DNA from: Rhizaria sp. SCN 62-66
Lineage: Eukaryota
DNA: 63,809 bases
Assembly: GCA_001724265.1 (NCBI GenBank)
Contig: MEDY01000104.1
Span: 124,001 to 187,809 of the forward strand
Direction of reading: 5' to 3'
Shown here: positions 1 through 63,809 of the stretch, one piece after another
How positions within the stretch are numbered: position 1 is the first letter of the stretch
How the letters are laid out: each line of letters begins with the position of its first letter
The notes under the pieces: model-generated
The model's input: only the letters and a program-made list of their open reading frames with translations
The model's database searches: none
What the model was told of the DNA's origin: nothing
Program-made: the position numbers and the translations under genes

Positions 1-879
1 GCCCGAGAGAGCGGCCAGGTGAAGCGGCGTGTAGCCGCCCGTGTCGGCGCGCGTGTGCGCGGCAAGCGCGGCGGCGAGCGCGGGCGGGCTCGACGCCGCG
101 GCCGCGGGCGTGATCGAGGCGCTCACCTCGAACTCAACACTACCACTCGCACTACCGATGTTGCTGATATTAGAGCTAGAGTTGTTGTTGTTGTTGTTGT
201 TGTTGTGGGCAGAGAGAAGGAGGTTGAGGATGGAGGCGTGCGCGGGGCTCTTGTGCGCGTTCGCGGCCGCGACGTGCACCGCAGTGCCGCCGCCGCCGCC
301 ACCCAGCCCCCCAGCGCCAGTGGCCGTCGCCCGCAGCGGCGCCGCGACGCTGATCCCGTCGGTGAGAAGCAGAGTGGCAACGCGGGCGCGGTCCCCGGTC
401 TCGATGGCGCGCGCCAGGCAGTCCAGCGCGGCCGTGGCCTGCGAGGGCGCCGAGGAGAGCGACTGCGAGAGCGCGAGCGAGGGGGAAAAGAAGCGGGGCC
501 CGCCGCGCGCGTTGGGTCCTGCGAAAGACAGCACGGAGCCTCCCGAGGCGCTGGCCAGCGGGTTGCCGCCGTTGCTGCCGGTGGAGGCGGCAAGGCGGAG
601 CACGGGCGGCAGGCCGCGGGCGTAAGGGTGGTCGGGGCGCAGAGACGACTCGGCAGCAGTCGCAGAGCTGGAGCTGGAGCTGGAGCCAGAACTGGAGCTG
701 CTGGAGCTGGCCGTGTTGTTGTTGATCAGGGCGTAGTACGTGCCGATGTCGGACTGCGCGGCGGCGTAGTTGTAGGCGCTGGTAAGGGCAGGCCAGGAGT
801 CGGTGCCGCAGGAAGAAGCATGGGCGGCAGCGGGCGCGTAGGCCGTCGCCACGTCGGCCCACGAGTGGGACTGGTCCAT
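1..879 (-). CDS. Ankyrin-repeat protein, partial (runs off the left edge of the window)
   Basis: Stop-free minus-strand frame from ATG 879 to base 1, absent from the ORF track. It translates MDQSHSWADVA...RARVATLLLTDG...GTAVHVAAANAHKSPAHASILNLLLS...GGYTPLHLAALSG, matching the ankyrin G-x-T-P-L-H-x-A-A consensus. The start codon is uncertain. Confidence 0.8.
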   Translation of the reverse strand, partial: MDQSHSWADVATAYAPAAAHASSCGTDSWPALTSAYNYAAAQSDIGTYYALINNNTASSSSSSSGSSSSSSSATAAESSLRPDHPYARGLPPVLRLAASTGSNGGNPLASASGGSVLSFAGPNARGGPRFFSPSLALSQSLSSAPSQATAALDCLARAIETGDRARVATLLLTDGISVAAPLRATATGAGGLGGGGGGTAVHVAAANAHKSPAHASILNLLLSAHNNNNNNNNSSSNISNIGSASGSVEFEVSASITPAAAASSPPALAAALAAHTRADTGGYTPLHLAALSG

Positions 880-1215
880 CAGCAGGTCACTTGCACAAAC
901 GTTAGCAATACGGCGTGAATATTGGGTCTGGATAGCTATAATTACAAAGAGAAATAAAAAAACGTAGTGTAAGTAAGGTTATATTCGAGATTCCTGTAAT
1001 GACGGTCATTTGCGCTGTTTACTGGTCGTTGAAACCCCAAGCCGTTTCGTCTCTATCGGTTCGCGCTCGCTCGGCCCGGTTGTGTTGTTGCGCAACGGAT
1101 GGTCATTTCGGTCTTGCTTTCGGAGTCACTGCTTTCCGTTAATAACACTTTAGCACAACTTTTCATAAAGTTTGCGTGCTTTTCTAGAGCTTTTTGTTAA
1201 TATTACGCTCACAAG

Positions 1216-2457
1216 ATGCCGCGGCCGTGGGCGTTGGACATCATACCAGTGCTCTCACCCTACGAAGAGACCGATGGCACAAAGTACCTCAGTACGTCAT
1301 CAAAACAGAAACTCTAACGATAAAATCACTCACTTAAGAAAACATCAACTATTGATATCTAGTATATCTGAATAACACTGATCAAGCTTATGAATGTCAC
1401 TCATGGTCCCACTTTCCCGTCCGCTCACTTGACCCTTTTCCTGCTGCTTGCTTCGTTGTCTTTGCGCGCGTGCAGCCGAGGCAGTCGTGGCCGTGGTGCC
1501 CAGTCGCCAGATCAACCCGCTGTTGAAGTGGCTCGCGCAGAACCTCCCGAATGCGCCACCGCACGTGCGCCGCGTCAAGGCCGTCATCTTCGCTCCCCCG
1601 CTCTCGTCCTCTGACAGCAGCACGAACGCTGACCGCAGCAAGACTAGTAAGCGCGTGCATGCGGGTCCCGTGAGCGCCGCCGTGGCCTCCGGCGCGCTCC
1701 CGCGTCCGCTGCCACCCCGCACAGTTGACCGCGACGATATCTTGGCCAAAGCCTCCGCTTTCGCGTGGCCCGCCCCCGCCGCGGCGGCGATTGACGGCGC
1801 TTATGTCGACTGCCGCACCTCTGTGAGCGCCGCGCCTGCCTGCGCTGCCTCCGCAGAGCGTGACGGCTGCGAGGGCGCGGACGGGTACGCCGCGGTGCTT
1901 CAGCAGCGGTCGCGGCCGTCGCCGCCGCACTCCCACCTTACGGCGTCTAGTCTAAGTACCTCGTCTGAGCCCGATCTAAGTAGCAGTGCCGCAACTGCTG
2001 GGTCAGGTGACGTCAGTCTGAGTTTGAGTTCGAGTCCCGCTGCTGGCAATAGCGGCACTTACCCGCACAACGTGCCCCCTTACATGCGGCCCTCTGAAGC
2101 CTCTGCGTTCTGGCACCAGGCACAGCAACAACAGCAGACCAACAGCACTGCAAACTCCAAAGGCGCTAACGCTAAAACTGCTGTGACGGGCGGGGGTGGC
2201 AGCGGCGGCGGCGGTGGCGGCTTGGCTTTCGTGCTGCTGGGACACATGGACATGCTTGTCAGTTCGCTTTTCACTTCATCCGTTACTACTGACAACAGCA
2301 AGAGCGCCGGCAGCAGCGCTGACGGCAGCGACGCAGAGTTGAAGCCTAACAAACTGTACTTTGAGCTGATGGCCGTTCTCAATAACATGAACAGCAACAC
2401 TGATAGCGCGAACCTAAACAAGGCAAAGAAAGTCAATAACAACAACAACAACAGCAA

Positions 2458-2492
<35 letters not shown>

Positions 2493-2509
2493 AGACCGAT
2501 GTCGAAACC

Positions 2510-2544
<35 letters not shown>

Positions 2545-4366
2545 GAATACCGAGTCTACAACCGCCGCCTCAGCCTCAGTCGCCGCAGCAGCGACCGCGG
2601 CAGCGGCTGCGGCCGCGGCTGTGAGCGAGTCCCCGTTCGCGCTGCTGATGCTGCCGGTGCCCGCGCGCAACGCGCTCACGATCACCCAGTATGACTGCGT
2701 GCACGACTTCGTGTTCCCGCTCACGCAGCGCCCCTCGAACGCGCCCGACAGGCCGCTGTTTGCGCAACACAGGCAGCTCATGGCCGTCGCGGCCGTCGCC
2801 AAGATTCTGATGGCGACGAACAAGGCGCTGGGGCGGTGCGGCGCGAATGCCACGACTTGCTCTGGCTTTGGCTCAGGCTCTGGCTCTGGCTCTGCCACTT
2901 GCACTTGTCCCGCTGCTGCCGCTAGCGGCACTGGCGGTGTAGCTATCGTGGTGGACACGGACTGCGACGAGTTCGATAACCACAACAGCTACAACTACCA
3001 CGAGGCCCGCAGCACGAGCAGCAACGGCAACATCAGCAGTGCGACTGAGAGTAGTCCTAGCTCTAGTTCTAGTTCCAGCTCTAGTTCGAGTTCGGGTGGC
3101 TATGTGACGCAACAGTGGCGGTGCCCCAATGCCCCCGCTAATATTAACAAGAACTCTGGCACAAGCACTCTCGCGAACGAGACTGGTGCCGTGGCTGACG
3201 CAGATGCTGCGAGTCAACCGCAGCAGACGCAGTGCTACTGCCAGACCGACGCCGCGCGCGCTCTGTGCCAGGCTAAGTGGCGCATCGTCGCAGTCGCCAC
3301 TGACCAGCGAGGTACTTACGCCAACTCCAAGTGTGACGCGTCTGCGTTTAAGAATGCCGAAGACTTTTTGGACTTGCCGACGTACTTACCCCCTGGTTCT
3401 ATGACTCTTGCACTGCCGCCCTGGGCGCACCCGGTTGACTATAACAACAACAATAACAACAACAACAACAACGCACAGAAGAGCACCCAGAAGAGCTCTA
3501 AATGCTCACAACAGTCGCAGAGCGGCAGCTGCTCACAGTCGCTGGTCGACAGCTACCCCAGCGTATACAAACAACGCTTTGGCCTAACTGCGGCTCCAGC
3601 GACGACAACTGACAACAAGAAGTGCGACGGCTCTACTGACAAGCAGTCAGCTGACAAGCTCTCAACTGACAAGCGTCGCCTTGGTCCCGAGCTGCCGCTG
3701 CCGGCGCCTTTGCGACACCCCGTGATGCTCGCCGTTGATCAAGTCGCTTGGCTGCACCGGGCGCGGGACAAGAGCCAGAGCCAGAGTGAGAGCCTGAGCG
3801 GTGCAGCGCAGTCGAGTGACTGTGAGCAGTATACGAGTGACTATGAGCAGCAGAAAGGTGACTGTGAGCGCTGGTGTCGGCTCGGGGTGCGGCACGCGGG
3901 GGCCGGGGCAGCCAAAGCCGCCGCGGCAGTCTCGGCGCGGCTCGCGCTGGCGCAAAAGGCCATGTTTGCGCTGAAATCAACGTCGCAAAGCAACGACACG
4001 AACGCTCACAAGAGGATGTCTGATGAGAGTGACACTGCCACCGCCTCTGGCACCAGCGCCAGCGCGTCAAGTGCGAGCGCTAACGACGGCCGCGACAGCA
4101 CTGCTGACGTGGCCGAGAGCGACTGCGGCGTCGACACCTCCGGCGAGGGCCGCTACCTCAGCACGGGGCTGGACCTGTACCTGCTCCACGAGCCGTGCCC
4201 GCAGTGCGCGATGGGCGCTCTGCACGCGCGCTTCCGCCGCGTCTTCTACCTACACCCCGCGCCCGGCAAGGGTGGGCTGGGCAGTGTGCTCGCGCTGCAC
4301 GTCAGCCAGTACGTCAATCACAAGTTTGACGTCTACCAGATCCTCTACCGCCCAGAGTACGTCTGA
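1216..4366 (+). CDS. ADAT3: tRNA-specific adenosine-34 deaminase non-catalytic subunit ADAT3/Tad3; exons 1216-1291 and 1476-4366, about 988 aa
   Basis: Motifs HVRRVK, PLRHPVMLAVDQVA (H-x-V in place of catalytic H-x-E), YLSTGLDLYLLHEPCPQCAMGALHARFRRVFY and GGLGS..LH....NHKFDVY. Intron 1292-1475 (GTACGT...TGCAG) joins in phase. Stop TGA. Confidence 0.9.
2434..2543 (+). repeat. Coding microsatellites (AAC)n/(AACAGC)n and (GCT)n inside ADAT3, representative of many such tracts in the window
   Basis: Visible tandem repeats encoding poly-N/NS and poly-A. Confidence 0.9.
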
Positions 4367-5322
4367 ACTGAGGTGTCGTGTCAGTGGACGGTTCTGTGAT
4401 CTGAGAGTGTGCGACTGAGTCGACTGCGAAATGCGTCTAGGCTGTGATGTGATTGACAGCCGACGTGTGATGTAAATTGGACGCTTTCATAGACTGTGGT
4501 ATTGGTCGAGATTATGTATTTATTGAATTGAAGTTTGACAATGAGTGCATATGCGCTCTTTTTAAGTGATTAAATACACTTGCCTCGTTGCCTTGACGGC
4601 AGCAATACCAACTTTGCCCTTCTATATCATACTGTTCAGAGATAAATTTAATATCATACAATTTAATTTGTCATTGTATTATGATATTATTCATTTCCAA
4701 TTGCACAACAGAACGTTTCAGCGAGATATCATTATTGTGACGAGAGCTAGAACCTTTTTTCGGTCCAGTCCGTCTGCGACGGTTTGTTGCGGCCCGCCGC
4801 GCACCGCCATCGAAGCGAGCCGAACAAGCGAGAAGAAGAGGAAACTTGGCGCGATAGTCTACGTTTTGCAGCGAGCCGAGTGGCCGTCGGGACCGAAAGA
4901 AAAGGTTACTTTCGCCACGGCCGTGTTTTCTGCTGCTTGTCGATATGTTTTTGAATTTACGGACGTCTCGTGAGTGTTCTATCATGCTCTTTTATCGGCC
5001 GCTCTCGTCACCGGTCTCCACGTCTCATCTCCGCGTCGTCCGCAGCAAATCACGGCTCAGCGCGCATAGCCCGACAGCAGAGCGAACAAAGGGTTATCAG
5101 TGGCTACAACAGCTATTAATCCACCTTTCTATCGTGGAGGTTTTGCTAATCGACCTAATTTGCCCCACGCTATATCTCCCTGTAACCTCTCAAAACCACG
5201 ACCAACCACCCCACTCACTTTTTCTTCGCGTCCTTTATATTGAATTGTCTTCTTTCTCCGCCGCTTTCCTCGCTTGCCTCTCGTCTTGTGCACTCACTAT
5301 CTCGCGGTCTTCAGCGGTTTCT

Positions 5323-7333
5323 ATGTCGCGCGCAAGCGAGCAGACCCCGCTCCGTGGCAGCGGCAACACCAGCGACCACGACCACGCCGACCACTCCGGC
5401 CACGGCCACAGCCACACGCTCGGGGGCTCGTCCTCCGCCGCCGCGTGCGCCGCGTCAAACTCGTTCACGGCCAAGGTTGAGCGCTACTTCCAGATCCACG
5501 AGCGCGGCTCGACGCTGGGCACCGAGGTGCGCTCCGGCATCGTGACCTTCTGCACGATGGCCTACATCCTCGTGGTCAATGCCGAGATCCTCCACCTCGC
5601 TGGCATGGACTTCCGCAACGTGCTCACGGCCACCGCGCTGACCTCGGCGCTCGCCTGCCTCATCGTCGGCGGCTTCGGCAACCTCCCTTTCGGCCTCGCG
5701 CCCGGCATGGGGCTCAACAGCTACTTCACCTACGGCGTCTGCCTTAAACTCGGTCTCAGCTGGAACATCGCGCTCACGTGCTGCTTCTTCATGGGCATCG
5801 CGTTCCTCGCGCTCTCCGTCACGGGCGCCTGCACCGCGATCCAGACTTACGCGCCCGACTGCATTAAGAAGGGCATCACCGTCGGGCTCGGCATCTTCCA
5901 GGCGCTCATCGGCTTCGAGATGATGCGCCTCATCGTGCCGGGTACCGAGACGCTGCTCGAGACGGGCGACCTCACGCAGCCCGGACTGATCCTCTCCGCC
6001 GTCGGGCTTTTCATCATCTGCCTCTTCCTCGTGCTCCGCCTTGACGCCGCCATGATCGCCGGCATCGCTGCCACCACCATCCTGTCCTGGGTTATGGGCG
6101 TGGTGCCCGCCCCCGAGGCCGTGGTCGAGCTGCCCTCGGTCGCTTCTACCATGTTCGCGCTCGACTTCCCCGGCTTCTTCGCCAACTACTACCACACCAT
6201 CCCGATCTCGCTCATCTTCCTCTTCGTCGCCGTGTTCGACACCGCGGGCGTGCACTTCGCGCTCGGCATGCAGTCCGGGCTGCTCGAGGACGGCCACCTC
6301 GAGGGCAGCACCACGGCCTTCACCGCCGCCTCACTCTCCACCATCGCCGGTTCCCTCCTGGGCTCCTCCCCGATCATCATCCACACCGAGTCCTGTGCAG
6401 GCATCCAGGTGCGTTTTAGGATGATATCTGTCGTATATGCACTTTTATGAGTGTGAATTAACATTATTCAACTTTATTTTCGTGTTTTATATTTGAATGT
6501 CAAATTTAAGACTATACGGTCACATCTTATGTGACTATATCTCACATTGTCTTTGACTCATGCTTTGCTTTATATTTCGCTCCTCGATAGGACGGTGCTC
6601 GCACTGGCCTGAACGCTGTCGTGATCGGCATCTGCTTCATCCTCGCGCTGCCCTTCGCGCCCGTTATTGCGGCCGTGCCCTCGTTCGCCACCGCGGGCCC
6701 CCTCATCGTCGTCGGCATGCTCATGATGGCCGCCGTCAAGTTCATCGACTGGATGCGCGTCGAGGAGGTAAGTTCACCCTTAGCGAAACATGAGATTTGA
6801 GGACAAAGATATATTGATACTGCGATAGTTCTACGATATAACATGTATTTGCTATATATCTGTCTATTTTATTATTTTTAGCGACATTTACTCATATATA
6901 CCTCACTTGTATCTCATTTTGTTATTTAATTCCACCGCTTCAGGCCTTCCCCGCGTTCGCGACCATCACGGTGCTGCCGCTGACTTACTCGATCGCCAAC
7001 GGCATGGGCGCGGGCGTGCTCTCCTACGCGATCCTGAAGCCCGCCGCGCTGTGGGCGGACCGCAAGGCGGCGCAGCAGGCCGCGGTGTCGGGCCACAGCT
7101 CCCCGTCGCATGCGGCCGGGCTGAGCCGCATGTCGCCCTTCGTCACGGGCGCGCCGGCCGAGGACCCGTTCAAGGCGGCGGACCAGTACGCCGCGCACGG
7201 CCATGCGGGCGTCACGATGCGCGGCTCGGGCAGCGGCAAGCTCTCGCCGGCCTACGCCAGCGCGCACTCGCACGCGCACAGCCACAACGGCGGCGCCGTG
7301 ACCGAGCAGAGCACGGGCTACTACTCGCACTAA
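5323..7333 (+). CDS. AzgA/NCS2-like purine (adenine/guanine/hypoxanthine) permease; exons 5323-6408, 6591-6767, 6944-7333, about 550 aa
   Basis: Motifs YFQIHERGSTLGTEVRSGIVTFCTMAYILVVN, NLPFGLAPGMGLNSYF, FDTAG, ESCAGIQ|DGARTGL across the splice, and AFPAF...PLTYSIANG. Many hydrophobic segments, two phase-0 GT-AG introns, stop TAA. Confidence 0.92.
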
Positions 7334-8403
7334 GCGGCTCATAGTTAGGCCGCCACGCGGTCCGACGCGAGTCAAGTTAGGTTAAGCCGCATGTACATCG
7401 TTTGCGATTTGACGACGCCTGACGTGACTGACAAGTGACAAGCAAGCTAGGAAATCAACAAAACACAAAGAAGCAAGCAAGCAAACAGAAAATGTGATCT
7501 CACAAGTGATAAGCTCCGAATAACGGAAGCTTCGATGTATGAGAGAATAATAAGCGAAAAGTAATGCTGACAAGAACATGTTTTTATTGATTTTGTCATC
7601 TAGTTTTGTTTTTGATTTTTGATTTTGGCTTCTTTATTGTTGTTTTTCTTGCTAGGCTTTGATTGAACTTTTCTTCTTAGTTCGTATAAGTATTTGTATC
7701 GCATTATCTATGTTGTTGTGAATTGTATCTGTGTCTATATGGGTCTTTTTTCTCTCCCCTAAATGCGATAAGCAAAGTGAAGCGCAGCTAAGCCGACCTG
7801 CGCTGCATTGGGGGGCTCGGTACTGTTTGCTTAGCGACACAAAAACAAACCAAAACAAAGAAAAAGACAAAGAAAAAGACTTTGTCTTTGTTGTGTTTAT
7901 GTTTGTGTTTGTGCATGAGTGTCAGTGCTTGTTTACATAGTTCCGCTGGTTTTCTGCCTATGATATCTCACTCGCACACACGCGCACACACACAGCATTG
8001 CATCCATAGCTTTGCTGTGCAGCGGTGTTAGTCGTGGTGATATGAGTTTGCACGAAACATGCATTGTCTGGCGACAGCAACAGCGACTAGAATAACGAAT
8101 CATTATAATACATTTAGTTTAGTTTTAGTTAAAAATTATAGTAATTTCATTGCTTTGCACTAGGAAATTGAATCAATTCTTTGTATTCTAGATACGCTAC
8201 GAGTCTTGGAAGTGCTTCGAGACTGATAGCTTCTGTGGAGTGTTGTAACGCGACAGTAGAAAACGTAACTTTCTGACCCTGCATACAACATCACCCATTA
8301 CCCAAACAAGCACTCGAGTTTCACTAATCAGCGACCATCGGTAGCTGTTCGTAGTTTGCTCAGTGGTTACAAAGGAACGCATGGGGCCCACCCCGCCGTC
8401 ACA

Positions 8404-9205
8404 TCACATTCCACCGCCGAAGCGGTCAAAGAAGGTCATGGGCTGCTGGCGCGCCTTCTCTGCGGCCGCCGCGGCGCGCTTGCTCTCCACGGCGGCGCGG
8501 TTTTCTTGCATGGCGCGCAGGTTGCGCTCGCGCGTCCCCTCGGCCACGGCGGCGGCTGGCGCGCCGCGGATCACTGGCACCGACTGGCGCTGCTCCATAG
8601 AGTCGCGGAAACGCGTCGAGGCAAGCCCGGAGTCGCGTGGGTGCAGCGACAGCGGTGGCTCCGAGGACAAGCGCGTCGTCCTATTGCACGTTAACAACAA
8701 GAAAGCAACGCGTGCGACGAGTGATAAGTGGAGGTCAGAACGAAGGGCCATGATATAAAAGTGGAGTTCAAGTGCGATGATGAAAGAAATAAAAGACAGT
8801 TTTGAAATGATCGTATAAATATTTCTTTTGATGATATATCAAGATATAGCAAAACATGAAGCAATGTGTGCGTGGCTTTGTTCTGCTTGAGACAGGAAAC
8901 GTACATGAGGGCAGCCCGCTCGTCGCGGGGGCCGGTGCGGACGACCCTGGTCTCAAACTCACGCTCCTGCCGGCGGGACTGCAGCATGGTGAGGCGGCGT
9001 TGCTCAGCCTCGTACTGACGCTGCGAGGACTCAGCGTTAGTCCGGTTCGTCGGCGCGCGGCGCGGCAGCAGCGTGATGCTGAAGAGCGAGAAACGGCGAT
9101 GAGGTGAGAGAGAAATGCGGAGACAGTGAGATATATGCGCGACGAAGGGCAAGTATTAACGCGGTTAGTGGTAAACGCGTACCTGTTATGCTTGCTGGAC
9201 TCCAT
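8404..9205 (-). CDS. Small hypothetical charged/helical protein; exons 9205-9183, 9078-8905, 8680-8404, about 157 aa
   Basis: The GC-rich blocks are joined by GTACGC...TTCAG and GTACGT...AATAG introns that keep frame (474 nt). Reads MESSKHNSITLLPRRAPTNR...PMTFFDRFGGGM, stop TGA. Confidence 0.7.
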
Positions 9206-9670
9206 ATCAATTCGAAGCAGCGAGTGTGTATCGCGTGAGCAGATGAAACGGAGGGTCGAACTAGGGTTGCTGAGAGGCTGTAGCGCTGTGGTCGAGAGGG
9301 TAAAGGGGAGTGAAGGAGCTTTAGTTAGAGAATACTACATGCCTGTATCCGTCAATTGCAATGTAGTATATATACCAAAGTATTATATTAGCCTTAATTT
9401 ATATTGTCTTATTTATAAGGCTATATGAGTGCATATATACCTCTTTTCGCATCTTGCACGTTCGCCACCACTCCCCGAATCTCGCGACGTCTCGCTCATC
9501 TCACACCAAACACTCTCACCAAGATTTCTACCTTATTTGTATTATCTTCAAACATTTTTCTTGGATTATAGCTGCAAAGTTGATTTGAAATACCTAAAAA
9601 CCCTGTTAATTCCTTAGTAATACCTGAGAAAAGGCGTATATCCTCCTAGTTTTGATCTCCACCGGGCTCC

Positions 9671-12600
9671 ATGGCATCCCGCCCCTCTGCAGCCACTGCA
9701 GCCTCTGCAGGCTCTGCCCCGGCCGGCGCGGCCCCCGCTTCCGCCGCCGAGCCCCTCGCGTCTCTGCCCGCGCCGTCGTACCTGACCACGGAGCGCCCCG
9801 GCGACGTCTGGCGCCGCCCGCAGCCGTGGGAGGTGGCCGACTCCGACTCCGAGACCGAAGAGTTCAACTCCAGCGACCACGGCAGGCGGGGGCTGCACGC
9901 GCGGCCGCACGACCCCGAGCTGGACGGGCCCGCGGCGCCGCGGGGCGCGGACGCGGCGCGCGCGCTTGTCAGCAGGCGCACGCGCGCGCGCTCGCACAAC
10001 AAAGGCGGCGGCAGCAGGAAGCAAAGGCACCAGCAGCCAGGCTCTGGCTCCGGCTCTGGCTCTGACGATGATAATGATAACAACACTGACAGTGAAGACA
10101 GCGACGAAGACGAGGACGAGGACGTTAGCAGCAGCAACAGCGGCAGTGGCAGCAGCAGCGGCAGCAGCCATGAGACAAGTGACCGTCAGCAACGTCGCAT
10201 CAGTGACCGGGAGCAGCTCAAGCAACAGGGCAAGATCAGTGACGATGGTTGCGACCTTGAGCTGGATAACGACACCTCGGTCCCGAACGGCAAGGCCACT
10301 GCCGCTGTCGGCATCTCGCTTGTTCCCACCCACAGCAACAACAATAAGGCGAGCGCGAGCGCTGACAGCAGCCGCCACGGCCGCAAAAAGAGTGCTAACT
10401 ACGACAACGACGACGACGACGATGACGACTACGATGACGACGACGATTTCACTCTTGCGGGCTCTGTGCTCGCAGTCACTCCGCTGCCGCTGCGGCCGTG
10501 TCTGATCCCCTGCCTCGGCGTCTGTTGCTGCTACTCAGCCTCAGACGCCCGTCGCCGCCGCGGCCGCCGCCGCCACGGGCACGGCCGCGCAAGCGGCCGC
10601 AGCCACGACTCCGACTCCGACAGCGACTGCAGTTGCTGCTGCAGCCTCAAGAGCCTGCGCTGGGGCGTCCGCGCGATCGCGGCCGTGACGCAGTCCGTGT
10701 GCTGCGGCGGCATCGACGGCAACTACCGCGGGCGCCGCGGGGGCCAGATCGACTACCACGGCAGCGGCAGCGGCCCCGGCGCGGTCAATACCCACGACGT
10801 CAGCGCGAAGACCGGTGGACTGGGCTCTTGGGGCGGACTCGGCAAGCTGCTTCCTTTCCTCTCATCGTCATCGGGCAGTAATATCCACAACCCGAGCAAT
10901 GGGGGTGGTGACTTTGGCGGCTTCGGCAACACGTACGCCTACGACATCGACGACGGCGTCGGCGCTGGCGCTGGCACTGGCGGCTCTCTAAGCGCCCACC
11001 GGTCCAAGCGCGGCAGCGCGCGCCGCGGGGACGCGTTGTTCGACCCCTTGGCGGGCGCACACTGCGCCCCTGCCCCGCGCGCGCTGGCCGTCTTCCTCAT
11101 CCTCTGCCTGGGCGTGCTGCTGCTGCTGCCCGGCCTCGCGTGGCGTCTGCAGCCGGTCGCCGAGCCCGCGCCGCTCGTTGCGCTCCGCCTCTGCAGCCTC
11201 GGCGCTGTCGCCGCTGCGGGCGCCGGTGCCGCAGGCTCTGGTGTGAATAGCGCGGCGCTGGAGGCGGTGCTGGCGCCCCCCGTGTACGCCAACGCCAAGA
11301 CCAACTCTAAGGGGCTGGCGCACCTACACGCGGCGCTGTCGAACTCGCACAGCGGCAAGTCTTTTGATGCCGACGCCGCTGCCGCTGCTGCTGGTCCTTC
11401 TACCGATGAGGACGAGGACGATGACGCGTTTCTGTGGCCGCCGGCGCACTTTTTCGGACCCAAGGGAGACTTTTTCGGAACCGGGAGCGCGCAGTTCAAC
11501 GTGTTCGTGTCGTCAGCAGCGCCCTGCTCGGCCGGGCCCCCAGCCTCTGACCCCGACTATGACAACAACGGCGATGGCTACGCTTCTAGCCTCGTTGAGA
11601 CAGACTCTAGCGTGTCCAACGAAGCCACTGCCACTGCCAATGCTGCGACAGCTTCCACTGCTTCGAGTACCAGTGTTATCACTGCCGCCACTGCCGCGGC
11701 TGCTGCTACTGCCGCGGCTGCTGCCACCGCCGCTGCAATCGGCTCTCACGTGTATCAGAGCGCTTTGGTGTCCCCACTGCCCCTGTCGGTCGGGCTACAC
11801 TACGCGCCGGCGCTCTACGCGCCTGCCGGCGTCGTCGTCGTGGCGCACCTCCAACTGGTGGAGAAAACTCCCATTGCGCTCTCCACCGCTGCAGGGGGGA
11901 ACAGTGCGAGTGCAAGTGGGGCCTTTGTTGGCGACAGTGGGTACTCGGTGGTTGTGCGAGACATCAGTCTCTACATCGACACGACCGACCCGGGCAACCC
12001 ACTTGCGTATACCTTCGTGCCCCGGCCGCCCCTTACCCGCGATGTAGGTAGCAGCGAGGCGACACTCACCCAGGGCGGTGATGTAAGTACTCCTGTAGTG
12101 CTCAGTGTCAACAGCAAGCGCTATGCGATTGACATGCGTCGCAACGCGTTTGTCGCACCGACTGCTGCTGCGAAGCCCGACGGTGAAAGCCTTAGCAAGG
12201 CCAACAAGACCAACACTGTCGGCGTTGCTGTTTCCAGTGCGACTGCGACCGTGGGTCCTCGTGTGTACTATCCGGATCCCCTCTCTGCGCTGTCTGCCCT
12301 GTCTCAAGGTCAGTCTGCTGCACACAGTAAGTCTGGTCTAGGTACCCTAAACGCGGGTGTAAGTACCCCCGCTGTGAGCAGTTCTGTCAGTGCACTGACA
12401 CTGGCCTCTTGTCTCTCTCCTTTCCTCGGCTGCCACACGCAGCTGCCCACGGTCTACACCCACACCAATCGTGAGGCCGAGACTGAGACTGCGACTGACA
12501 GCACCAACAGTACCGAGAGCGCCGACGCTAATGCCGGTGCTAGGAGCACAAGTACCCAGTCTAAGCAGACCGGTGATGAAGATGGTGTCGACGGCAATAT

Positions 12601-13384
12601 GCACGCGTTTGCGCTGCCGCTGCACGCAGTCGCCATCCGCCGCCGCCCTTCAACCACCACCACGGCGACAACTACTAAGCGCGATCACAGTAGCACAAAC
12701 GCCACAAACACGAGCGTTGTTCACGTCCGCATCGAGAGCAGTCTTAGCCGCAGCCACAACGGCATCCACGCCGCGGGCGCTCACCCCAGCTCGACCGCCA
12801 GCGTCTCCGGTGGCGTGTCGTCCGACGCCGCCAGCGCCGCTGCGAGCGCGATCGGCACTGTCGGGGAAGTGACCGGCGCGGCGGGGCTGGGGCTCTGGTA
12901 CGAGGCCGCGAGCCACGCGCACGAGCGCACTGACCGCGACCTCGACAGCCACGGCGGCGCCAGCGCCGAGAACAGCGGCAGTGCCGGCGCGGACAACAGC
13001 GGTGCGGGCGCTGACGGCAACAGTGGTAGCGACAGCGCAGTCGCCGCCGACAGCCACGGCCCGTCGACGGACGCGCTGGTCGGCACGCCCGTGGGCCCCT
13101 CGCTGCTCTCGTTGCTTGTCCGCCGACTCACGGTCATCGAGCCCGTCCCGGCCCACGGTCACCCGGCCCACGGTCACCCTGCCCTCGGTCACTCCGCCGC
13201 CGCTGCGACGACGGAGGCCCCCGCGGTGTGGTTCGGACTGGAGCGGCTCTCAATCACGCGCTCGCAGTCGCAGGGCGTCCCGCTCATCGTCGCCGGCGTC
13301 GCGCTCGTCACCGCCGCGCTCGCCGTCGCCTGCGGCAGCAAGGTGCGCAGCGCAGCGGGCATGGGACCTGGCGGCTCCAAGTGA
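9671..13384 (+). CDS. Hypothetical membrane protein, 1237 aa, single exon, two predicted TM helices
   Basis: Long GC-rich ORF between AT-rich flanks. Acidic and Cys-cluster N-terminal region; hydrophobic stretches ALAVFLILCLGVLLLLPGLAW and VPLIVAGVALVTAALAVAC; stop TGA. No family recognised. Confidence 0.75.
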   Translation: MASRPSAATAASAGSAPAGAAPASAAEPLASLPAPSYLTTERPGDVWRRPQPWEVADSDSETEEFNSSDHGRRGLHARPHDPELDGPAAPRGADAARALVSRRTRARSHNKGGGSRKQRHQQPGSGSGSGSDDDNDNNTDSEDSDEDEDEDVSSSNSGSGSSSGSSHETSDRQQRRISDREQLKQQGKISDDGCDLELDNDTSVPNGKATAAVGISLVPTHSNNNKASASADSSRHGRKKSANYDNDDDDDDDYDDDDDFTLAGSVLAVTPLPLRPCLIPCLGVCCCYSASDARRRRGRRRHGHGRASGRSHDSDSDSDCSCCCSLKSLRWGVRAIAAVTQSVCCGGIDGNYRGRRGGQIDYHGSGSGPGAVNTHDVSAKTGGLGSWGGLGKLLPFLSSSSGSNIHNPSNGGGDFGGFGNTYAYDIDDGVGAGAGTGGSLSAHRSKRGSARRGDALFDPLAGAHCAPAPRALAVFLILCLGVLLLLPGLAWRLQPVAEPAPLVALRLCSLGAVAAAGAGAAGSGVNSAALEAVLAPPVYANAKTNSKGLAHLHAALSNSHSGKSFDADAAAAAAGPSTDEDEDDDAFLWPPAHFFGPKGDFFGTGSAQFNVFVSSAAPCSAGPPASDPDYDNNGDGYASSLVETDSSVSNEATATANAATASTASSTSVITAATAAAAATAAAAATAAAIGSHVYQSALVSPLPLSVGLHYAPALYAPAGVVVVAHLQLVEKTPIALSTAAGGNSASASGAFVGDSGYSVVVRDISLYIDTTDPGNPLAYTFVPRPPLTRDVGSSEATLTQGGDVSTPVVLSVNSKRYAIDMRRNAFVAPTAAAKPDGESLSKANKTNTVGVAVSSATATVGPRVYYPDPLSALSALSQGQSAAHSKSGLGTLNAGVSTPAVSSSVSALTLASCLSPFLGCHTQLPTVYTHTNREAETETATDSTNSTESADANAGARSTSTQSKQTGDEDGVDGNMHAFALPLHAVAIRRRPSTTTTATTTKRDHSSTNATNTSVVHVRIESSLSRSHNGIHAAGAHPSSTASVSGGVSSDAASAAASAIGTVGEVTGAAGLGLWYEAASHAHERTDRDLDSHGGASAENSGSAGADNSGAGADGNSGSDSAVAADSHGPSTDALVGTPVGPSLLSLLVRRLTVIEPVPAHGHPAHGHPALGHSAAAATTEAPAVWFGLERLSITRSQSQGVPLIVAGVALVTAALAVACGSKVRSAAGMGPGGSK

Positions 13385-13847
13385 GTGGGGGGTGACTTGA
13401 CCAGAAGTGCGTCGGTGTCAATGTCTTTGCTTGGCGAAGGTGAAAGACAATCTTTTTGTTCTTGTTTGGATTTAATGTACATGCACAAGTGTTATTTAGT
13501 TCTTTTTTTTATTACTGTATTTGTTTTGCGCTATTCAATACAGTTTGCAGTTTGAAGATTCGTTCGATGTGTGTTGCTTGAGAGCTTCTATGAAGCAGTT
13601 TAGGTGTAGTCGAAGTTTGAACATGTCGATGTATTGATAATGTTGTAATACGGTCATCCAATAGAAGGATATAAGGCTAAGTAACTGATGTTGACAAACA
13701 GTTGCGGCAAAAGTGTGTGCAATCGTGACCAATTGGAATCTGCGACCGCGACAATCTTGTTAAAGTAGTAGTTTGGATAAAGTGACGAATCGAACGTGCG
13801 TATAAAAACTGACAATGATACAGCAAAATGGAAGTGCCTCGATCAGC

Positions 13848-15266
13848 TCACCGCTTCGCCCCCTTACCCGCCCCGCTTACACCGCCGCTGCCGGCGGTGC
13901 CGAAGCCGCCCACGGGACTCATCCCGCCGCAGCCAGCGCTCGCGCCCGCGCCGCCGCTGCCAACCACGCTCGAGTTGCTGCCGTAGCCGCTGCTGTGGGC
14001 CTGCATTCCGAAGCCGCCCCCCATTGCAGTCACCATCGCCCCGCTAACGCTGCCGCTGCCCCTGCTGTTGTAGCCGTTCTTGTTGTTGTTGTTGTAGCCG
14101 TGGGTACGCGTGCCCGCGAGCACGTCCGGCAGCGAAGCAACGGCCTCGCGCTCGGCGCGGCTCTCCGTCTCGCGGCGGCGCGCGGCGGCCGAGCGGCGGC
14201 GCTGGTCGGCCTCCGCGGCGCGGCGCCGACCACGGGCCGCCTCGGCCGTCTCGGCGCAGTGCGCCTGGATCAGCGCGCCGCTCGCGCGTGTCTGCCAGAG
14301 CAGACTGGAGAGCTTGCCACTGGAGCCGGCGTCACTGGCACTGGCGCTGTTGCCGTGGTCAGGGGGCGCGGCGAAGTTGGGACGAATCGCGTCGTTGTCC
14401 TCCACAGCCGCCGCCGCCGCAGCGGCAGCAGCAGTCTCAGCCTTGACGGTGTTTGTGCTGGGTTTGTCCTTGTTCGTAATGATGCAGTAGTCGTCGCTCG
14501 TGGCCTTGCTTGCGTTATTCCGCGCCTTGCTACTATGGGTGTTGACGAATGTGTTGCTGGCGTCACGGTGCTTCTTGCCCGTCTGCCGCGGCGCCAGCGA
14601 CGCGTACGCCGCCGTCCCGGGCGCCGGCTTGGCGTCCGTCGCGAACGGCGCCGTCGCAGGACTGCCAGACGCAGTCGACGCATTCATAAAGCCAGTGCCA
14701 GTGCCAGTGTAGTGGCGCTGCTGCGGCCGGTGCGCGTCCTTGCCCTCGCTGGCGGCGGCGGCGCCCGTGCTGAGCGCGGCCGTGGTGGCGCCCGCGGCGT
14801 CGCTGTGGTAGTGGCGGATCGACGGCGGCCACTCGTTGTTGGCGTGCGCCGCGCCGATGCTCGCGAGCGACCCCGCACCCCGGGCGGCGCCCGTCGCGCC
14901 GCCGCCCAGCGCGAGCGTGCTGCCGGCTGAGGCCGTGGAGGCGAGGGAGCGCCGCGCGGGCCGCGGGGCCGCCGTGACTGCCTCCCAGGGCGCGGTTACT
15001 GTCCGGCCACTCGAGGCGGCGGCAGAGGCGTCGGAGGAGTGCGCGGCGGCCGAGGCGTGGTAGGTGCGGATCGTGGTGTGAACGGGGGGCGTGGTGGTGC
15101 TGCTGAGGACTGCGAAGGGCGCGACTGCGGGCGCGTGGTGCGCAGTCGAGTAGCGGGCAAGCGGGCGGTGCTTCGAGGCCCACGTTGTCGCTGTCGTTGT
15201 TGCCATAGTCGCGGCGGGGCTGGGTCCTGCTGCTGCCGCGTCAAAAACAGTGCTTTCCGTGGACAT
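13848..15266 (-). CDS. Hypothetical low-complexity protein, 472 aa
   Basis: ATG-to-TGA ORF that coincides with a GC-rich block and has the same Ala/Ser/Asn/Gly bias as neighbouring genes. Contains a short charged helix. No family recognised. Confidence 0.65.
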   Translation of the reverse strand: MSTESTVFDAAAAGPSPAATMATTTATTWASKHRPLARYSTAHHAPAVAPFAVLSSTTTPPVHTTIRTYHASAAAHSSDASAAASSGRTVTAPWEAVTAAPRPARRSLASTASAGSTLALGGGATGAARGAGSLASIGAAHANNEWPPSIRHYHSDAAGATTAALSTGAAAASEGKDAHRPQQRHYTGTGTGFMNASTASGSPATAPFATDAKPAPGTAAYASLAPRQTGKKHRDASNTFVNTHSSKARNNASKATSDDYCIITNKDKPSTNTVKAETAAAAAAAAAVEDNDAIRPNFAAPPDHGNSASASDAGSSGKLSSLLWQTRASGALIQAHCAETAEAARGRRRAAEADQRRRSAAARRRETESRAEREAVASLPDVLAGTRTHGYNNNNKNGYNSRGSGSVSGAMVTAMGGGFGMQAHSSGYGSNSSVVGSGGAGASAGCGGMSPVGGFGTAGSGGVSGAGKGAKR

Positions 15267-15864
15267 AAGTAGCAGCTAGCAGAGCGCAGAAGAAACAGAC
15301 TGGCTCGCTGCGAAGGAAGGGCTGGGCACTGAGGTTTGTAAGCGCCGAGAAGTTGGAGAAACGGCTCTGAAAGGGCGAACATCAGGGAAATGGGTGGAGC
15401 GAATGATTTTCGTAGAGTGAGCACGTATTAAAAGAAATCCAACATGGTTAGAAACATATAAATCACACAAAGACAAATTTGTTTGTCTTGACAGATAGAT
15501 GAACACGCACGAGGATGAAACTACAAGCTCCAGTCCGGGATGAGAGAAGAAAAAAGAGTTGCATGCGGACGGCCGACGCGAGGCGGCGGATTCAAATTTG
15601 AATAAACACGTCCTGGCTGGGCGCGTTCTCGTGGTATTTTTGTAGTGCGGTTTACTCGCACAATACTCCACATAGTAGACCATACTGATTCGTATTTATA
15701 TGCTGTAATATGTAAGATACGTCTTTGATATCCTCATCCACAGTTGCTCACACTGCACTCTCGCTTCTCCTCATGCCTGTGCCCCCTTGCAGCCGCCCTA
15801 CCGAGCCGCTTTCCCAACTAAAGTTTCTGCTTTTATATTTATACGACAACTAACACATCTAGCC
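15267..15864. promoter_or_regulatory. Putative bidirectional promoter between the 472-aa gene and the dynein-2 heavy chain
   Basis: 598-bp head-to-head gap containing the palindrome ATTCAAATTTGAAT (15590-15603). Confidence 0.4.
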
Positions 15865-18800
15865 ATGGATTTCCAGCAGGGCCTGGGCCAACAGGGCAAC
15901 ATGTCCTCTGTCCCCGCGCCCGGCGCCTCGGCTGCCTCCCAGCCCGGTCTGGACCTCTCGTACCTCACTGCACCCGTGCTGTCGCTGCTGTCATTCGACC
16001 GCGCGGCCGACGCCACCGCATACGCCGCGGCCGAGCGTCACCTGCTCGCCAGCGAGGCTACCACACGCTTTCTCTCAGAGTCAGACTGCGCCCTCCTCTG
16101 GCTCCGCCGCCCGCCCTCTGTGACTAATAACTCTAAAAACAGTAGCGCTGGCACCGACTTCAGCGTGAGCAACATCATCGCCAGCTCCGTTCTCACTACG
16201 ACCGCGGCCGACGCTGCCCCCGGCGCCGCTTTTGCCGCCTCCGCCGCGGTGCCGCACACGGACGTGTTCGTGGTCAAGCGCGCGCCCTGCACCAGCGCGT
16301 CGGTCTCGCCATCTTTGCAGTCGCTTATCACGGTGCTGTCGTCGCAGGGCGACCCGCTGTCGACGCTCTACTCCGCCCTGCACCACGTCTTCGCACCCGC
16401 GCTGTCCAGCACGAGTGCGAGCGCCGGCGCTACGACCGCTTCCGGCTCTGGCTCGAGCGCCAGCTCCAAGCCTCTGGACCCAGCTCTTGGCCCCGCCCTG
16501 TCGGCCGCGGACGCCGCGCTGCTCCGCACGCTTTCCTACACGCCCTACAATAGCAACGCCGCCGGCTCCGGTGCTGGCTCTGGCTCCAACAGCGCAGTCG
16601 CCGCCGCCGTGGCCGCAGTTGTCACTGCCCCCGTCGCTGGCTCTGCTGCTGGCGGCGGCATGCCGCAGCAGCCCACGCACGTGTCCCCCGCGATCCTCTC
16701 CTCGCTGCCCTCGCTGGCGGCCGAGACGGCCTTCTGGCGCGGGCTGGCCACCTCGCTGGGCGGCAAGCGCGCGCACGCCGTGGCCGCCTACGCCGACGCC
16801 GTCGAGAAGGCGGGCGCGCGCGCAGAGACCGTGGCCGCCGCCTGCCACGCCGTCTCCGCCGCCGTCGGCGCGAGCGGCGCGGGCGGCGCCCATAGTAACG
16901 CGGCAGGAATGCTCCCCAGCGAGCAGGACATGCAGATGCTGCTCGAGGAGGCCACTGACATGCTGTCCGACTTGTGGTTGGCGAATTATCCGTCGCTGCC
17001 GTCGTCCTCGGCCGCCGCCACGGCCTCCGCGCCCGCGGCGGCGCGCCAGACCGCGCTGCGCCGCGTGTGCACGCTCGTGTCGCAGTGCCTTTGCGTCTAC
17101 GCCCGGGCTGCGGTCCGCGCCGCGGGGCCCTGGACCAGCATCCCCTACACGCAGGCCAGGTCCGTCCAGCTTTTCCTCATTGCGAATCCTGCACCAGTTT
17201 ATAATCGCCTTTAAAGTTATAGTCATTCTTCCAAGTCCATTTTGTTATTTCCATATATCATTGCAAAAATTTCCCCTTTTTTATTTTTTTATTCGTTTCA
17301 CTCACTTTTACTTTATTTGTGTTTTGTTATATCCCGTTGTGTCACTCCACTGATAGGGAGACGCTGACCTCCGCGGCCTCTGTCCTGGCCTCCTGGCAGT
17401 CGGTCGTGTCTTCCCACCTCGCGCGCTTCTCCTCCCACACCGCCGCCGGCAGCAGCTCCAGCGCGAACGCCGCGAACGCTGCCGAGTGCGGCTACTACTG
17501 GGCCGATCCCGAGCTGGCGCTGCTGCTGGCGCGGCTCAAGGAGATGTTGTCGCTGCGCACCCTCGTCCACGACCTCACCAAGGCGCTGCCGCCCGCCCTC
17601 TCGCAGCAGCAGCAGGGCCGGCCCGGCGCCAACAGCGACGCAGCGCTGGCGGCGCAGCTGACGTCGGGCGCTGTGTTCTCCATCTTCACCAACAGCAACA
17701 GCAGCAGCAGCAGTGACTCTGGCTCTGGTTCTAATGCTAGCGCCGGTGGTTTCGACGCTCTGCTGTGCGCCCCGCACGCCCAGGAGCACTGGCGCTGCGC
17801 CGTGGCCGCGTTCAACAACTTGCTGGCGCCGATCGAGACAGCGGTGGCGACAGTGCTGACGGCCAAGCTGCGCGCGTTGCAGCAGCACCCGGCGCTATTC
17901 GTCGCCGAGTGCGCGGCTGCGGCGTCGCTGCTGCGCCGACCCGCAGTCAAAGCTGTCGTTGCGGCCGAGACCGACGCGCTGCTGGCGGTACTGGCGACCG
18001 TGGTCAGCGAGCGCGAGGCCGAGGTCGCCGCCAAGACCGCCGCTGGTGGCAGCAAGAAGAGCAGTGCCGCCATTGCGTTCATCGCCAACGGCGGCGGGAG
18101 CAGCTCTAACTCGAGTGTGAGCGTGGTCGGGGGCAAGAACATGACCTCCGCGGTGGCGGCGCTGGTGTGGTGCGCGCAGACGCTGCACAAAATCAAGCAG
18201 ATTAGCGCGATCACCGCCCTGCTGCGCCAGCAAAATGCTGATTCTAGCGCGAGCACCGCGAACAGCAACGCGTCCAGCGGCGGCCTGGGCCAGGCGCTGA
18301 CGGCGCGTGTGCGCGCGTTGTTCGACAAGGTGACTGCGCACCAGAAAGAGGTCTTCTTCAGCTGGCACGAGGACGTCCTGGCGCTGGCCACCGACCCCCA
18401 CTCGCCTCTGAACAACGCCGGTGCCGCGGGCAGCAGCGGCGCGACGGGCACCCAGATCATGGCCCTGGACGTGCAGGGCAGCGGGCAGCTCATCGTGTAC
18501 TTCGACGACCGGCTCGTGGCGCTGCTGCGTGAGGTGCGCCAGGTCACCGAGCTTGGCTACGGCCGCTTCCTCTCGCCCACGGTCACCGCGCTGGTTGAGC
18601 GCGCACAGCGCAACTACCGCTACGCGCTGCGCGTGAAGCAGGCGGCCAACTTCTTCAACTCGTTCCACACCGAGGTCGTGCCCTCGCAGCTGGGGCTGCT
18701 GCTGACCGACGCGCAGCGCTTCGAGGAGGCCATCCGGCGCAACGCGGGCGTGCGCTGGGACAGGCCCGACGAGGCCGAGGGCTATCTGGACGCGCTGACG

Positions 18801-21800
18801 GACATCATGAAGGGGCTGGAGCGCCGCAACCACGGGTTGCGCGCGCTGCACGACCGCCTCGTCGCGCTCGTCGCTGAGCTGGCCGCCGTCTCGCCCGCGC
18901 GCGGCGGCCGCGGCACGTGGGAGGACCGTCTGCGGCAGGTCGCGGCCGTGTTCGCCAACGGGAACTACATCAACAACAGCACGACGACGCCGCAGGCCGT
19001 GGCGGCTTGGAAGGCGCATTGGGATCAGCAGCTCTTCAAGGCCGTCAGCGTGCAGTTCCGGCTCTCGCTGGCCGCGCTGGCCGAGACGCTGCCGGGCCTG
19101 GCCTGCGAGCTCACCCTCGCCACCAAGTCCATCGCGCTCCCTTCTTCTCAAGCGAGCGCGAGCGGCAGCGCGAACAGCAATGCGGCGAGCACGACGAGCG
19201 GTGGCGTGCTGACGTTGACCTCTGTGGCCGTGTCACCCTCGCTGCCGGACCTGCGCGCGCGCCTTTTCCGCGCCCTGAAGCAGCTGCTCGACTGGCCGCT
19301 CACGGTCACGCCGCTGGGCGGGCCGCAGGGCCACGGCGCCGCGCTGCTGCGGCTCATCCCCGGGCTCAACCCCGACGCCGTCGCCGCCGTCTACACCTCG
19401 GCGGCGCGCACGCTTGGCGACCTAGACGCGCTGCGCGCCGCGCTCGACGCCAAGTGGGGGCCCGCCCTCGCGCTCGCGCACGGCCAGTCTGCTGCTGCCA
19501 CGGGCTCGAATAACCAGGCCAGCTCTGGAGCGGCTGTGGCGGGGTTGGACCCGCTGACCGCGCTGGCGTGCGAGACGCTGACGCAGCTGCCGCACTGGAA
19601 CGAGAACTTTGCGACGCACCAGCGGCTGCAGCGCGAGGCCGGCGCCGTGCCCGACAAGCAGAAGGTCGGCTGCTTCGTCGTGTCGCTCGGGCCCTTTAAG
19701 GCCGCGCTCGACGAGGCGCTCACCAAGTACGTCGATTCTATTTTAAAAACAACATTTGTTGCGATTCATTTGTGAATTTCATATTTGTCTAATATCACCA
19801 CTTGCTTTTTTTACATGCAATGCTAACCTTGTTGACTTATCGTCTCTTTTGTTCATCTCCCATCTAGGTTCTGGACGGCGCTTGTGGTGTCTCTCAAGAC
19901 GAGTCTACTGGCCGACTGCCGCGATCTGGACACGTTTCTGTCCTCGGCCACGGCCACGCTGAGCACGAAGCCGCGCTCGATGGCGGACATGACCGAGGCC
20001 AAGCGCGCGTGGAAGCAGATCTCGCAAGACAAACCCAGCAAGCACTCGCTCTTCTCGCAGATCACCGCCAAGGACTCGCTGCTGACGGAGAAGCTGCGCG
20101 CCAACGCCAGCCCCTCGCTCTACGGCGGGGACTCGACGGCGCTCTCGTCCACGGGCTCCGGCGCCGACACCGAGGTGCTGCGCGCCAAGTGGGACGACTT
20201 CGAGGTCCTGCTCTCGGGATTCACCGCAATGTACGTCACTCAGGCACATTCTTTTCTAAAATGAAAACATGTCATTTTACGCAAAACAGTCACAACGAAT
20301 TAAACACAATTTCTCACTTCATTATCTTTTCATACTTTATTTGACGCTTTTTGTTGCGTTTTAGGCTTGAGGGCGAGCGCGAGCACTTTAAGACGACCGT
20401 GACCCGCGACATCACCGACTTCACCGCGGACCTGGCCAAGTTTGCGTCTCGCTGGCAGGCGCTCAAGCCGGTGCCCAACGACGGCCGCGGCGGCGCCGTG
20501 ACTGTCGAGGCGGCCCGCGAGATCCTGCTCGCGCTGGCGTCCTGGGAGGACGAGTCCGCGGCGGTCGCCGCGCGCGCCGCCGAGCTCACCACGGCCGCCG
20601 TGCAGTTCGAGCTGCCCTCGCCCGCGCCCGCCTTTGCGCAGTGCGCCGCCGTGACGGCCGAGATCGCGGCGATGCGCGGTGCGTGGGGGCTATACGAGGA
20701 GTACTCGGCCGCGCTCTCCGTGATGACCAGTGAGCTCTGGGTGGCCTTCCGCCCGCGCGTAAACAGCCTCGAGGACTTCGTCAAGTCGTGGCAGCGCCGT
20801 CTGCGCGGCCGTCAGTCGGACCAGGTCCAGGAGGCGCTGCTGGAGGAGCTCAAGAACACGCTGCAGACGTTCCCGCTGCTCAAGAAAGTTACTGGCGAGG
20901 CGTTTCAGCGCGAACACTGGCGCGTGCTCTTCAGCAAGCTTTCCATGCCTGCCTCGGTCTCGATCGAGACGCTGACGCTGGGCGACCTCATGGCCGTCGC
21001 GGACAAGATGCGCGCCAAGAGCAAGGACATCAGCGACCTGGCGGCGCGCGCGCAGGGCGAAGTGCTCATTCGCGAGGCCGTGCAGGAGGTCAAGACGTGG
21101 ATGTCGCAGGCCGAGTTTGCAACGCTGTCCCACGGCCTCACCATCATCAACGCCGGCGCGAGCAGTAGCAAGCACACGGTGACGCTGATCAAGGACTGGA
21201 AGGCGCTGTTCGCAGACATGAGCGACCAGGCCGCGCTCATCTCCTCGCTCAAGGAGTCGCCCTATTTCCCCCCGTTCGCCGACGTTGCGCTGCAGTACGA
21301 GGCGCGGCTTAACTTGCTCACCGAGGCGCTGACGGACCTGAACCAGGTTCAGCGCCGCTGGGTGTATCTCGAGCCCATCTTCGCTCGCGGCTCGCTGCCG
21401 CAGGAGCAGGCGCGGTTCGCTCGCATTGACCGCGACTTCAAGGAGATCATGGCCGCCGTGGCTGCGGACAAGCTCGTCGCGTCGCTGGCGTCTTTCCCGG
21501 CGCTGAAGCAGACCGCGGAAGGGCTGCTGGAACAGCTGGAGCGGTGCCAGAAGGCACTCAACGCGTTCCTGGAGAGTAAGCGCGACCAGTTCCCGCGCTT
21601 CTACTTCTTGGGCGACGACGACCTGCTGGAGCTGCTGGGTCAGAGCGACAACGTCAGCGTCATCGACAACCACGTCAAGAAGCTCTTTGCGGGCATCCAC
21701 TCGGTCGTGTTTGACACCGCGGGCGGCTCGGGCCAGTCCAAGGGCGTAATCGTGGCATTCCAGTCGAAGCTCAAGGAGACGGTGGCGCTGCGTCGGCCGG

Positions 21801-24800
21801 TCCCTCTGACGGTCAACGTCGAGCAATGGCTCGCTCAGCTCACTGCAAACATGCAGGAGACCCTGCTGGCGCTGCTCATCGACTGCGTCGCGGCCGCCAA
21901 CGCGAGCAGCGGCGCCGGCGCCGGGACCGGTAGGGCGAGCGCGTTCCTGCCGATCAAGGACTTCGCAGCGTACCCCGCGCAAGTGCTGAACCTGACCGAG
22001 GCAGTGCTCTTCGCGCGCCTGATCGAGTCCGCGGTGCCCACGGCGTCGCTGCCGTCAGCCGTGGCGCAGCTGGAGCACCGGCTTGAGGCGCTGACCTCGG
22101 TCAACACGGCCGGCGACGCCGTGCTCGAGTACAAGGTCAAATCGCTCGTGCTGGATGTGATCCACTACGTCGAGGTCGCCAAGGGGCTCGTGCAGCAAAA
22201 GGTCACGGCCATCGACAGCTGGCAGTGGCAAAAGGAGATCCGCTCCTACTTGCTCACCAAGGACGGGGCCGCGCACGCCGACGCCGCGGCACTGCAGCAG
22301 CGCGCGAGCGGCAGCGGCAGCAAGCGCGTCTACGACAAGTCGCAGGTGCAGTGCGTGGTCAAGATGGTCAACGCCACCTTCGCATACACCTTCGAGTACC
22401 AGGTACGACATGAACAAAACACTGAATTGAAGCTTACTATATAGCTATATATAACCAATATCACACCAAGCCACCCAAATCTTTTATTTGTACAATTCAT
22501 TCACATCATGCTCTCCTTTATCTCAATTGACTTACATGTATAACCGCAATTGTCTTCTTTTTGTTTTCGCGTCGCTGTTTGTTAGGGCAACGAGGCGCGT
22601 CTGGTGCACACGCCGCTGACGGACAAGTGCTACCTGGTGCTGACGCAGGGCATGCACCTCGGCTACGGCGGCTCGCCCTACGGCCCCGCCGGCACGGGCA
22701 AGACCGAGACGGTCAAGGCGCTGGGCCAGGTGCTCGGCCGCCAAGTCCTGGTCTTCAACTGCGATGAGGGGCTCGACTTCCAGTCCATGGGGCGCATCTT
22801 CGCCGGGCTTGTCAAGTCAGGCGCATGGGGCTGCTTCGACGAGTTCAACCGCCTCAAGGAGGACCAGCTGTCCGCGGTGTCGCAGCAGATCCAGGTGATC
22901 CAGACGGCCTTCAAGCGCGGCGAGAGCGAGTGCTGCCTGCTAGGCAAGCAGATCGCCGTCGACGCCAACGCCGCCATCTTCGTCACGATGAACCCGGCGT
23001 CGAAGGAGTACGGCGGCCGCTCGAAGCTGCCGCACAACCTCAAGGAGCTGTTCCGCGCCGTTGCCATGTCCGTGCCCGACAACACGCTCATCGCGCAGGT
23101 GCTGCTCTACGCCGAGGGCGTCGCCTCGGCCGCCAGCCTCGCCACCAAGCTCGTCGAGGTCTACACGCTGTCCAAGCAACTGCTCTCGCAGCAGATCCAC
23201 TACGACTGGGGGTTGCGCGCGCTCAAGACCGTGCTCCGCCACTGCGGCACAGTCGTCCAGCGCGCCAAGCAGGCCAAGCGCACCGCCGCGGCTTTGCAGT
23301 CTAGCGCTGGCGCTGGCGCTGAGTCTACTGAGATGGTGCGGCTGAGCGCGGCCGAGGAGGCCGAGCTGCTCGTGTCGGTGCTCAAGATGAACACGCTCTC
23401 GAAGCTGACGTTTGCGGACGCCACGCGCTTCACGCAGCTGCTCTCGGATGTCTTCCCGGGCGTCCGCGACGAGCCGCAGGTACGCGCAATTTCACATCAC
23501 TGTATATTTTGAATGTTTCTCGCTTTTTATTTCTCTCATTCAAAAATACCTCATATTCTTTATTTTGCTCCCTTTTCTGTAACTTGCCCACAGTCGCACC
23601 CTGCGCTGCGCACGGCTGTGCTGGCCGTGCTGTCAGAACTGGGTCTACAGGCGACCCCGCGGCAGCTGCACAAGATTGACCAGCTCTACGAGGCCGTCTA
23701 CCAGCGCATGGGCGTCGTGCTCGTCGGGCCCTCCGGCGCGGGCAAGAGCACGATGCTGCGCGTGCTGTCGCTGGCGCTGCGCCGGATGGGCGTCGAGGTG
23801 ACGCAGTACACGATGAACCCCAAGGCGACGGACCGCGAGCGGCTGCTGGGCCACATGGACCCCGACACGCGCGAGTGGCACGACGGCGTGCTCACCAACT
23901 CGGCCAAGAAGATCATGCAAGCCGCCGAGACGGCCGGCGCCAACGGAGGCGGCTCCGGCACCAGCACTGCGGCTGCAACCGGCAGCGGTGTGGCTGAGCA
24001 GCGGTCGTGGGTGGTGTGCGACGGTGACGTCGACCCCGAGTGGGTGGAGTCGCTCAATAGTGTGCTCGACGACAACCACTTGCTCACCATGCCCAACGGT
24101 GTACGTTCATTGACAAGCAACAATTCTTTGACATTGTTTATTTTGATTGTGTGTTTTGATTCATGTCTTACGTTAACTTCGATCGAATTTTCAATAATTA
24201 CTCTTATGTGTATGTTTTCTATTGTCTTCTATATTTCTTTTGCTTAACTACAGGCGCGCATTAAGTTCGACGACAGCGTCAACTTCATCTTCGAAACGGA
24301 CTCACTGTCCTTCGCCTCCCCGGCCACGGTCTCCCGCATGGCCGTGATTTACCTCAGCGACGAAGATACCTCGCCCGAGGCCGTGGTCGACTCGTGGCTG
24401 GCTTCGCTGGCCCCCGCCGCGGCTGCCGCGCTGGCGCCCCACATGTCTCTGTTCCACCGCAGCGTCGCGCACGTGCTCACACTCGCTGCCGCGCACCCGC
24501 ACTCGACTTTCGTCGTCCCCACGACCAAGCTCGGGCTGGTCGCCGCCGCGCTGAGCCAGCTGCCCGGCGCGGACACGGCCGAGCGCTTTGCGCAGGGCCT
24601 TGCGCGCGGGCTTACAGCCAACATGTACGCGCAGGCGCGCGTCGCAGTCACGCGCATCGTGTTCGAATGGGCCTCGGTCCGCGTTCCCCCGTCGCCGCAC
24701 GCGCAGCAGCAGCAGAGCGGCGGCGGCATGCTCGACGCGTACATCCCGCTCCCGCGTCTAAATGCCGGTGCCGGCGCTCCCTTAGACGGCGGTGCCAGCG

Positions 24801-27800
24801 GCGGCGGCCGCGCCGAGTGGCGCCACTACGCGCCCCCCACTACCGAGGCTCTGCTTTCCGCGAGCGGCGGCGGCGGCGGGGACGGTGATCACGATGACGG
24901 CGGCTACGACGACGGCGCCAGCGGCGACGGCGATTGCGACGGCGCGGTGCTGCTGAGCGCGGAGCGGCCGCGCATTGTGCTGACGCAGAGCATGCAGCGT
25001 GACGCCGACATCCTGCGCATGTGGCTCACGCAGCTCGCGCACGTTTACTTTGGTCACGCGCCGAACTCGAGCTCCACCGCGAGTGCCGACTCGAGTAACG
25101 CGAACCCCTCCGGTGTGACTGCGCCTGCTGCGGCTGCGAGCGCAGGCGCGAGCTCCGCACCCGCGAAGGCCGCAGCGCACAGCCACGCGCACAGCCACGG
25201 CCACAACGCGGGCCGCTGGCCGCCGATTGTGCTCGTGGGCCCGGAGGGCAGCGGCAAGTCGCTGCTGCTGCGCCACGTGCTTGCGCCGCTCAAGGGCGTC
25301 ACTGTGGCGTATTTGCACTGCTCTGGGCAGACCAAGGCCGCGCACGTGGTCCAGAAGCTCATGGACCTCTGCACGCTTACTTCGACCGCCAACGGACGCG
25401 TACGTATCAGAACAACTCATTCTTTGATCAATGGATTGAATTGCTAATGTATTTTGAATTGATGATATGAATTTTGTCCTTAAAAACAAATTGCTTACTT
25501 TTAATATCATATGTTATCTGCCTTGCTTAACACTGCAGGTTTTGCGCCCCAAGGACGGCGGCGAGCGCGTGGTCCTGGTGCTCAAGGACGTGAACCTGCC
25601 CAAGCCGGACGCATACGCGACGATCCAGCTGGTATCTTTCTTGGAGCAGCTGATCACGCACGGCGGCTTCTACGACGACGCGCTCGAGTGGGTGCGCGTC
25701 GAGGCCGTCCAGGTCGTCGCCGTCATGAACCCGTCCTCGACCGTCGGCCGGCACCCGCTGTCGACGCGCTTCACTGCCAATGTGCGCGTGCTCGCCGTCG
25801 ATGCGCCCTCGCACGCGCAGCTGCTCTCTGTCTACAGCGCCTACGCCTACGCGCTTTGCAACACGCCCAACTGGCTCGTCGTCAACGCCAGCGCCAATGG
25901 CGACGTCGATGCGGCGTCGCTCGAGTACTCGACCCCGCCGTCGCAGCAGCACGTGGCGCAGCTCGACTGGCGCTCGCCGGCCGCCGCGGTCACGCTCGCG
26001 ACATGCATGGTCGAGCTCTTCGCCAAGGCCACGGCCGCGTTTCCGCCGCAGCAGCACCGCCACTACCTGCGCTGCGCGCGCCACCTGACGGCGCTCGTGT
26101 GCGGCCTGCTGCGCTATCCGGCCGTGACGCCCCGCTCGCTGCCCGCCGTATTCGCCTACGAGGCGCAGCGGCTGTTCCGCGACCACCTCGCGGACGAGCC
26201 CAGCCGCGCCAAGTTCGACTCGATCTTGGCGGGCATCGTGCAGGCGCGGCTCGGCGGCGCCGTCGTCAATTTCGGCAGTGCGGTCCGCAGCAGCATGGTC
26301 GATCCCCTGCTCGCGGCCACCTCCGCCGCCGCTAGCAGCGGCGCCACTGGCGCTGGCGGCGATTCGGCTGCGCTGGACTCGGCCGACGAGGCGGGCCCCG
26401 CGCTGGAACTGGTGGCGCTGCCCGACTTTACCGAGGCCATGGCCAGCGCGCTCTACACGTATCAGCGCGACTCGCAGTCGGTGTCACTGGCGCTGTTCCC
26501 CGAGGTGCTGCAGCACCTGGCGCACATTGAGCAGACGTTGTCCGCGCCCGGCGGCTCGCTGCTGCTGGCCGGTGACTCGGGCGTCGGCCGCCGCGCGTGC
26601 GTTGCGCTTGTCTGTCAGCAGCTCAACTACCACGTGCACGCGCCAGCCGCCTCGGCGCGCGGCGCCAGCGTCAAGGGCTTCCGCACGGAGCTCAAGGAGC
26701 TGGTCCGCCTCGCGGGCGCCGAGGCGCGCGGCGTGTGCCTGCTGCTCGAGGACCACCTGCTGGTCGACGAGCGCGTGCTGGAGGACGTCAACAGCCTGCT
26801 CTCGGCGGGCGAGGTGCCAGGGCTGTTCACGGCGCCCGAGATGGAGGCGCTATGGTCCCCCGTCCGCGAGGACTTCAAGTCGCGCCCGCGCGGCTGCCGC
26901 TCCGTGTCGGAGTTCTTCGCGGCCCGCGTGCGTGCGAACCTGCACGTGGCACTGTGCCTGACGCCCGCGCACCCGCGCTTCCGCGCGCGCGTCGAGGGCA
27001 ACCCCGCGCTCGTATCACGCTGCAAGACGGTCTGGATGGGCGCCTGGGGCGGCGAGGGCATGCGCGCCATGCCTGCTCTGCACCTGCAGGCCGTCACCAG
27101 CATCATCGACCAGGAGCTCAACGCCAAACAGGGCGCGGCCCCCGCCGCGGCCGCAGCCAGTGCGGCAAACAAGCGTGACGGCGAGCACCTCCTGCGTCTG
27201 GTGCAGTACGTCCACACCTCGCGCACCAGCGGTGCTAATGCATCCGCCGATTCTGGCGCCAGCGACGCCAGCAGCAGCGGCGCGTCGCCGGCCAAGTACG
27301 TGGCGTTCCTGACGCTGTACGCGTCGATGTTCGAGCGCAAGCGGACGACGCTGACGGAGAAGCGGACGCGGCTGCAGACGGGTCTAACGAAGCTGACCGA
27401 GGCCGCGACCACGGTCAACGAGCTGACGCAGCAGGCGCAGCTGCAGCAGCAGCAGGTCGCCGCCAAGCAGGCCGAGGCCGACGCCGCACTGGAGGAGATC
27501 ACGACGCGCATGCAGACGGTCGCGGAGCGGCAGCGCGAGGCCGCACAGCTGAAGGAGCATCTGACTGGGGAGGAGAGCAAGATCGAGGGCAAGAAGGCCG
27601 TCATCGAGAGCGAGCTCCGCGACATTATGCCGATCCTGCAAGCCGCGCAGGCCGCCGTCGGGACGATCCAAAAGGACCACCTAAACGAAATCAGGGCCTA
27701 TCAGATGCCGCCCAAGGCCGTCTCGCACGTGCTCGGCGCAGTGCTCACGCTCATGGGCGTACAGGTACGCAAATATTTCAAGAGTATCAAATTTTGTCGC

Positions 27801-30800
27801 TAATTTTGTATACGAATCAAATCTCACCATGCTTATCATTTATCTTGAACCGCATTTTTCTCCTTATTGTACTGCCATAATGTAATCCTAGGACCTCACA
27901 TGGGCGAGCATGCGCAAAACGTTTGCTGACCCGTCGATCAAGGACTCGATCATGCGTTTCGACGGTGCCAAGGTCACCAAGGACATTCGTAACAAGGTCA
28001 AGAAGCTCATCGAGACCAACGCTGAGTCTTTCGAGCCGGCGCGCATCCAGTCCGTCTCCAAGGCCGCCGCGCCCCTCGCGCAGTGGGTCCGCGCTCAGGT
28101 ATGGATCACAATCAAAACAAGGAAATCTCTATGATGTGTAACTCTCTGATTATGAAATCTAAATCACATTCGCGCTTATGTTTAAGTTTACACGTCATCG
28201 ATTTCCAGAATCCCAAGCTAACATCATTGCCACCTTTGTTTATGTTTCATCCTCTCAGGTCGAGTACTCGACGGTGCTGGACACGGTCGGCCCCAAGAAG
28301 GCCGAGTTTGAGCACGCTAACGCGCAGCTTGAGTCGGCGCGCTCGCGCCTCGCGCAGTGCGGCGAGGACCTGGCGCGCATGGAGACCGAGGTCAAGACGC
28401 TCAAGAAGACCTTCGGCAAGACGACCTCGGAGGCCGAGGCGCTCAAGATCGGACTGGTCAAGATCACGGCCACGGTGACCGCCGCGCAGAGCCTGCTGGG
28501 CAAGCTCTCGGGCGAGCACGAGCGCTGGGTGGCACAGGTGCGGCAGCTGAGCGGCGCGCTGGTCGCGCTGCCTTACAGCACGCTGCTGGGCGCTGGCTTC
28601 GTCGCCTATTTGGGCGGCGAGGACGAGCGTGTGCGCCAGGCCGTGCTCGACGACTGGCGCGGCAAGTGCGGGCTTAAGAAGGCGGACTTCCTCTCGTTCA
28701 TCACCAACGAGGCCGAGATGCTGCAGTGGCGCGAGCAGGGGCTGGCCGCCGACACGCTGTCGATGCAGAACGCCGCGATCATCCTCAACTCGCACGGCAC
28801 CGTGCCGTTCATCATCGATCCCTCAGCGACGGCCACCGCGTGGCTCACCAAGGCGCTTGCCGCCGAGGCCAACAGCGCCAGCTCTAGCACGAACACTAAC
28901 TCTGGCGCTAATGCCGGCGCAGCTGTTGCTGCTGGTGCTGCTGCTGGCGGTAAGAACGCGAAGACTGAGGTGGTCACCGTGACTCTGCAATCGGAGCGCT
29001 TCCAGACGGCGCTGGAGCTTGCGGTGCGTTTCGGCAAGACGCTGATCGTGAACGAAGTGGACCGTATCCCGCCGATGCTGTACCCGCTGCTGCGCAAGGA
29101 CATCAAGAAGCAGGGCATGCGCCAGACGGTGCAGATCGGCGACAAGGTCGTCGACTACAACAGCGAGTTCAGGCTCTTCATGTTCACGCGCGACGCCATC
29201 CAGACCAGCTCCAACGTTGGCGGCAGCGCTGTCGGCGGCGCGGGCGCTGCCGTCTCGCCCAGCGGCTCCGGCTCCGGCCAGATCCCGGTGGACATCGTCA
29301 ACTACCTGACTGTGGTGAACTTTACGGTTACGCGCTCAGGGCTCGAGGACCAGCTGCTCGCGCTCACGGTCAACAACGAGTTCCCGTCGCTGGAGCAACG
29401 CAAGAGCGCGCTACTGGCCGAGGAGGAGCAGTGCAAGGTGCAGCTGGACCAGCTGGAGCAGCAACTGCTCGAGGAGCTGGGCAAGTCCCAGGGCAACATC
29501 CTTGACAACACCGAGCTCATCGCGCGGCTCGACGCGACCAAGAGCCAGGCCGTGGCCATCGCCGACTCACTGGCCAAGGGCCAGGCGCTGCAGGCGCAGC
29601 TCACGGCGCAGCGCGAGGCCTACCGCTCCGTTGCAGTGCTGGGCTCGGTGCTGTACTTCGCCGTGGCAGGGCTCAGCGCGGTCAACTGCATGTACCAGTT
29701 CTCGCTGCCCAGCTTCCTGGCGCTCTTCCGGGCCACGCTGCAGATGTACAACAAGCACCGCGGGCGCACCGGCGACGCCAACGCCAGCGCTGGCGCTGAG
29801 AGAGGCTCGGCCGAAAGCGGCGGGAGCAACGACGCCGACGCGCTGGCCGCGGTGACGTGGCTGCCGACAGCGCTCAAGCGCAAGGTCTACAACGACGTCT
29901 CGCGCGGGCTGCTCAAGCAGGACTGGCCGGTGCTGGCGCTGCTGCTGGCGCGCGCAGTGCGCCCCGGGCTCTGCACCGAGCAGGAGTGGGGCACCTTCAC
30001 CGGCGCAACCCTCGCCAACACCGCCAGTAGTGCTGGCGCTAACACCGGTAGCGACGAACAGCAGATGTTGCTGCAGCAGCAGCAGGTGCAGGTGCCGCAG
30101 TGGGTTAGCAGCGACCGCATTGCGGCCACGCGCACGCTGCTGACCGCGCTGCCGCAGCTCGCCGGGCTGCTGCGCCTCAGTGACGTGCAGATCTGGGGGC
30201 CCTGGGCCCAGTCGCCGACGCCCGAGGAGTCTTTCCCGCTGCCCATCTCCGCGACCGCCAACGCCGGCAGCGCGGGCGGCGGCGGCGGCATTGTGGGCAT
30301 CGAGAGCGCGGTGTCGCAGTCGGTGACGCTGTTCCACCGCCTGCTGCTGCTGCAGGCGACGCGGCCCGACCGCCTCGTCCCCGCTGTCGCTGCGCTCGCC
30401 GCCGCAGTGCTCGAGGTCACTGGCGGCCTGGCCCCGCCCTCGCTGGCGCTCGGTGAGGTGACCGCGGAGGCCGGCCCCGCGCAACCCGTGCTGTTTGTCA
30501 CCACGGCCGGCGCGGACCCCAGCGTCGAGATCGAGGAGTACGCCTCCAAGGCCCTCGCGACCAGCGCGGGCAACGCCAATAACGGCGGCGCGAGTGCCGC
30601 GGGCGCACTGGTGCAGATTGCGCTCGGTTCCGGCCAGACCAACGCCGCGCTGGACGCCGTGACCGCGGCAGCGCGCACCGGCGGCTGGGTGCTGCTCAAG
30701 AACCTCCACCTGGTCGCGGCCTGGCTGCCCGTGCTGGAGAAGGCCGTCAACAGCCTCACACCGCACGCCAGCTTCCGCCTCTTCTTCACCACGGAGGAGC

Positions 30801-32650
30801 ACCCCGCGTTCCCGCCGCTATTGCTGCAGCAGTCGCTCAAGATCTCCTTCGAGGCGCCGCCCGGCGTTAAGGCCAACATGCTGCGCACGCTCGAGAGCTG
30901 GGACAGCGGCTACCTCGCCGCGGGATCGCTCGCGCGCGCGCAGCTGCTGTTCCTGCTTGCCTACTTTCACGCTATCGTGCAGGAGCGCCGCAACTACCTG
31001 CCGCAGGGCTGGACCAAGTTCTACGAGTTCTCGACCTCGGATGCGCGCGCCGCCGCCGACACCATCGACCAGCTGTTCGCCGACAGCGGCAAGCTCAAGG
31101 CGCTGCTCGCGTCAGGTTCCGTCGCGCCCGACGCGGCGGTGCTCAAGGCGCTCAAGGAGGTCGCGCCCGCACAGGTCGAGTGGAACGTGCTGTGGGGGCT
31201 CCTGCGCTTTGCCGTCTACGGCGGCCGCGTCGACTGCGAGCAGGACGTGCGCATCGTCGCAACCTTCCTCCGCAAGCTCTTCGCCGCCGACGTCCTCTCC
31301 GACTCGGCCGCGGCCGCCCCGCGCCGCCGCGTGTTCCCGGGCCCGGAGCTGCCGCGCACGACAGCCAAGCACGAGTACCTCGCCCTTGTCCGTTCGCTGC
31401 CAGACACAGACTCGCCCGCGTCGCTCGACCTGCCGCCCAACGTGCAGCTCGAGGCCTCCCGCGCCAGTGCGCTGTACCTCGCGCAGCAGCTGCGCCGTAT
31501 CCTCGTCTCCTCCGCCGCCTCCACGGCCGAGGGCGGCGCGGGCTTCTCGCGCGCGCTCTGGACCCAGCGCCTCGGCCCCGTCGTCCAGGGCTGGCGCGCC
31601 GGGCTCGCCGCCGCCATCGCGTCATGCCCCGCGCTCGCGAGCGTAAACAGCGGCAACAGTGTCGCTCCCGCCAGCGGCGGCGCAGGCGTGAGCGGCAACT
31701 TCGTGATGCCGAGCCTGCGGACCAAGCCCGAGGACTGGTCGCCGCTGGAGGCCTTCGTGCAACTGGAGGCCGCCAGCGCCGCTGCCATCGTGACTACAGT
31801 CAGTACCAGCGTCGCGCGTCTCGAGGGGCTGCTGTTTGGCGCCGCGCTGCTGACGCCGGAGCTGCAGTCCGAGGGTGCGACGCTGATGCGCGACGCCGTG
31901 CCCGCGGCCTGGTTCTGCCCGCAGGTCGCAAGCACCGGCAAGTGGCGTCCCGAGACGCCCGCGGCCTTCATCCGCCAGCTGCTGGCCCGCGCCGCGGCCG
32001 TCGCGACCATGATCGCCACGCTGACCAGCGCGCCGCCCGCGCAGCCGGGCGCTGCGGCGACAAGCCCCGCGGTGCTGGCGCTTCTGTCGCGGCCCGTGCC
32101 GCTGGCGCTGACCTTCCGCCCCAACGCCTTCCTCAACGCGCTGCGGCAGGAGACGGCGCGCCGCACGCGCGTGCCGCTCGACGGGCTCAAACTCGTCCTC
32201 ACCTTCGACGCCGCGCTCCTGCCCGCGGACGGCAACGCGCCGTTCGCGGCGACGGTGACGGGCATGCTGGCGCAGGGCGCTGCAGTGGCCGCGATCAACC
32301 CGGCCAACGGCGCGCTCGCTGCCGTGCCTAACAGCGCCTACGCCGCCATGATTCCGAACGGCACAGGCGGTGCGTTCAACGCCAATGCTCTGTTCGGCCT
32401 GGCGGACCCGTCCCCGACCGCGCCCGCGTCGTCCCCGCTGCCCGCGTGTCTGCTGGCGTTCGTGCCCACGGCGGCCGCGGACCCGTACCCGCTCACTGCG
32501 GCCGGCGCCAACGCCGTGCCCGCCGTGGCGATGGTCGTGTACGTCAACGGCGAGCGCGAGGAGTCGCTTGCGCAGGTCAAGGTGCCGTGCGGGACCAAGG
32601 TCCCCAAGTGCATCCTCAGCGGCGCTGCGCTGCTGCTGTCCCAGGAGTAA
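15865..32650 (+). CDS. DYNC2H1: Cytoplasmic dynein-2 (retrograde IFT) heavy chain; exons 15865-17159, 17357-19726, 19868-20230, 20365-22402, 22586-23479, 23594-24100, 24254-25399, 25539-27764, 27892-28098, 28259-32650; about 5145 aa
   Basis: Linker FPRFYFLGDDDLLELLGQS. AAA1 TPLTDKCY..GPAGTGKTETVKALG..GAWGCFDEFNRL and HYDWGLRALKTVL. AAA2 GPSGAGKS. AAA3 GPEGSGKS with degenerate Walker B LKDVNLPKPD. AAA4 GDSGVGRR (dynein-2 type). Stalk coiled coils and AAA6 GGWVLLKNLHL. Nine GT-AG introns all in phase (15438 nt), stop TAA. Confidence 0.96.
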
Positions 32651-33215
32651 GGAGAAAGCAAGAGACGCGTCACTATTATTATTTACAATATTAAGTTTGC
32701 TGATAGATTCATGTGTGGTGATTGTTATAATACGATTTGTTTATGTAATTACGTAGAAGAAAATCAATACAATGCTTCAAGTTATTATTCATTTGTACAA
32801 ATGTTCATGAACAGTCCCACAAGCGTCGCTGACTCAGGAGGAAGCACTTACGATGCGGAATGAAGATCAATTCTATATGCACTGATAAGATTCTCCTGTT
32901 AGCATCACTTTCATATTTGTATTACAATGGCCTGATTGTTTTGTAAAATCACATTTACTCACGTGAAAAAATGCATTGTGTTCCTCAATCTTCTTACTTA
33001 AAGCGACCAGACTAATGCTATGTCTGTTTTGCTTTTTGTTCTTGCTTTGTTTTCTTGTAGTTATGGTTGCCATAGGTATCTACTACCTATGACGCTTTAA
33101 CTTACACAAAGAAAGCAATAACGTAGACTTAAGTGTGAAAAATTTCTTAAGCAGGCTAAAGATGCACTTTCTTTAAGTTGTAACTCTTGCAAGCTCACAG
33201 TCACTGGTTCCTTGT

Positions 33216-35514
33216 TCAAAGCCTCTTGACGCCGCCGAGTCCGAGTCCGGCGCCAGGTACTAGCGGCTTGCCCAGCCCACCGAGCCCAACGCCAACGCCC
33301 GGCTTGCCGACGCCGACACCGACGCCGACGCCGGGCTTGTTGACGCCGAGGCCGACACCGACGCCGACGCCCTTGCCGAGGCCGAGACCTGGCAGGCCAG
33401 GCTTCGCGGCGGCGCCGGGAGCGGGGCGCGTGAGGACGCCGGGGGCGGCAACGGCAGGTGCGAGCGGGCGCGGCGCCGCAGTAGCAGTAGCGGGCGCGAG
33501 GGTAGGTCGGGGAAGCGCAGGGGCCGCCTGAGCAGCGACGGGCTGCGCACTGACGGACTGCTGCTTGTTGATGCCGAGAGCGGCGGCGACGAGAGACGAG
33601 GGCGGGGCGTGCTGTCCGTTAGCGTTGCCGGAATCATCCTCAACAAACTCAACTGCAGCATTGCTCGGACTGGCCTTGTTGCTAGTATTGTTATCGTCGT
33701 CCTCAGCGTCGACATAGACACCGCTGCTCACGCAGTCCACTGCGGCAGCGTTGGCGGCAGCAGCAGCGTTGGCGGCCGCGGCCGCGCTGATCATGGCCGC
33801 GCCGGCGCCACTGCGCTTGGCCGCCAGCGCCGCGGCGCGCGCGTCGGTCTCTTCGCGCCGGCGCAGCGCCTGCAGCCGGGCCTCAACGTCCGCTGCGGAG
33901 GCGCTGCCGCTGCCGGGCAAGGGGTTCATGTTGGCGCCACCGACGGCGTTGCTACCGTCCGCAGTGTTATTGCTGTCACCGCTATCCGAGTTAGAGTTGT
34001 TGCTACCGGTTTGCTTGACGAAGACAGACTGAGCGGGGCGGCGGTTCTCCTTGCGCGCGTCCTTCTGCGCCTCTAAGTGGCTCCACCCCTTAGACGGGGC
34101 GGCGCCGGTCACCACGCGGCCAGTGTTCGAGTCGAGAGCAGAGCTGGACTCGCCCTCGTTGTCTTCAGCAGCAGCGCCATTGCTAGGACTCGCGGTCTCG
34201 CTGTTACTGTGACTGTTCGCGTTTGCATTGTCGTCCTCGTCATCGTCACAGTAAATGGTGAAGCTAGCAGGCTTAACAGCAGAGGCAGCGTTAGCAGCAC
34301 CAGGCTTGCTCTTGCTCACACCAGCACCGCCGAACACCGCGCGAGCCGGCTGCTGCAACTGCGTGTTGCCGCCGAACGGCGCACGGCTGCTGTTGCTGCT
34401 GCTCAAAGTCGCGCCATTGCCGTTCGCAGTGAGGGCGGCGGCGGGGCTGGCAGCGGGCGGCGCCACGCCGTTCACAGTGGCTGCAGAGGCTCCGTCCGCG
34501 GGGGCGCTGACCTGCCCAAACGGCGTGCGCTTCACGGGTGCGATGTCCACCGCCCGCACCCCGTAGAAGCTCCCCACGGCAGCGTCCGAGGCGTCCGTGT
34601 TTGCGGTCGAGTCACTGCCGCCGTTGCTGTTTATGGCCTCGGCCTTGCGCGCGTGCTCGGCTTTGGCGCGAATGATCTGCAGCCTGATGCGCTCCATGAC
34701 GGCCGCGGGCTCGGCCCCCGCGCGCTCGGCCCGCGCCGCGACGTCATCGGCCGCAGCCCAGCGCTCTGCGCGGATTAGGTGCTGCACGTGTGCTTCGTGG
34801 CAGAGCGCGCGGCGGGCGCCCATGCCGTGCGTTGCCATCACCGCGTGCACAGCCACGGGGTCGCGCGACAGGTCCGCCAGCAACAGTAGCGGGCGCAGAA
34901 AGCGGTCCTCGTTGTAGAGCCGCGCGTGCGGGTTCGCGCCGCCGCCGTTATTGTTCGCGCTGGCGGAAGAGGGGGGCTTGAAGGTGTGGAGGTACCGCTC
35001 GAGCGCGGGGACGAGCAGCTCGTGGCGCTGCGCGAGGGTAGTGCAGTGGTCGGACAAAAAACCCAGGTAGCGCAGCCAGGACTTGAGCGGGGCGTCCTCG
35101 TCCGCGGCCTCGGCCGCGGAAGAGTCAGAGCTGGAGTCGGTCGCAGTCATGTGGAAGGAAGGGTTGTTGGGAGAATAGAGGGCTTGCTCGAGCTCAAGGC
35201 GCCGCTTCTCAAAGTAGGTTTCTGCGCACACAAGCAATAAAAAGAGATACAATATACAAACCTTGAGGTATTCCCAATCTGTTTTAAACCAATGTTCATT
35301 TCAAGAACCCAACGTAATGCAACATGTACTATGACGTACGAGAAGTGACGACGATGTTCGAGGGGCCTTGCGCAGGCTTGACGAGCTCCTTGAGTGCAGC
35401 TACGGAGCGCCCACGCGTGGAGCTCATGATATTCTCCTTCTGGGCCTCAATGAGTGAGAAGTCAAGCACGTTGGCGCTATTGCTGCCATCCGCGACAGCG
35501 CCGCTAGTGCTCAT
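33216..35514 (-). CDS. MAD3: Mad3/BubR1-like spindle checkpoint protein without kinase domain; exons 35514-35340 and 35221-33216, about 726 aa
   Basis: N-terminal DFSLIEAQKENI...GRS (KEN1). Mad3/Bub1 TPR region (PLKSWLRY...LERY...YNEDRFLR...GMGARRAL...AGAEP). ABBA-like FTIYCDD, GW.......RKEN (KEN2), ABBA-like GVYVDAE. Phase-1 intron 35339-35222, stop TGA. Confidence 0.85.
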
Positions 35515-36046
35515 CGACGGCGCTACAGAAGGGGAAGGTAGATCAAGATAAGATGGGATTTCAGTGAGATTTCTTGAGTAATATATAATATAAAATAAGT
35601 CAACAGTCCAATTCCACTGCTATCATTGTTATTGACGGAGGATTGACGTCTGTCGAGACTGAAACGTGAACCCTCCTAGCCGATGTGTCGCTCCAACGGC
35701 TATCGACCGCAGCCTGCCAGCAATCCAAATTTGGACGGCGACCGACCGACCGGCCGACTGCACCGCGGCGCTGTGTCGCGAAGCATCAAAGTACGACTAG
35801 CTGACACGCTTCGACGAGTCCGTTGTTCGTTCTATACTTACTCTTTCTCGAAGTAAATCTCACAATCATGTCTCGAATTTCTCTCATGCACGCCCATTCC
35901 CTTATTATCTCTCTACTGCAGCGTTCCAAGTTCGCCCTCTCGGTGAGTCCCCCCGCAAGCCCCGCTCTTGCTCGCAACCACGCCACCCAGCCCTTGCCTG
36001 GCTCTGTCTTCTTCTGCCGCTGCGTGCCGCGTGCTTCACTGCGCAA
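35515..36046. promoter_or_regulatory. Putative bidirectional promoter between the Mad3-like gene and the 2482-aa gene
   Basis: 532-bp head-to-head gap. Contains TCCAACGGCT (35692-35701) and the palindrome TCCAAATTTGGA (35724-35735). Function is inferred from position only. Confidence 0.45.
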
Positions 36047-39000
36047 ATGCTGCCCCGCCGCGGCGTTGTCTACACGACTAACGCCAAGTCCATGGCTTTG
36101 GTATCATCTTTCCTCGCCGCAGGCCGCACTGCACTCGCCTGCCCCGCCGTCAACAGCAGCAGCGGCGCTAGCACCAGCGCCGTGAGCTCTCGCTTTATTA
36201 CCAGCGCCTCGGCCGCTTTGCCAGGTGCTAAGCGCGACATTGCCACGGCCGTGCTGCTTGCGGGGCCTCCCGTCGCCCGCTCCCGCCTCCTGGCGCCCGC
36301 GCAACAGCAGCAGCTCTCGTTCATTGACAGCAACTCTATGCTCGCTCACAGCGCCGTTCTGTCGACGCCGAGCTTTGCCTTTAGCTCCCGCCCCAGCGGC
36401 CCCGGCGGCGCCGGCTTTGGCTCTGTCCCGGGCGCCTCTGCCGGCCTCGACTCCTCCGCCGCGGGCGGCCCCGAGCTTTTCCGCCTCTCCCAGGGCGCCG
36501 GCTCCGGCAGCGCTGCCGGGGGCGGCACGACGCTGGGCGCGGGCCACTCCCCCGCGTCGCTGTTCAAGTCCCTCTACGGCCGCTCCCCCGCCTCGCTCAA
36601 CAGCAGCGCCGGCGCGAGCGAGGACCAGAGCGCGCCGCCCAAGCCCCAGGGCGCGCCGACGATGGACGTCTCGGGCTCGTTCGCGCTGCCGTTCGCGACA
36701 TCTGACACCAAGGACGCGTTTGGCGGCGCGCTGGGCCGCGGAGAGGGCTCATACGGCACGCTCTCCGGCAACCAGTACCTCTCCAACATGTCCCAGCAGC
36801 CGGAGCATCAGACGCGCGAGGCCGGCTCACATACGCCCGACGCCGGCGGCGCGACTTCGGACCCCAGCGACGCGCTGCTCAAGTCGATGCCGGACGCCTT
36901 TAACCACGGGCTGTACACGTTTCGCATGCTCATGGCGGACGAGCACTGGCGCAAAGCCGCCGACGCGTTCCTCAAGCTGCACAAGGACGAGACGCTCGCG
37001 GCCCGCCTGCGTCTGCCCATCGTCGTGCCAGACACGCCCTACGCGGCGCTCGTGCAAGACCGCCTCGCACCAGAGGGCGAGGAGGCCCCGCTCGACGCCT
37101 GCGGCTTTGCGGCATGGGCGCTGGAGCCTGTGGCGTCGCCGCAGTCGTTCTTCCCCGAGCTGGGCTGGTACCGCTACCTCCACTCCTGCCAGAACTACCC
37201 CCCACACGTGCGGTCCGTGCTGCGCACCCCCGCCGAGGCTGCGAACCCCACGGCGGCGCCCCCCACGCTGGCGCTCGGCTACCAGGGCTCGCACCCGCTC
37301 GTCATTTTTTCGGCCCTGGCCTCCGTCAAGGCCGGGCTCCGCGCCTCTGCCGCGCTGCCCCGCGACCTGTTGCGCCACTGCCTCTCCTCCGACGCCAGCG
37401 CGCAGCTCATGGCCGCCGCGCCCGCGGACCTGCTGCGGCGCTTTGTCTTCGCCGCGGTGGACCAGGCCGAGGCCGACCTCGCGATGTGGAGCTCCCGCCT
37501 GCAGTTCCTCTACGAGGAGGTCACGACCCATTACCGGGAGCATCTGCGCCGCGGCGGCCATGCGCCGCTCGACGCCGCCAAGCACCCCGACGCCGCGACG
37601 GTGTACCCGCGCGGCGCGGCGCTCGTGAACGCGCTCTACAGCTCCGATGCCGTGCCCGTGCTCCGATACGCGCCCTCGGGCGCACCCGCGTACAACGCCG
37701 ACCTGGCGGGCAGCGGGCTCTTCGCACTCGACGCGCTCATCGACACGGCGCAGGCGGCGAGTGCGCACGCGCTAATCGTCGAGCTTATCGCGCTCCGCGG
37801 CGTTGTCGGCGGGGAGATGGAGGCGGATCCCGCCAAGGAGGTCAAGGAGGCCAATTTGAAGCAGCAGCAACAAGCGCAGTCTGACGCCGCTGCCACTGCT
37901 GAGGCTGAGGCTGAGGAGGAGCAGGACGAAATGGAGGGCGAGCTCGTCAGCGTCTCGCCGCGGGCGCTGGGCCGCACCGCGCAAACGGGCTACCCCGACC
38001 CAGCCCCTTACATCGATCTAAGTACCGCCCGCAGCGCGGGCACCGAGGACGGACTGCCGTTCCGGCGCCACGCCGCCGCCATCGCGGCCGTCGAGAAGGA
38101 GCTGGAGCAGGCCCGGGCAGAGCTCGCGGCCGCCAAGTCCGCTGCCGGCATTGGCAGCAACATCAGCAACAGCTCTAGCAGCGACTCCGCGAGCATTGCG
38201 ACTGCTGCTGATGTTAAGCCGTCTTCTGCTGCTGACGCGACGGAAGTCAAGCTGCCCCCGAAGCGGTTGCATGCGCTGTCGTCTTCCCTGCTCTCCACCC
38301 TGGCCACCGCAGCGCCCGCGGTCGATGCCGAGGCCAAGGCCAAGTCAGACGCCGCCGCCGTTGCAGCTGAGGCCGCTGCCGCTGAGGCTGCTGCTAAGGC
38401 CGAGAGTGAGCGCCACGCACGCCTCGCCGCGCTGGCCGCGGACGACGCGAAGCAGGTCTCGGTCGCCACTGCGAGCGCCCGCGTGCGCGCGGCCGAGCTC
38501 ACGCTGCGGCGGCTGCGCGTGGACCGCGTGGCGGCGTTCCCGCCGCTGGACATGTTCACGTTTGGCCTCTCGCCGACCGCCTACAGCGACCTCCCGGCGC
38601 AGGTCAGCCACTCCGCCGCCGCCACCATCACTGCCACTGACGCTGCGGCGGGCGGCCGCATGTCGACGGCGCAGCTGGCGGCCGCGGAGGCCGCGGACAA
38701 CGCCTGGGCGCGCGAGAGCAGCACCGGCAAGGCGGGCGTCAACAGCGGCGGCGAGTTCGCCTTCACCACAGCGAGCAGCGCTGTTGCCAAGAGCAGCAGC
38801 AACGCCAAGGGAAGCAAGGCGGGCCAAAACGATAAAGAGGACGACGCGTTGCATGCCGACGAGCTTGCCGACATTGAACTCGACAACAATGCCGGCAGCG
38901 ACGTGTTCTCCAAAGTCAAGCCGCACTCGCACGGGATGCCCATGGACACCCCGCAGAGCAACCGGCTCAAGGCCGAGCTCGTGGCGTCCGTCAAGCGTTC

Positions 39001-42000
39001 CCTGCGCAATAGCAGCAACAACGCTGCCGCTGCTGCCACAGACGCGCCTGCGGGTGTGGCTGACCCCGGCCACGTGTCACTGATGCCTGCGGTACTGCCC
39101 GCGTTCGACATCCTCCACAACGCCAAGGCCATGCCCGAGGCCGCCGCGTCCGTGCCCGCGCACACGCCCGCGCAGGCGCTTAAGGAGGCCGACGCTTTTT
39201 TCGGAACCGCGGTGGAGTTCGTGTCGCTGCCGCCGCTGCTGGTGACGCGCAAGGGCCCCAGCGTGACGGTGAGCGCCACCGGCGTCGGCGTCGGCTTCGA
39301 TCCCGCCGCCGCGAGCAACACTGCCGTCAACACCAACAACGCCGCGCACACCAACCGCGGCCGACAGCACAGCAGCAGCAACAGCAGCGGCGGCGCGGGC
39401 GCTGGCGCCGCAAACGCGGCCGGCGGCTACCACACCAACACCGCGAGCGCGAGCAGCTCCTCCGCGGGCTACGTCCCCGGCGCGGCCAGCGCGTGCACCA
39501 AGGTCGACGACGTGAACAATTACACCGCGATCGGCTTCGCGCGCACCGACGCGCACTACGACGCCCTGCGTGCGCGCCAGCAGCGGCAGAGGCTCAAGGA
39601 GCAGCAGAAGGGTAGCAACGCTAGCGCCGTGAGTACTGACTCTGCTGCTTCCCAGGTGACTGCCTCCTCAGAGGACTCTGAGGACCCCAGCCCCTTAGAC
39701 GGACTGGTTTCGTACCCCTTAGCGCACGTGCGCCAGCTGACCGAGTCGCTGGTGGCCGTGGCGCGCCAATGCGCCGAAGAAGAGCACCGCGTCACCAAGC
39801 GGCACGCCGAAGCCGTGGCCAAGGCCGCGGAGGAGGCCGCCAAGCGCCAGGAGCGCGAGGAGCGCAGCAAGAGGGGCGGGCTCTTCTCCCGCTTGCTCGC
39901 CAGCTTCTCCGGCGGCGGGAACCAGGACGCGGGCGCGGCGACTAGTCCAGACGTTCAGCCCGCCACTGCCGTTGCGAGCGCCGAGGCTGGTGCGGGCACC
40001 GAGTCTGGTGCGGAGAGCGGCGGCGGCGACCGCACTGCAGTGCTACCGCTGCCGATCTCGACCGGCGTGAGCTCGATGCCCGGGCTTGCCGGCATGGCCG
40101 TGCAGGCGACGAATCTGCTCTACACTATGGCGCAGTCGCAGCAAATCAGCGACATTTCGCTCGAGTACGGCGACGACGCCGCTGAGCTCATCCTCGATTT
40201 GAACGAGCTGCGCAACATGATCGACTTTACCGAAGAACACAGTGAGGAGCGCGCCGTGCTGCTGCAGAAGCTCGCGGAGACCGAGGCCAAGGCCGCCGCC
40301 GCCCCCGCCATCTACCTCAACAAGGACCGCAGCTCTAGCTCTAGCTCTACCTCTACAGGTGCAGCTGTGGTGACTTCAGCTGGTGGCGACGCCTCGTCTT
40401 CTTCTGCGGACTACATCAGCGTGAGCGACGTCTCGCTGCCGTCCCTGCGCTTCCCGTCCCCCTACCAGTCGCTGACGCCGCACCCGATATCCTCTGCGTG
40501 CCTCGCGGGCGTGACCAACGCCGTGCTGGGGCTCTCCGCGGGCGCGCGCAGCCAGTTCGAGGAGCTTGCGCGCCATGGGCTCATCGACTTTGACGCGCAA
40601 GACACCGCCAAAGCCGGCAGCACCGGGAGCGATGAGAGCAGCGGGAGCGACGCCAGCGCGGGCAGTCAGTTCGGGGTCGCGAGCACGCAGTTCCAGTCGC
40701 AACTGCACCGGCTCATGGCGCTGCAGGAGCAGCAGTTCCCCTCTCTCCACAACAGCAACCTGAACCCCAACAGCGTCACCACGCACTTCAACAGCAGCGC
40801 CAGCAACAGCAGCAGTAGCAGCGGCACGGCGACGCCCGCGGGCGCGACGGCTGTGGCCGCCTCCGCCGCGGCCGCCAGCGCGGGCCGCGACCGGTCCCCT
40901 GCCGCCGCTGCCGCCGACTTCGCCCCTAGCGCCGCCGCCGGCGACGCTGCCGGCGATGAAGGCGACGGCGAGGGCGCGATGACGGTGAACGGGCGCACGG
41001 TGCTGCAACACACGGTGCAGGCAGTGCCGCCGGCGGACGCTTTCCCCCGCTCATCGGTGCTGCCCTACACGTCCGTGGCGCTGGCGGCGCACGCGATGGC
41101 TGTGACCGAGTGCTACATCATCAACCTGGCCGAGGCCACGGGGGAGCTCGTGCCGGCCGCCATGACCTACGCCATCCTTACCGCGCCCGGCTCGCTGCTC
41201 AAGGACCACCCGCTGATGGTTGACCGGCTGTGGGCCGTGACCAACACGGACGACGACGACGCACACTTGCTGGATGGTCTGACTCAGAACGACGGTCTTG
41301 GCTCTGAGACAGAGACAGAGACTGAAGGTGAGACTGCGACTGCAGCTGATAAGGCGGAGGCTGAGGCCGCTGCGGCGACCGCGGCGACCCTGGCCAAGGC
41401 ACGCCGCGACCGCGCCTGGCGCGCGAAGGAGGCCGTGTCCTCCCTGCTTTCCACAAACCATATCAATACTCCCACGACCGCTACTGCTGGCGCTGGCTCG
41501 ATTGCGAGCGCGAGCGCGAGCGCTGCCCCCGCTCCCGCGGTGGACGCGGCGACCGCGCACATCAACCGCGCCGCGCGCGCCTCGACCCACGGCCACCTGT
41601 CCCGCAGCGGCGTGCTCTACTACGCCTTCAAGTCGAGCCGCAGCGGCATGCTCGAGGCTTACCTGGAGGCCGCCCTCATTGCCGGCTCCGTTGACCCAGG
41701 CGCGCTCAACAAGGCCGCTGTGCTCTGGCGCCTCGCTACTAACACGACGGCTTGGCACCTCGAGTCCAAGTACGCACCCTGGCCCTGCGAGCTTCCCGGC
41801 TGGCAGCCCGGCAACATTGAGGACGTCAACAACACTGCAGAGGGTGCGTTCGCCGCGTTCATGTGGCGCCAGTATATCGGCACCCAGTCCTCCGTCTCCA
41901 ACAACAACAACAACGGCAGTGACTCTGCTGCTGCTGCTAGCACTCAGTCGCTGTCGACGCACGGCGCGCCCGTGGCCGGCGCCGCGCCGAGCGCGCTGCA

Positions 42001-43495
42001 CGCGCTATCGCTGGGCCACGACAACACCCACGGCGCGCTGTCGGGTATGGCGCTCTTCCGCGCTGCGCAGCTCCCCGTCGGCCACTGGGTTTCGCAGCGC
42101 GCGCTCGGCGCCGCCACGGAGGTTTTCGCCACGCTCGCCATCCTGCTCCGGCTCTGCCCGCGGCCCGCCACAGCCGCACTGGGGCTGGCGCAGAACGCGG
42201 GGCTGCCGCGCGCCTCCGACAGCTCCTCGGCGATGGCCAACGGCATGATGTCGGGCGCGACCTATGGCGCGAGCGAGCGCATGTTCGCCGTCAAGGACCT
42301 CAAGGAGGCGCTGCAGGGCGGCTACGAGGGCTACGCCACCGACATTCTCGCCATTCGGCGGCTGTTCATCGCCGTGGCGAGCATGCGCGGCTTCGCGCCG
42401 GGCGACGAGGGCGGCGGGCTGAGCGCGCTCGAGCTCGGGCTTGGCACGGCCTCGCGCCCGATCACCCACAACAGCGGCGGCAATAGCAGTGCGGCGGACG
42501 ACGGCTGGCTGGCCAAGGACGCGGTGGGCAGCGGGCTGGGCTACGAGGGCGTGCTCCGGCGCAACATCGCGCGCGCTGCCAAGCACGTCGTGCCCTCTGT
42601 CTACGCCAACAAGAGCGCAAGCAGCGAGGAAAGCACCAGTAGTGACGCCGACGCTACTGCTGACTCTGCTACTGGCTCTACTGCGGCTAACACTGCGTCG
42701 GCTGCGACCGCGACAGCAACTTCTGGCAACAGTGCAGTCGCGTCGACCGCGGACTCGGCCATCGCGGCGCATCGCCGATTCCGCACGCTGCTGTCGGCCA
42801 CCACGGGCAAGGCCCGTCTGCCGCGCTCCTTCGTGGTCAACGCGCTGCTGCCGACCGAGGTGCCGCTGGTGCCGCTGATGGAAGTCAAGCCGCTGGACCT
42901 GGGCCCGCGGCTGCGGCCCGTGGAGCTGGAGCGCGTGCTGCCGATCGACAGTGACTCGCTGTTGCGCCGGCTGGTCGGTAAGACTGGCGCGATGGCGCAC
43001 TCACGCGTTCTGCTCACGCGCAGGTTACTCGCGACTGAAGCCCTGGATCCGCGCGTGCTGCAGCGCATCTGCCTGGCGCACGTTGACACGCTTGTGATCG
43101 AGGGCCGTGACCGGCAGGCGTGGCGCGCGCTGTCGGAGCTCAAGCTGCGCGGCATGGTCGAGCCAGGCGCGCTGGCCATGTATGAGGAGGCCGCTAAGAG
43201 GGCTGGGAACGAGGGGCTGTGGCAGCAGAGCGAGGAGAAGGACGAGCGGTACCACTCGCTCGTGTCCGATGAGAACAGCGACGGCATTAGCTCAGAACAG
43301 CAGCAGCAGCTGGGTGATGCTGCTGTTGCTGTGAAGGCGAGTGCCGGCCGGAGCCGCAGTGTCAAGAGCACGAAGCAGAAGAAGGAGCGCAAGCAGGGGT
43401 TCTTCGACGAGGACGAGATTGCCGAGATGGAGGCCTGGGGCAACGAGCCGGAGCCCGCTTCTGCGACTGCAAGCAAGAGCAACATCAACAAGTAA
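36047..43495 (+). CDS. Very large hypothetical protein, 2482 aa, single exon; possible mitochondrial targeting
   Basis: 7.4-kb uninterrupted GC-rich ORF, stop TAA. The N-terminus is Arg/Ser/Ala-rich and almost free of acidic residues. A few PPR-like helical segments; family not securely recognised. Confidence 0.8.
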   Translation: MLPRRGVVYTTNAKSMALVSSFLAAGRTALACPAVNSSSGASTSAVSSRFITSASAALPGAKRDIATAVLLAGPPVARSRLLAPAQQQQLSFIDSNSMLAHSAVLSTPSFAFSSRPSGPGGAGFGSVPGASAGLDSSAAGGPELFRLSQGAGSGSAAGGGTTLGAGHSPASLFKSLYGRSPASLNSSAGASEDQSAPPKPQGAPTMDVSGSFALPFATSDTKDAFGGALGRGEGSYGTLSGNQYLSNMSQQPEHQTREAGSHTPDAGGATSDPSDALLKSMPDAFNHGLYTFRMLMADEHWRKAADAFLKLHKDETLAARLRLPIVVPDTPYAALVQDRLAPEGEEAPLDACGFAAWALEPVASPQSFFPELGWYRYLHSCQNYPPHVRSVLRTPAEAANPTAAPPTLALGYQGSHPLVIFSALASVKAGLRASAALPRDLLRHCLSSDASAQLMAAAPADLLRRFVFAAVDQAEADLAMWSSRLQFLYEEVTTHYREHLRRGGHAPLDAAKHPDAATVYPRGAALVNALYSSDAVPVLRYAPSGAPAYNADLAGSGLFALDALIDTAQAASAHALIVELIALRGVVGGEMEADPAKEVKEANLKQQQQAQSDAAATAEAEAEEEQDEMEGELVSVSPRALGRTAQTGYPDPAPYIDLSTARSAGTEDGLPFRRHAAAIAAVEKELEQARAELAAAKSAAGIGSNISNSSSSDSASIATAADVKPSSAADATEVKLPPKRLHALSSSLLSTLATAAPAVDAEAKAKSDAAAVAAEAAAAEAAAKAESERHARLAALAADDAKQVSVATASARVRAAELTLRRLRVDRVAAFPPLDMFTFGLSPTAYSDLPAQVSHSAAATITATDAAAGGRMSTAQLAAAEAADNAWARESSTGKAGVNSGGEFAFTTASSAVAKSSSNAKGSKAGQNDKEDDALHADELADIELDNNAGSDVFSKVKPHSHGMPMDTPQSNRLKAELVASVKRSLRNSSNNAAAAATDAPAGVADPGHVSLMPAVLPAFDILHNAKAMPEAAASVPAHTPAQALKEADAFFGTAVEFVSLPPLLVTRKGPSVTVSATGVGVGFDPAAASNTAVNTNNAAHTNRGRQHSSSNSSGGAGAGAANAAGGYHTNTASASSSSAGYVPGAASACTKVDDVNNYTAIGFARTDAHYDALRARQQRQRLKEQQKGSNASAVSTDSAASQVTASSEDSEDPSPLDGLVSYPLAHVRQLTESLVAVARQCAEEEHRVTKRHAEAVAKAAEEAAKRQEREERSKRGGLFSRLLASFSGGGNQDAGAATSPDVQPATAVASAEAGAGTESGAESGGGDRTAVLPLPISTGVSSMPGLAGMAVQATNLLYTMAQSQQISDISLEYGDDAAELILDLNELRNMIDFTEEHSEERAVLLQKLAETEAKAAAAPAIYLNKDRSSSSSSTSTGAAVVTSAGGDASSSSADYISVSDVSLPSLRFPSPYQSLTPHPISSACLAGVTNAVLGLSAGARSQFEELARHGLIDFDAQDTAKAGSTGSDESSGSDASAGSQFGVASTQFQSQLHRLMALQEQQFPSLHNSNLNPNSVTTHFNSSASNSSSSSGTATPAGATAVAASAAAASAGRDRSPAAAAADFAPSAAAGDAAGDEGDGEGAMTVNGRTVLQHTVQAVPPADAFPRSSVLPYTSVALAAHAMAVTECYIINLAEATGELVPAAMTYAILTAPGSLLKDHPLMVDRLWAVTNTDDDDAHLLDGLTQNDGLGSETETETEGETATAADKAEAEAAAATAATLAKARRDRAWRAKEAVSSLLSTNHINTPTTATAGAGSIASASASAAPAPAVDAATAHINRAARASTHGHLSRSGVLYYAFKSSRSGMLEAYLEAALIAGSVDPGALNKAAVLWRLATNTTAWHLESKYAPWPCELPGWQPGNIEDVNNTAEGAFAAFMWRQYIGTQSSVSNNNNNGSDSAAAASTQSLSTHGAPVAGAAPSALHALSLGHDNTHGALSGMALFRAAQLPVGHWVSQRALGAATEVFATLAILLRLCPRPATAALGLAQNAGLPRASDSSSAMANGMMSGATYGASERMFAVKDLKEALQGGYEGYATDILAIRRLFIAVASMRGFAPGDEGGGLSALELGLGTASRPITHNSGGNSSAADDGWLAKDAVGSGLGYEGVLRRNIARAAKHVVPSVYANKSASSEESTSSDADATADSATGSTAANTASAATATATSGNSAVASTADSAIAAHRRFRTLLSATTGKARLPRSFVVNALLPTEVPLVPLMEVKPLDLGPRLRPVELERVLPIDSDSLLRRLVGKTGAMAHSRVLLTRRLLATEALDPRVLQRICLAHVDTLVIEGRDRQAWRALSELKLRGMVEPGALAMYEEAAKRAGNEGLWQQSEEKDERYHSLVSDENSDGISSEQQQQLGDAAVAVKASAGRSRSVKSTKQKKERKQGFFDEDEIAEMEAWGNEPEPASATASKSNINK

Positions 43496-44198
43496 ACAGA
43501 GTGATATATTGGAGTGGCTAACGTAAAACGTGCTCTAGAATCACTTGTTTGCTACGTGTTGTGTTGTTTTACCGTTTCGTATTTATTTAAGATGTTTTCA
43601 GTGGATATTTATTGTTTTTGTGTCTATTGGTCACAAGGTGATCTCGGTATGCCCGCAACGCCGTTGCTACTGCGCTTCTCTCGCCTTGACTTGACCAGTG
43701 GTGACAGCTGCGAGTGGCGGTGCGAGGGGTCCGTATCAGACACTTGGGTTGCGGAGTAACACTGTCCCCCCAACGGCTGGGCAGAAAGTTCTTTTGTTAT
43801 TTATAGACATCATATACACCATGGTTGTTTGAGGTACTTCGATATGCAATTTGAATTGCTTTGAAATATATACCCCTGTAATTGTATTATTTCCAGAGGT
43901 TGTCTTTCGTCGTTGCCAGCACTTGTCATGTGCCTCCATTGAGAGCCGTTCAAACCGCTCTGCTATTTGGCTTCTCACCGTTCCAACCTAGTTTTCCCTT
44001 GCTCATTGCGACTTCTATTGACGATATAGAGTTTATACGAGCATTCAGAAAGCTACTTTTAATTCTTTCACGCAACCCCTTCTGTTTGGGTCACTTGCAT
44101 CTTCCTTTCCTTGGCTCGGCGTCCACTGCCCAACAACCAGCTCTAGCTCTAGCTTTGCACTCTCGTTCACTCGCATTCGCGACCGTCAGCGTCACCGC

Positions 44199-47100
44199 AT
44201 GACTATTAGACACTGCACCATGACTTACGATATCTTGCGGTCATTCGCAGTTGCGATCTTGCTTTGTCTAGCTGCTCTGTCAGTGGCTCCCCACGTACGT
44301 CCTCTCTCCTGAGCTGCCCCCTTCGATTCTCTTTCACCATCCACTTCTTGATTCTATCATTGAAAATTTTGCACAGACTGACCCTACGTCATTATCACAA
44401 CTCGTTTTCTGCTATAGTCTCTGGTGTCGGCCGCGAGCTTCGGTTCTGAGAAGAACGCCTACGTGGTCTCGTCGGGCATCGGTCTGGGTTCGGCCGTCAC
44501 CATCACAGGCACCATCACGCCCATCGCCGTCTCCTAGCTGCTGTCGACGCAGCGCGTGCAGCTGCGTATCCCCGACGGCTTTCTGTTTACGACGGCCGTG
44601 TCCGGCGGCACTGCCGGCTCGCAGTGCGCTGTGGGGCTCGACGGCGTGCTCGTCGCCTCGACAACGATCCACGCCAGTGAGCGCATCGCGCTCTTCTCGC
44701 CACAGGTACGCCGCGTGAAGACGTATATCCGCATATAGCGGAGTAACATTTCAGTATCATCTTAAATGTGCACACACATATTGTTTATTTCGGTTTCAGC
44801 CAGATATGAGTGAATCCGCGCTCATTATGTTCACTTATACCACTTTGTTTTTGTCATGTTGCTTTGTGCTTCGTTTCCCTATGCCGTAGACGTCCATTAC
44901 GGTTACGTCTCCGTGGTCCTCGTCGCTGACGGTGCAGTGCACGCTGGTGGTAACGCCGCACGCGCCCACCGCGACGACCAACGAGACGCAGACGCAGATC
45001 GTCGACGCCAACAACCAGGTCATCGTTGAGGTCAACGGCGGGTCGCTGCCAGGTACGTTTTCTTTCTTAAAGCAACAACAAAGACGGAGAATCTTTCAGT
45101 AGCCCTTGCGAGGCAGATCAACTGAGTTTTTCTTTTGCGCATTGCTCTATTTTTCTCTATTTTTCAACTTAAAAAAGCTCATATATCTCACTTTTGCCGC
45201 GGAATACCTTTTTTTTTTGTTTCGTTTTGTTCATCGCTCTGCGCAGGTTTCACGACCGTCACCATGGGCTTGTCTTACACCGGCTTCCAGTTCTCGACCC
45301 CCGCCGCAGGCTCAGGCTCCCTGGCCGCCTCCGTCACTGCGATGATTTCCCCCTTAGCTGCGCTGGGCCAGTTCACAGTCTACGACCAGCTGCGGCTGCA
45401 CTTCCCCTTCGACGGCATCAACAGCGGCGGCGCCGCCACGGCGTGCGAGATCACATACAACGGCACTGTCATTGCGACTTCTGATCAATTAGTGGTTGCC
45501 ACGGGCGAGTGCACCGACTGCTCGCTGTCCTCCTCGCCGCCCACAGCCTTCCCGCGCTACCTGCAGCTGACGTTTCTCACCACCGTGTCCATCCCTGCCG
45601 GCGCCACCGTGCCTACGACGACCACGATCGACACCAGCTCCGCCACCACCGCGACCAACGTCTCGGCTATCGCGGACGTCACGCGTGTCACGTGTTCCAG
45701 CGTGACTTTGCGCGCGTCGTCCTCCTCGGCAACCACCACGGGTCTCGTCACCTGGCTGAACCCGTACTCTGAGCTGCTCGCCTACGCCGCCAACGCGCGC
45801 GTGCCCGCGATCGACTCAGCGCCTTTCTCCGCCGCTGCGCTGGGCGCCTTTGACGCACCGGCCTACGCGGGGCTCGCCAACACAGTCCGCTGCTCGCTCG
45901 CGACCTACTTGACGGTCGCGGCCAGCGCGGATCTTGTGATCGCGCTTACGCTGCCGTCGACGTTTCATATCCCTCTCGCAGTCTGCACGAGTCCCTCGGT
46001 GCCGACGCTGGTGAACCCGGGGCAGGCGTTCCCGAACACGCGCGTGCTCAAGACCAACGGGCAGATTACCGTGCTGCTGTGGCTGCCGTTCGCAGTCGAG
46101 GCCGGGGTGACCGTGAGCATCACGTGTACCTCTGTCGGACTGCCCTTTGCCGCCTCCGACGCCTCCACCGTCCCTGGTATGTTCTTATGAGAACAAGATA
46201 CGGCGTGATTTATTTTGGTATTTTGCTTTCATGTTTATTTTCTTCCACTTCAACGCGTTTTATGGTTTTTATGATTGAATATGACGCCTGATTATATTTT
46301 CAATGTTTTTGTTTATCTGCACACTTTTTAGGCGCAAGCATCGTGCTGACGCGTCTGCCCCTGAACACGACGACTGCAACGACCGACGACAACGCGATTT
46401 ACCCGTTCGACGACGACGACGTGTTGGCCTCGGCCACGGGCCTCCAGATCCCCGCCATCATCGCTTACCCGACCACCTATTTCGGCGGTTCCCAGCGCGT
46501 CGTGTCGTTCAAGACGCCCGTGGTGGCCGCACTGACCAACATGACGCTCACGCTCGCGCCCCTTACCGTTTCGCTGAGCTCAGACCGCGTGCTCTACCTG
46601 GCGCTGCCGAACGACATCCGCCCCGACGGCAACGGGACCAGCTCCACGGTGTGCGAGGCGACGTTCAACGCCGTGGCCGTGGCGGGCACCGCGACCATCA
46701 CGCTGAGCGTCGCGCAGCACGTCATCCGCTTCTCGCCGGCCGCCAATACCACGCTCCCGGGCGCCACGACGGCCGCGACGCTTGCTCTGACCTGCACCAA
46801 CATCCGTCTCCCGTCGGTGGAGCGGACCGCCACGCGGCTCACCCCCGTGGGCGTGCTGTCCAAGGCCGACGAGTCGGTGCGCTACGCGTACCTGCGCGGC
46901 GTGCGCATCGACGACATCTACAGCGGGGTTATCGGCACCGCCACGGGCCGCTTCGACCCAGCCTACGCTGGCGCGCTCACCACCTTCGAGCTCACGCGCA
47001 TCCGCGGCACGGACGTGCTCCCCGTCAACACCACGCTCAAGCTCTCGCTGCCCTACGGCACCTCGGCCCCCAACGCCACCGCGGCGTCGCCCGCGACGCA

Positions 47101-50100
47101 CACCGGCGTCACTTGCGGCTACGGCGCCACGCGCGCGGTACGTGAAACCACTAACGCGAATATTTCTCGAAAATACGATTTATTTTTGAGTTAAGTGTAT
47201 TTTTATTGTGTTAAGATTACGATTTTACATCTTCATATACTCTTTGTTTTTTCCGGTCGCTATTTCTCACGACTGCACTATCACCCTAATGTTTCTTGCT
47301 TTGCTCTCTGCTCCTCTCCAGGCTGCAGACGCCATGGTGACCGCCGGCCAGGGCTCCGGCGCGATTCTCTACGACTTTCTGGCCGAGACGCAGCTCATCA
47401 CGGCGATCTCGTTCCAGGTGTTGTGGACCATCCCCACCGAGTCCACCGCCATCATCGCTTGCACGGTGCTTCGCACGCCCGGTACGTGATATCTTGAGCC
47501 AAAGACAAGAAGTGTCATTCGTTGATATCTTGCTGTTTTCACACAGTTGAGAACATTTCAAACTGTTTTTATCGAAGTCGTTCAATTCAAACGCATTGTT
47601 CATCACTCATACGATATTTACCCTTTTCTTGTTTCTGTTTCTCATCACCACACACAGGTTTCTCGCAGCCCGCCTCGGAGCAGCCCCTCGTGGCGACGAA
47701 CCCCGCCGGCAACAACATCGCCGGCGCGACCGTTTCCGTAGCCGCCGTCATCCCGGTGCCCTCCGACTGGCTGCCGGTCAAGCAGGTCACACTGGCTGCC
47801 ACGTCCTATGCCAGCACGGCCGGTGTGGTGGCCCTGGGCGAGTACGTGACTGTGCGCGCAGAGCTGACGCGGCTTAACATCTCGCTGCTGTACGGCGACA
47901 TCTTTACTTTCGAGATCCCGTCGACGATTACCGCGGTCGCCCCGCCCGGCACGACGCTCCCGGGCACCGCCACGGCGGTACCATCGACTATGTGTACCGT
48001 CGACGGCGTCGCCGTGCTCTCCGTCTCCTCGGCGGCGTCGGTACTGTATCCGGACACGCGCAGGCGTTACAGCCTGCGTCTGGCAGCCGCGGCCGCCGCA
48101 GCAGGGGCCAGCGCGAACGTCAGCGCCGTGTACACTGTGGACTGCACGCCGATGCTGCTGCCGACGCACGAGACGGGCAGCCTCATCGACGGCTACATGT
48201 CGATCAGCACGAGCACGCCATCGGAGCTGCGCGCGCTCACCAACGAGGCCACTTTCTCCGGCATCGACCCGCCCGTGCCGGGCGCCGACCTCGCCGCGGT
48301 CACCGCGACGGCGCCGTACTCCAGTCAGAACACGACGCTCACGCTGCGGCTCTCGCCGCTGCCAGTCGCCGCGGTCAACGGCGACTACCTCACGCTGACC
48401 TTCCCGGCCTCGCACAGCTACACCTTCTTCCCCAAGCCCTCTGGCGGCACTGCGGCCGTCAACAGCACGGCTACGGCTTGCACCGTAGCGCGTTACGGCG
48501 TCGGCGTGCCCGCCACTCTGGTCACTCTTCGGTCCGCCGTGGTGCCCATCGAGGGCGACACGACGACCTCGCCCGTGGCCGCTCAGATCACGGTTCGCCT
48601 CGATTCCGCCGTCATCGCGTCCACCGTGGCCGAGACCGCGGACGCCTCGGCCCGCGCGCTGGGCGCGCTGGCGCTGACTTGCTCGCCCGCGCTCAACCCC
48701 AGCTCCGGGCTCGCTTCGGTCACGGCACCCAGCGCCGCGCTGCACCAGGGCGCTACAGTTATCCGCCGCGCTATGACCAACACAGTTGTGTTCCCGGCGG
48801 TCACCACGGCGCCCTTTACGCTGGCCACGACAACCGCGTCGCCCGGCGCCGCCGTGCTGCAGACGGCGCTCACCGACACGGACCGCTTCAACGGTGGGCT
48901 CCTCGTGTACGTATCTAGCTAAAGCGAAGATATATATATTTTGTGTAAAACTTTATTACGGTACTTCTTTTTATTTTAGAAATATTTCAATGTTTATAAT
49001 CTTTTATTAAACTATATATTTTCTTACTTCCATCTTAATGCTCTATTTCTTCTTTTGTTGCTCTGCTTCATCCTCTCGCAGTCGCTTCGCCGCCGCCGGC
49101 CTGAGCAAGGTGGGCGAGAACGCGCGCTACGTGGTTGACGTCTCCGCCCTGTTCGGCTTCAAGACCGTGTCCGAGACGGCCGAGCCCGCAGCCACGACGT
49201 GTCTGTTCCTCAACGCCACCGCAACCACCACTGGGACCGGGACAGGCGCGGTCACCACGGGCAACAACGTCACTTGGGCCCTCTCGACCGGCGCGAGTGC
49301 GGACTTGCAGCGCGTTACGCTTACGCTCCCGGCCTCGGCGGCCACGGCCACCACTGTCTCGACCTTTAACACGACCTCGGGCAACGCCACGACTACCGCG
49401 ACGGGCTACGTCTGGGCCGTGCAGTGCGCCGGCGTGTGGATGCCGCGCTACGCAGTGGCGGCCTTCAGCAACGGCTTCGCAGAGTTCTACCACCCCGCCG
49501 GCGCAACACCCACGTACACCAACACGTCCAGCTCCACGACGACGACGACGACGACGACTGACACGACGAGCGGCGCCGCGTACGCCACAGAGACGCAAGC
49601 GTTCCTGGGTCTCTCCGCGGGTGTGCTGACGGGCGCGTACGGCCTCGTGGAGCCCGGCAGCAACAACACGGCGCCGCTGATCACGACGCCGCTGCGCGTC
49701 GTGCTCGCGCCGCTGCCCGCGCTGCTGCGGCTGGGGGACATGCTCGCCGTGCCCGTCCCGGCCGCGTTCAACTACGTGCAGAACTCGCGCGGCACCACGG
49801 CGTGCACGATGCGCCGCGAGGGCTCCGTCCTGTCCACCAGCACTGCCTGGGAAGACGCTCCGGGCGCCACGGCGACCGCGTCGTGGGGCGGCGCACTCTC
49901 GGCGATCATCACAGTCACCTTTACGGCGACCTCGCTGCCGTCCAAGTCGACCATTGCACTCGAGCTGCTATGCACGCAGGTCCGCAACCCGTCCGTGAAC
50001 CTTACATCGGTGGTCTTCAGCGAGATGCGCGTGCTGCGCACCGTCAACGGCGCAGTCGTGACCGTGGCCGCCACGGAGCAGGGGCGGCTTAACTTTACCG

Positions 50101-51477
50101 CGATCAAGATCCCCGAGTGGGGCACGCAGCCGCTGCGCACGGTCACGCCGGCCTCCACCAAGGCCGGGTCCGCGGCCGGCGAGCTTATGGTGGCGCTGGC
50201 GCCGGTGCCTGTCTTCATCGCGCACTACGGCGGCATCGGCTTCCGCCTGCCTGTGGGTACGTAGCTAAGCGAGATTTATTGACTTTGTTAGAATGGGAGA
50301 GAGTTCACAATTAAATAATATGATTTAAACAACTTCTATGATTTAGATTGATATGACGACGTATTGCTCTATATCTCACAACTTGTACCTTTTGCTTCTC
50401 TTTACTAACGCCTTCCTAGGCTGGAACGTGACCGAGGAAGTGACGTCGACGGTGGCGTGCCGCGCGAGCGTGGACCGCCTGCTGCCGGACCAGGCCAACA
50501 TCTACGGCCAGTCTACTCTGACCCCCGACTCGACTCTGGGGCCCTTGATCTTCTTCCGCCTCACTAACGCGCCGCTGTCGCTGGGGTGGAACAGCGTGCT
50601 GCGACTGTGGTGCTCCGGCGTGTCGGTGCCCAAGACGGTGACGGCGGCGGTGACCAACCAGGCGATCTACGCTTACGACGACCTGGACCAGATCGTCATG
50701 TACACCGAGAAGGCCACTATCCCGGCTATCACGGCAACCGGCGGCAGCAGCTCGTCCTCCACTGCGACCGCCTCGGTGCAGCAGGTGGTCGAGCTCGAGT
50801 CGGGCGCGCTGCTGACCGAGACGCAGGTCACTTCCGTCCGCGCGGCCTACGCCGGCACGCTGGGGCTGGAGACCAAGAACGTCGCCGTCGTCAGCCAGGC
50901 GCTCAGCGTCAAGAAGACCACGAGCACTGCCGACGTTGCTAATGATGTTCACGATATCGAGAAAAGTGCTGCCTTGGTGAGCGTGACTGAGCGCGTTAAC
51001 GCGCTGCGTCACCACCGCGCCGTGGTGGCCCTCGCATTTGCCCCGCGCGCGTCCGTGAGCGTCGTGAGCGTCACCGTACAGGTCGCGCCCAACTCTGTCT
51101 GGGTTACGTCCTCGGACCTGGACGTGCAGCTCGCGGCGCAGAGCTCCGAGCTGGCGACCGCGCTCGCGGCGTCGACTGCGCTTCCCGTGCTGGCGATGTC
51201 CGCGGCGACGGCCGGCTCGTACCCCTCGTCCTGCGCCAACGGCGTCCAGGACGGCAGCGAGACCGCGCCCGACTGCGGCGGCCCCGACTGCGTCGCCTGC
51301 TCCGCCACCGGCTCCGGGTGCGCCGCCGACTCCGACTGCCTGCTGGGCCGCTGCGGCACGGACGGCAAGTGCCTCGCGCAAGGCAGCGTCAGCGCTGCGG
51401 CTGCGCTTGCAGGCGCTTGGGCGGGCGCTGTGGCCGCGGCTGTGGTGGCGCTCGTGCTGGCGCTGGCTGCGATGTGA
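44199..51477 (+). CDS. Secreted, probably GPI-anchored Thr/Ser/Ala-rich repeat surface protein; exons 44199-44294, 44418-44705, 44890-45052, 45247-46176, 46332-47137, 47322-47481, 47658-48906, 49082-50256, 50420-51477; about 1974 aa with one in-frame TAG (44535-44537)
   Basis: Signal-peptide-like LRSFAVAILLCLAALSVAPH|SLVSA. Eight in-phase GT-AG introns (5925 nt). Repeated beta-rich modules with paired Cys, a Cys motif SCANGVQDGSETAPDCGGPDCVAC and a hydrophobic C-terminus. Stop TGA. Confidence 0.8.
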
Positions 51478-51987
51478 GCGTCGATGCCAGTACGCTTGAG
51501 AACTAAGAAGACGCATTTGATTTCTAGTTGCGTATGGATTGTGTTCTGTTTTATCATCTCTACCTTAACATGCTTGCCTTTTGTCTTTATTAGTTTTACT
51601 CCTATTTTATTCTGAAGTTTGATTTTGTGTTGTCCTTTGTCACCGTTGTACCCATGAGGAGTGTAACGCTGTGAAGCTATTTAGTTTCAGTACTTTTTCT
51701 ATTGCATGTGACGAGTCGCATTTGAATTTTATACAAAGATACTAATATTTTGTTTCTTTTAGCTATTGATTATTTCATCTGTTCATGTGTCCAAATAAGT
51801 TCGAGCGCACATTATTCTGATGTTACATGTGTACTACATAAACCAGTAGTACGTACTACTCGAAGTACGAGTTTGTCCAACACAAGTTCAGTTTGAAAAT
51901 CGAGAAACAAGTCAGCCAATAATGAACATAGTAGCCGGTAATAAAGAAATATTGAACACTACACACTCGATACAAAAAGCATCAAGC

Positions 51988-54900
51988 TTACAACATGAAG
52001 CAAATGCTACTGCTGCTGCTATCGCCACCATCACCAGCACCATCACCAGCGCCCGCGCTCGCGTTATTAGTACTACTCGTCACCTTCTTGCGCCACCTCT
52101 CTGCCGACTCGGCCAGCGCCTTGCGCGGCGACATCTCCCCTCTACCGCCGCCCTTTCCCCCGTGGCCGCGGCTGCTGCCGCGTCCGTGCCCGTGCGCACT
52201 GTTGCCGTTGGCGTAGACCGTCGACACCACGGGCACGCGTCCGTTGCGCGACAGCATCGGCGGCAGAGGGATCAGTTTGGAGTCTAATAGAGAAAGCACG
52301 CGGGCCTGCTCCAGCAGCACCGCCTTGTTCCCACTCCCCGCGCTGGCGTTGCTCGCGCTGTTGCCGTGGATGGCCGAGGCGAGCGCGGCGGAGGCGCGGA
52401 CCGAAACCACCGACGCGGTCGGGCGCGGGGACAAGTCCAGGCTGCCCGCCGTGATCGGCCGAGGAGTCGCAAAGCCACCAGTGGACGAGAAACCGTTACT
52501 GTTCGTGTTGTTGAAGTTAGTGTTCGTGCTGCCAAAGTTAGCAGCGGCAGTGTTCGGCCGCGCGCTGTTGTTGTCAACGCGTTCAAAGTCGCTGCTGTTG
52601 CACGAAGCATTGAACTCGCCACTCGTATTGAAGTTGTTGTCTCCACTCCCGTTACTGTTACCGTTTGCGGGCACGTTGAAGGCGGGAGGAAGCGCCAGGA
52701 TGAAGGTGCCGTTGGTCGAGCGCGTAAACAGCGGGCTCGCCCACGGCCTCTCGCCGCCGCTGCTGACAGGGGCAGCGACGAGCTGTGCAGACGCAGCGGG
52801 CCTGGCGCCGGCGCAGTGGCTGTGAGCACTCGGCAGAGGGGCAGTTGAGGCGAACGCGCTATTGCCGTTGCCCCTGCCGCTGGAGAGGGGACTGATGTGA
52901 GAGCTGGTCATGCCGCTAAAGTTCTGCGGCCGCTGCTGCCCTTGCTGGCTTTGTTCCTGCTTCTGCTGGGGCGAGGGCGGGGGCGGCATCGGCTTGACGA
53001 GCTATGATGTGGTGCAGTGATAAACAGAAGAAGAAGTATAAGACATGAGAAGTCCGAGAATAGATCCAAAATTAAAAGCAATAGTCTATCGATTAAAAAA
53101 GTCGAGGCTTTTAGACGAATCAAGTAATGTTCCAAAGCACGTACCTGTCCGTTTGCGGTGAGCGTGTAGCCGGCCCGGAGCGAGGGCGACTGCAGGCGGA
53201 GCTTCACGCCCTCGCAGTTGGTAAACACGCACGGGTCCTGTTCTTGCGGCTGCTCATCGCCGCCGTGCTCGCCACCCTGCTCGCCGCGCTGACCGGTCGC
53301 AGAGCCAACGCCGTGACTGGACACGCTCTTGCAATTGTTGTTTGCGAGGCTCTTGGCGTTATGAATGGCACGCTTGCCGTTGGTGTTGTTGCGGGCAATT
53401 CTGCCAGTTGCTTTGCCGCTGCCGCCGTTGTTGCCATTCTGGCTGTGGGGGCTAAGGCTGTGGCCACAGTGCCTGCAACACTCGCCTTCATCACCATCAC
53501 CACCAACGCCAGCGTTAACAGCTGCACTCGCGCTATCGGGCTCTTCAGCTGCAGTCCCGCCGTTGTTCGCGTCGGCGCCATCACTACTGGTGGCAGTCGT
53601 GCTGCCGTTGCCGTTGCCGCCGGCATTGCCAGGCCCCTGGTCCCAGAGGTGCAGCGCCGCCGCGGCGACGGGCGGCACTGTCGACAGATGCGCCGGCGCC
53701 AGCGAGGCCGCGACGGGCGGCGGCGGAAGCCCTGTCCTGCCGCCGACGCCGCGCGCGCTGGCGCAGTGTACGCGTCCGTCGGCGCTCCAGACCGTGCCAG
53801 GCTTGCTGCCGCCGCCGCCGCCGCCCGCGGAGGTCACGCCTGCACGCCTGGACGCCGTGCCGCTCTTGCCGGGGTCGCCACCGGCGTTGAGGTTTGCGAC
53901 CGCGGCTGCGACCGCCGCCGCCGCCGCCAGTACGGCCGGGGGCTGGTTCACGGCGCCCTTCGTCTTCTGCCCCCCCGAGGCGTTGGCTTGTTGGTTGATG
54001 CCCATCAGCGCATTGAACCCACCTCCGGGGGGCCCAGTGCCACTGAGGCTCTCGCAGTAGCCCTTACAGCTCGCCACGCGCTCGCTCAACACCACAATCA
54101 CCTCGCGCGCCGCCGCCGCCGCGTCAGCTTCGGCCGCCGCGCGCCGCTTCGCCTCCAGCAAATGCTTTTCGAGGGTGTTTTTTTCGGTCCTAGTCGTCGC
54201 GAGCGTGTCCTGCGTGGTGCGCAGCAGCCGAAGCGTGCTGGAGAGCTTCTCCCCGCTGGCCGCGGCGGCGTCTTCGGCGCGCGAGGCCTCGCGGTGGCGC
54301 CGCGCAAGCGCCGCCTTGGCCGTCTCGGCCTCCGCACGGGCCTGCTCGAGCTGCCGCTGCAGCTCGGCGACCTAGGTTGGCAGCCCAGGGGCGTCGCCGC
54401 CGGTGGCGGAGGCATTGGTTTTAGGGATGCTGCTGCCCCCGTTGGCGTTGCTGAGTTTGTTTTGCTGGGGGAAAAAGGCCTTTTCGTGGCGCGCAAGCGG
54501 GGTCGGGCCGGATAAATCGTACGCGTCGCCGTTGGCGTTGTTCGACTTGGTATTAGCGCTGTTGAGCGCCTGGAGCCGCTTCATCGTGCTGTTGCCGTAA
54601 CCATTGCCGCTAGTGCCGTTGGTGGAGTTATTGCCGTGGCTGCCGTCATCGTAGTCGTCGCCGTTGTTGTCGCCGTCATCGTGGCCGTGCGGGTCGGAGT
54701 AGCCTTGGTAGGAGTCTCGCCGCTGCTGCTGCTGCTGCTGTTGCGGTTGCTGCTGCGAGTAGAGCGAGGATGGCAGCATGAGCGGGGACCGACCGGAACT
54801 GGAGATATCGTCGCTCGCCCCGTCCATGTGGTAGTTGCCGTAGTTGTTGTTGTGGTTTTGCGAGTACTCGACGTCGAACTCGCCTTGGTAGAGGTCGGGG

Positions 54901-55778
54901 TTGCTATTAAATCCCTGCGCGCTGCCGCCGCGGTCGGGAGACAGCATAGTGCCGTGCGAGGGGCTGCCTGTGGCAAAGTGGCCGTCGGCCGAGCCGTACT
55001 CGCCAGGGGACGGACTCATGTTGTCGGCGGTGTCGTCGTCGACGTTGAGGTGCGCGGCGGGGTTGCTGCGGATGTTCATCATGCTGACGCTTCTATTGTT
55101 GCCGCCGATGTTGTCGTAATCGTCCTCGGGATACGCCGAGGGGTCGTCGTTCGCCATGCCGGCAGTGAAGTCGAGCTCACTGTCGCTGCGCACGTCGACG
55201 GCGTGGAACGCGCCGCCGTCAGTTCTCCCAACAAAGTCGTTCATGGGTCCGTTGTTGTTGTTGTTGTTGTTATTGCTGATGTCGTTCAGGGTTCTGCGCA
55301 TCACCGAAAAGCTGCCGCTGCGCGGGGGTGAGAGCGGGGACATGGTCACCGATGGCATCTGTCTGGGCGCGCCGGGCGGGCCGATGTCGCCGTCGGTGTC
55401 CGCAGCGGGTGCCGCGTTGGCGTTGGCGTCGCTGCTGCCGTTGACCGTGTGATTGTTGCTTGAACTAGAGGCAGTGGCCGCGGAAGAGACGGAGGATGAG
55501 GGAGCGCGAGACAGGCGGAATGGAGACGCCGGGACAGGGCCCTGCTGCTGAGCAGCAGCAGCAGCGGCGGCGGCGACGACGGCGGGAGGAGGCAGCGGCA
55601 CGGGCGAGATCGAGCCGACGCGGCCAGCGGCGGGAGGGACAATGGGGGACGCGGCCGGGAGAGGCACAGCTGAGGCTGTGCGCGTGAGACCAGGGTGCGC
55701 AGGCGCTGACGCTGCTGCTGCTGCTGAGGCCGCGGCCGGGGCAGCAGAGGCTGCAGGAGCGGCTGCGACGGAGCTCAT
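51988..55778 (-). CDS. Hypothetical disordered/coiled-coil protein with D-box; exons 55778-53145 and 53001-51988, about 1215 aa, with one in-frame TAG (54374-54372)
   Basis: Track ORFs 54372-55787 and 52908-54161 share one frame separated only by a TAG, after which the frame reads VAELQRQLEQARAEAE. Phase-0 intron 53144-53002 (GTACGT...CATAG) joins to the ORF ending in TAA at 51988. Confidence 0.7.
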
Positions 55779-57188
55779 GGGTAGCACGCAGAGAAAAGCA
55801 CTGAGCGTCGTAATCTTAGCCCAGCAAGTAGGTTACTAGTTTACCTAGCCTATGCTGCCGCGTATGTCCCGTAAAAACCTTGTTGTGATGCACTTGAGCG
55901 TGCGGGGATGCCAGGTATGGTAGGAGGAAGGACAATGAGCACGACTGAGGAGTCGTTCTACAGAACAGGTAGACCTTCGCGTCTCGCACAAATAACCTTA
56001 AAACCCTATAAAAAGGGCGTCAATATACACAATTATTGATATTTAGCGCGATGATCAACAGGGTTGGAGAGCGATGCCGGGAAAACAGCTGGAAGGGCAG
56101 ATACTCTCAGTAACGCCTATTTTGAGTCCCTAAGATATCGAAGTAAATAGAAGATTCTATGCATGTAAAAAGAAAAACGAACAATTCACACCGTATTTCT
56201 AAAAAAATCTTTGTTGCAGAGACAACCATAGGATGGTTGTTGAGATATATCCGTCCAAAGTTAGGCTTCAGAGCCCCTTCGCATACGCTCGACACTAACC
56301 AGCAGTCACGTCAGCCGTCATCTCACTTAAGCTTCAAGTCAATAGTAGCACAATTACATCATATCTGGCCAATGCTGGATTCTAGCAATAACAACTTCAT
56401 ATACGCAGGATTGCTTATTTTTACGTGCTAAGATAGCGTCGTTTTGTTATGAATGGCAACGGATTTGTAGTTGTCAAGATTGGCAATGTATTCAGCTATG
56501 ATGCATAATAGTAGTTGACGTTACTGGTGAAGTCGAGCCAAGCAATTTCGCTTGATGTTGCTAGAGCTGCGAATGGTACTAACGTCGATAGAAACGGAAA
56601 TATAAGCTTTGGTTTGAAAAAGAGAGAAGAGAGACTGCGACAGCGACATGACACCAGTGGCGGCACAACGTCGACGACGTTGACAGCGTGACCGTGCGTG
56701 TGAGTGTCGGGATGTTTTGTGGGATAGATTTACAAGCACATGAATGCGCGGACACGCATACGTGGTGAAAACAACAAAAAGATCACAAAACAGCAGGTTG
56801 CATACGGAACGGGGCAGGTCGGAGGCGTAAAAAAAAGAAGAAGCAGATGACAGACAAATGTAAATTAAAAGCAAAGCTCCAAGAGACGCGATGAAGCAAG
56901 CATAAAGTCAACTAAACTTAAATTGATTCAGTGATCACAATTACAAGTAGTCTGTAGATTCGTAAGCACGGCAAGAGCAAAACATACACTGACAACAAAA
57001 GACACAAAGGGAAGTGCATACTCATGAGGTGCAAAGAATACATTGAACATTGTAATCATGCGAGAAGAAGAGTTGTTATGATGCACACAAAAAAGAAGCA
57101 AAGTGAACAGAATAAAGAAACAGATAAAAGAATGGCAGGAACAGCATCAAAGCAATGCGCTGGAGCTGTGGCTGCAGGGGAAATTGTC

Positions 57189-57216
57189 GCACTTAAAGCG
57201 CTAGCGCTTTAAGTGC
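57189..57216. repeat. Perfect 28-bp palindrome GCACTTAAAGCGCTAGCGCTTTAAGTGC
   Basis: Checked base by base as its own reverse complement; lies in AT-rich intergenic DNA. Confidence 0.95.
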
Positions 57217-58384
57217 TAACTTAATGATAGAGTAGTAGTTGTTTTTGTGTTGTGTGTTTGTGAAAATGTAAACAACACTTTCACTAATTGTGAAAGAAGC
57301 ATACACTATCGCACTCGCCGAACTCAAACATGTAGCGTGTGAATAGAAACAAACAAGCACGAGACAAAGTCCGAAAAACAAGAAGCCACAAGTAGCACTC
57401 ACTGTAGGAGCAATTACTAACTACAGGACGAAAATGAAACAGACAAATAAGCAATAGGTGAACAAATAAAGCAAATACAATATGCCCATGTACTTTAGGT
57501 TCGTATACACATTGAACTAATACAGAGACGCTGAGAGTAACAGCGTACACGTTGAGACGTCTCAACACGTGTAAGAACAGAGTGATATGAGCAGAGGTAT
57601 ACAGGTAGACTGCACACGAACATGGCGTTTACATGCGCAGTAGACAGATTGCAGGTAATAAACAAGACAAACTAACTAATCAAAGCAGTAGGTAGTACGA
57701 TTGAATACGCTAGATATGGACTAGAGTTAGTCACACGTCTCAGCAAAATATGAGAAACAACTGCAGTGTAAGAAGAAAACGAACGAAATGGGCGACAAAG
57801 TCGGAGCTGAGACGTAAGCTAAACATATTAGGCGCAAAACATAAAACAAAAAATCGTCGAATGAGTGACATGTACGCGACATGACAAGGCTTCAACGGAA
57901 AACAAAAGTGTGCATATGCAATGCACAGAATTGTTAGAAATAGCAGACTAGTTGCACAGCAAAAAAAAGAAAGGCTTTGTTTGCAAGAAAAGAAAATACT
58001 AGTCGAGGCACGAGTGATCTTGTGCTCCGGACTAGTAATTGACGTGGCTGTGAATGTAGCTGTAGCCGCAACAAGTGTGACTGGTTACGACTGGCTGGTT
58101 TGCTAGTTTGTCGTTTGTTTTGTGATACACTCTCAGTAATATTGTGTTTGGTGTTTGTAGTTTGAATAAAAAAATGTAACTACAAGTTATCTTTGGAAGT
58201 ATGGTTGTTGATACCACTCTCAATGTTGATTCGTTTGATCGTTGTTGCTGATATTACTAAGGATGAGTAAATCACTGCTAGTTTTGTTAATGAATACGAG
58301 TATACGTTTTTGTTGGAGTGGTCAGATAAACAGTGCACGGAAGAGTTGAAGCTTACTTCAAGTTGCTAATACTGTTTAGCGCAC

Positions 58385-61300
58385 TTAAGATTGCGACTCA
58401 GACTGAGCCTGCGACGGCGTCTAAAGCTGCAGCGGCGGTGCCGGCTGTCCGCGCGCAAAAGGCTGTGGCGCTGCATGCGGGTGCAGGCGCACAGGCATGT
58501 GTTGTTGCAGCGTTTGTTGCGACCGTGCCTGTGATAGCTGAGGTGGCGACTGGAGCTGCGCTTGCGACAGAGACAAAGACTGTGAGAAGATCTCACTTTG
58601 CTCGCCAGTACGAGGTCCTTGTAAGGGAGACGGAGCCGGAAACTCTGAGGTTCCGTCAAGAGGCTTCACGGCCGTGAACATGTGTCCGCTGCTCAACTGT
58701 CGCTGCTAATCCGAGTTGCCATCACAAGCGCCAACGGTTTCACTCTGCACATCAAGACCCTCGTTTTTAATGCTGATGTTATTAGAGTGAGTCGTGTTGT
58801 TCGCGCTTGAGTTCGCGTTTGAGTGAACGCTCATGTTAAGATCGATATAGTTATGGTTGTTTTTCTTAACATATGAGCTCAACACAGAGTTAATGATACA
58901 TAGAGCGTCGTCGCTATAGCCAGCTCCAGTAAACACGCCGTCAGCCAGCCCGCTGTTGTTCTGGAGAGCAGGAACAGAGACCGTGGCGTTATGAGCAAGA
59001 GTCCGAACAGCACTTGAGGGACTGTGAACAGCGCTAGAGCTGTCTGTGCTTGTGTTCGAAAAGTCATCGTTGCTGTTGCAGGCATCAGTATCATTATTGC
59101 AGCCATTGTAGTCTTCGCGGTAATGACGCTTGAGTTGACCTTGTCTCTGCAACTGTTGCTGCTGATGCTGTTGTTCTTTTAGACGAGAACAAGCGTTGGT
59201 CGCCTTGCTTGCAGCATCAACTGCATTCTTAGTTCCGCTCTCACAGTCGCAGTCGCACTCAAGAGCAGCGTCACTGGCGGTTTCACGCAGACAGCCACAC
59301 GCACACCCACAGCCACAACCGCAACCGCTGGTTCTCTCCTCATCGTCTCCTGCCTCGGTGCTGACGCTATCACCGTCACCAGCATTGCCATCGTCTGTGT
59401 AGTTGACATGGCAAGAGCTGGAGCCGGCCCTCGGCAGCGCTGTCGTGGCCGTTGTGGCGGTGGTCGCAGCGGGCGTGGACTCCGTCACAGCGGCGACGCT
59501 GAGGGACAGCGGCAGCAGCGGCGGCGAAGGCATGATCGGCGATGACGGCAGAGACGGCAGCGCCAGAGTGACGCACGGTGTGTCAACGCTGCTGCCCTGC
59601 GTGTTTGGCGTCGCAGTGGAGGCGACGCCGCCAGTAGCGCAGTTGTCGGCAAAGCTCGGAGACTGAGTCGCGGAGTCGAGGTCAATGCTAGCAAGAGAGG
59701 CAACGGTGGCGCGGCGCGCAGCACGACCTGCAGTCTCAATGTTGCTACCTACAGGCGTGTTCACGCCGCTGTTCGTGAGGCTGCGGACAATGCTGCCGCC
59801 GGCGTTCGCGCTAAGCAAGTTGTTGGTGACAGGGACAGATAGCGGCTGCGTCGACAACGGCGCGTCGGCGACGCTCCCGTCGGCGCTCGCGTGAGCGCAA
59901 ATCGCTTTTGTGCGGACCGTTTGTTCGTCAGAAGCATGATGCGTGGTGTCCCCAGTGCTGAAACAAGAGCTGGCCGAAGACGAGCGATCATCAGCAACTG
60001 CGGTAGAGCTGATACCTGTGTTCGAAGAGTCCGTATTGCCCTGATCAATGCCGAGGCTGTTGTTGGCTGTATCAGCGTAGCTGCAGTCAGCGTGCCTACT
60101 CCCAATAGCGTGGGCATTTACAGTTGCACTTTTGTCGTGCGCAGGATTGCTCGTGCCAGCAGAAGCGTTGCTGTAGCTGCTATTGCCGATGTCGTCGAGC
60201 ACACACCTCGCAGAGGTCTCGCTTTCAGCCGGTCCCGCCTCGACAGCCGCCGTCGCGCTTGATGCCGTTATTGCCGCTGCCGCCGCCGCCGCCGCCGCTG
60301 CCGCCGCCGAGCACTAAGCCGAGCTGCTAATAGTCCAACTGCTTGGCGTAGTAGCGCTACCACAGCTGCTGTTGTTAACCCTGGTGCTCCCCACGCCATG
60401 ATCGATCGCGACGCTCGGAAGATTCAGCTGCATGTCGAGAAAATCCTGAGCGTAAAACACCTCATCGAGCATGTCGTCCACGCTCTCAAGCTGCATCAGC
60501 AGCACGAGCACGGTGGGTCGCTCAACGAGCTTAAGGCTCTTCATCAGCACGCCTTGCGGCAGCAGCTTTTGCAGCCTCATCAGCGCTGAGCGCTCGTGGA
60601 GGCTGTCGCCGATGGAGATCACTTGCTGCGGGAAGTAGGATGCAAACACGAGCTCGCGCGCGTACCAGTACTCCTCGCGTAGGTAGTGCTTCGGGCCGTG
60701 GGGGCGCGGGGGAGCCTGTGCCTGGCTCGAGGACTGAGCCGGAGACTGACTGCAAGACTGACTGCGAGACTGCTGCGCTGAAGCAGTCGAGCAGCCGTGG
60801 GCGGAAGAGTACGAAGAAGACGCTGACGCTGACGCGGACACTGACGCCGATGACGATTGTTGCGCATGTTGTTGTTGCTGCTGTTGTTGAGCCACCCGCA
60901 GCTGTTGCAGTTGCTGCTGGCGCTGCTGCAGCTCCTGCAAGGCCTGCTCGCACTCGGCAAGCCACTGCTTCTGCGTGCACGTCCAATCGCCCTGCAATTT
61001 GCGCTGCTCGTGGCGAATAATACGGCGGTGGCGCCGGCGCTGGCGTCGGTCATGTTCGCGCTCGCCCTCGTCTTCGCTGTCGCCGCTCTCGTCGCCGTTG
61101 GGAATCGTGACGCTGACGCTGAAGCTTGCGGTCACAGTCTCGCTCGGTCTCCGCCGCGGCGGCTGCTGTTGTCTGCCAGTGTTGCGCGCGCTCGTGCCCT
61201 TGTTGCTGGCACATGCGTTACCGTCGTCGTCATCATCATCGGTGCTTTCGACGCCAGAGCCGTAGTCAGTGTCTGTGTCGCTGCACAAGTCAGCGTGGTT

Positions 61301-63048
61301 CTGGTCGTGCTGCTGCTGCGACGGCAATCGAGGCCAAGAGTGCTGCTGGGACTGGCGCAAGCGGTGCTGAAACGGACACAGCAGCCGCTGCTGGCAGCGG
61401 TGCTGCAGCGGTTGGCGTCGTTGCTGCAGCTGCTGCTGGAGTTGGAGCTGCTCATCATGGAGCGCAATCGGCTGATGTTGTTGCTGCTCAATCGGCTCAC
61501 ATGCAAGGCAGTATGAGTGCAGGCGCAATTGCTGCCGCAGTTGCCGCGCTTGCAGCTGTTGCTGTTGCTGTTGCTGTTGTTGGAGCCGCTGATGCAATAG
61601 TAGTTGCTGTTGTTGCGTGCGACGCTGCAACCATTCAGCGAAACTGAGGCTGTTGTTGTTAGTATGGACGCTGCGTAGACTTGACGTAGCTGCTGCAGCT
61701 TTAGCGTCACTGGTGGTGCCACAACAGTCCTGCGTCGGCCCCAAAGTGGCGCTGCTGCTGACGGTATCGGCGCTGGCTAGACATCTACTTGCAGCCGCGG
61801 TCGCAGCCGCAATGTGACTGGGGTTGACGGCGCTGAGCTCGTTGGCACCGCTCCAGCCGCAGCGGCAGCTGTACGTGACCCAGTCGACAGCGCACACACC
61901 ATCACCCTCGAAAGCAGTATCTGTAGCATCGGCAGTAGCAGCAGCGGCGGCGGCGGCGGTGGCGGCGGCGGCGGCGTGAAGGCGATGAGCGTTCGCAGCG
62001 GTGATGCTCAACCGCGCCCGCGCACTTGCACTTCTGACTGTCGCGACCGCGGTCGCTGAGGCAGTCGCATCCGAGACGCCGCCGTTCGCTGCATCACCAG
62101 CACCAGAGTGCTGTAGCGCAAGGGCCGGGCTCGTGGATGCAGAAGTCCGGGCGGCGGCAGCTGCGGCGATGATACTTGCGTTCTGGGCGGTATAGTTATC
62201 ACTGTTATCGCTATCGCTATCCGTGTCAGAGTTCACTGCCAGAGGAGCAGCGCCAGCCTCGGCGCGAGAGCTCTTGGCAGTCTTCGCAGCGTTACCGCTG
62301 TTGTTATCGTTGTTGTTGTTGTTGTTTTTGTTGCTGTTGCTCGTGCTGCGCATCATACGCAATGTCTCCAAGTCAGCCCTCTCGTAGAAACGCTCGGCAG
62401 CAATACTCTCGTCGTTGCTGCTGCTCGCGGTTACACGGCTGACGGTCGTGTTGCCGTCGTAAAACAGCCTCGAGTCCTTTTGCGTGCCGACCCCGCGCAT
62501 TTCGAGCGCGTACACTTTGCTCATCAATCGCTCCACCTTGCTGCTACTGTCGGTGCCGCTCTTGCCGCCGCCGTTGCGATAGTCGCGGGCACTGCTGCTG
62601 GCGCTGCTGCTACAGTCGCTGGCGCTGCTGCTGCTAGCGCGGCGACTGCCGGCGTTGCCGCGCTCTTGCTGCGTCATCGCCGGGTGTGAGCGCGCGGCGT
62701 GGAAGGCGCACTCGCGGAAACCGTAGATCTTCCAGCGTATTGGGCAGTTGGGAAACATGTGTTCGTAGGCCGCGCGGGCGGAAAAGATGGTTGTGCGCGC
62801 CAGGTATGGCACCACGGCGGGGAGAAAGCGATGCGCTGAGAGTTGGACCCATCCATGCTGCGCGTTGGTGACGATGTAGACCTGTGCGAGGGCGGTGGCG
62901 CGCGCGAGGAGGCGGCACACAACTGTTTCGAGGGCAGCGAGGGCGGTGGCGAGGGGCGCCGGGATGGGGTCAGATGTCGCGAGAGACTGGCCGGAGCGGA
63001 CCAAAGAGGAGGTTGGCAGGAGCGTGTCGTCCCAGTCGAAGATAATGA
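58385..63048 (-). CDS. HAD-superfamily (DxDDT) phosphatase-like protein with a large internal insertion and a long C-terminal tail containing three in-frame TAGs; main exon shown, short first exon tentatively 63309-63291
   Basis: Motif I IIFDWDDTLLPTS, motif II YIVTNAQHGWV, then FSARAAYE...WK and motif IV VISIGDSLHERSAL...KSLKLVERP. Acceptor TTCAG ends at 63049. The frame continues through TAG at 60314, 58706 and 58421 to TAA at 58385. The first exon and the tail are less certain than the HAD core. Confidence 0.75.
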
Positions 63049-63652
63049 CTGAAGGATAGAGACAGAGGGCAAGGCAGGGCGAAGGCGCGAATTTGGGGAG
63101 GGGTATGGTAGGAGCAAGGGTGAATGAGCGATCGTTTGTCAAGGATGAAAAGCACATTGATACAGAACAAAATAACAACGACACGATATAATTACACATA
63201 GACAGTACGGTGACACTAAGTCACCGTCAAAACACACAGTACAATAACACTATTGGAGGCGAACAAAAAGATGGAGACAAGTGGCCTCACTCTCCTTTAG
63301 CAACGTCATTGTTCCGACAGATACAGGAGCGATACACAGCCACAAGGAGAAATATAGCACGGAAAAAATGGACAACTATAGCGGCAATATTATAAACAGC
63401 TTTACACTTCAGAAGCACGGCGGGGCATGTCGGGATATCGAGGCTAAGCAGCAAGACTGGTCCATAACAACGTACTATGAGATGGTGATCGTAGATTCGT
63501 ATTTGGTGATGCGCTATTGCGTCTTAGACACTATTCTAAAGACGGCCGTTTACCAGCCGTCCCTTTTGACATCGTCAGCGTTGTAGGCAGAACGAGATTG
63601 TCTGCTTAACGCGTTGGATGAACTCGAATCGTTCCAAATCCAACATTCCTTG

Positions 63653-63741
63653 TGACACGGGGGTCGCGAATTGGGCCGTTTGCCTCTCCCACCCCACATG
63701 TTTGTGATGTTGACACGGGGGTCGCGAATTGGGCCGTTTGC
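63653..63741. repeat. Two identical 31-bp direct repeats (63653-63683, 63711-63741) with a 27-bp spacer
   Basis: TGACACGGGGGTCGCGAATTGGGCCGTTTGC occurs twice. Confidence 0.95.
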
Positions 63742-63809
63742 TGTTATTGACGAAATCTTGATAGGTATGTCGTAAAATTGTGTTTGAGTTCGTGCACAAC
63801 ATTTTAATT

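Follow-up and report, generated by a model that had tools for sequence, protein, structure and literature searches.

Five in-frame TAG codons interrupt coding-like sequence in the stretch of DNA analyzed here (the window, 63,809 nucleotides) and raise the question of whether this organism translates UAG into an amino acid while UAA and UGA still end genes. The sequence belongs to an uncultured, flagellated, intron-bearing, GC-rich eukaryote that is found in bioreactor and wastewater metagenomes. The window encodes an intraflagellar-transport dynein, and the best matches of this dynein are only 32–45% identical. Neither these matches, nor the names of protein clusters, nor two ESM Atlas look-ups assigned the organism to a lineage. 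Dynein alignments were also used to look for misplaced contigs of the organism among prokaryote genome contigs and viral contigs, and none was confirmed.

In-frame TAG codons and gene ends

All five TAG codons were found where the initial annotation had placed them (5 out of 5, table 1), and the four on the reverse strand appear as CTA on the forward strand. The genes of the window contain introns and their exons are GC-rich (GC3 approximately 0.83). In-frame stop codons were counted across our own exon models (16,610 codons in 32 segments of 12 genes on a single contig): TAG occurs five times and TAA and TGA are both absent, in agreement with the original claim that no model contains an in-frame TAA, an in-frame TGA, or a frameshift. 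UAG is scarce (5 out of 16,610 modelled codons, 0.03%). It is missing from the 5,145-codon dynein, as had been stated, and the conserved genes as a group (dynein, BUB1-like, permease) contain no TAG; it is also true, as the initial annotation cautioned, that none of the TAGs occupies a conserved residue. All TAGs are confined to three neighboring genes, which make up the final 28% of the codons (for the three solid TAGs defined below, p ~0.02). The codons directly following the five TAGs are CTG, GTC, ACG, CAG, and TGC.

Table 1. Gene ends, TAG-bearing genes, and in-frame TAG codons of the window (positions are those of the whole stretch).
Feature	Position	Strand	Remarks
Gene ends on TGA, recoding-independent	4364, 8404, 13382, 13848, 33216		Basis: collapse of GC and codon score
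Gene ends on TAA, recoding-independent	7331, 32648, 43493		Basis: collapse of GC and codon score
Further recoding-independent ends	TGA 51475, TAA 51988		Genes A and B
Gene A	44199..51477	+	Approximately nine exons; end TGA 51475
In-frame TAG	44535..44537	+	Gene A exon 2 (~44418-44706), ~40 residues past the signal peptide
Gene B	51988..55779	-	ATG 55777-55779; one intron near 52970-53150; end TAA 51988
In-frame TAG	54372..54374	-	Middle of gene B
Gene C	58385..63049	-	5' limit uncertain; end TAA 58385 if TAG is sense, else TAG 58706 or 58421
In-frame TAG	60314..60316	-	Inside gene C
TAG, internal or true terminator	58706..58708	-	Gene C
TAG, terminator-like	58421..58423	-	Gene C, 11 codons before TAA 58385

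The TAG codons were graded by their surroundings, and three out of five are solid (44535, 54372, and 60314), one is doubtful (58706), and one is terminator-like (58421). The three solid TAGs are spread over three genes and one of them is spanned by an ortholog. Beyond each of the three, the same frame continues with a GC content of 0.68–0.76, a GC3 of 0.70–0.92, and a positive codon score, and the remaining two frames have negative codon scores.

The 11 gene ends that had been listed are indeed TGA (6) or TAA (5), and beyond all of them GC falls to 0.32–0.49 and the codon score becomes negative. Among the 12 genes visible, none of the 10 unambiguous ends is a TAG, and the last exons of the eight genes that end within 4364..43495 contain no in-frame TAG. 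If TAG normally accounted for 15–33% of gene ends, the probability of observing none in 10 would be 0.02–0.2. A comparison of solid internal stops (3 TAG, 0 other) with terminal stops (0 TAG, 10 other) gives a Fisher p value of 0.0035. The finding that all internal stops are TAG is on its own a weak argument, because approximately 70% of random nonsense mutations result in TAG with the GC3-rich codon usage of these genes (p = 0.17 for 5 out of 5).

The three TAG-bearing genes

The predicted product of gene A is a large repeat protein, secreted and anchored in the membrane, that has a signal-like peptide at its N-terminus, a hydrophobic tail at its C-terminus, and a Cys-rich module. A Pfam search with gene A identified no family. 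The gene A family is small, with two matches in 1.84 billion representatives, and a metagenome scan that returned 419 pattern matches resulted in only two confirmed loci. Seven exon pieces of gene A are colinear with an ortholog (P0022) at 31–67% identity, covering approximately 2,100 codons in 7 exons besides exon 2. Exon 2, which carries TAG 44535 and has a GC3 of 0.85 upstream and 0.86 downstream of it, is matched by a locus of a related organism (L001) whose open reading frame runs uninterrupted across the TAG (57 out of 97 residues identical over the exon, E = 8e-38). The residue facing the TAG in L001 is a Ser (TCG) at a variable position, and this is the only TAG with a homolog. Unless the TAG is read through, the secreted protein of gene A ends shortly after its signal peptide (table 1). 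A further locus (L002) is identical to the window over 4,585 nt, TAG 44535 included.

The product of gene B is of low complexity with a coiled-coil stretch, and its family matches are weak, of the coiled-coil type, and below threshold. TAG 54372 is preceded by approximately 470 codons from the ATG, within an open frame of 486 codons, and is followed by 487 open codons in the same frame. GC3 is 0.82 before the TAG and 0.86–0.92 after it, and the other frames score negative. A division of gene B into two adjacent genes was ruled out, as the coding bias resumes at the TAG without a spacer and the nearest downstream Met is approximately 125 codons away.

Gene C also encodes a low-complexity product, with a weak HAD-like N-terminal motif (E = 0.031, below the Pfam cut-off). 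Past TAG 60314, the frame stays open for 535 codons, which score +0.22 per codon versus -0.81 and -0.56 in the other frames, and Met is absent for approximately 290 codons past the TAG. The 94 codons after TAG 58706 are open only in the frame of gene C (chance p ~0.03), and the GC content of 0.48–0.64 over the 200 nt beyond this TAG is above that of all 11 true ends. None of the six frames scores positive in this tail and it contains many rare codons. After TAG 58421, the GC content (0.61, 0.36, 0.42 and onward) drops as at true ends and a TAA follows 36 nt on. Because the tail past 58706 is without a frame-specific coding signal, the terminator of gene C may be a TAG, either 58706 or 58421. 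An ortholog search at the TAGs of genes B and C returned, among the candidates scored in the length classes covered, only the window's own split pieces (1 out of 8,000 and 2 out of 8,000).

Four out of five TAGs are letter-identical in independent assemblies. Contigs from an independent run (X2) span 44535, 54372, 58421, and 58706 without a difference, those of a second run (X4) also span 44535, 58421, and 58706, and a third (X5) spans 58706. TAG 60314 is bridged by none of the listed independent contigs. Database open reading frames that stop exactly before 60314 and exactly before 58706 are each present on four contigs. Assembly errors were ruled out as the source of the TAGs by the matching contigs of independent runs. 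The strains differ across runs at only ~8 sites in 19 kb, and the TAG-bearing samples date from 2015 to 2025 and belong to different studies.

Hidden introns around the TAGs were ruled out by composition and splice signals. The gaps between the dynein exons are 100–190 nt long with a GC content of 0.2–0.4 and begin with GTACG in seven out of nine cases; the surroundings of the TAGs have a GC content of 0.5–0.9 and no intron-like signals. Across introns (e.g., 44815-45314), the contigs of a poly(A) RNA run (X7) follow the DNA; being unspliced, they are uninformative on the mature mRNA. The two RNA-labelled runs (X7 and X5) contained DNA-colinear contigs only, with no believable splice joint (the listed joints fall in low-complexity repeats), and parts without cover in these runs were not counted as evidence. 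No RNA structure or context shared by the five TAGs was found (z-scores of 61-nt folds: 0.86, -1.98, 0.13, 1.50, and 1.22). A scan of the window with ARAGORN identified no tRNA gene, and an Rfam scan of the window and L001 gave no match. The window does not encode eRF1.

How UAG may be read

The explanation that we favor, with a probability of roughly two in three, is that UAG specifies an amino acid and that translation terminates at UAA and UGA. This is the reading put forward by the initial annotation, and it is partly supported: three solid internal TAGs, an ortholog across one of them, and independent gene ends that are all TGA or TAA (10 out of 10) speak for it, but the terminator of gene C could be a TAG, and the sample is small (12 genes on one contig). 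Mechanistically, such a code would involve a tRNA with a CUA anticodon that pairs with UAG and not with UAA, together with an eRF1 that recognizes UAG poorly. Such a tRNA would most easily derive from a tRNA-Ser or tRNA-Leu, whose synthetases are blind to the anticodon, or from a tRNA-Gln. The location of UAG at variable or low-complexity positions would be expected if the codon were young or read inefficiently.

The amino acid had been proposed to be most plausibly Gln, a preference that is not supported: the two contexts quoted for it (NSD*QRQL and LQL*TPSQAQ) belong to the two weak TAGs, which might lie in a 3' UTR, and the homologous site has a Ser (TCG). Ser and Gln are the leading candidates, with posterior probabilities under our own priors of 0.31–0.65 for Ser and 0.18–0.34 for Gln, based on one homologous site at a variable position. 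A tentative and rather doubtful extension of the amino acid reading is that a lineage without relation to the known cases is capturing UAG independently and has not yet completed the process, by way of a tRNA whose synthetase is blind to the anticodon (most simply a tRNA-Ser, CGA to CUA), with UAG so far admitted at tolerant positions only and perhaps still ending some genes. If this were true, the organism would represent a living ambiguous-intermediate stage of codon reassignment.

The 3' end of gene C leads to a different view, in which UAG has a dual role, as a sense codon inside genes and a stop where the mRNA approaches its 3' end, or is simply a stop that leaks through decoding by a near-cognate tRNA, with UAA and UGA as plain stops. 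The tail past 58706 with its rare codons and without a frame-specific signal, and the fall in GC after 58421, would fit this view, in which a TAG might terminate gene C while TAG 60314 is internal to the same gene. The rarity of the codon and its avoidance of conserved genes would be expected of a poorly read codon, and codes in which context decides between stop and sense are known from ciliates and Blastocrithidia (PMC11687900). However, the GC content after 58706 stays above that of any true end for 200 nt, the tail is open in the frame of gene C only (p ~0.03 by chance), none of the other 10 genes ends on TAG, and the five TAGs have neither a downstream context nor an RNA structure in common. 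On balance a dual UAG is unlikely. A standard code, with the TAGs as real premature stops and genes A, B, and C as either recent null alleles or genes decaying in a region of fast evolution, is also improbable, and distinctly so. It gains from the share of one-step nonsense mutations that produce TAG at this codon usage (70%), from the clustering of the TAGs in three adjacent, lineage-specific, low-complexity genes, and from the TCG of the ortholog, which is one step from TAG; with ~8 differences per 19 kb among strains, a recent null allele could be common to all. Yet it would need 3 out of 12 genes to be broken by TAG alone, with no frameshift, TAA, or TGA in approximately 4,700 codons, while the codon bias past the TAGs remains intact and gene A retains seven downstream exons with their splice sites and 31–67% identity to the ortholog. 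The recurrence of the TAGs in samples of different studies from 2015 to 2025 and the absence of TAG from gene ends also argue against a standard code.

A further alternative is correction or removal of the TAGs at the RNA level. In sexual-stage genes of certain ascomycetes, A-to-I editing changes premature UAG stops to UGG, and an editing enzyme that prefers UAG would fit the observation that TAG alone is affected; removal by unconventional introns is the other variant of this explanation. The five sites share no hairpin or stable structure, the sequence around them is GC-rich and in frame, which is unlike the introns here, and if introns removed the TAGs, the frame would need to survive three such removals. 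Correction or removal in RNA is very improbable.

Relation to known UAG codes

Several lineages are known to have reassigned UAG alone while keeping UAA and UGA as stops (PMC5304391, PMC11687900, PMC8271138), and the locus is a probable further case of this known type of code change. The nuclear codes that separate UAG from UAA are few in these reports: a rhizarian, Iotanema, Scotinosphaera, Protocruzia, some phyllopharyngeans, and one oligohymenophorean (PMC5304391, PMC11687900, PMC8271138). The exceptions named by the initial annotation are among them, but its list omitted the nuclear TAG-to-Ser code of Scotinosphaera sp. (Scotinosphaerales, green algae; Li et al. 2021, PMC8271138). As in Scotinosphaera, TAG alone appears to be reassigned and TAA and TGA appear to end genes, and the single homologous site faces a TCG Ser, as Scotinosphaera TAGs face Ser codons (TCC/TCG) of relatives (PMC8271138). 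The two differ in that TAG of Scotinosphaera occupies conserved Ser positions of numerous genes, actin and GPI among them, whereas the site here is one variable position and conserved genes have none (PMC8271138). A GC-rich and flagellated organism would fit a green alga. The sequence TGTAA is the green-algal poly(A) signal, and no enrichment of TGTAA was found in the 3' flanks of the window genes (13 vs. 9.3 +/- 3.0 expected), so that this count did not place the organism either.

In the rhizarian exLh UAG encodes Leu and in Iotanema spirale it encodes Gln (Panek et al. 2017, PMC5304391). In both, the in-frame stops are solely UAG and the terminators solely UAA or UGA (56 UAA and 15 UGA in exLh); a CUA-anticodon tRNA was predicted, and UAG is scarce in highly expressed genes (PMC5304391). 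In the window the in-frame stops are likewise TAG alone, and the 10 unambiguous ends are all TGA or TAA. The density of UAG differs, with 384 in-frame UAG codons in 71 exLh genes (approximately five per gene, at conserved Leu positions) in contrast to five in the 12 genes of the window, none of them at a conserved residue (PMC5304391). Among phyllopharyngean ciliates, UAG encodes Leu in three TARA metagenome-assembled genomes and Gln in Hartmannula and Trochilia (McGowan et al. 2024, PMC11687900). These share with the present case a UAG-only change identified in mined metagenome assemblies, with UAA still a stop, but 78–91% of their genes contain an internal UAG and a suppressor tRNA(CUA) was found, whereas UAG occurs in 3 out of 12 genes here (PMC11687900). 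The GC-rich exons and the introns of 100–190 nt further set the organism apart from the phyllopharyngeans. The context-dependent stop/sense codes of Condylostoma, karyorelicts, and Blastocrithidia (PMC11687900) would be similar should TAG 58706 or 58421 be the terminator of gene C, as one codon would then be sense internally and stop terminally. Those codes affect UAA and UAG jointly or all three stops, whereas UAA and UGA look like plain stops here (PMC11687900).

In our literature search, no wastewater eukaryote was reported to have a changed UAG, which does not imply that no such case has been published. Codes that separate UAG from UAA bear on how eRF1 and suppressor tRNAs tell the two codons apart, and a further case, in an uncultured GC-rich flagellate from engineered water systems, would be one more independent observation. 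The rarity of UAG could reflect an early stage of codon capture. In practical terms, gene calling under the standard code fragments the genes of such an organism at TAG. Standard-code gene callers have split genes of this organism at TAG, and the split pieces are already present in the database (P0024-P0026).

In-frame TAG codons and gene ends

Exon models were built from codon scores independently of the initial annotation, giving 32 segments with a total of 16,610 in-frame codons; GC3 is 0.83 (9,310 codons of clear ORFs in the window), which makes the coding frame readily recognizable. The models contain five in-frame stops, all of them TAG (no TAA and no TGA), each present where the initial annotation had placed it, and its eleven gene ends (six TGA and five TAA) were likewise verified. 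Its claim that all five TAGs interrupt coding sequence holds for three of them (44535, 54372, and 60314), with one doubtful (58706) and one ambiguous (58421).

Features of the window discussed in the text
Feature	Coordinates	Strand	Details
Gene 2	1433-4366	+
Dynein heavy chain gene	15709-32650	+	about 10 exons, long low-complexity inserts
Gene A	44199-51477	+	TAG 44535
Segment of gene A copied in P0023	47690-48250
Gene B	51988-55779	-	TAG 54372
Gene B-gene C spacer	55840-58385		2.5 kb, GC about 0.41
Gene C	58385-63049	-	TAGs 60314, 58706, 58421
GCC repeat	60268-60320		poly-Ala

TAGs 44535, 54372, and 60314 are internal to coding sequence. The sequence that follows them has a GC of 0.68-0.76, a GC3 of 0.70-0.92 and a codon score of +0.27 to +0.44 (-0.5 to -0.9 in the other two frames). 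The 60 in-frame codons beyond each of the eleven TGA or TAA ends show a GC of 0.32-0.49, a GC3 of 0.30-0.53 and a negative codon score, and GC falls within one or two 33-nt bins. TAG 54372 is flanked by 486 and 487 open codons in one frame and 535 open codons lie downstream of TAG 60314 (chance expectation about 3e-8); no Met was found near the start of the part downstream of either TAG. The residue contexts at the three sites are AVS*LLS, LPT*VAE, and SSA*CSA.

The terminator of gene C may be TAG 58706, TAG 58421, or the TAA at 58385 (36 nt downstream of TAG 58421), since coding score is missing after 58706 (0/6 frames positive, many rare codons) and GC falls after 58421 as it does after true ends. 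GC holds at 0.48-0.64 after TAG 58706 and the tail is open solely in the frame of gene C (p about 0.03).

All five TAGs are confined to three neighbouring genes, which account for 28% of the modelled codons (4,680 out of 16,610); the first 11,930 modelled codons are free of TAG, as is every conserved gene. The clustering of the three internal TAGs (p about 0.02) may reflect chance, gene type or a regional effect.

Independent contigs and an ortholog of gene A

Assembly errors were rejected as a source of the TAGs based on contigs of independent sequencing runs and a metagenome contig that repeat the TAG-bearing sequence. One set of contigs (X2) repeats 44535, 54372, 58421, and 58706 without any difference, a second (X4), whose strain shows about 8 differences over 19 kb, spans 44535, 58421, and 58706 with the TAGs unchanged, a third (X5) covers 58706 unchanged, and the metagenome contig (L002) matches 4,585 nt of the window exactly, TAG 44535 among them. 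No piece among these contigs bridges TAG 60314, because the assemblies of other runs break at the GCC repeat directly downstream of it on the coding strand. Outside support for this TAG consists solely of database ORFs that end exactly before it and were recovered on four contigs, the same number as for ORFs ending exactly before 58706. A 193-aa database ORF (P0023) shares 99% identity with gene A exon 7 and differs from the window in its terminal residues, which resemble translated sequencing adapter; some public contigs of the organism may therefore end in adapter sequence.

A location of the TAGs within introns was rejected as well. The GC around them is 0.5-0.9 and, within 300 nt, no donor-like motifs were found other than gene A's own two known donors and a single GTAYG, 148 nt upstream of TAG 54372 and embedded in a GC of 0.57-0.77. 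Contigs from RNA-labelled runs are colinear with the DNA across introns and hence uninformative on mature mRNA.

With one gene A exon as the query, a search through all 1.84 billion representatives identified one relative, a 1,769-aa protein (P0022) encoded on a single 5.6-kb contig. Seven gene A exon pieces are colinear with it (31-67% identity) and it lacks introns at their junctions. A metagenome scan reduced 419 pattern matches to two confirmed loci, including a second contig of the same source relative (L001) that carries the 5' end of the ortholog: a signal peptide followed by a TAG-free ORF without stops for about 1,010 codons. Gene A exon 2 aligns with this contig on both sides of TAG 44535 (57/97 identical, E 8e-38), which places the TAG inside a conserved, translated region, and the residue opposite is Ser (TCG, one step from TAG). 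TAG 44535 is predicted to lie about 40 residues past the signal peptide of a secreted protein of roughly 2,200 residues. L001 (1-3436) is intron-free at five junctions that have introns in the window and carries about 430 nt of 5' leader, and it represents either a transcript or an intron-poor relative. Searches for relatives of genes B and C returned the window's own pieces alone, split at the TAGs.

Meaning of UAG

Sites were sorted as internal or terminal by composition, ignoring codon identity: all three internal sites are TAG and none of the ten terminal sites is (Fisher p = 0.0035, or 0.011 with gene C counted as TAG-ended). Against a code change, the lack of TAG among ten ends has a probability of 0.02-0.2 under ordinary TAG shares. 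The best explanation, with a probability of about 0.68, is that UAG is decoded as an amino acid and UAA and UGA as stops, as initially proposed; the internal TAGs and the ten ends support this, and the ambiguous end of gene C weakens it. Should gene C end at TAG 58706 or 58421, UAG might be leaky or have a dual meaning, a reading that ranks second and is improbable given the GC level and the frame-specific opening after 58706. Somewhat less probable again, and ranked third, is a standard code with premature stops. Given the codon usage, TAG is the outcome of 70% of single-step nonsense mutations, and TAG identity alone is therefore weak evidence; the restriction to three adjacent, nonconserved genes also fits such stops. 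However, 3 of 12 genes would have to be broken, by TAG alone, and yet keep their frames, splice sites and codon bias intact across ten years of samples. The lack of a common structure or downstream context at the five sites speaks against structure-guided recoding or editing of UAG.

In published accounts, UAG encodes Leu in the rhizarian exLh (384 in-frame UAGs in 71 genes that end in 56 UAA and 15 UGA) and Gln in Iotanema, with UAA and UGA as stops (PMC5304391). Likewise with UAA/UGA as stops, UAG encodes Leu, and twice Gln, in phyllopharyngean ciliates (UAG in 78-91% of genes, tRNA(CUA) found), and a UAG-only reassignment is described for Protocruzia (PMC11687900). At TCC/TCG positions, Scotinosphaera reads TAG as Ser and keeps TAA and TGA as stops (PMC8271138), and an oligohymenophorean is reported to read UAG as Glu and UAA as Lys (PMC10553269). 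The present case probably joins the UAG-only reassignments, which work alike, but UAG is rarer here and missing from conserved genes. It could prove more interesting if codon capture is at an early stage here, with UAG still ambiguous, or if the change arose separately from that in Scotinosphaera.

The data do not favour the initially preferred Gln over Ser: the Q-rich contexts occur at the two weak TAGs and the sole homologous site has Ser. A crude estimate from this one site, based on substitution matrices and author-set priors, puts Ser at 0.31-0.65 and Gln at 0.18-0.34, which is no proof of either. Seryl- and leucyl-tRNA synthetases recognize their tRNAs independently of the anticodon, and a single anticodon change in tRNA-Ser or tRNA-Leu would for this reason create a working UAG reader.

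Gene content and source of the window

The window (63.8 kb) is rich in GC, ranging from 0.41 to 0.72 in 2-kb steps, and contains about 12 genes whose introns are short and AT-rich. The nine inter-exon gaps of the dynein gene are 100-190 nt long (interior GC 0.2-0.4) and seven start with GTACG. Based on database relatives named "dynein heavy chain 2" or "cytoplasmic dynein 2", its product is predicted to be cytoplasmic dynein 2, the intraflagellar-transport type, and is very divergent (32-45% identity to the closest non-self relatives, 21 matches among 7,999 scored). Cluster names, a count of the TGTAA motif and ESM Atlas look-ups likewise yielded no usable taxon. The window DNA recurs in runs from bioreactors, wastewater, and activated sludge that belong to several studies and date from 2015 to 2025, indicating that the source is an uncultured flagellated eukaryote. 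A Mad3/BUB1-like protein and a xanthine/uracil-type permease were also recognizable; the remaining genes encode lineage-specific, low-complexity proteins. The spacer between genes B and C has no coding score in any frame and is strongly enriched in A on the forward strand (AT skew +0.27). The C-terminus of the gene 2 product has a weak match of deaminase type (MafB19-deam, E 0.0025, below the cut-off) and carries an HxE...PCxxC-like motif; gene 2 may encode a subunit of a tRNA adenosine deaminase.

Follow-up and report, generated by a model that had tools for sequence, protein, structure and literature searches.

A candidate nuclear genetic code with UAG as a rare glutamate codon in a probable cercozoan

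The nuclear genes of this organism probably use a variant code in which UAG is a rare, dedicated glutamate codon and UAA and UGA remain stops, a reading to which we assign a probability of roughly three in four and of which three in-frame TAGs in a gene for a HAD-like protein are examples. By the route that we propose, a single-base change would have given one copy of a tRNA-Glu gene the anticodon CUA in place of CUC, and UAG alone would have changed its meaning because a CUA anticodon pairs with UAG and cannot pair with UAA, as set out in PMC5304391. Genes would now terminate in TAA or TGA, and the HAD-like gene would be a single frame extending to the TAA at 58385 and encoding roughly 1,600 residues, of which the last 645 would form a low-complexity tail carrying three UAG-coded glutamates. 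Charging of the tRNA by GluRS, the presence of glutamate in protein and the translation of the tail are all inferred from the DNA.

The window, by which we mean the whole stretch of 63,809 nucleotides that was analysed, is the end of one contig in an assembly of 34.9 Mb and 714 contigs. Its source is a eukaryote, as it contains a dynein heavy chain gene (15865-32650, plus strand) with AT-rich GTAC...AG introns. This gene has many introns, low-complexity insertions and a DYNC2H1-type AAA match. It served as a control: the roughly 5,080 codons that were read contain no TAG in frame, and the gene ends in TAA. In a tree of 88 CCT-eta proteins, the organism falls in a fully supported clade with 11 environmental sequences, and this clade lies within an assemblage of weak support (SH-aLRT 83-88), in which the sequences with names come from six chlorarachniophytes and which also includes one EukProt entry; the lineage is thus a probable, weakly supported member of the Cercozoa. 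At least half of the sampled words were found in each of four sequencing runs, two from bioreactors, one from wastewater and one unlabelled, with runs holding small word shares excluded from the naming of habitats, and the four runs compared represent the same strain (1 difference). The ubiquitin genes (L149-L156) are unusually divergent, start with MSMQIF and carry a short extension after GG; the extra serine before MQIF presumably recalls the insertion in cercozoan polyubiquitin. In AT-rich DNA at L151 (G000:C681), a ubiquitin-like domain is fused to another region, which may resemble a tail-fibre chaperone domain, and this locus may be of mobile origin.

A frame interrupted only by TAG

By translation and a stop-to-stop scan, a single open frame on the minus strand runs from 63220 to the TAA at 58385-58387 with no interruption other than TAG, for a total of 1,611 codons with TAG read through. 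The N-terminal half of the HAD-like domain (62660-63064) carries the DxDxT motif I as FDWDDTL and is followed by a low-complexity insert of about 650 codons that is in frame and without a stop (60719-62659), and then by the C-terminal half (60419-60718), which 34 non-self homologues match. The Pfam HAD match covers the N half only and, at 16.1 bits (E=0.016), falls below the cut-off of 27, while the Atlas look-alikes of this half are eukaryotic clusters (0.95 and 0.93). From these features the gene appears to encode a HAD-like protein whose domain is split by the insert. The conserved domain ends 34 codons upstream of TAG 1 (60314-60316), which is followed by 535 codons rich in Ser, Ala, Thr and Asn (58709-60313), TAG 2 (58706-58708), 94 codons rich in Gln, Pro and Ser (58424-58705), TAG 3 (58421-58423), and a final 11 codons with the terminating TAA (58385-58420). 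All three TAGs would be glutamate codons, beside 20 GAG or GAA codons in the tail. The earlier note had described three successive TAGs in one frame, followed by 535, 94 and 11 further codons and a closing TAA at 58385, in the contexts SSSA-TAG-CSAAA, GNSD-TAG-QRQLSS and PLQL-TAG-TPSQAQSESQS, and translation together with the stop scan bears out each of these points. Its start of the ORF at 63199 probably does not hold, as that ATG seems to be intronic, lying upstream of a polypyrimidine tract and a CAG acceptor; coding probably enters the gene through this acceptor at 63051-63049 (minus strand), just 5' of the HAD motif. A first exon would be expected between this acceptor and the end of the contig.

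The 642-codon tail contains no TAA or TGA in frame, against a mean of 13.7 and a minimum of 3 in 3,000 dinucleotide shuffles, none of which gave zero. A codon-periodic (three-periodic Markov) model ranked the tail frame first of six in four pieces of 94-200 codons and scored the DNA beyond the TAA at 58385 as non-coding, although this model trained itself on long ORFs, possibly with the tail among them, and is not fully independent; pieces of 11 and 34 codons gave no clear ranking. The earlier note held a 1.9-kb continuation interrupted only by TAG to be unlikely for a 3' UTR, and the shuffles exclude a chance opening. A DNA contig from another study (X4, 58250-58751) has 0 differences across TAG 2 and TAG 3, so neither is an assembly slip, and a further contig (X5) spans TAG 2 with 0 differences. 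TAG 3 and the TAA are also spanned, unspliced and unedited, with 0 differences and 0 gaps, by a contig from a poly(A) RNA library (X12, 58328-58547), which is of low depth and may reflect DNA carry-over. Public records hold this gene as pieces of 947 and 498 aa, and proteins whose last residue falls directly before TAG 1 or TAG 2 are recorded on four ENA contigs apiece, possibly from the same sample.

It is scarcely credible that the tail lies outside the HAD protein, whether as a separate gene, as a long 3' UTR, or through splicing with the TAGs as acceptors. Introns of this genome do often end in TAG, a homologue search that covered the initial 150 codons of this tail found no real match, and TAG 1 is bridged by none of the four runs compared, an absence of cover that is uninformative. 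However, the first ATG of the tail (59533) comes 260 codons after TAG 1, which makes a separate gene unlikely, and TAG 1 is preceded by neither an AT-rich intron-like stretch nor a phase-0 GTAC-type donor. The chance opening of the frame is excluded by the shuffles, and the RNA-library contig crosses TAG 3 without splicing. The tail instead appears to be a lineage-specific part of the protein. We interpret it as a disordered extension comparable to the insert, in which weaker constraint may allow rare TAGs to build up.

TAG across the genome

Beyond this gene, we sampled the window and about 0.94 Mb of the genome (about 3%), or ~1 Mb in total. Where a stop followed 40 coding-like codons, coding went on beyond 17 of 31 TAGs and beyond none of the 109 TAAs or 83 TGAs, and under a stricter requirement of 100 codons on each side, it did so for 14/500 TAGs, 2/180 TAAs and 0/3,131 TGAs. 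The two TAAs, in L094 (minus strand, Gln-rich) and L041, lie inside coding-like low-complexity frames that are open for 100 codons on both sides; these could mark the ends of genes that have GC-rich UTRs, or reflect damaged genes or occasional readthrough of TAA. In the 1-Mb sample, stops resembling gene ends, defined by the lack of a donor-like motif upstream and by non-coding DNA downstream, comprised 36 TAAs, 39 TGAs and a single borderline TAG. Ten other TAGs have a donor upstream, of which those at L181:2809 and L021:1825 (both plus strand) are followed by TAA within 1-7 codons and by AT-rich DNA; these two may terminate their genes or mark brief extensions that remained after the change of code. 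TAA ends all eight chaperonin genes that were read to their end, as well as the eRF1 gene.

As a sense codon, TAG is rare. Segments totalling 122,000 codons contain at most 74 TAGs beside 5,172 GAG or GAA codons, the figure being a maximum since the segments run into non-coding DNA, and in four chaperonin domains TAG accounts for 0 of 133 Glu codons. TAG nevertheless lies inside conserved coding exons of eRF1, an inositol 5-phosphatase, a Ubc6-like protein and five kinases. Within the window itself, an in-frame TAG at 54372-54374 (minus strand) in the neighbouring gene has a low-complexity stretch on one side and a coiled-coil stretch on the other, with both sides scoring as coding in the best frame, and another at 44535-44537 (plus strand) sits within a short exon of a further gene, between an acceptor upstream and a GTAC donor downstream. 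Pfam searches of 13 further TAG-bearing segments gave no domain over the cut-off, and no TAG was found in WD40 (0/149), ABC (0/20) or chaperonin (0/18) matches.

Many acceptors of this genome are TAG, so six-frame searches turn up intron ends that mimic in-frame stops. A lone TAG was present in 9 of 142 kinase matches, of which five lie mid-exon and four are intron 3' ends, and the lone TAGs in one of 54 kinesin matches and one of 43 DEAD matches were rejected as sense codons because both are intron 3' ends. Raw counts of single TAGs within Pfam matches were not taken as evidence before inspection, six such matches being intron 3' ends. The TAA and TGA cases that we inspected (L062, L091, L092, L169 and L193) all lie in introns. 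Intron donors are mostly GTAC, and the first intron of the eRF1 gene begins with GTCCGT.

Readthrough programmed in particular genes, RNA editing, or gene decay under the standard code would offer a very improbable account of these TAGs. CAR-YYA is a readthrough motif, and TAG 2 is followed by CAG-C, which comes near it, but the contexts after TAG 1, TAG 2 and TAG 3 are TGCTCG, CAGCGA and ACGCCG, and the motif is absent at TAG 1 and TAG 3. TAG 1 is also followed by no stable structure (z = +2.16), and the unchanged TAG 3 in the RNA-library contig speaks against editing. The ubiquitin-like locus L151 may be a degenerate copy, but the pattern is specific to TAG, recurs across many unrelated genes, and is accompanied by a cognate tRNA. 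The earlier note had preferred reassignment to leaky readthrough, and this preference is supported by the genome-wide continuation past TAG only, by the scarcity of TAG at gene ends, by the tRNA with a CUA anticodon, and by the TAG within eRF1.

The tRNA, the release factor and the residue

A tRNA gene with the anticodon CUA, one of 16 matches to a pattern search, lies at G000:C84:76009-76081, scores 58 bits against the Rfam tRNA model and is followed by a 3' run of T; no second copy was found. Its best match among 36 other tRNAs is tRNA-Glu(CUC) (34.0), followed by tRNA-His (25.7), with Gln tRNAs at 7.8-13.4. It shares acceptor pairs one to five, the complete T stem and a variable loop of four bases with tRNA-Glu; the three Gln tRNA sequences of the organism have G1-C72, G2-C71 and U73, all of which it lacks. 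A pyrrolysine system was considered and rejected, as the tRNA is a canonical cloverleaf that matches RF00005 only, and the Pyl label given by ARAGORN merely follows from the anticodon. No UUA anticodon was present among 37 distinct tRNA sequences recovered; with 63 of 506 candidates scored, this set is incomplete and may lack a UUA tRNA.

The eRF1_1 family is represented at three places, two of which we read as pelota and the third of which (L069, on G000:C63) is eRF1. Its exon 2, which encodes part of the N domain, contains a mid-exon TAG, one of the gene's 31 Glu codons. A search of metagenomes for eRF1 yielded one identical contig (L202), which matches over 1,626 bases including the TAG and possibly comes from the same sample, and no close relative with DNA. 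An essential gene that is found once cannot be a pseudogene. The protein carries T32S, G57S and L124M in columns that are invariant in 117 of 117 homologues, as well as T58K in a column conserved in 116 of 117, K being shared only with the closest relative. That relative, P0004 (a JGI eRF1, 84% identical), has T58K and M34V in common with this eRF1 and keeps T32 and G57. Leu69 is unchanged, and E55, Y125 and N129 are kept. According to PMC5304391, Thr32 makes contact with the G of UAG and has been replaced in Iotanema, whereas for the human protein PMC3632111 describes T32S as leaving recognition of all three stops largely unaffected in vitro and links E55, Y125 and N129 to the reading of UAG. 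This eRF1 may have lost recognition of UAG.

The retention of these UAG-reading residues, together with the near-neutral effect of human T32S, provides the main opening for an ambiguous codon, in which tRNA-Glu(CUA) would compete with an eRF1 that still reads UAG, and most of the HAD protein would be a short form that stops at TAG 1, accompanied by longer ones. We consider this unlikely but deserving of weight. In its favour, a single copy of the tRNA was found, the chaperonins and dynein avoid TAG, the TAGs at L181 and L021 may be terminal, and TAG 1 is close to where homologues end, as the 34 non-self homologues (85-470 aa) finish a median of 10.5 residues past the C-half match. Against it, TAG has nearly vanished from gene ends (1/76), lies inside an essential single gene, and is crossed three times in series by a frame that stays open and coding-like, while eRF1 itself departs from near-invariant columns at four positions. 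A further and about equally unlikely possibility is an incomplete code change, in which rare UAGs would be read as glutamate by the one tRNA, eRF1 would still partly read UAG, and its own UAG would exert negative feedback, more eRF1 shortening its own synthesis. If this were true, TAGs such as the three of the HAD gene would govern how much of a protein is made in its short form and how much in its long form; the autoregulation of plant eRF1 by readthrough, known from PMC5397192, is the nearest precedent for such feedback. Of these readings, we favour UAG as a dedicated glutamate codon.

As to the residue, the clearest column is that of the TAG in eRF1, where the residue is E in 106 of the 117 homologues compared and D in 10, with a single V (three of 120 having been left out for length). 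Human eRF1 has E here and the closest relative has Val. Of 31 metagenomic eRF1 loci, 12 have a readable motif, eleven with E and one with Q. In the 5-phosphatase (L006), the TAG aligns with E in all three homologues and, via one of them, with E of fission-yeast 1i9y; a PDB search with a short piece of L006 gave no match. Three solved relatives of the Ubc6-like protein (L057) have D, S and E opposite its TAG, and E is the top or joint-top residue at two of the kinase sites, two others being uninformative. Pfam bits summed over seven sites were 489.7 for E, 487.9 for Q, 487.5 for K, 482.7 for S, 476.7 for Y, 474.6 for L and 472.1 for W. These sums disfavour Leu, Tyr, Trp and Ser and do not separate Gln, at a margin of 1.8 bits, or Lys from Glu. 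Strong discrimination in favour of Glu comes from two sites only, eRF1 and the 5-phosphatase, and one site favours Gln, the ubiquitin-like domain of L151, where the organism's own paralogues have Gln at the TAG. At L180 (minus strand), a TAG lies within DVI-TAG-LSSSSD, which would presumably fit a SUMO-interacting motif if TAG were Glu; such SIM-like motifs are sparse, with two matches.

A reading of UAG as glutamine, the meaning it has in Iotanema and some ciliates, is quite improbable. The L151 paralogues, the small Pfam difference, and the Gln-rich contexts in the tail, L065 and L145 all speak for it, and the earlier note had taken such contexts as a hint of Gln. However, these contexts may be expected in any case, since one transition turns CAG into TAG within Gln-rich low-complexity tracts. 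Gln occurs in none of 117 eRF1 homologues and none of four 5-phosphatases, and the CUA tRNA has the stems of tRNA-Glu in place of the pairs that mark the Gln tRNAs. Discriminating conserved sites and the tRNA therefore both point to Glu.

Relation to known codes

Nuclear reassignments of UAG alone are described in PMC11687900 with three residues, Leu, Gln and Ser: Gln in Iotanema spirale, Hartmannula, Trochilia and Protocruzia, Leu in phyllopharyngean MAGs, and Ser in Scotinosphaera. In Rhizaria, the sainouroid exLh reads UAG as Leu (Panek et al. 2017, PMC5304391). Like our organism, which probably belongs to the same supergroup, exLh has reassigned UAG alone in the nucleus and keeps UAA and UGA as stops, but the residue there is Leu rather than Glu (Leu being 15 bits lower here), its cognate tRNA was only predicted whereas the gene was found here, and Leu69 of eRF1 is unchanged here. 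The UAG-only codes of the Iotanema type likewise leave UAA as a stop, and Thr32 of eRF1 is also changed in Iotanema, although to Gly rather than to the Ser found here, and Glu is absent from the residues described there for such codes.

In peritrich ciliates, both UAR codons mean Glu. The same is true of Blastocrithidia, where UGA is in addition Trp and the change has been tied to AT pressure (PMC12153298), and in the ciliate PL0344 UAG is Glu and UAA is Lys (PMC10553269). All of these systems resemble the one proposed here in reading UAG as Glu via a tRNA(CUA) derived from tRNA-Glu, but UAA is also a sense codon in each of them, whereas it is a plain stop here (0/109 continue). The AT pressure of Blastocrithidia also contrasts with the GC-rich exons and rare TAG of this genome. 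Our literature search, which covered only a minority of subscription journals, found no published nuclear code in which UAG is Glu and both UAA and UGA are stops.

If the proposed reading is true, it would add a nuclear code to those described, and, beside that of exLh, it would probably bring the non-standard codes of Rhizaria to two, each with its own residue for UAG. It would also represent a code change in GC-rich genes with very little TAG, unlike the account by AT pressure given for Blastocrithidia. Gene calls made with the standard code would truncate this organism's proteins. Given that the genome holds both the tRNA and an altered eRF1, the discrimination of UAG from UAA by a release factor would be directly testable in this system.
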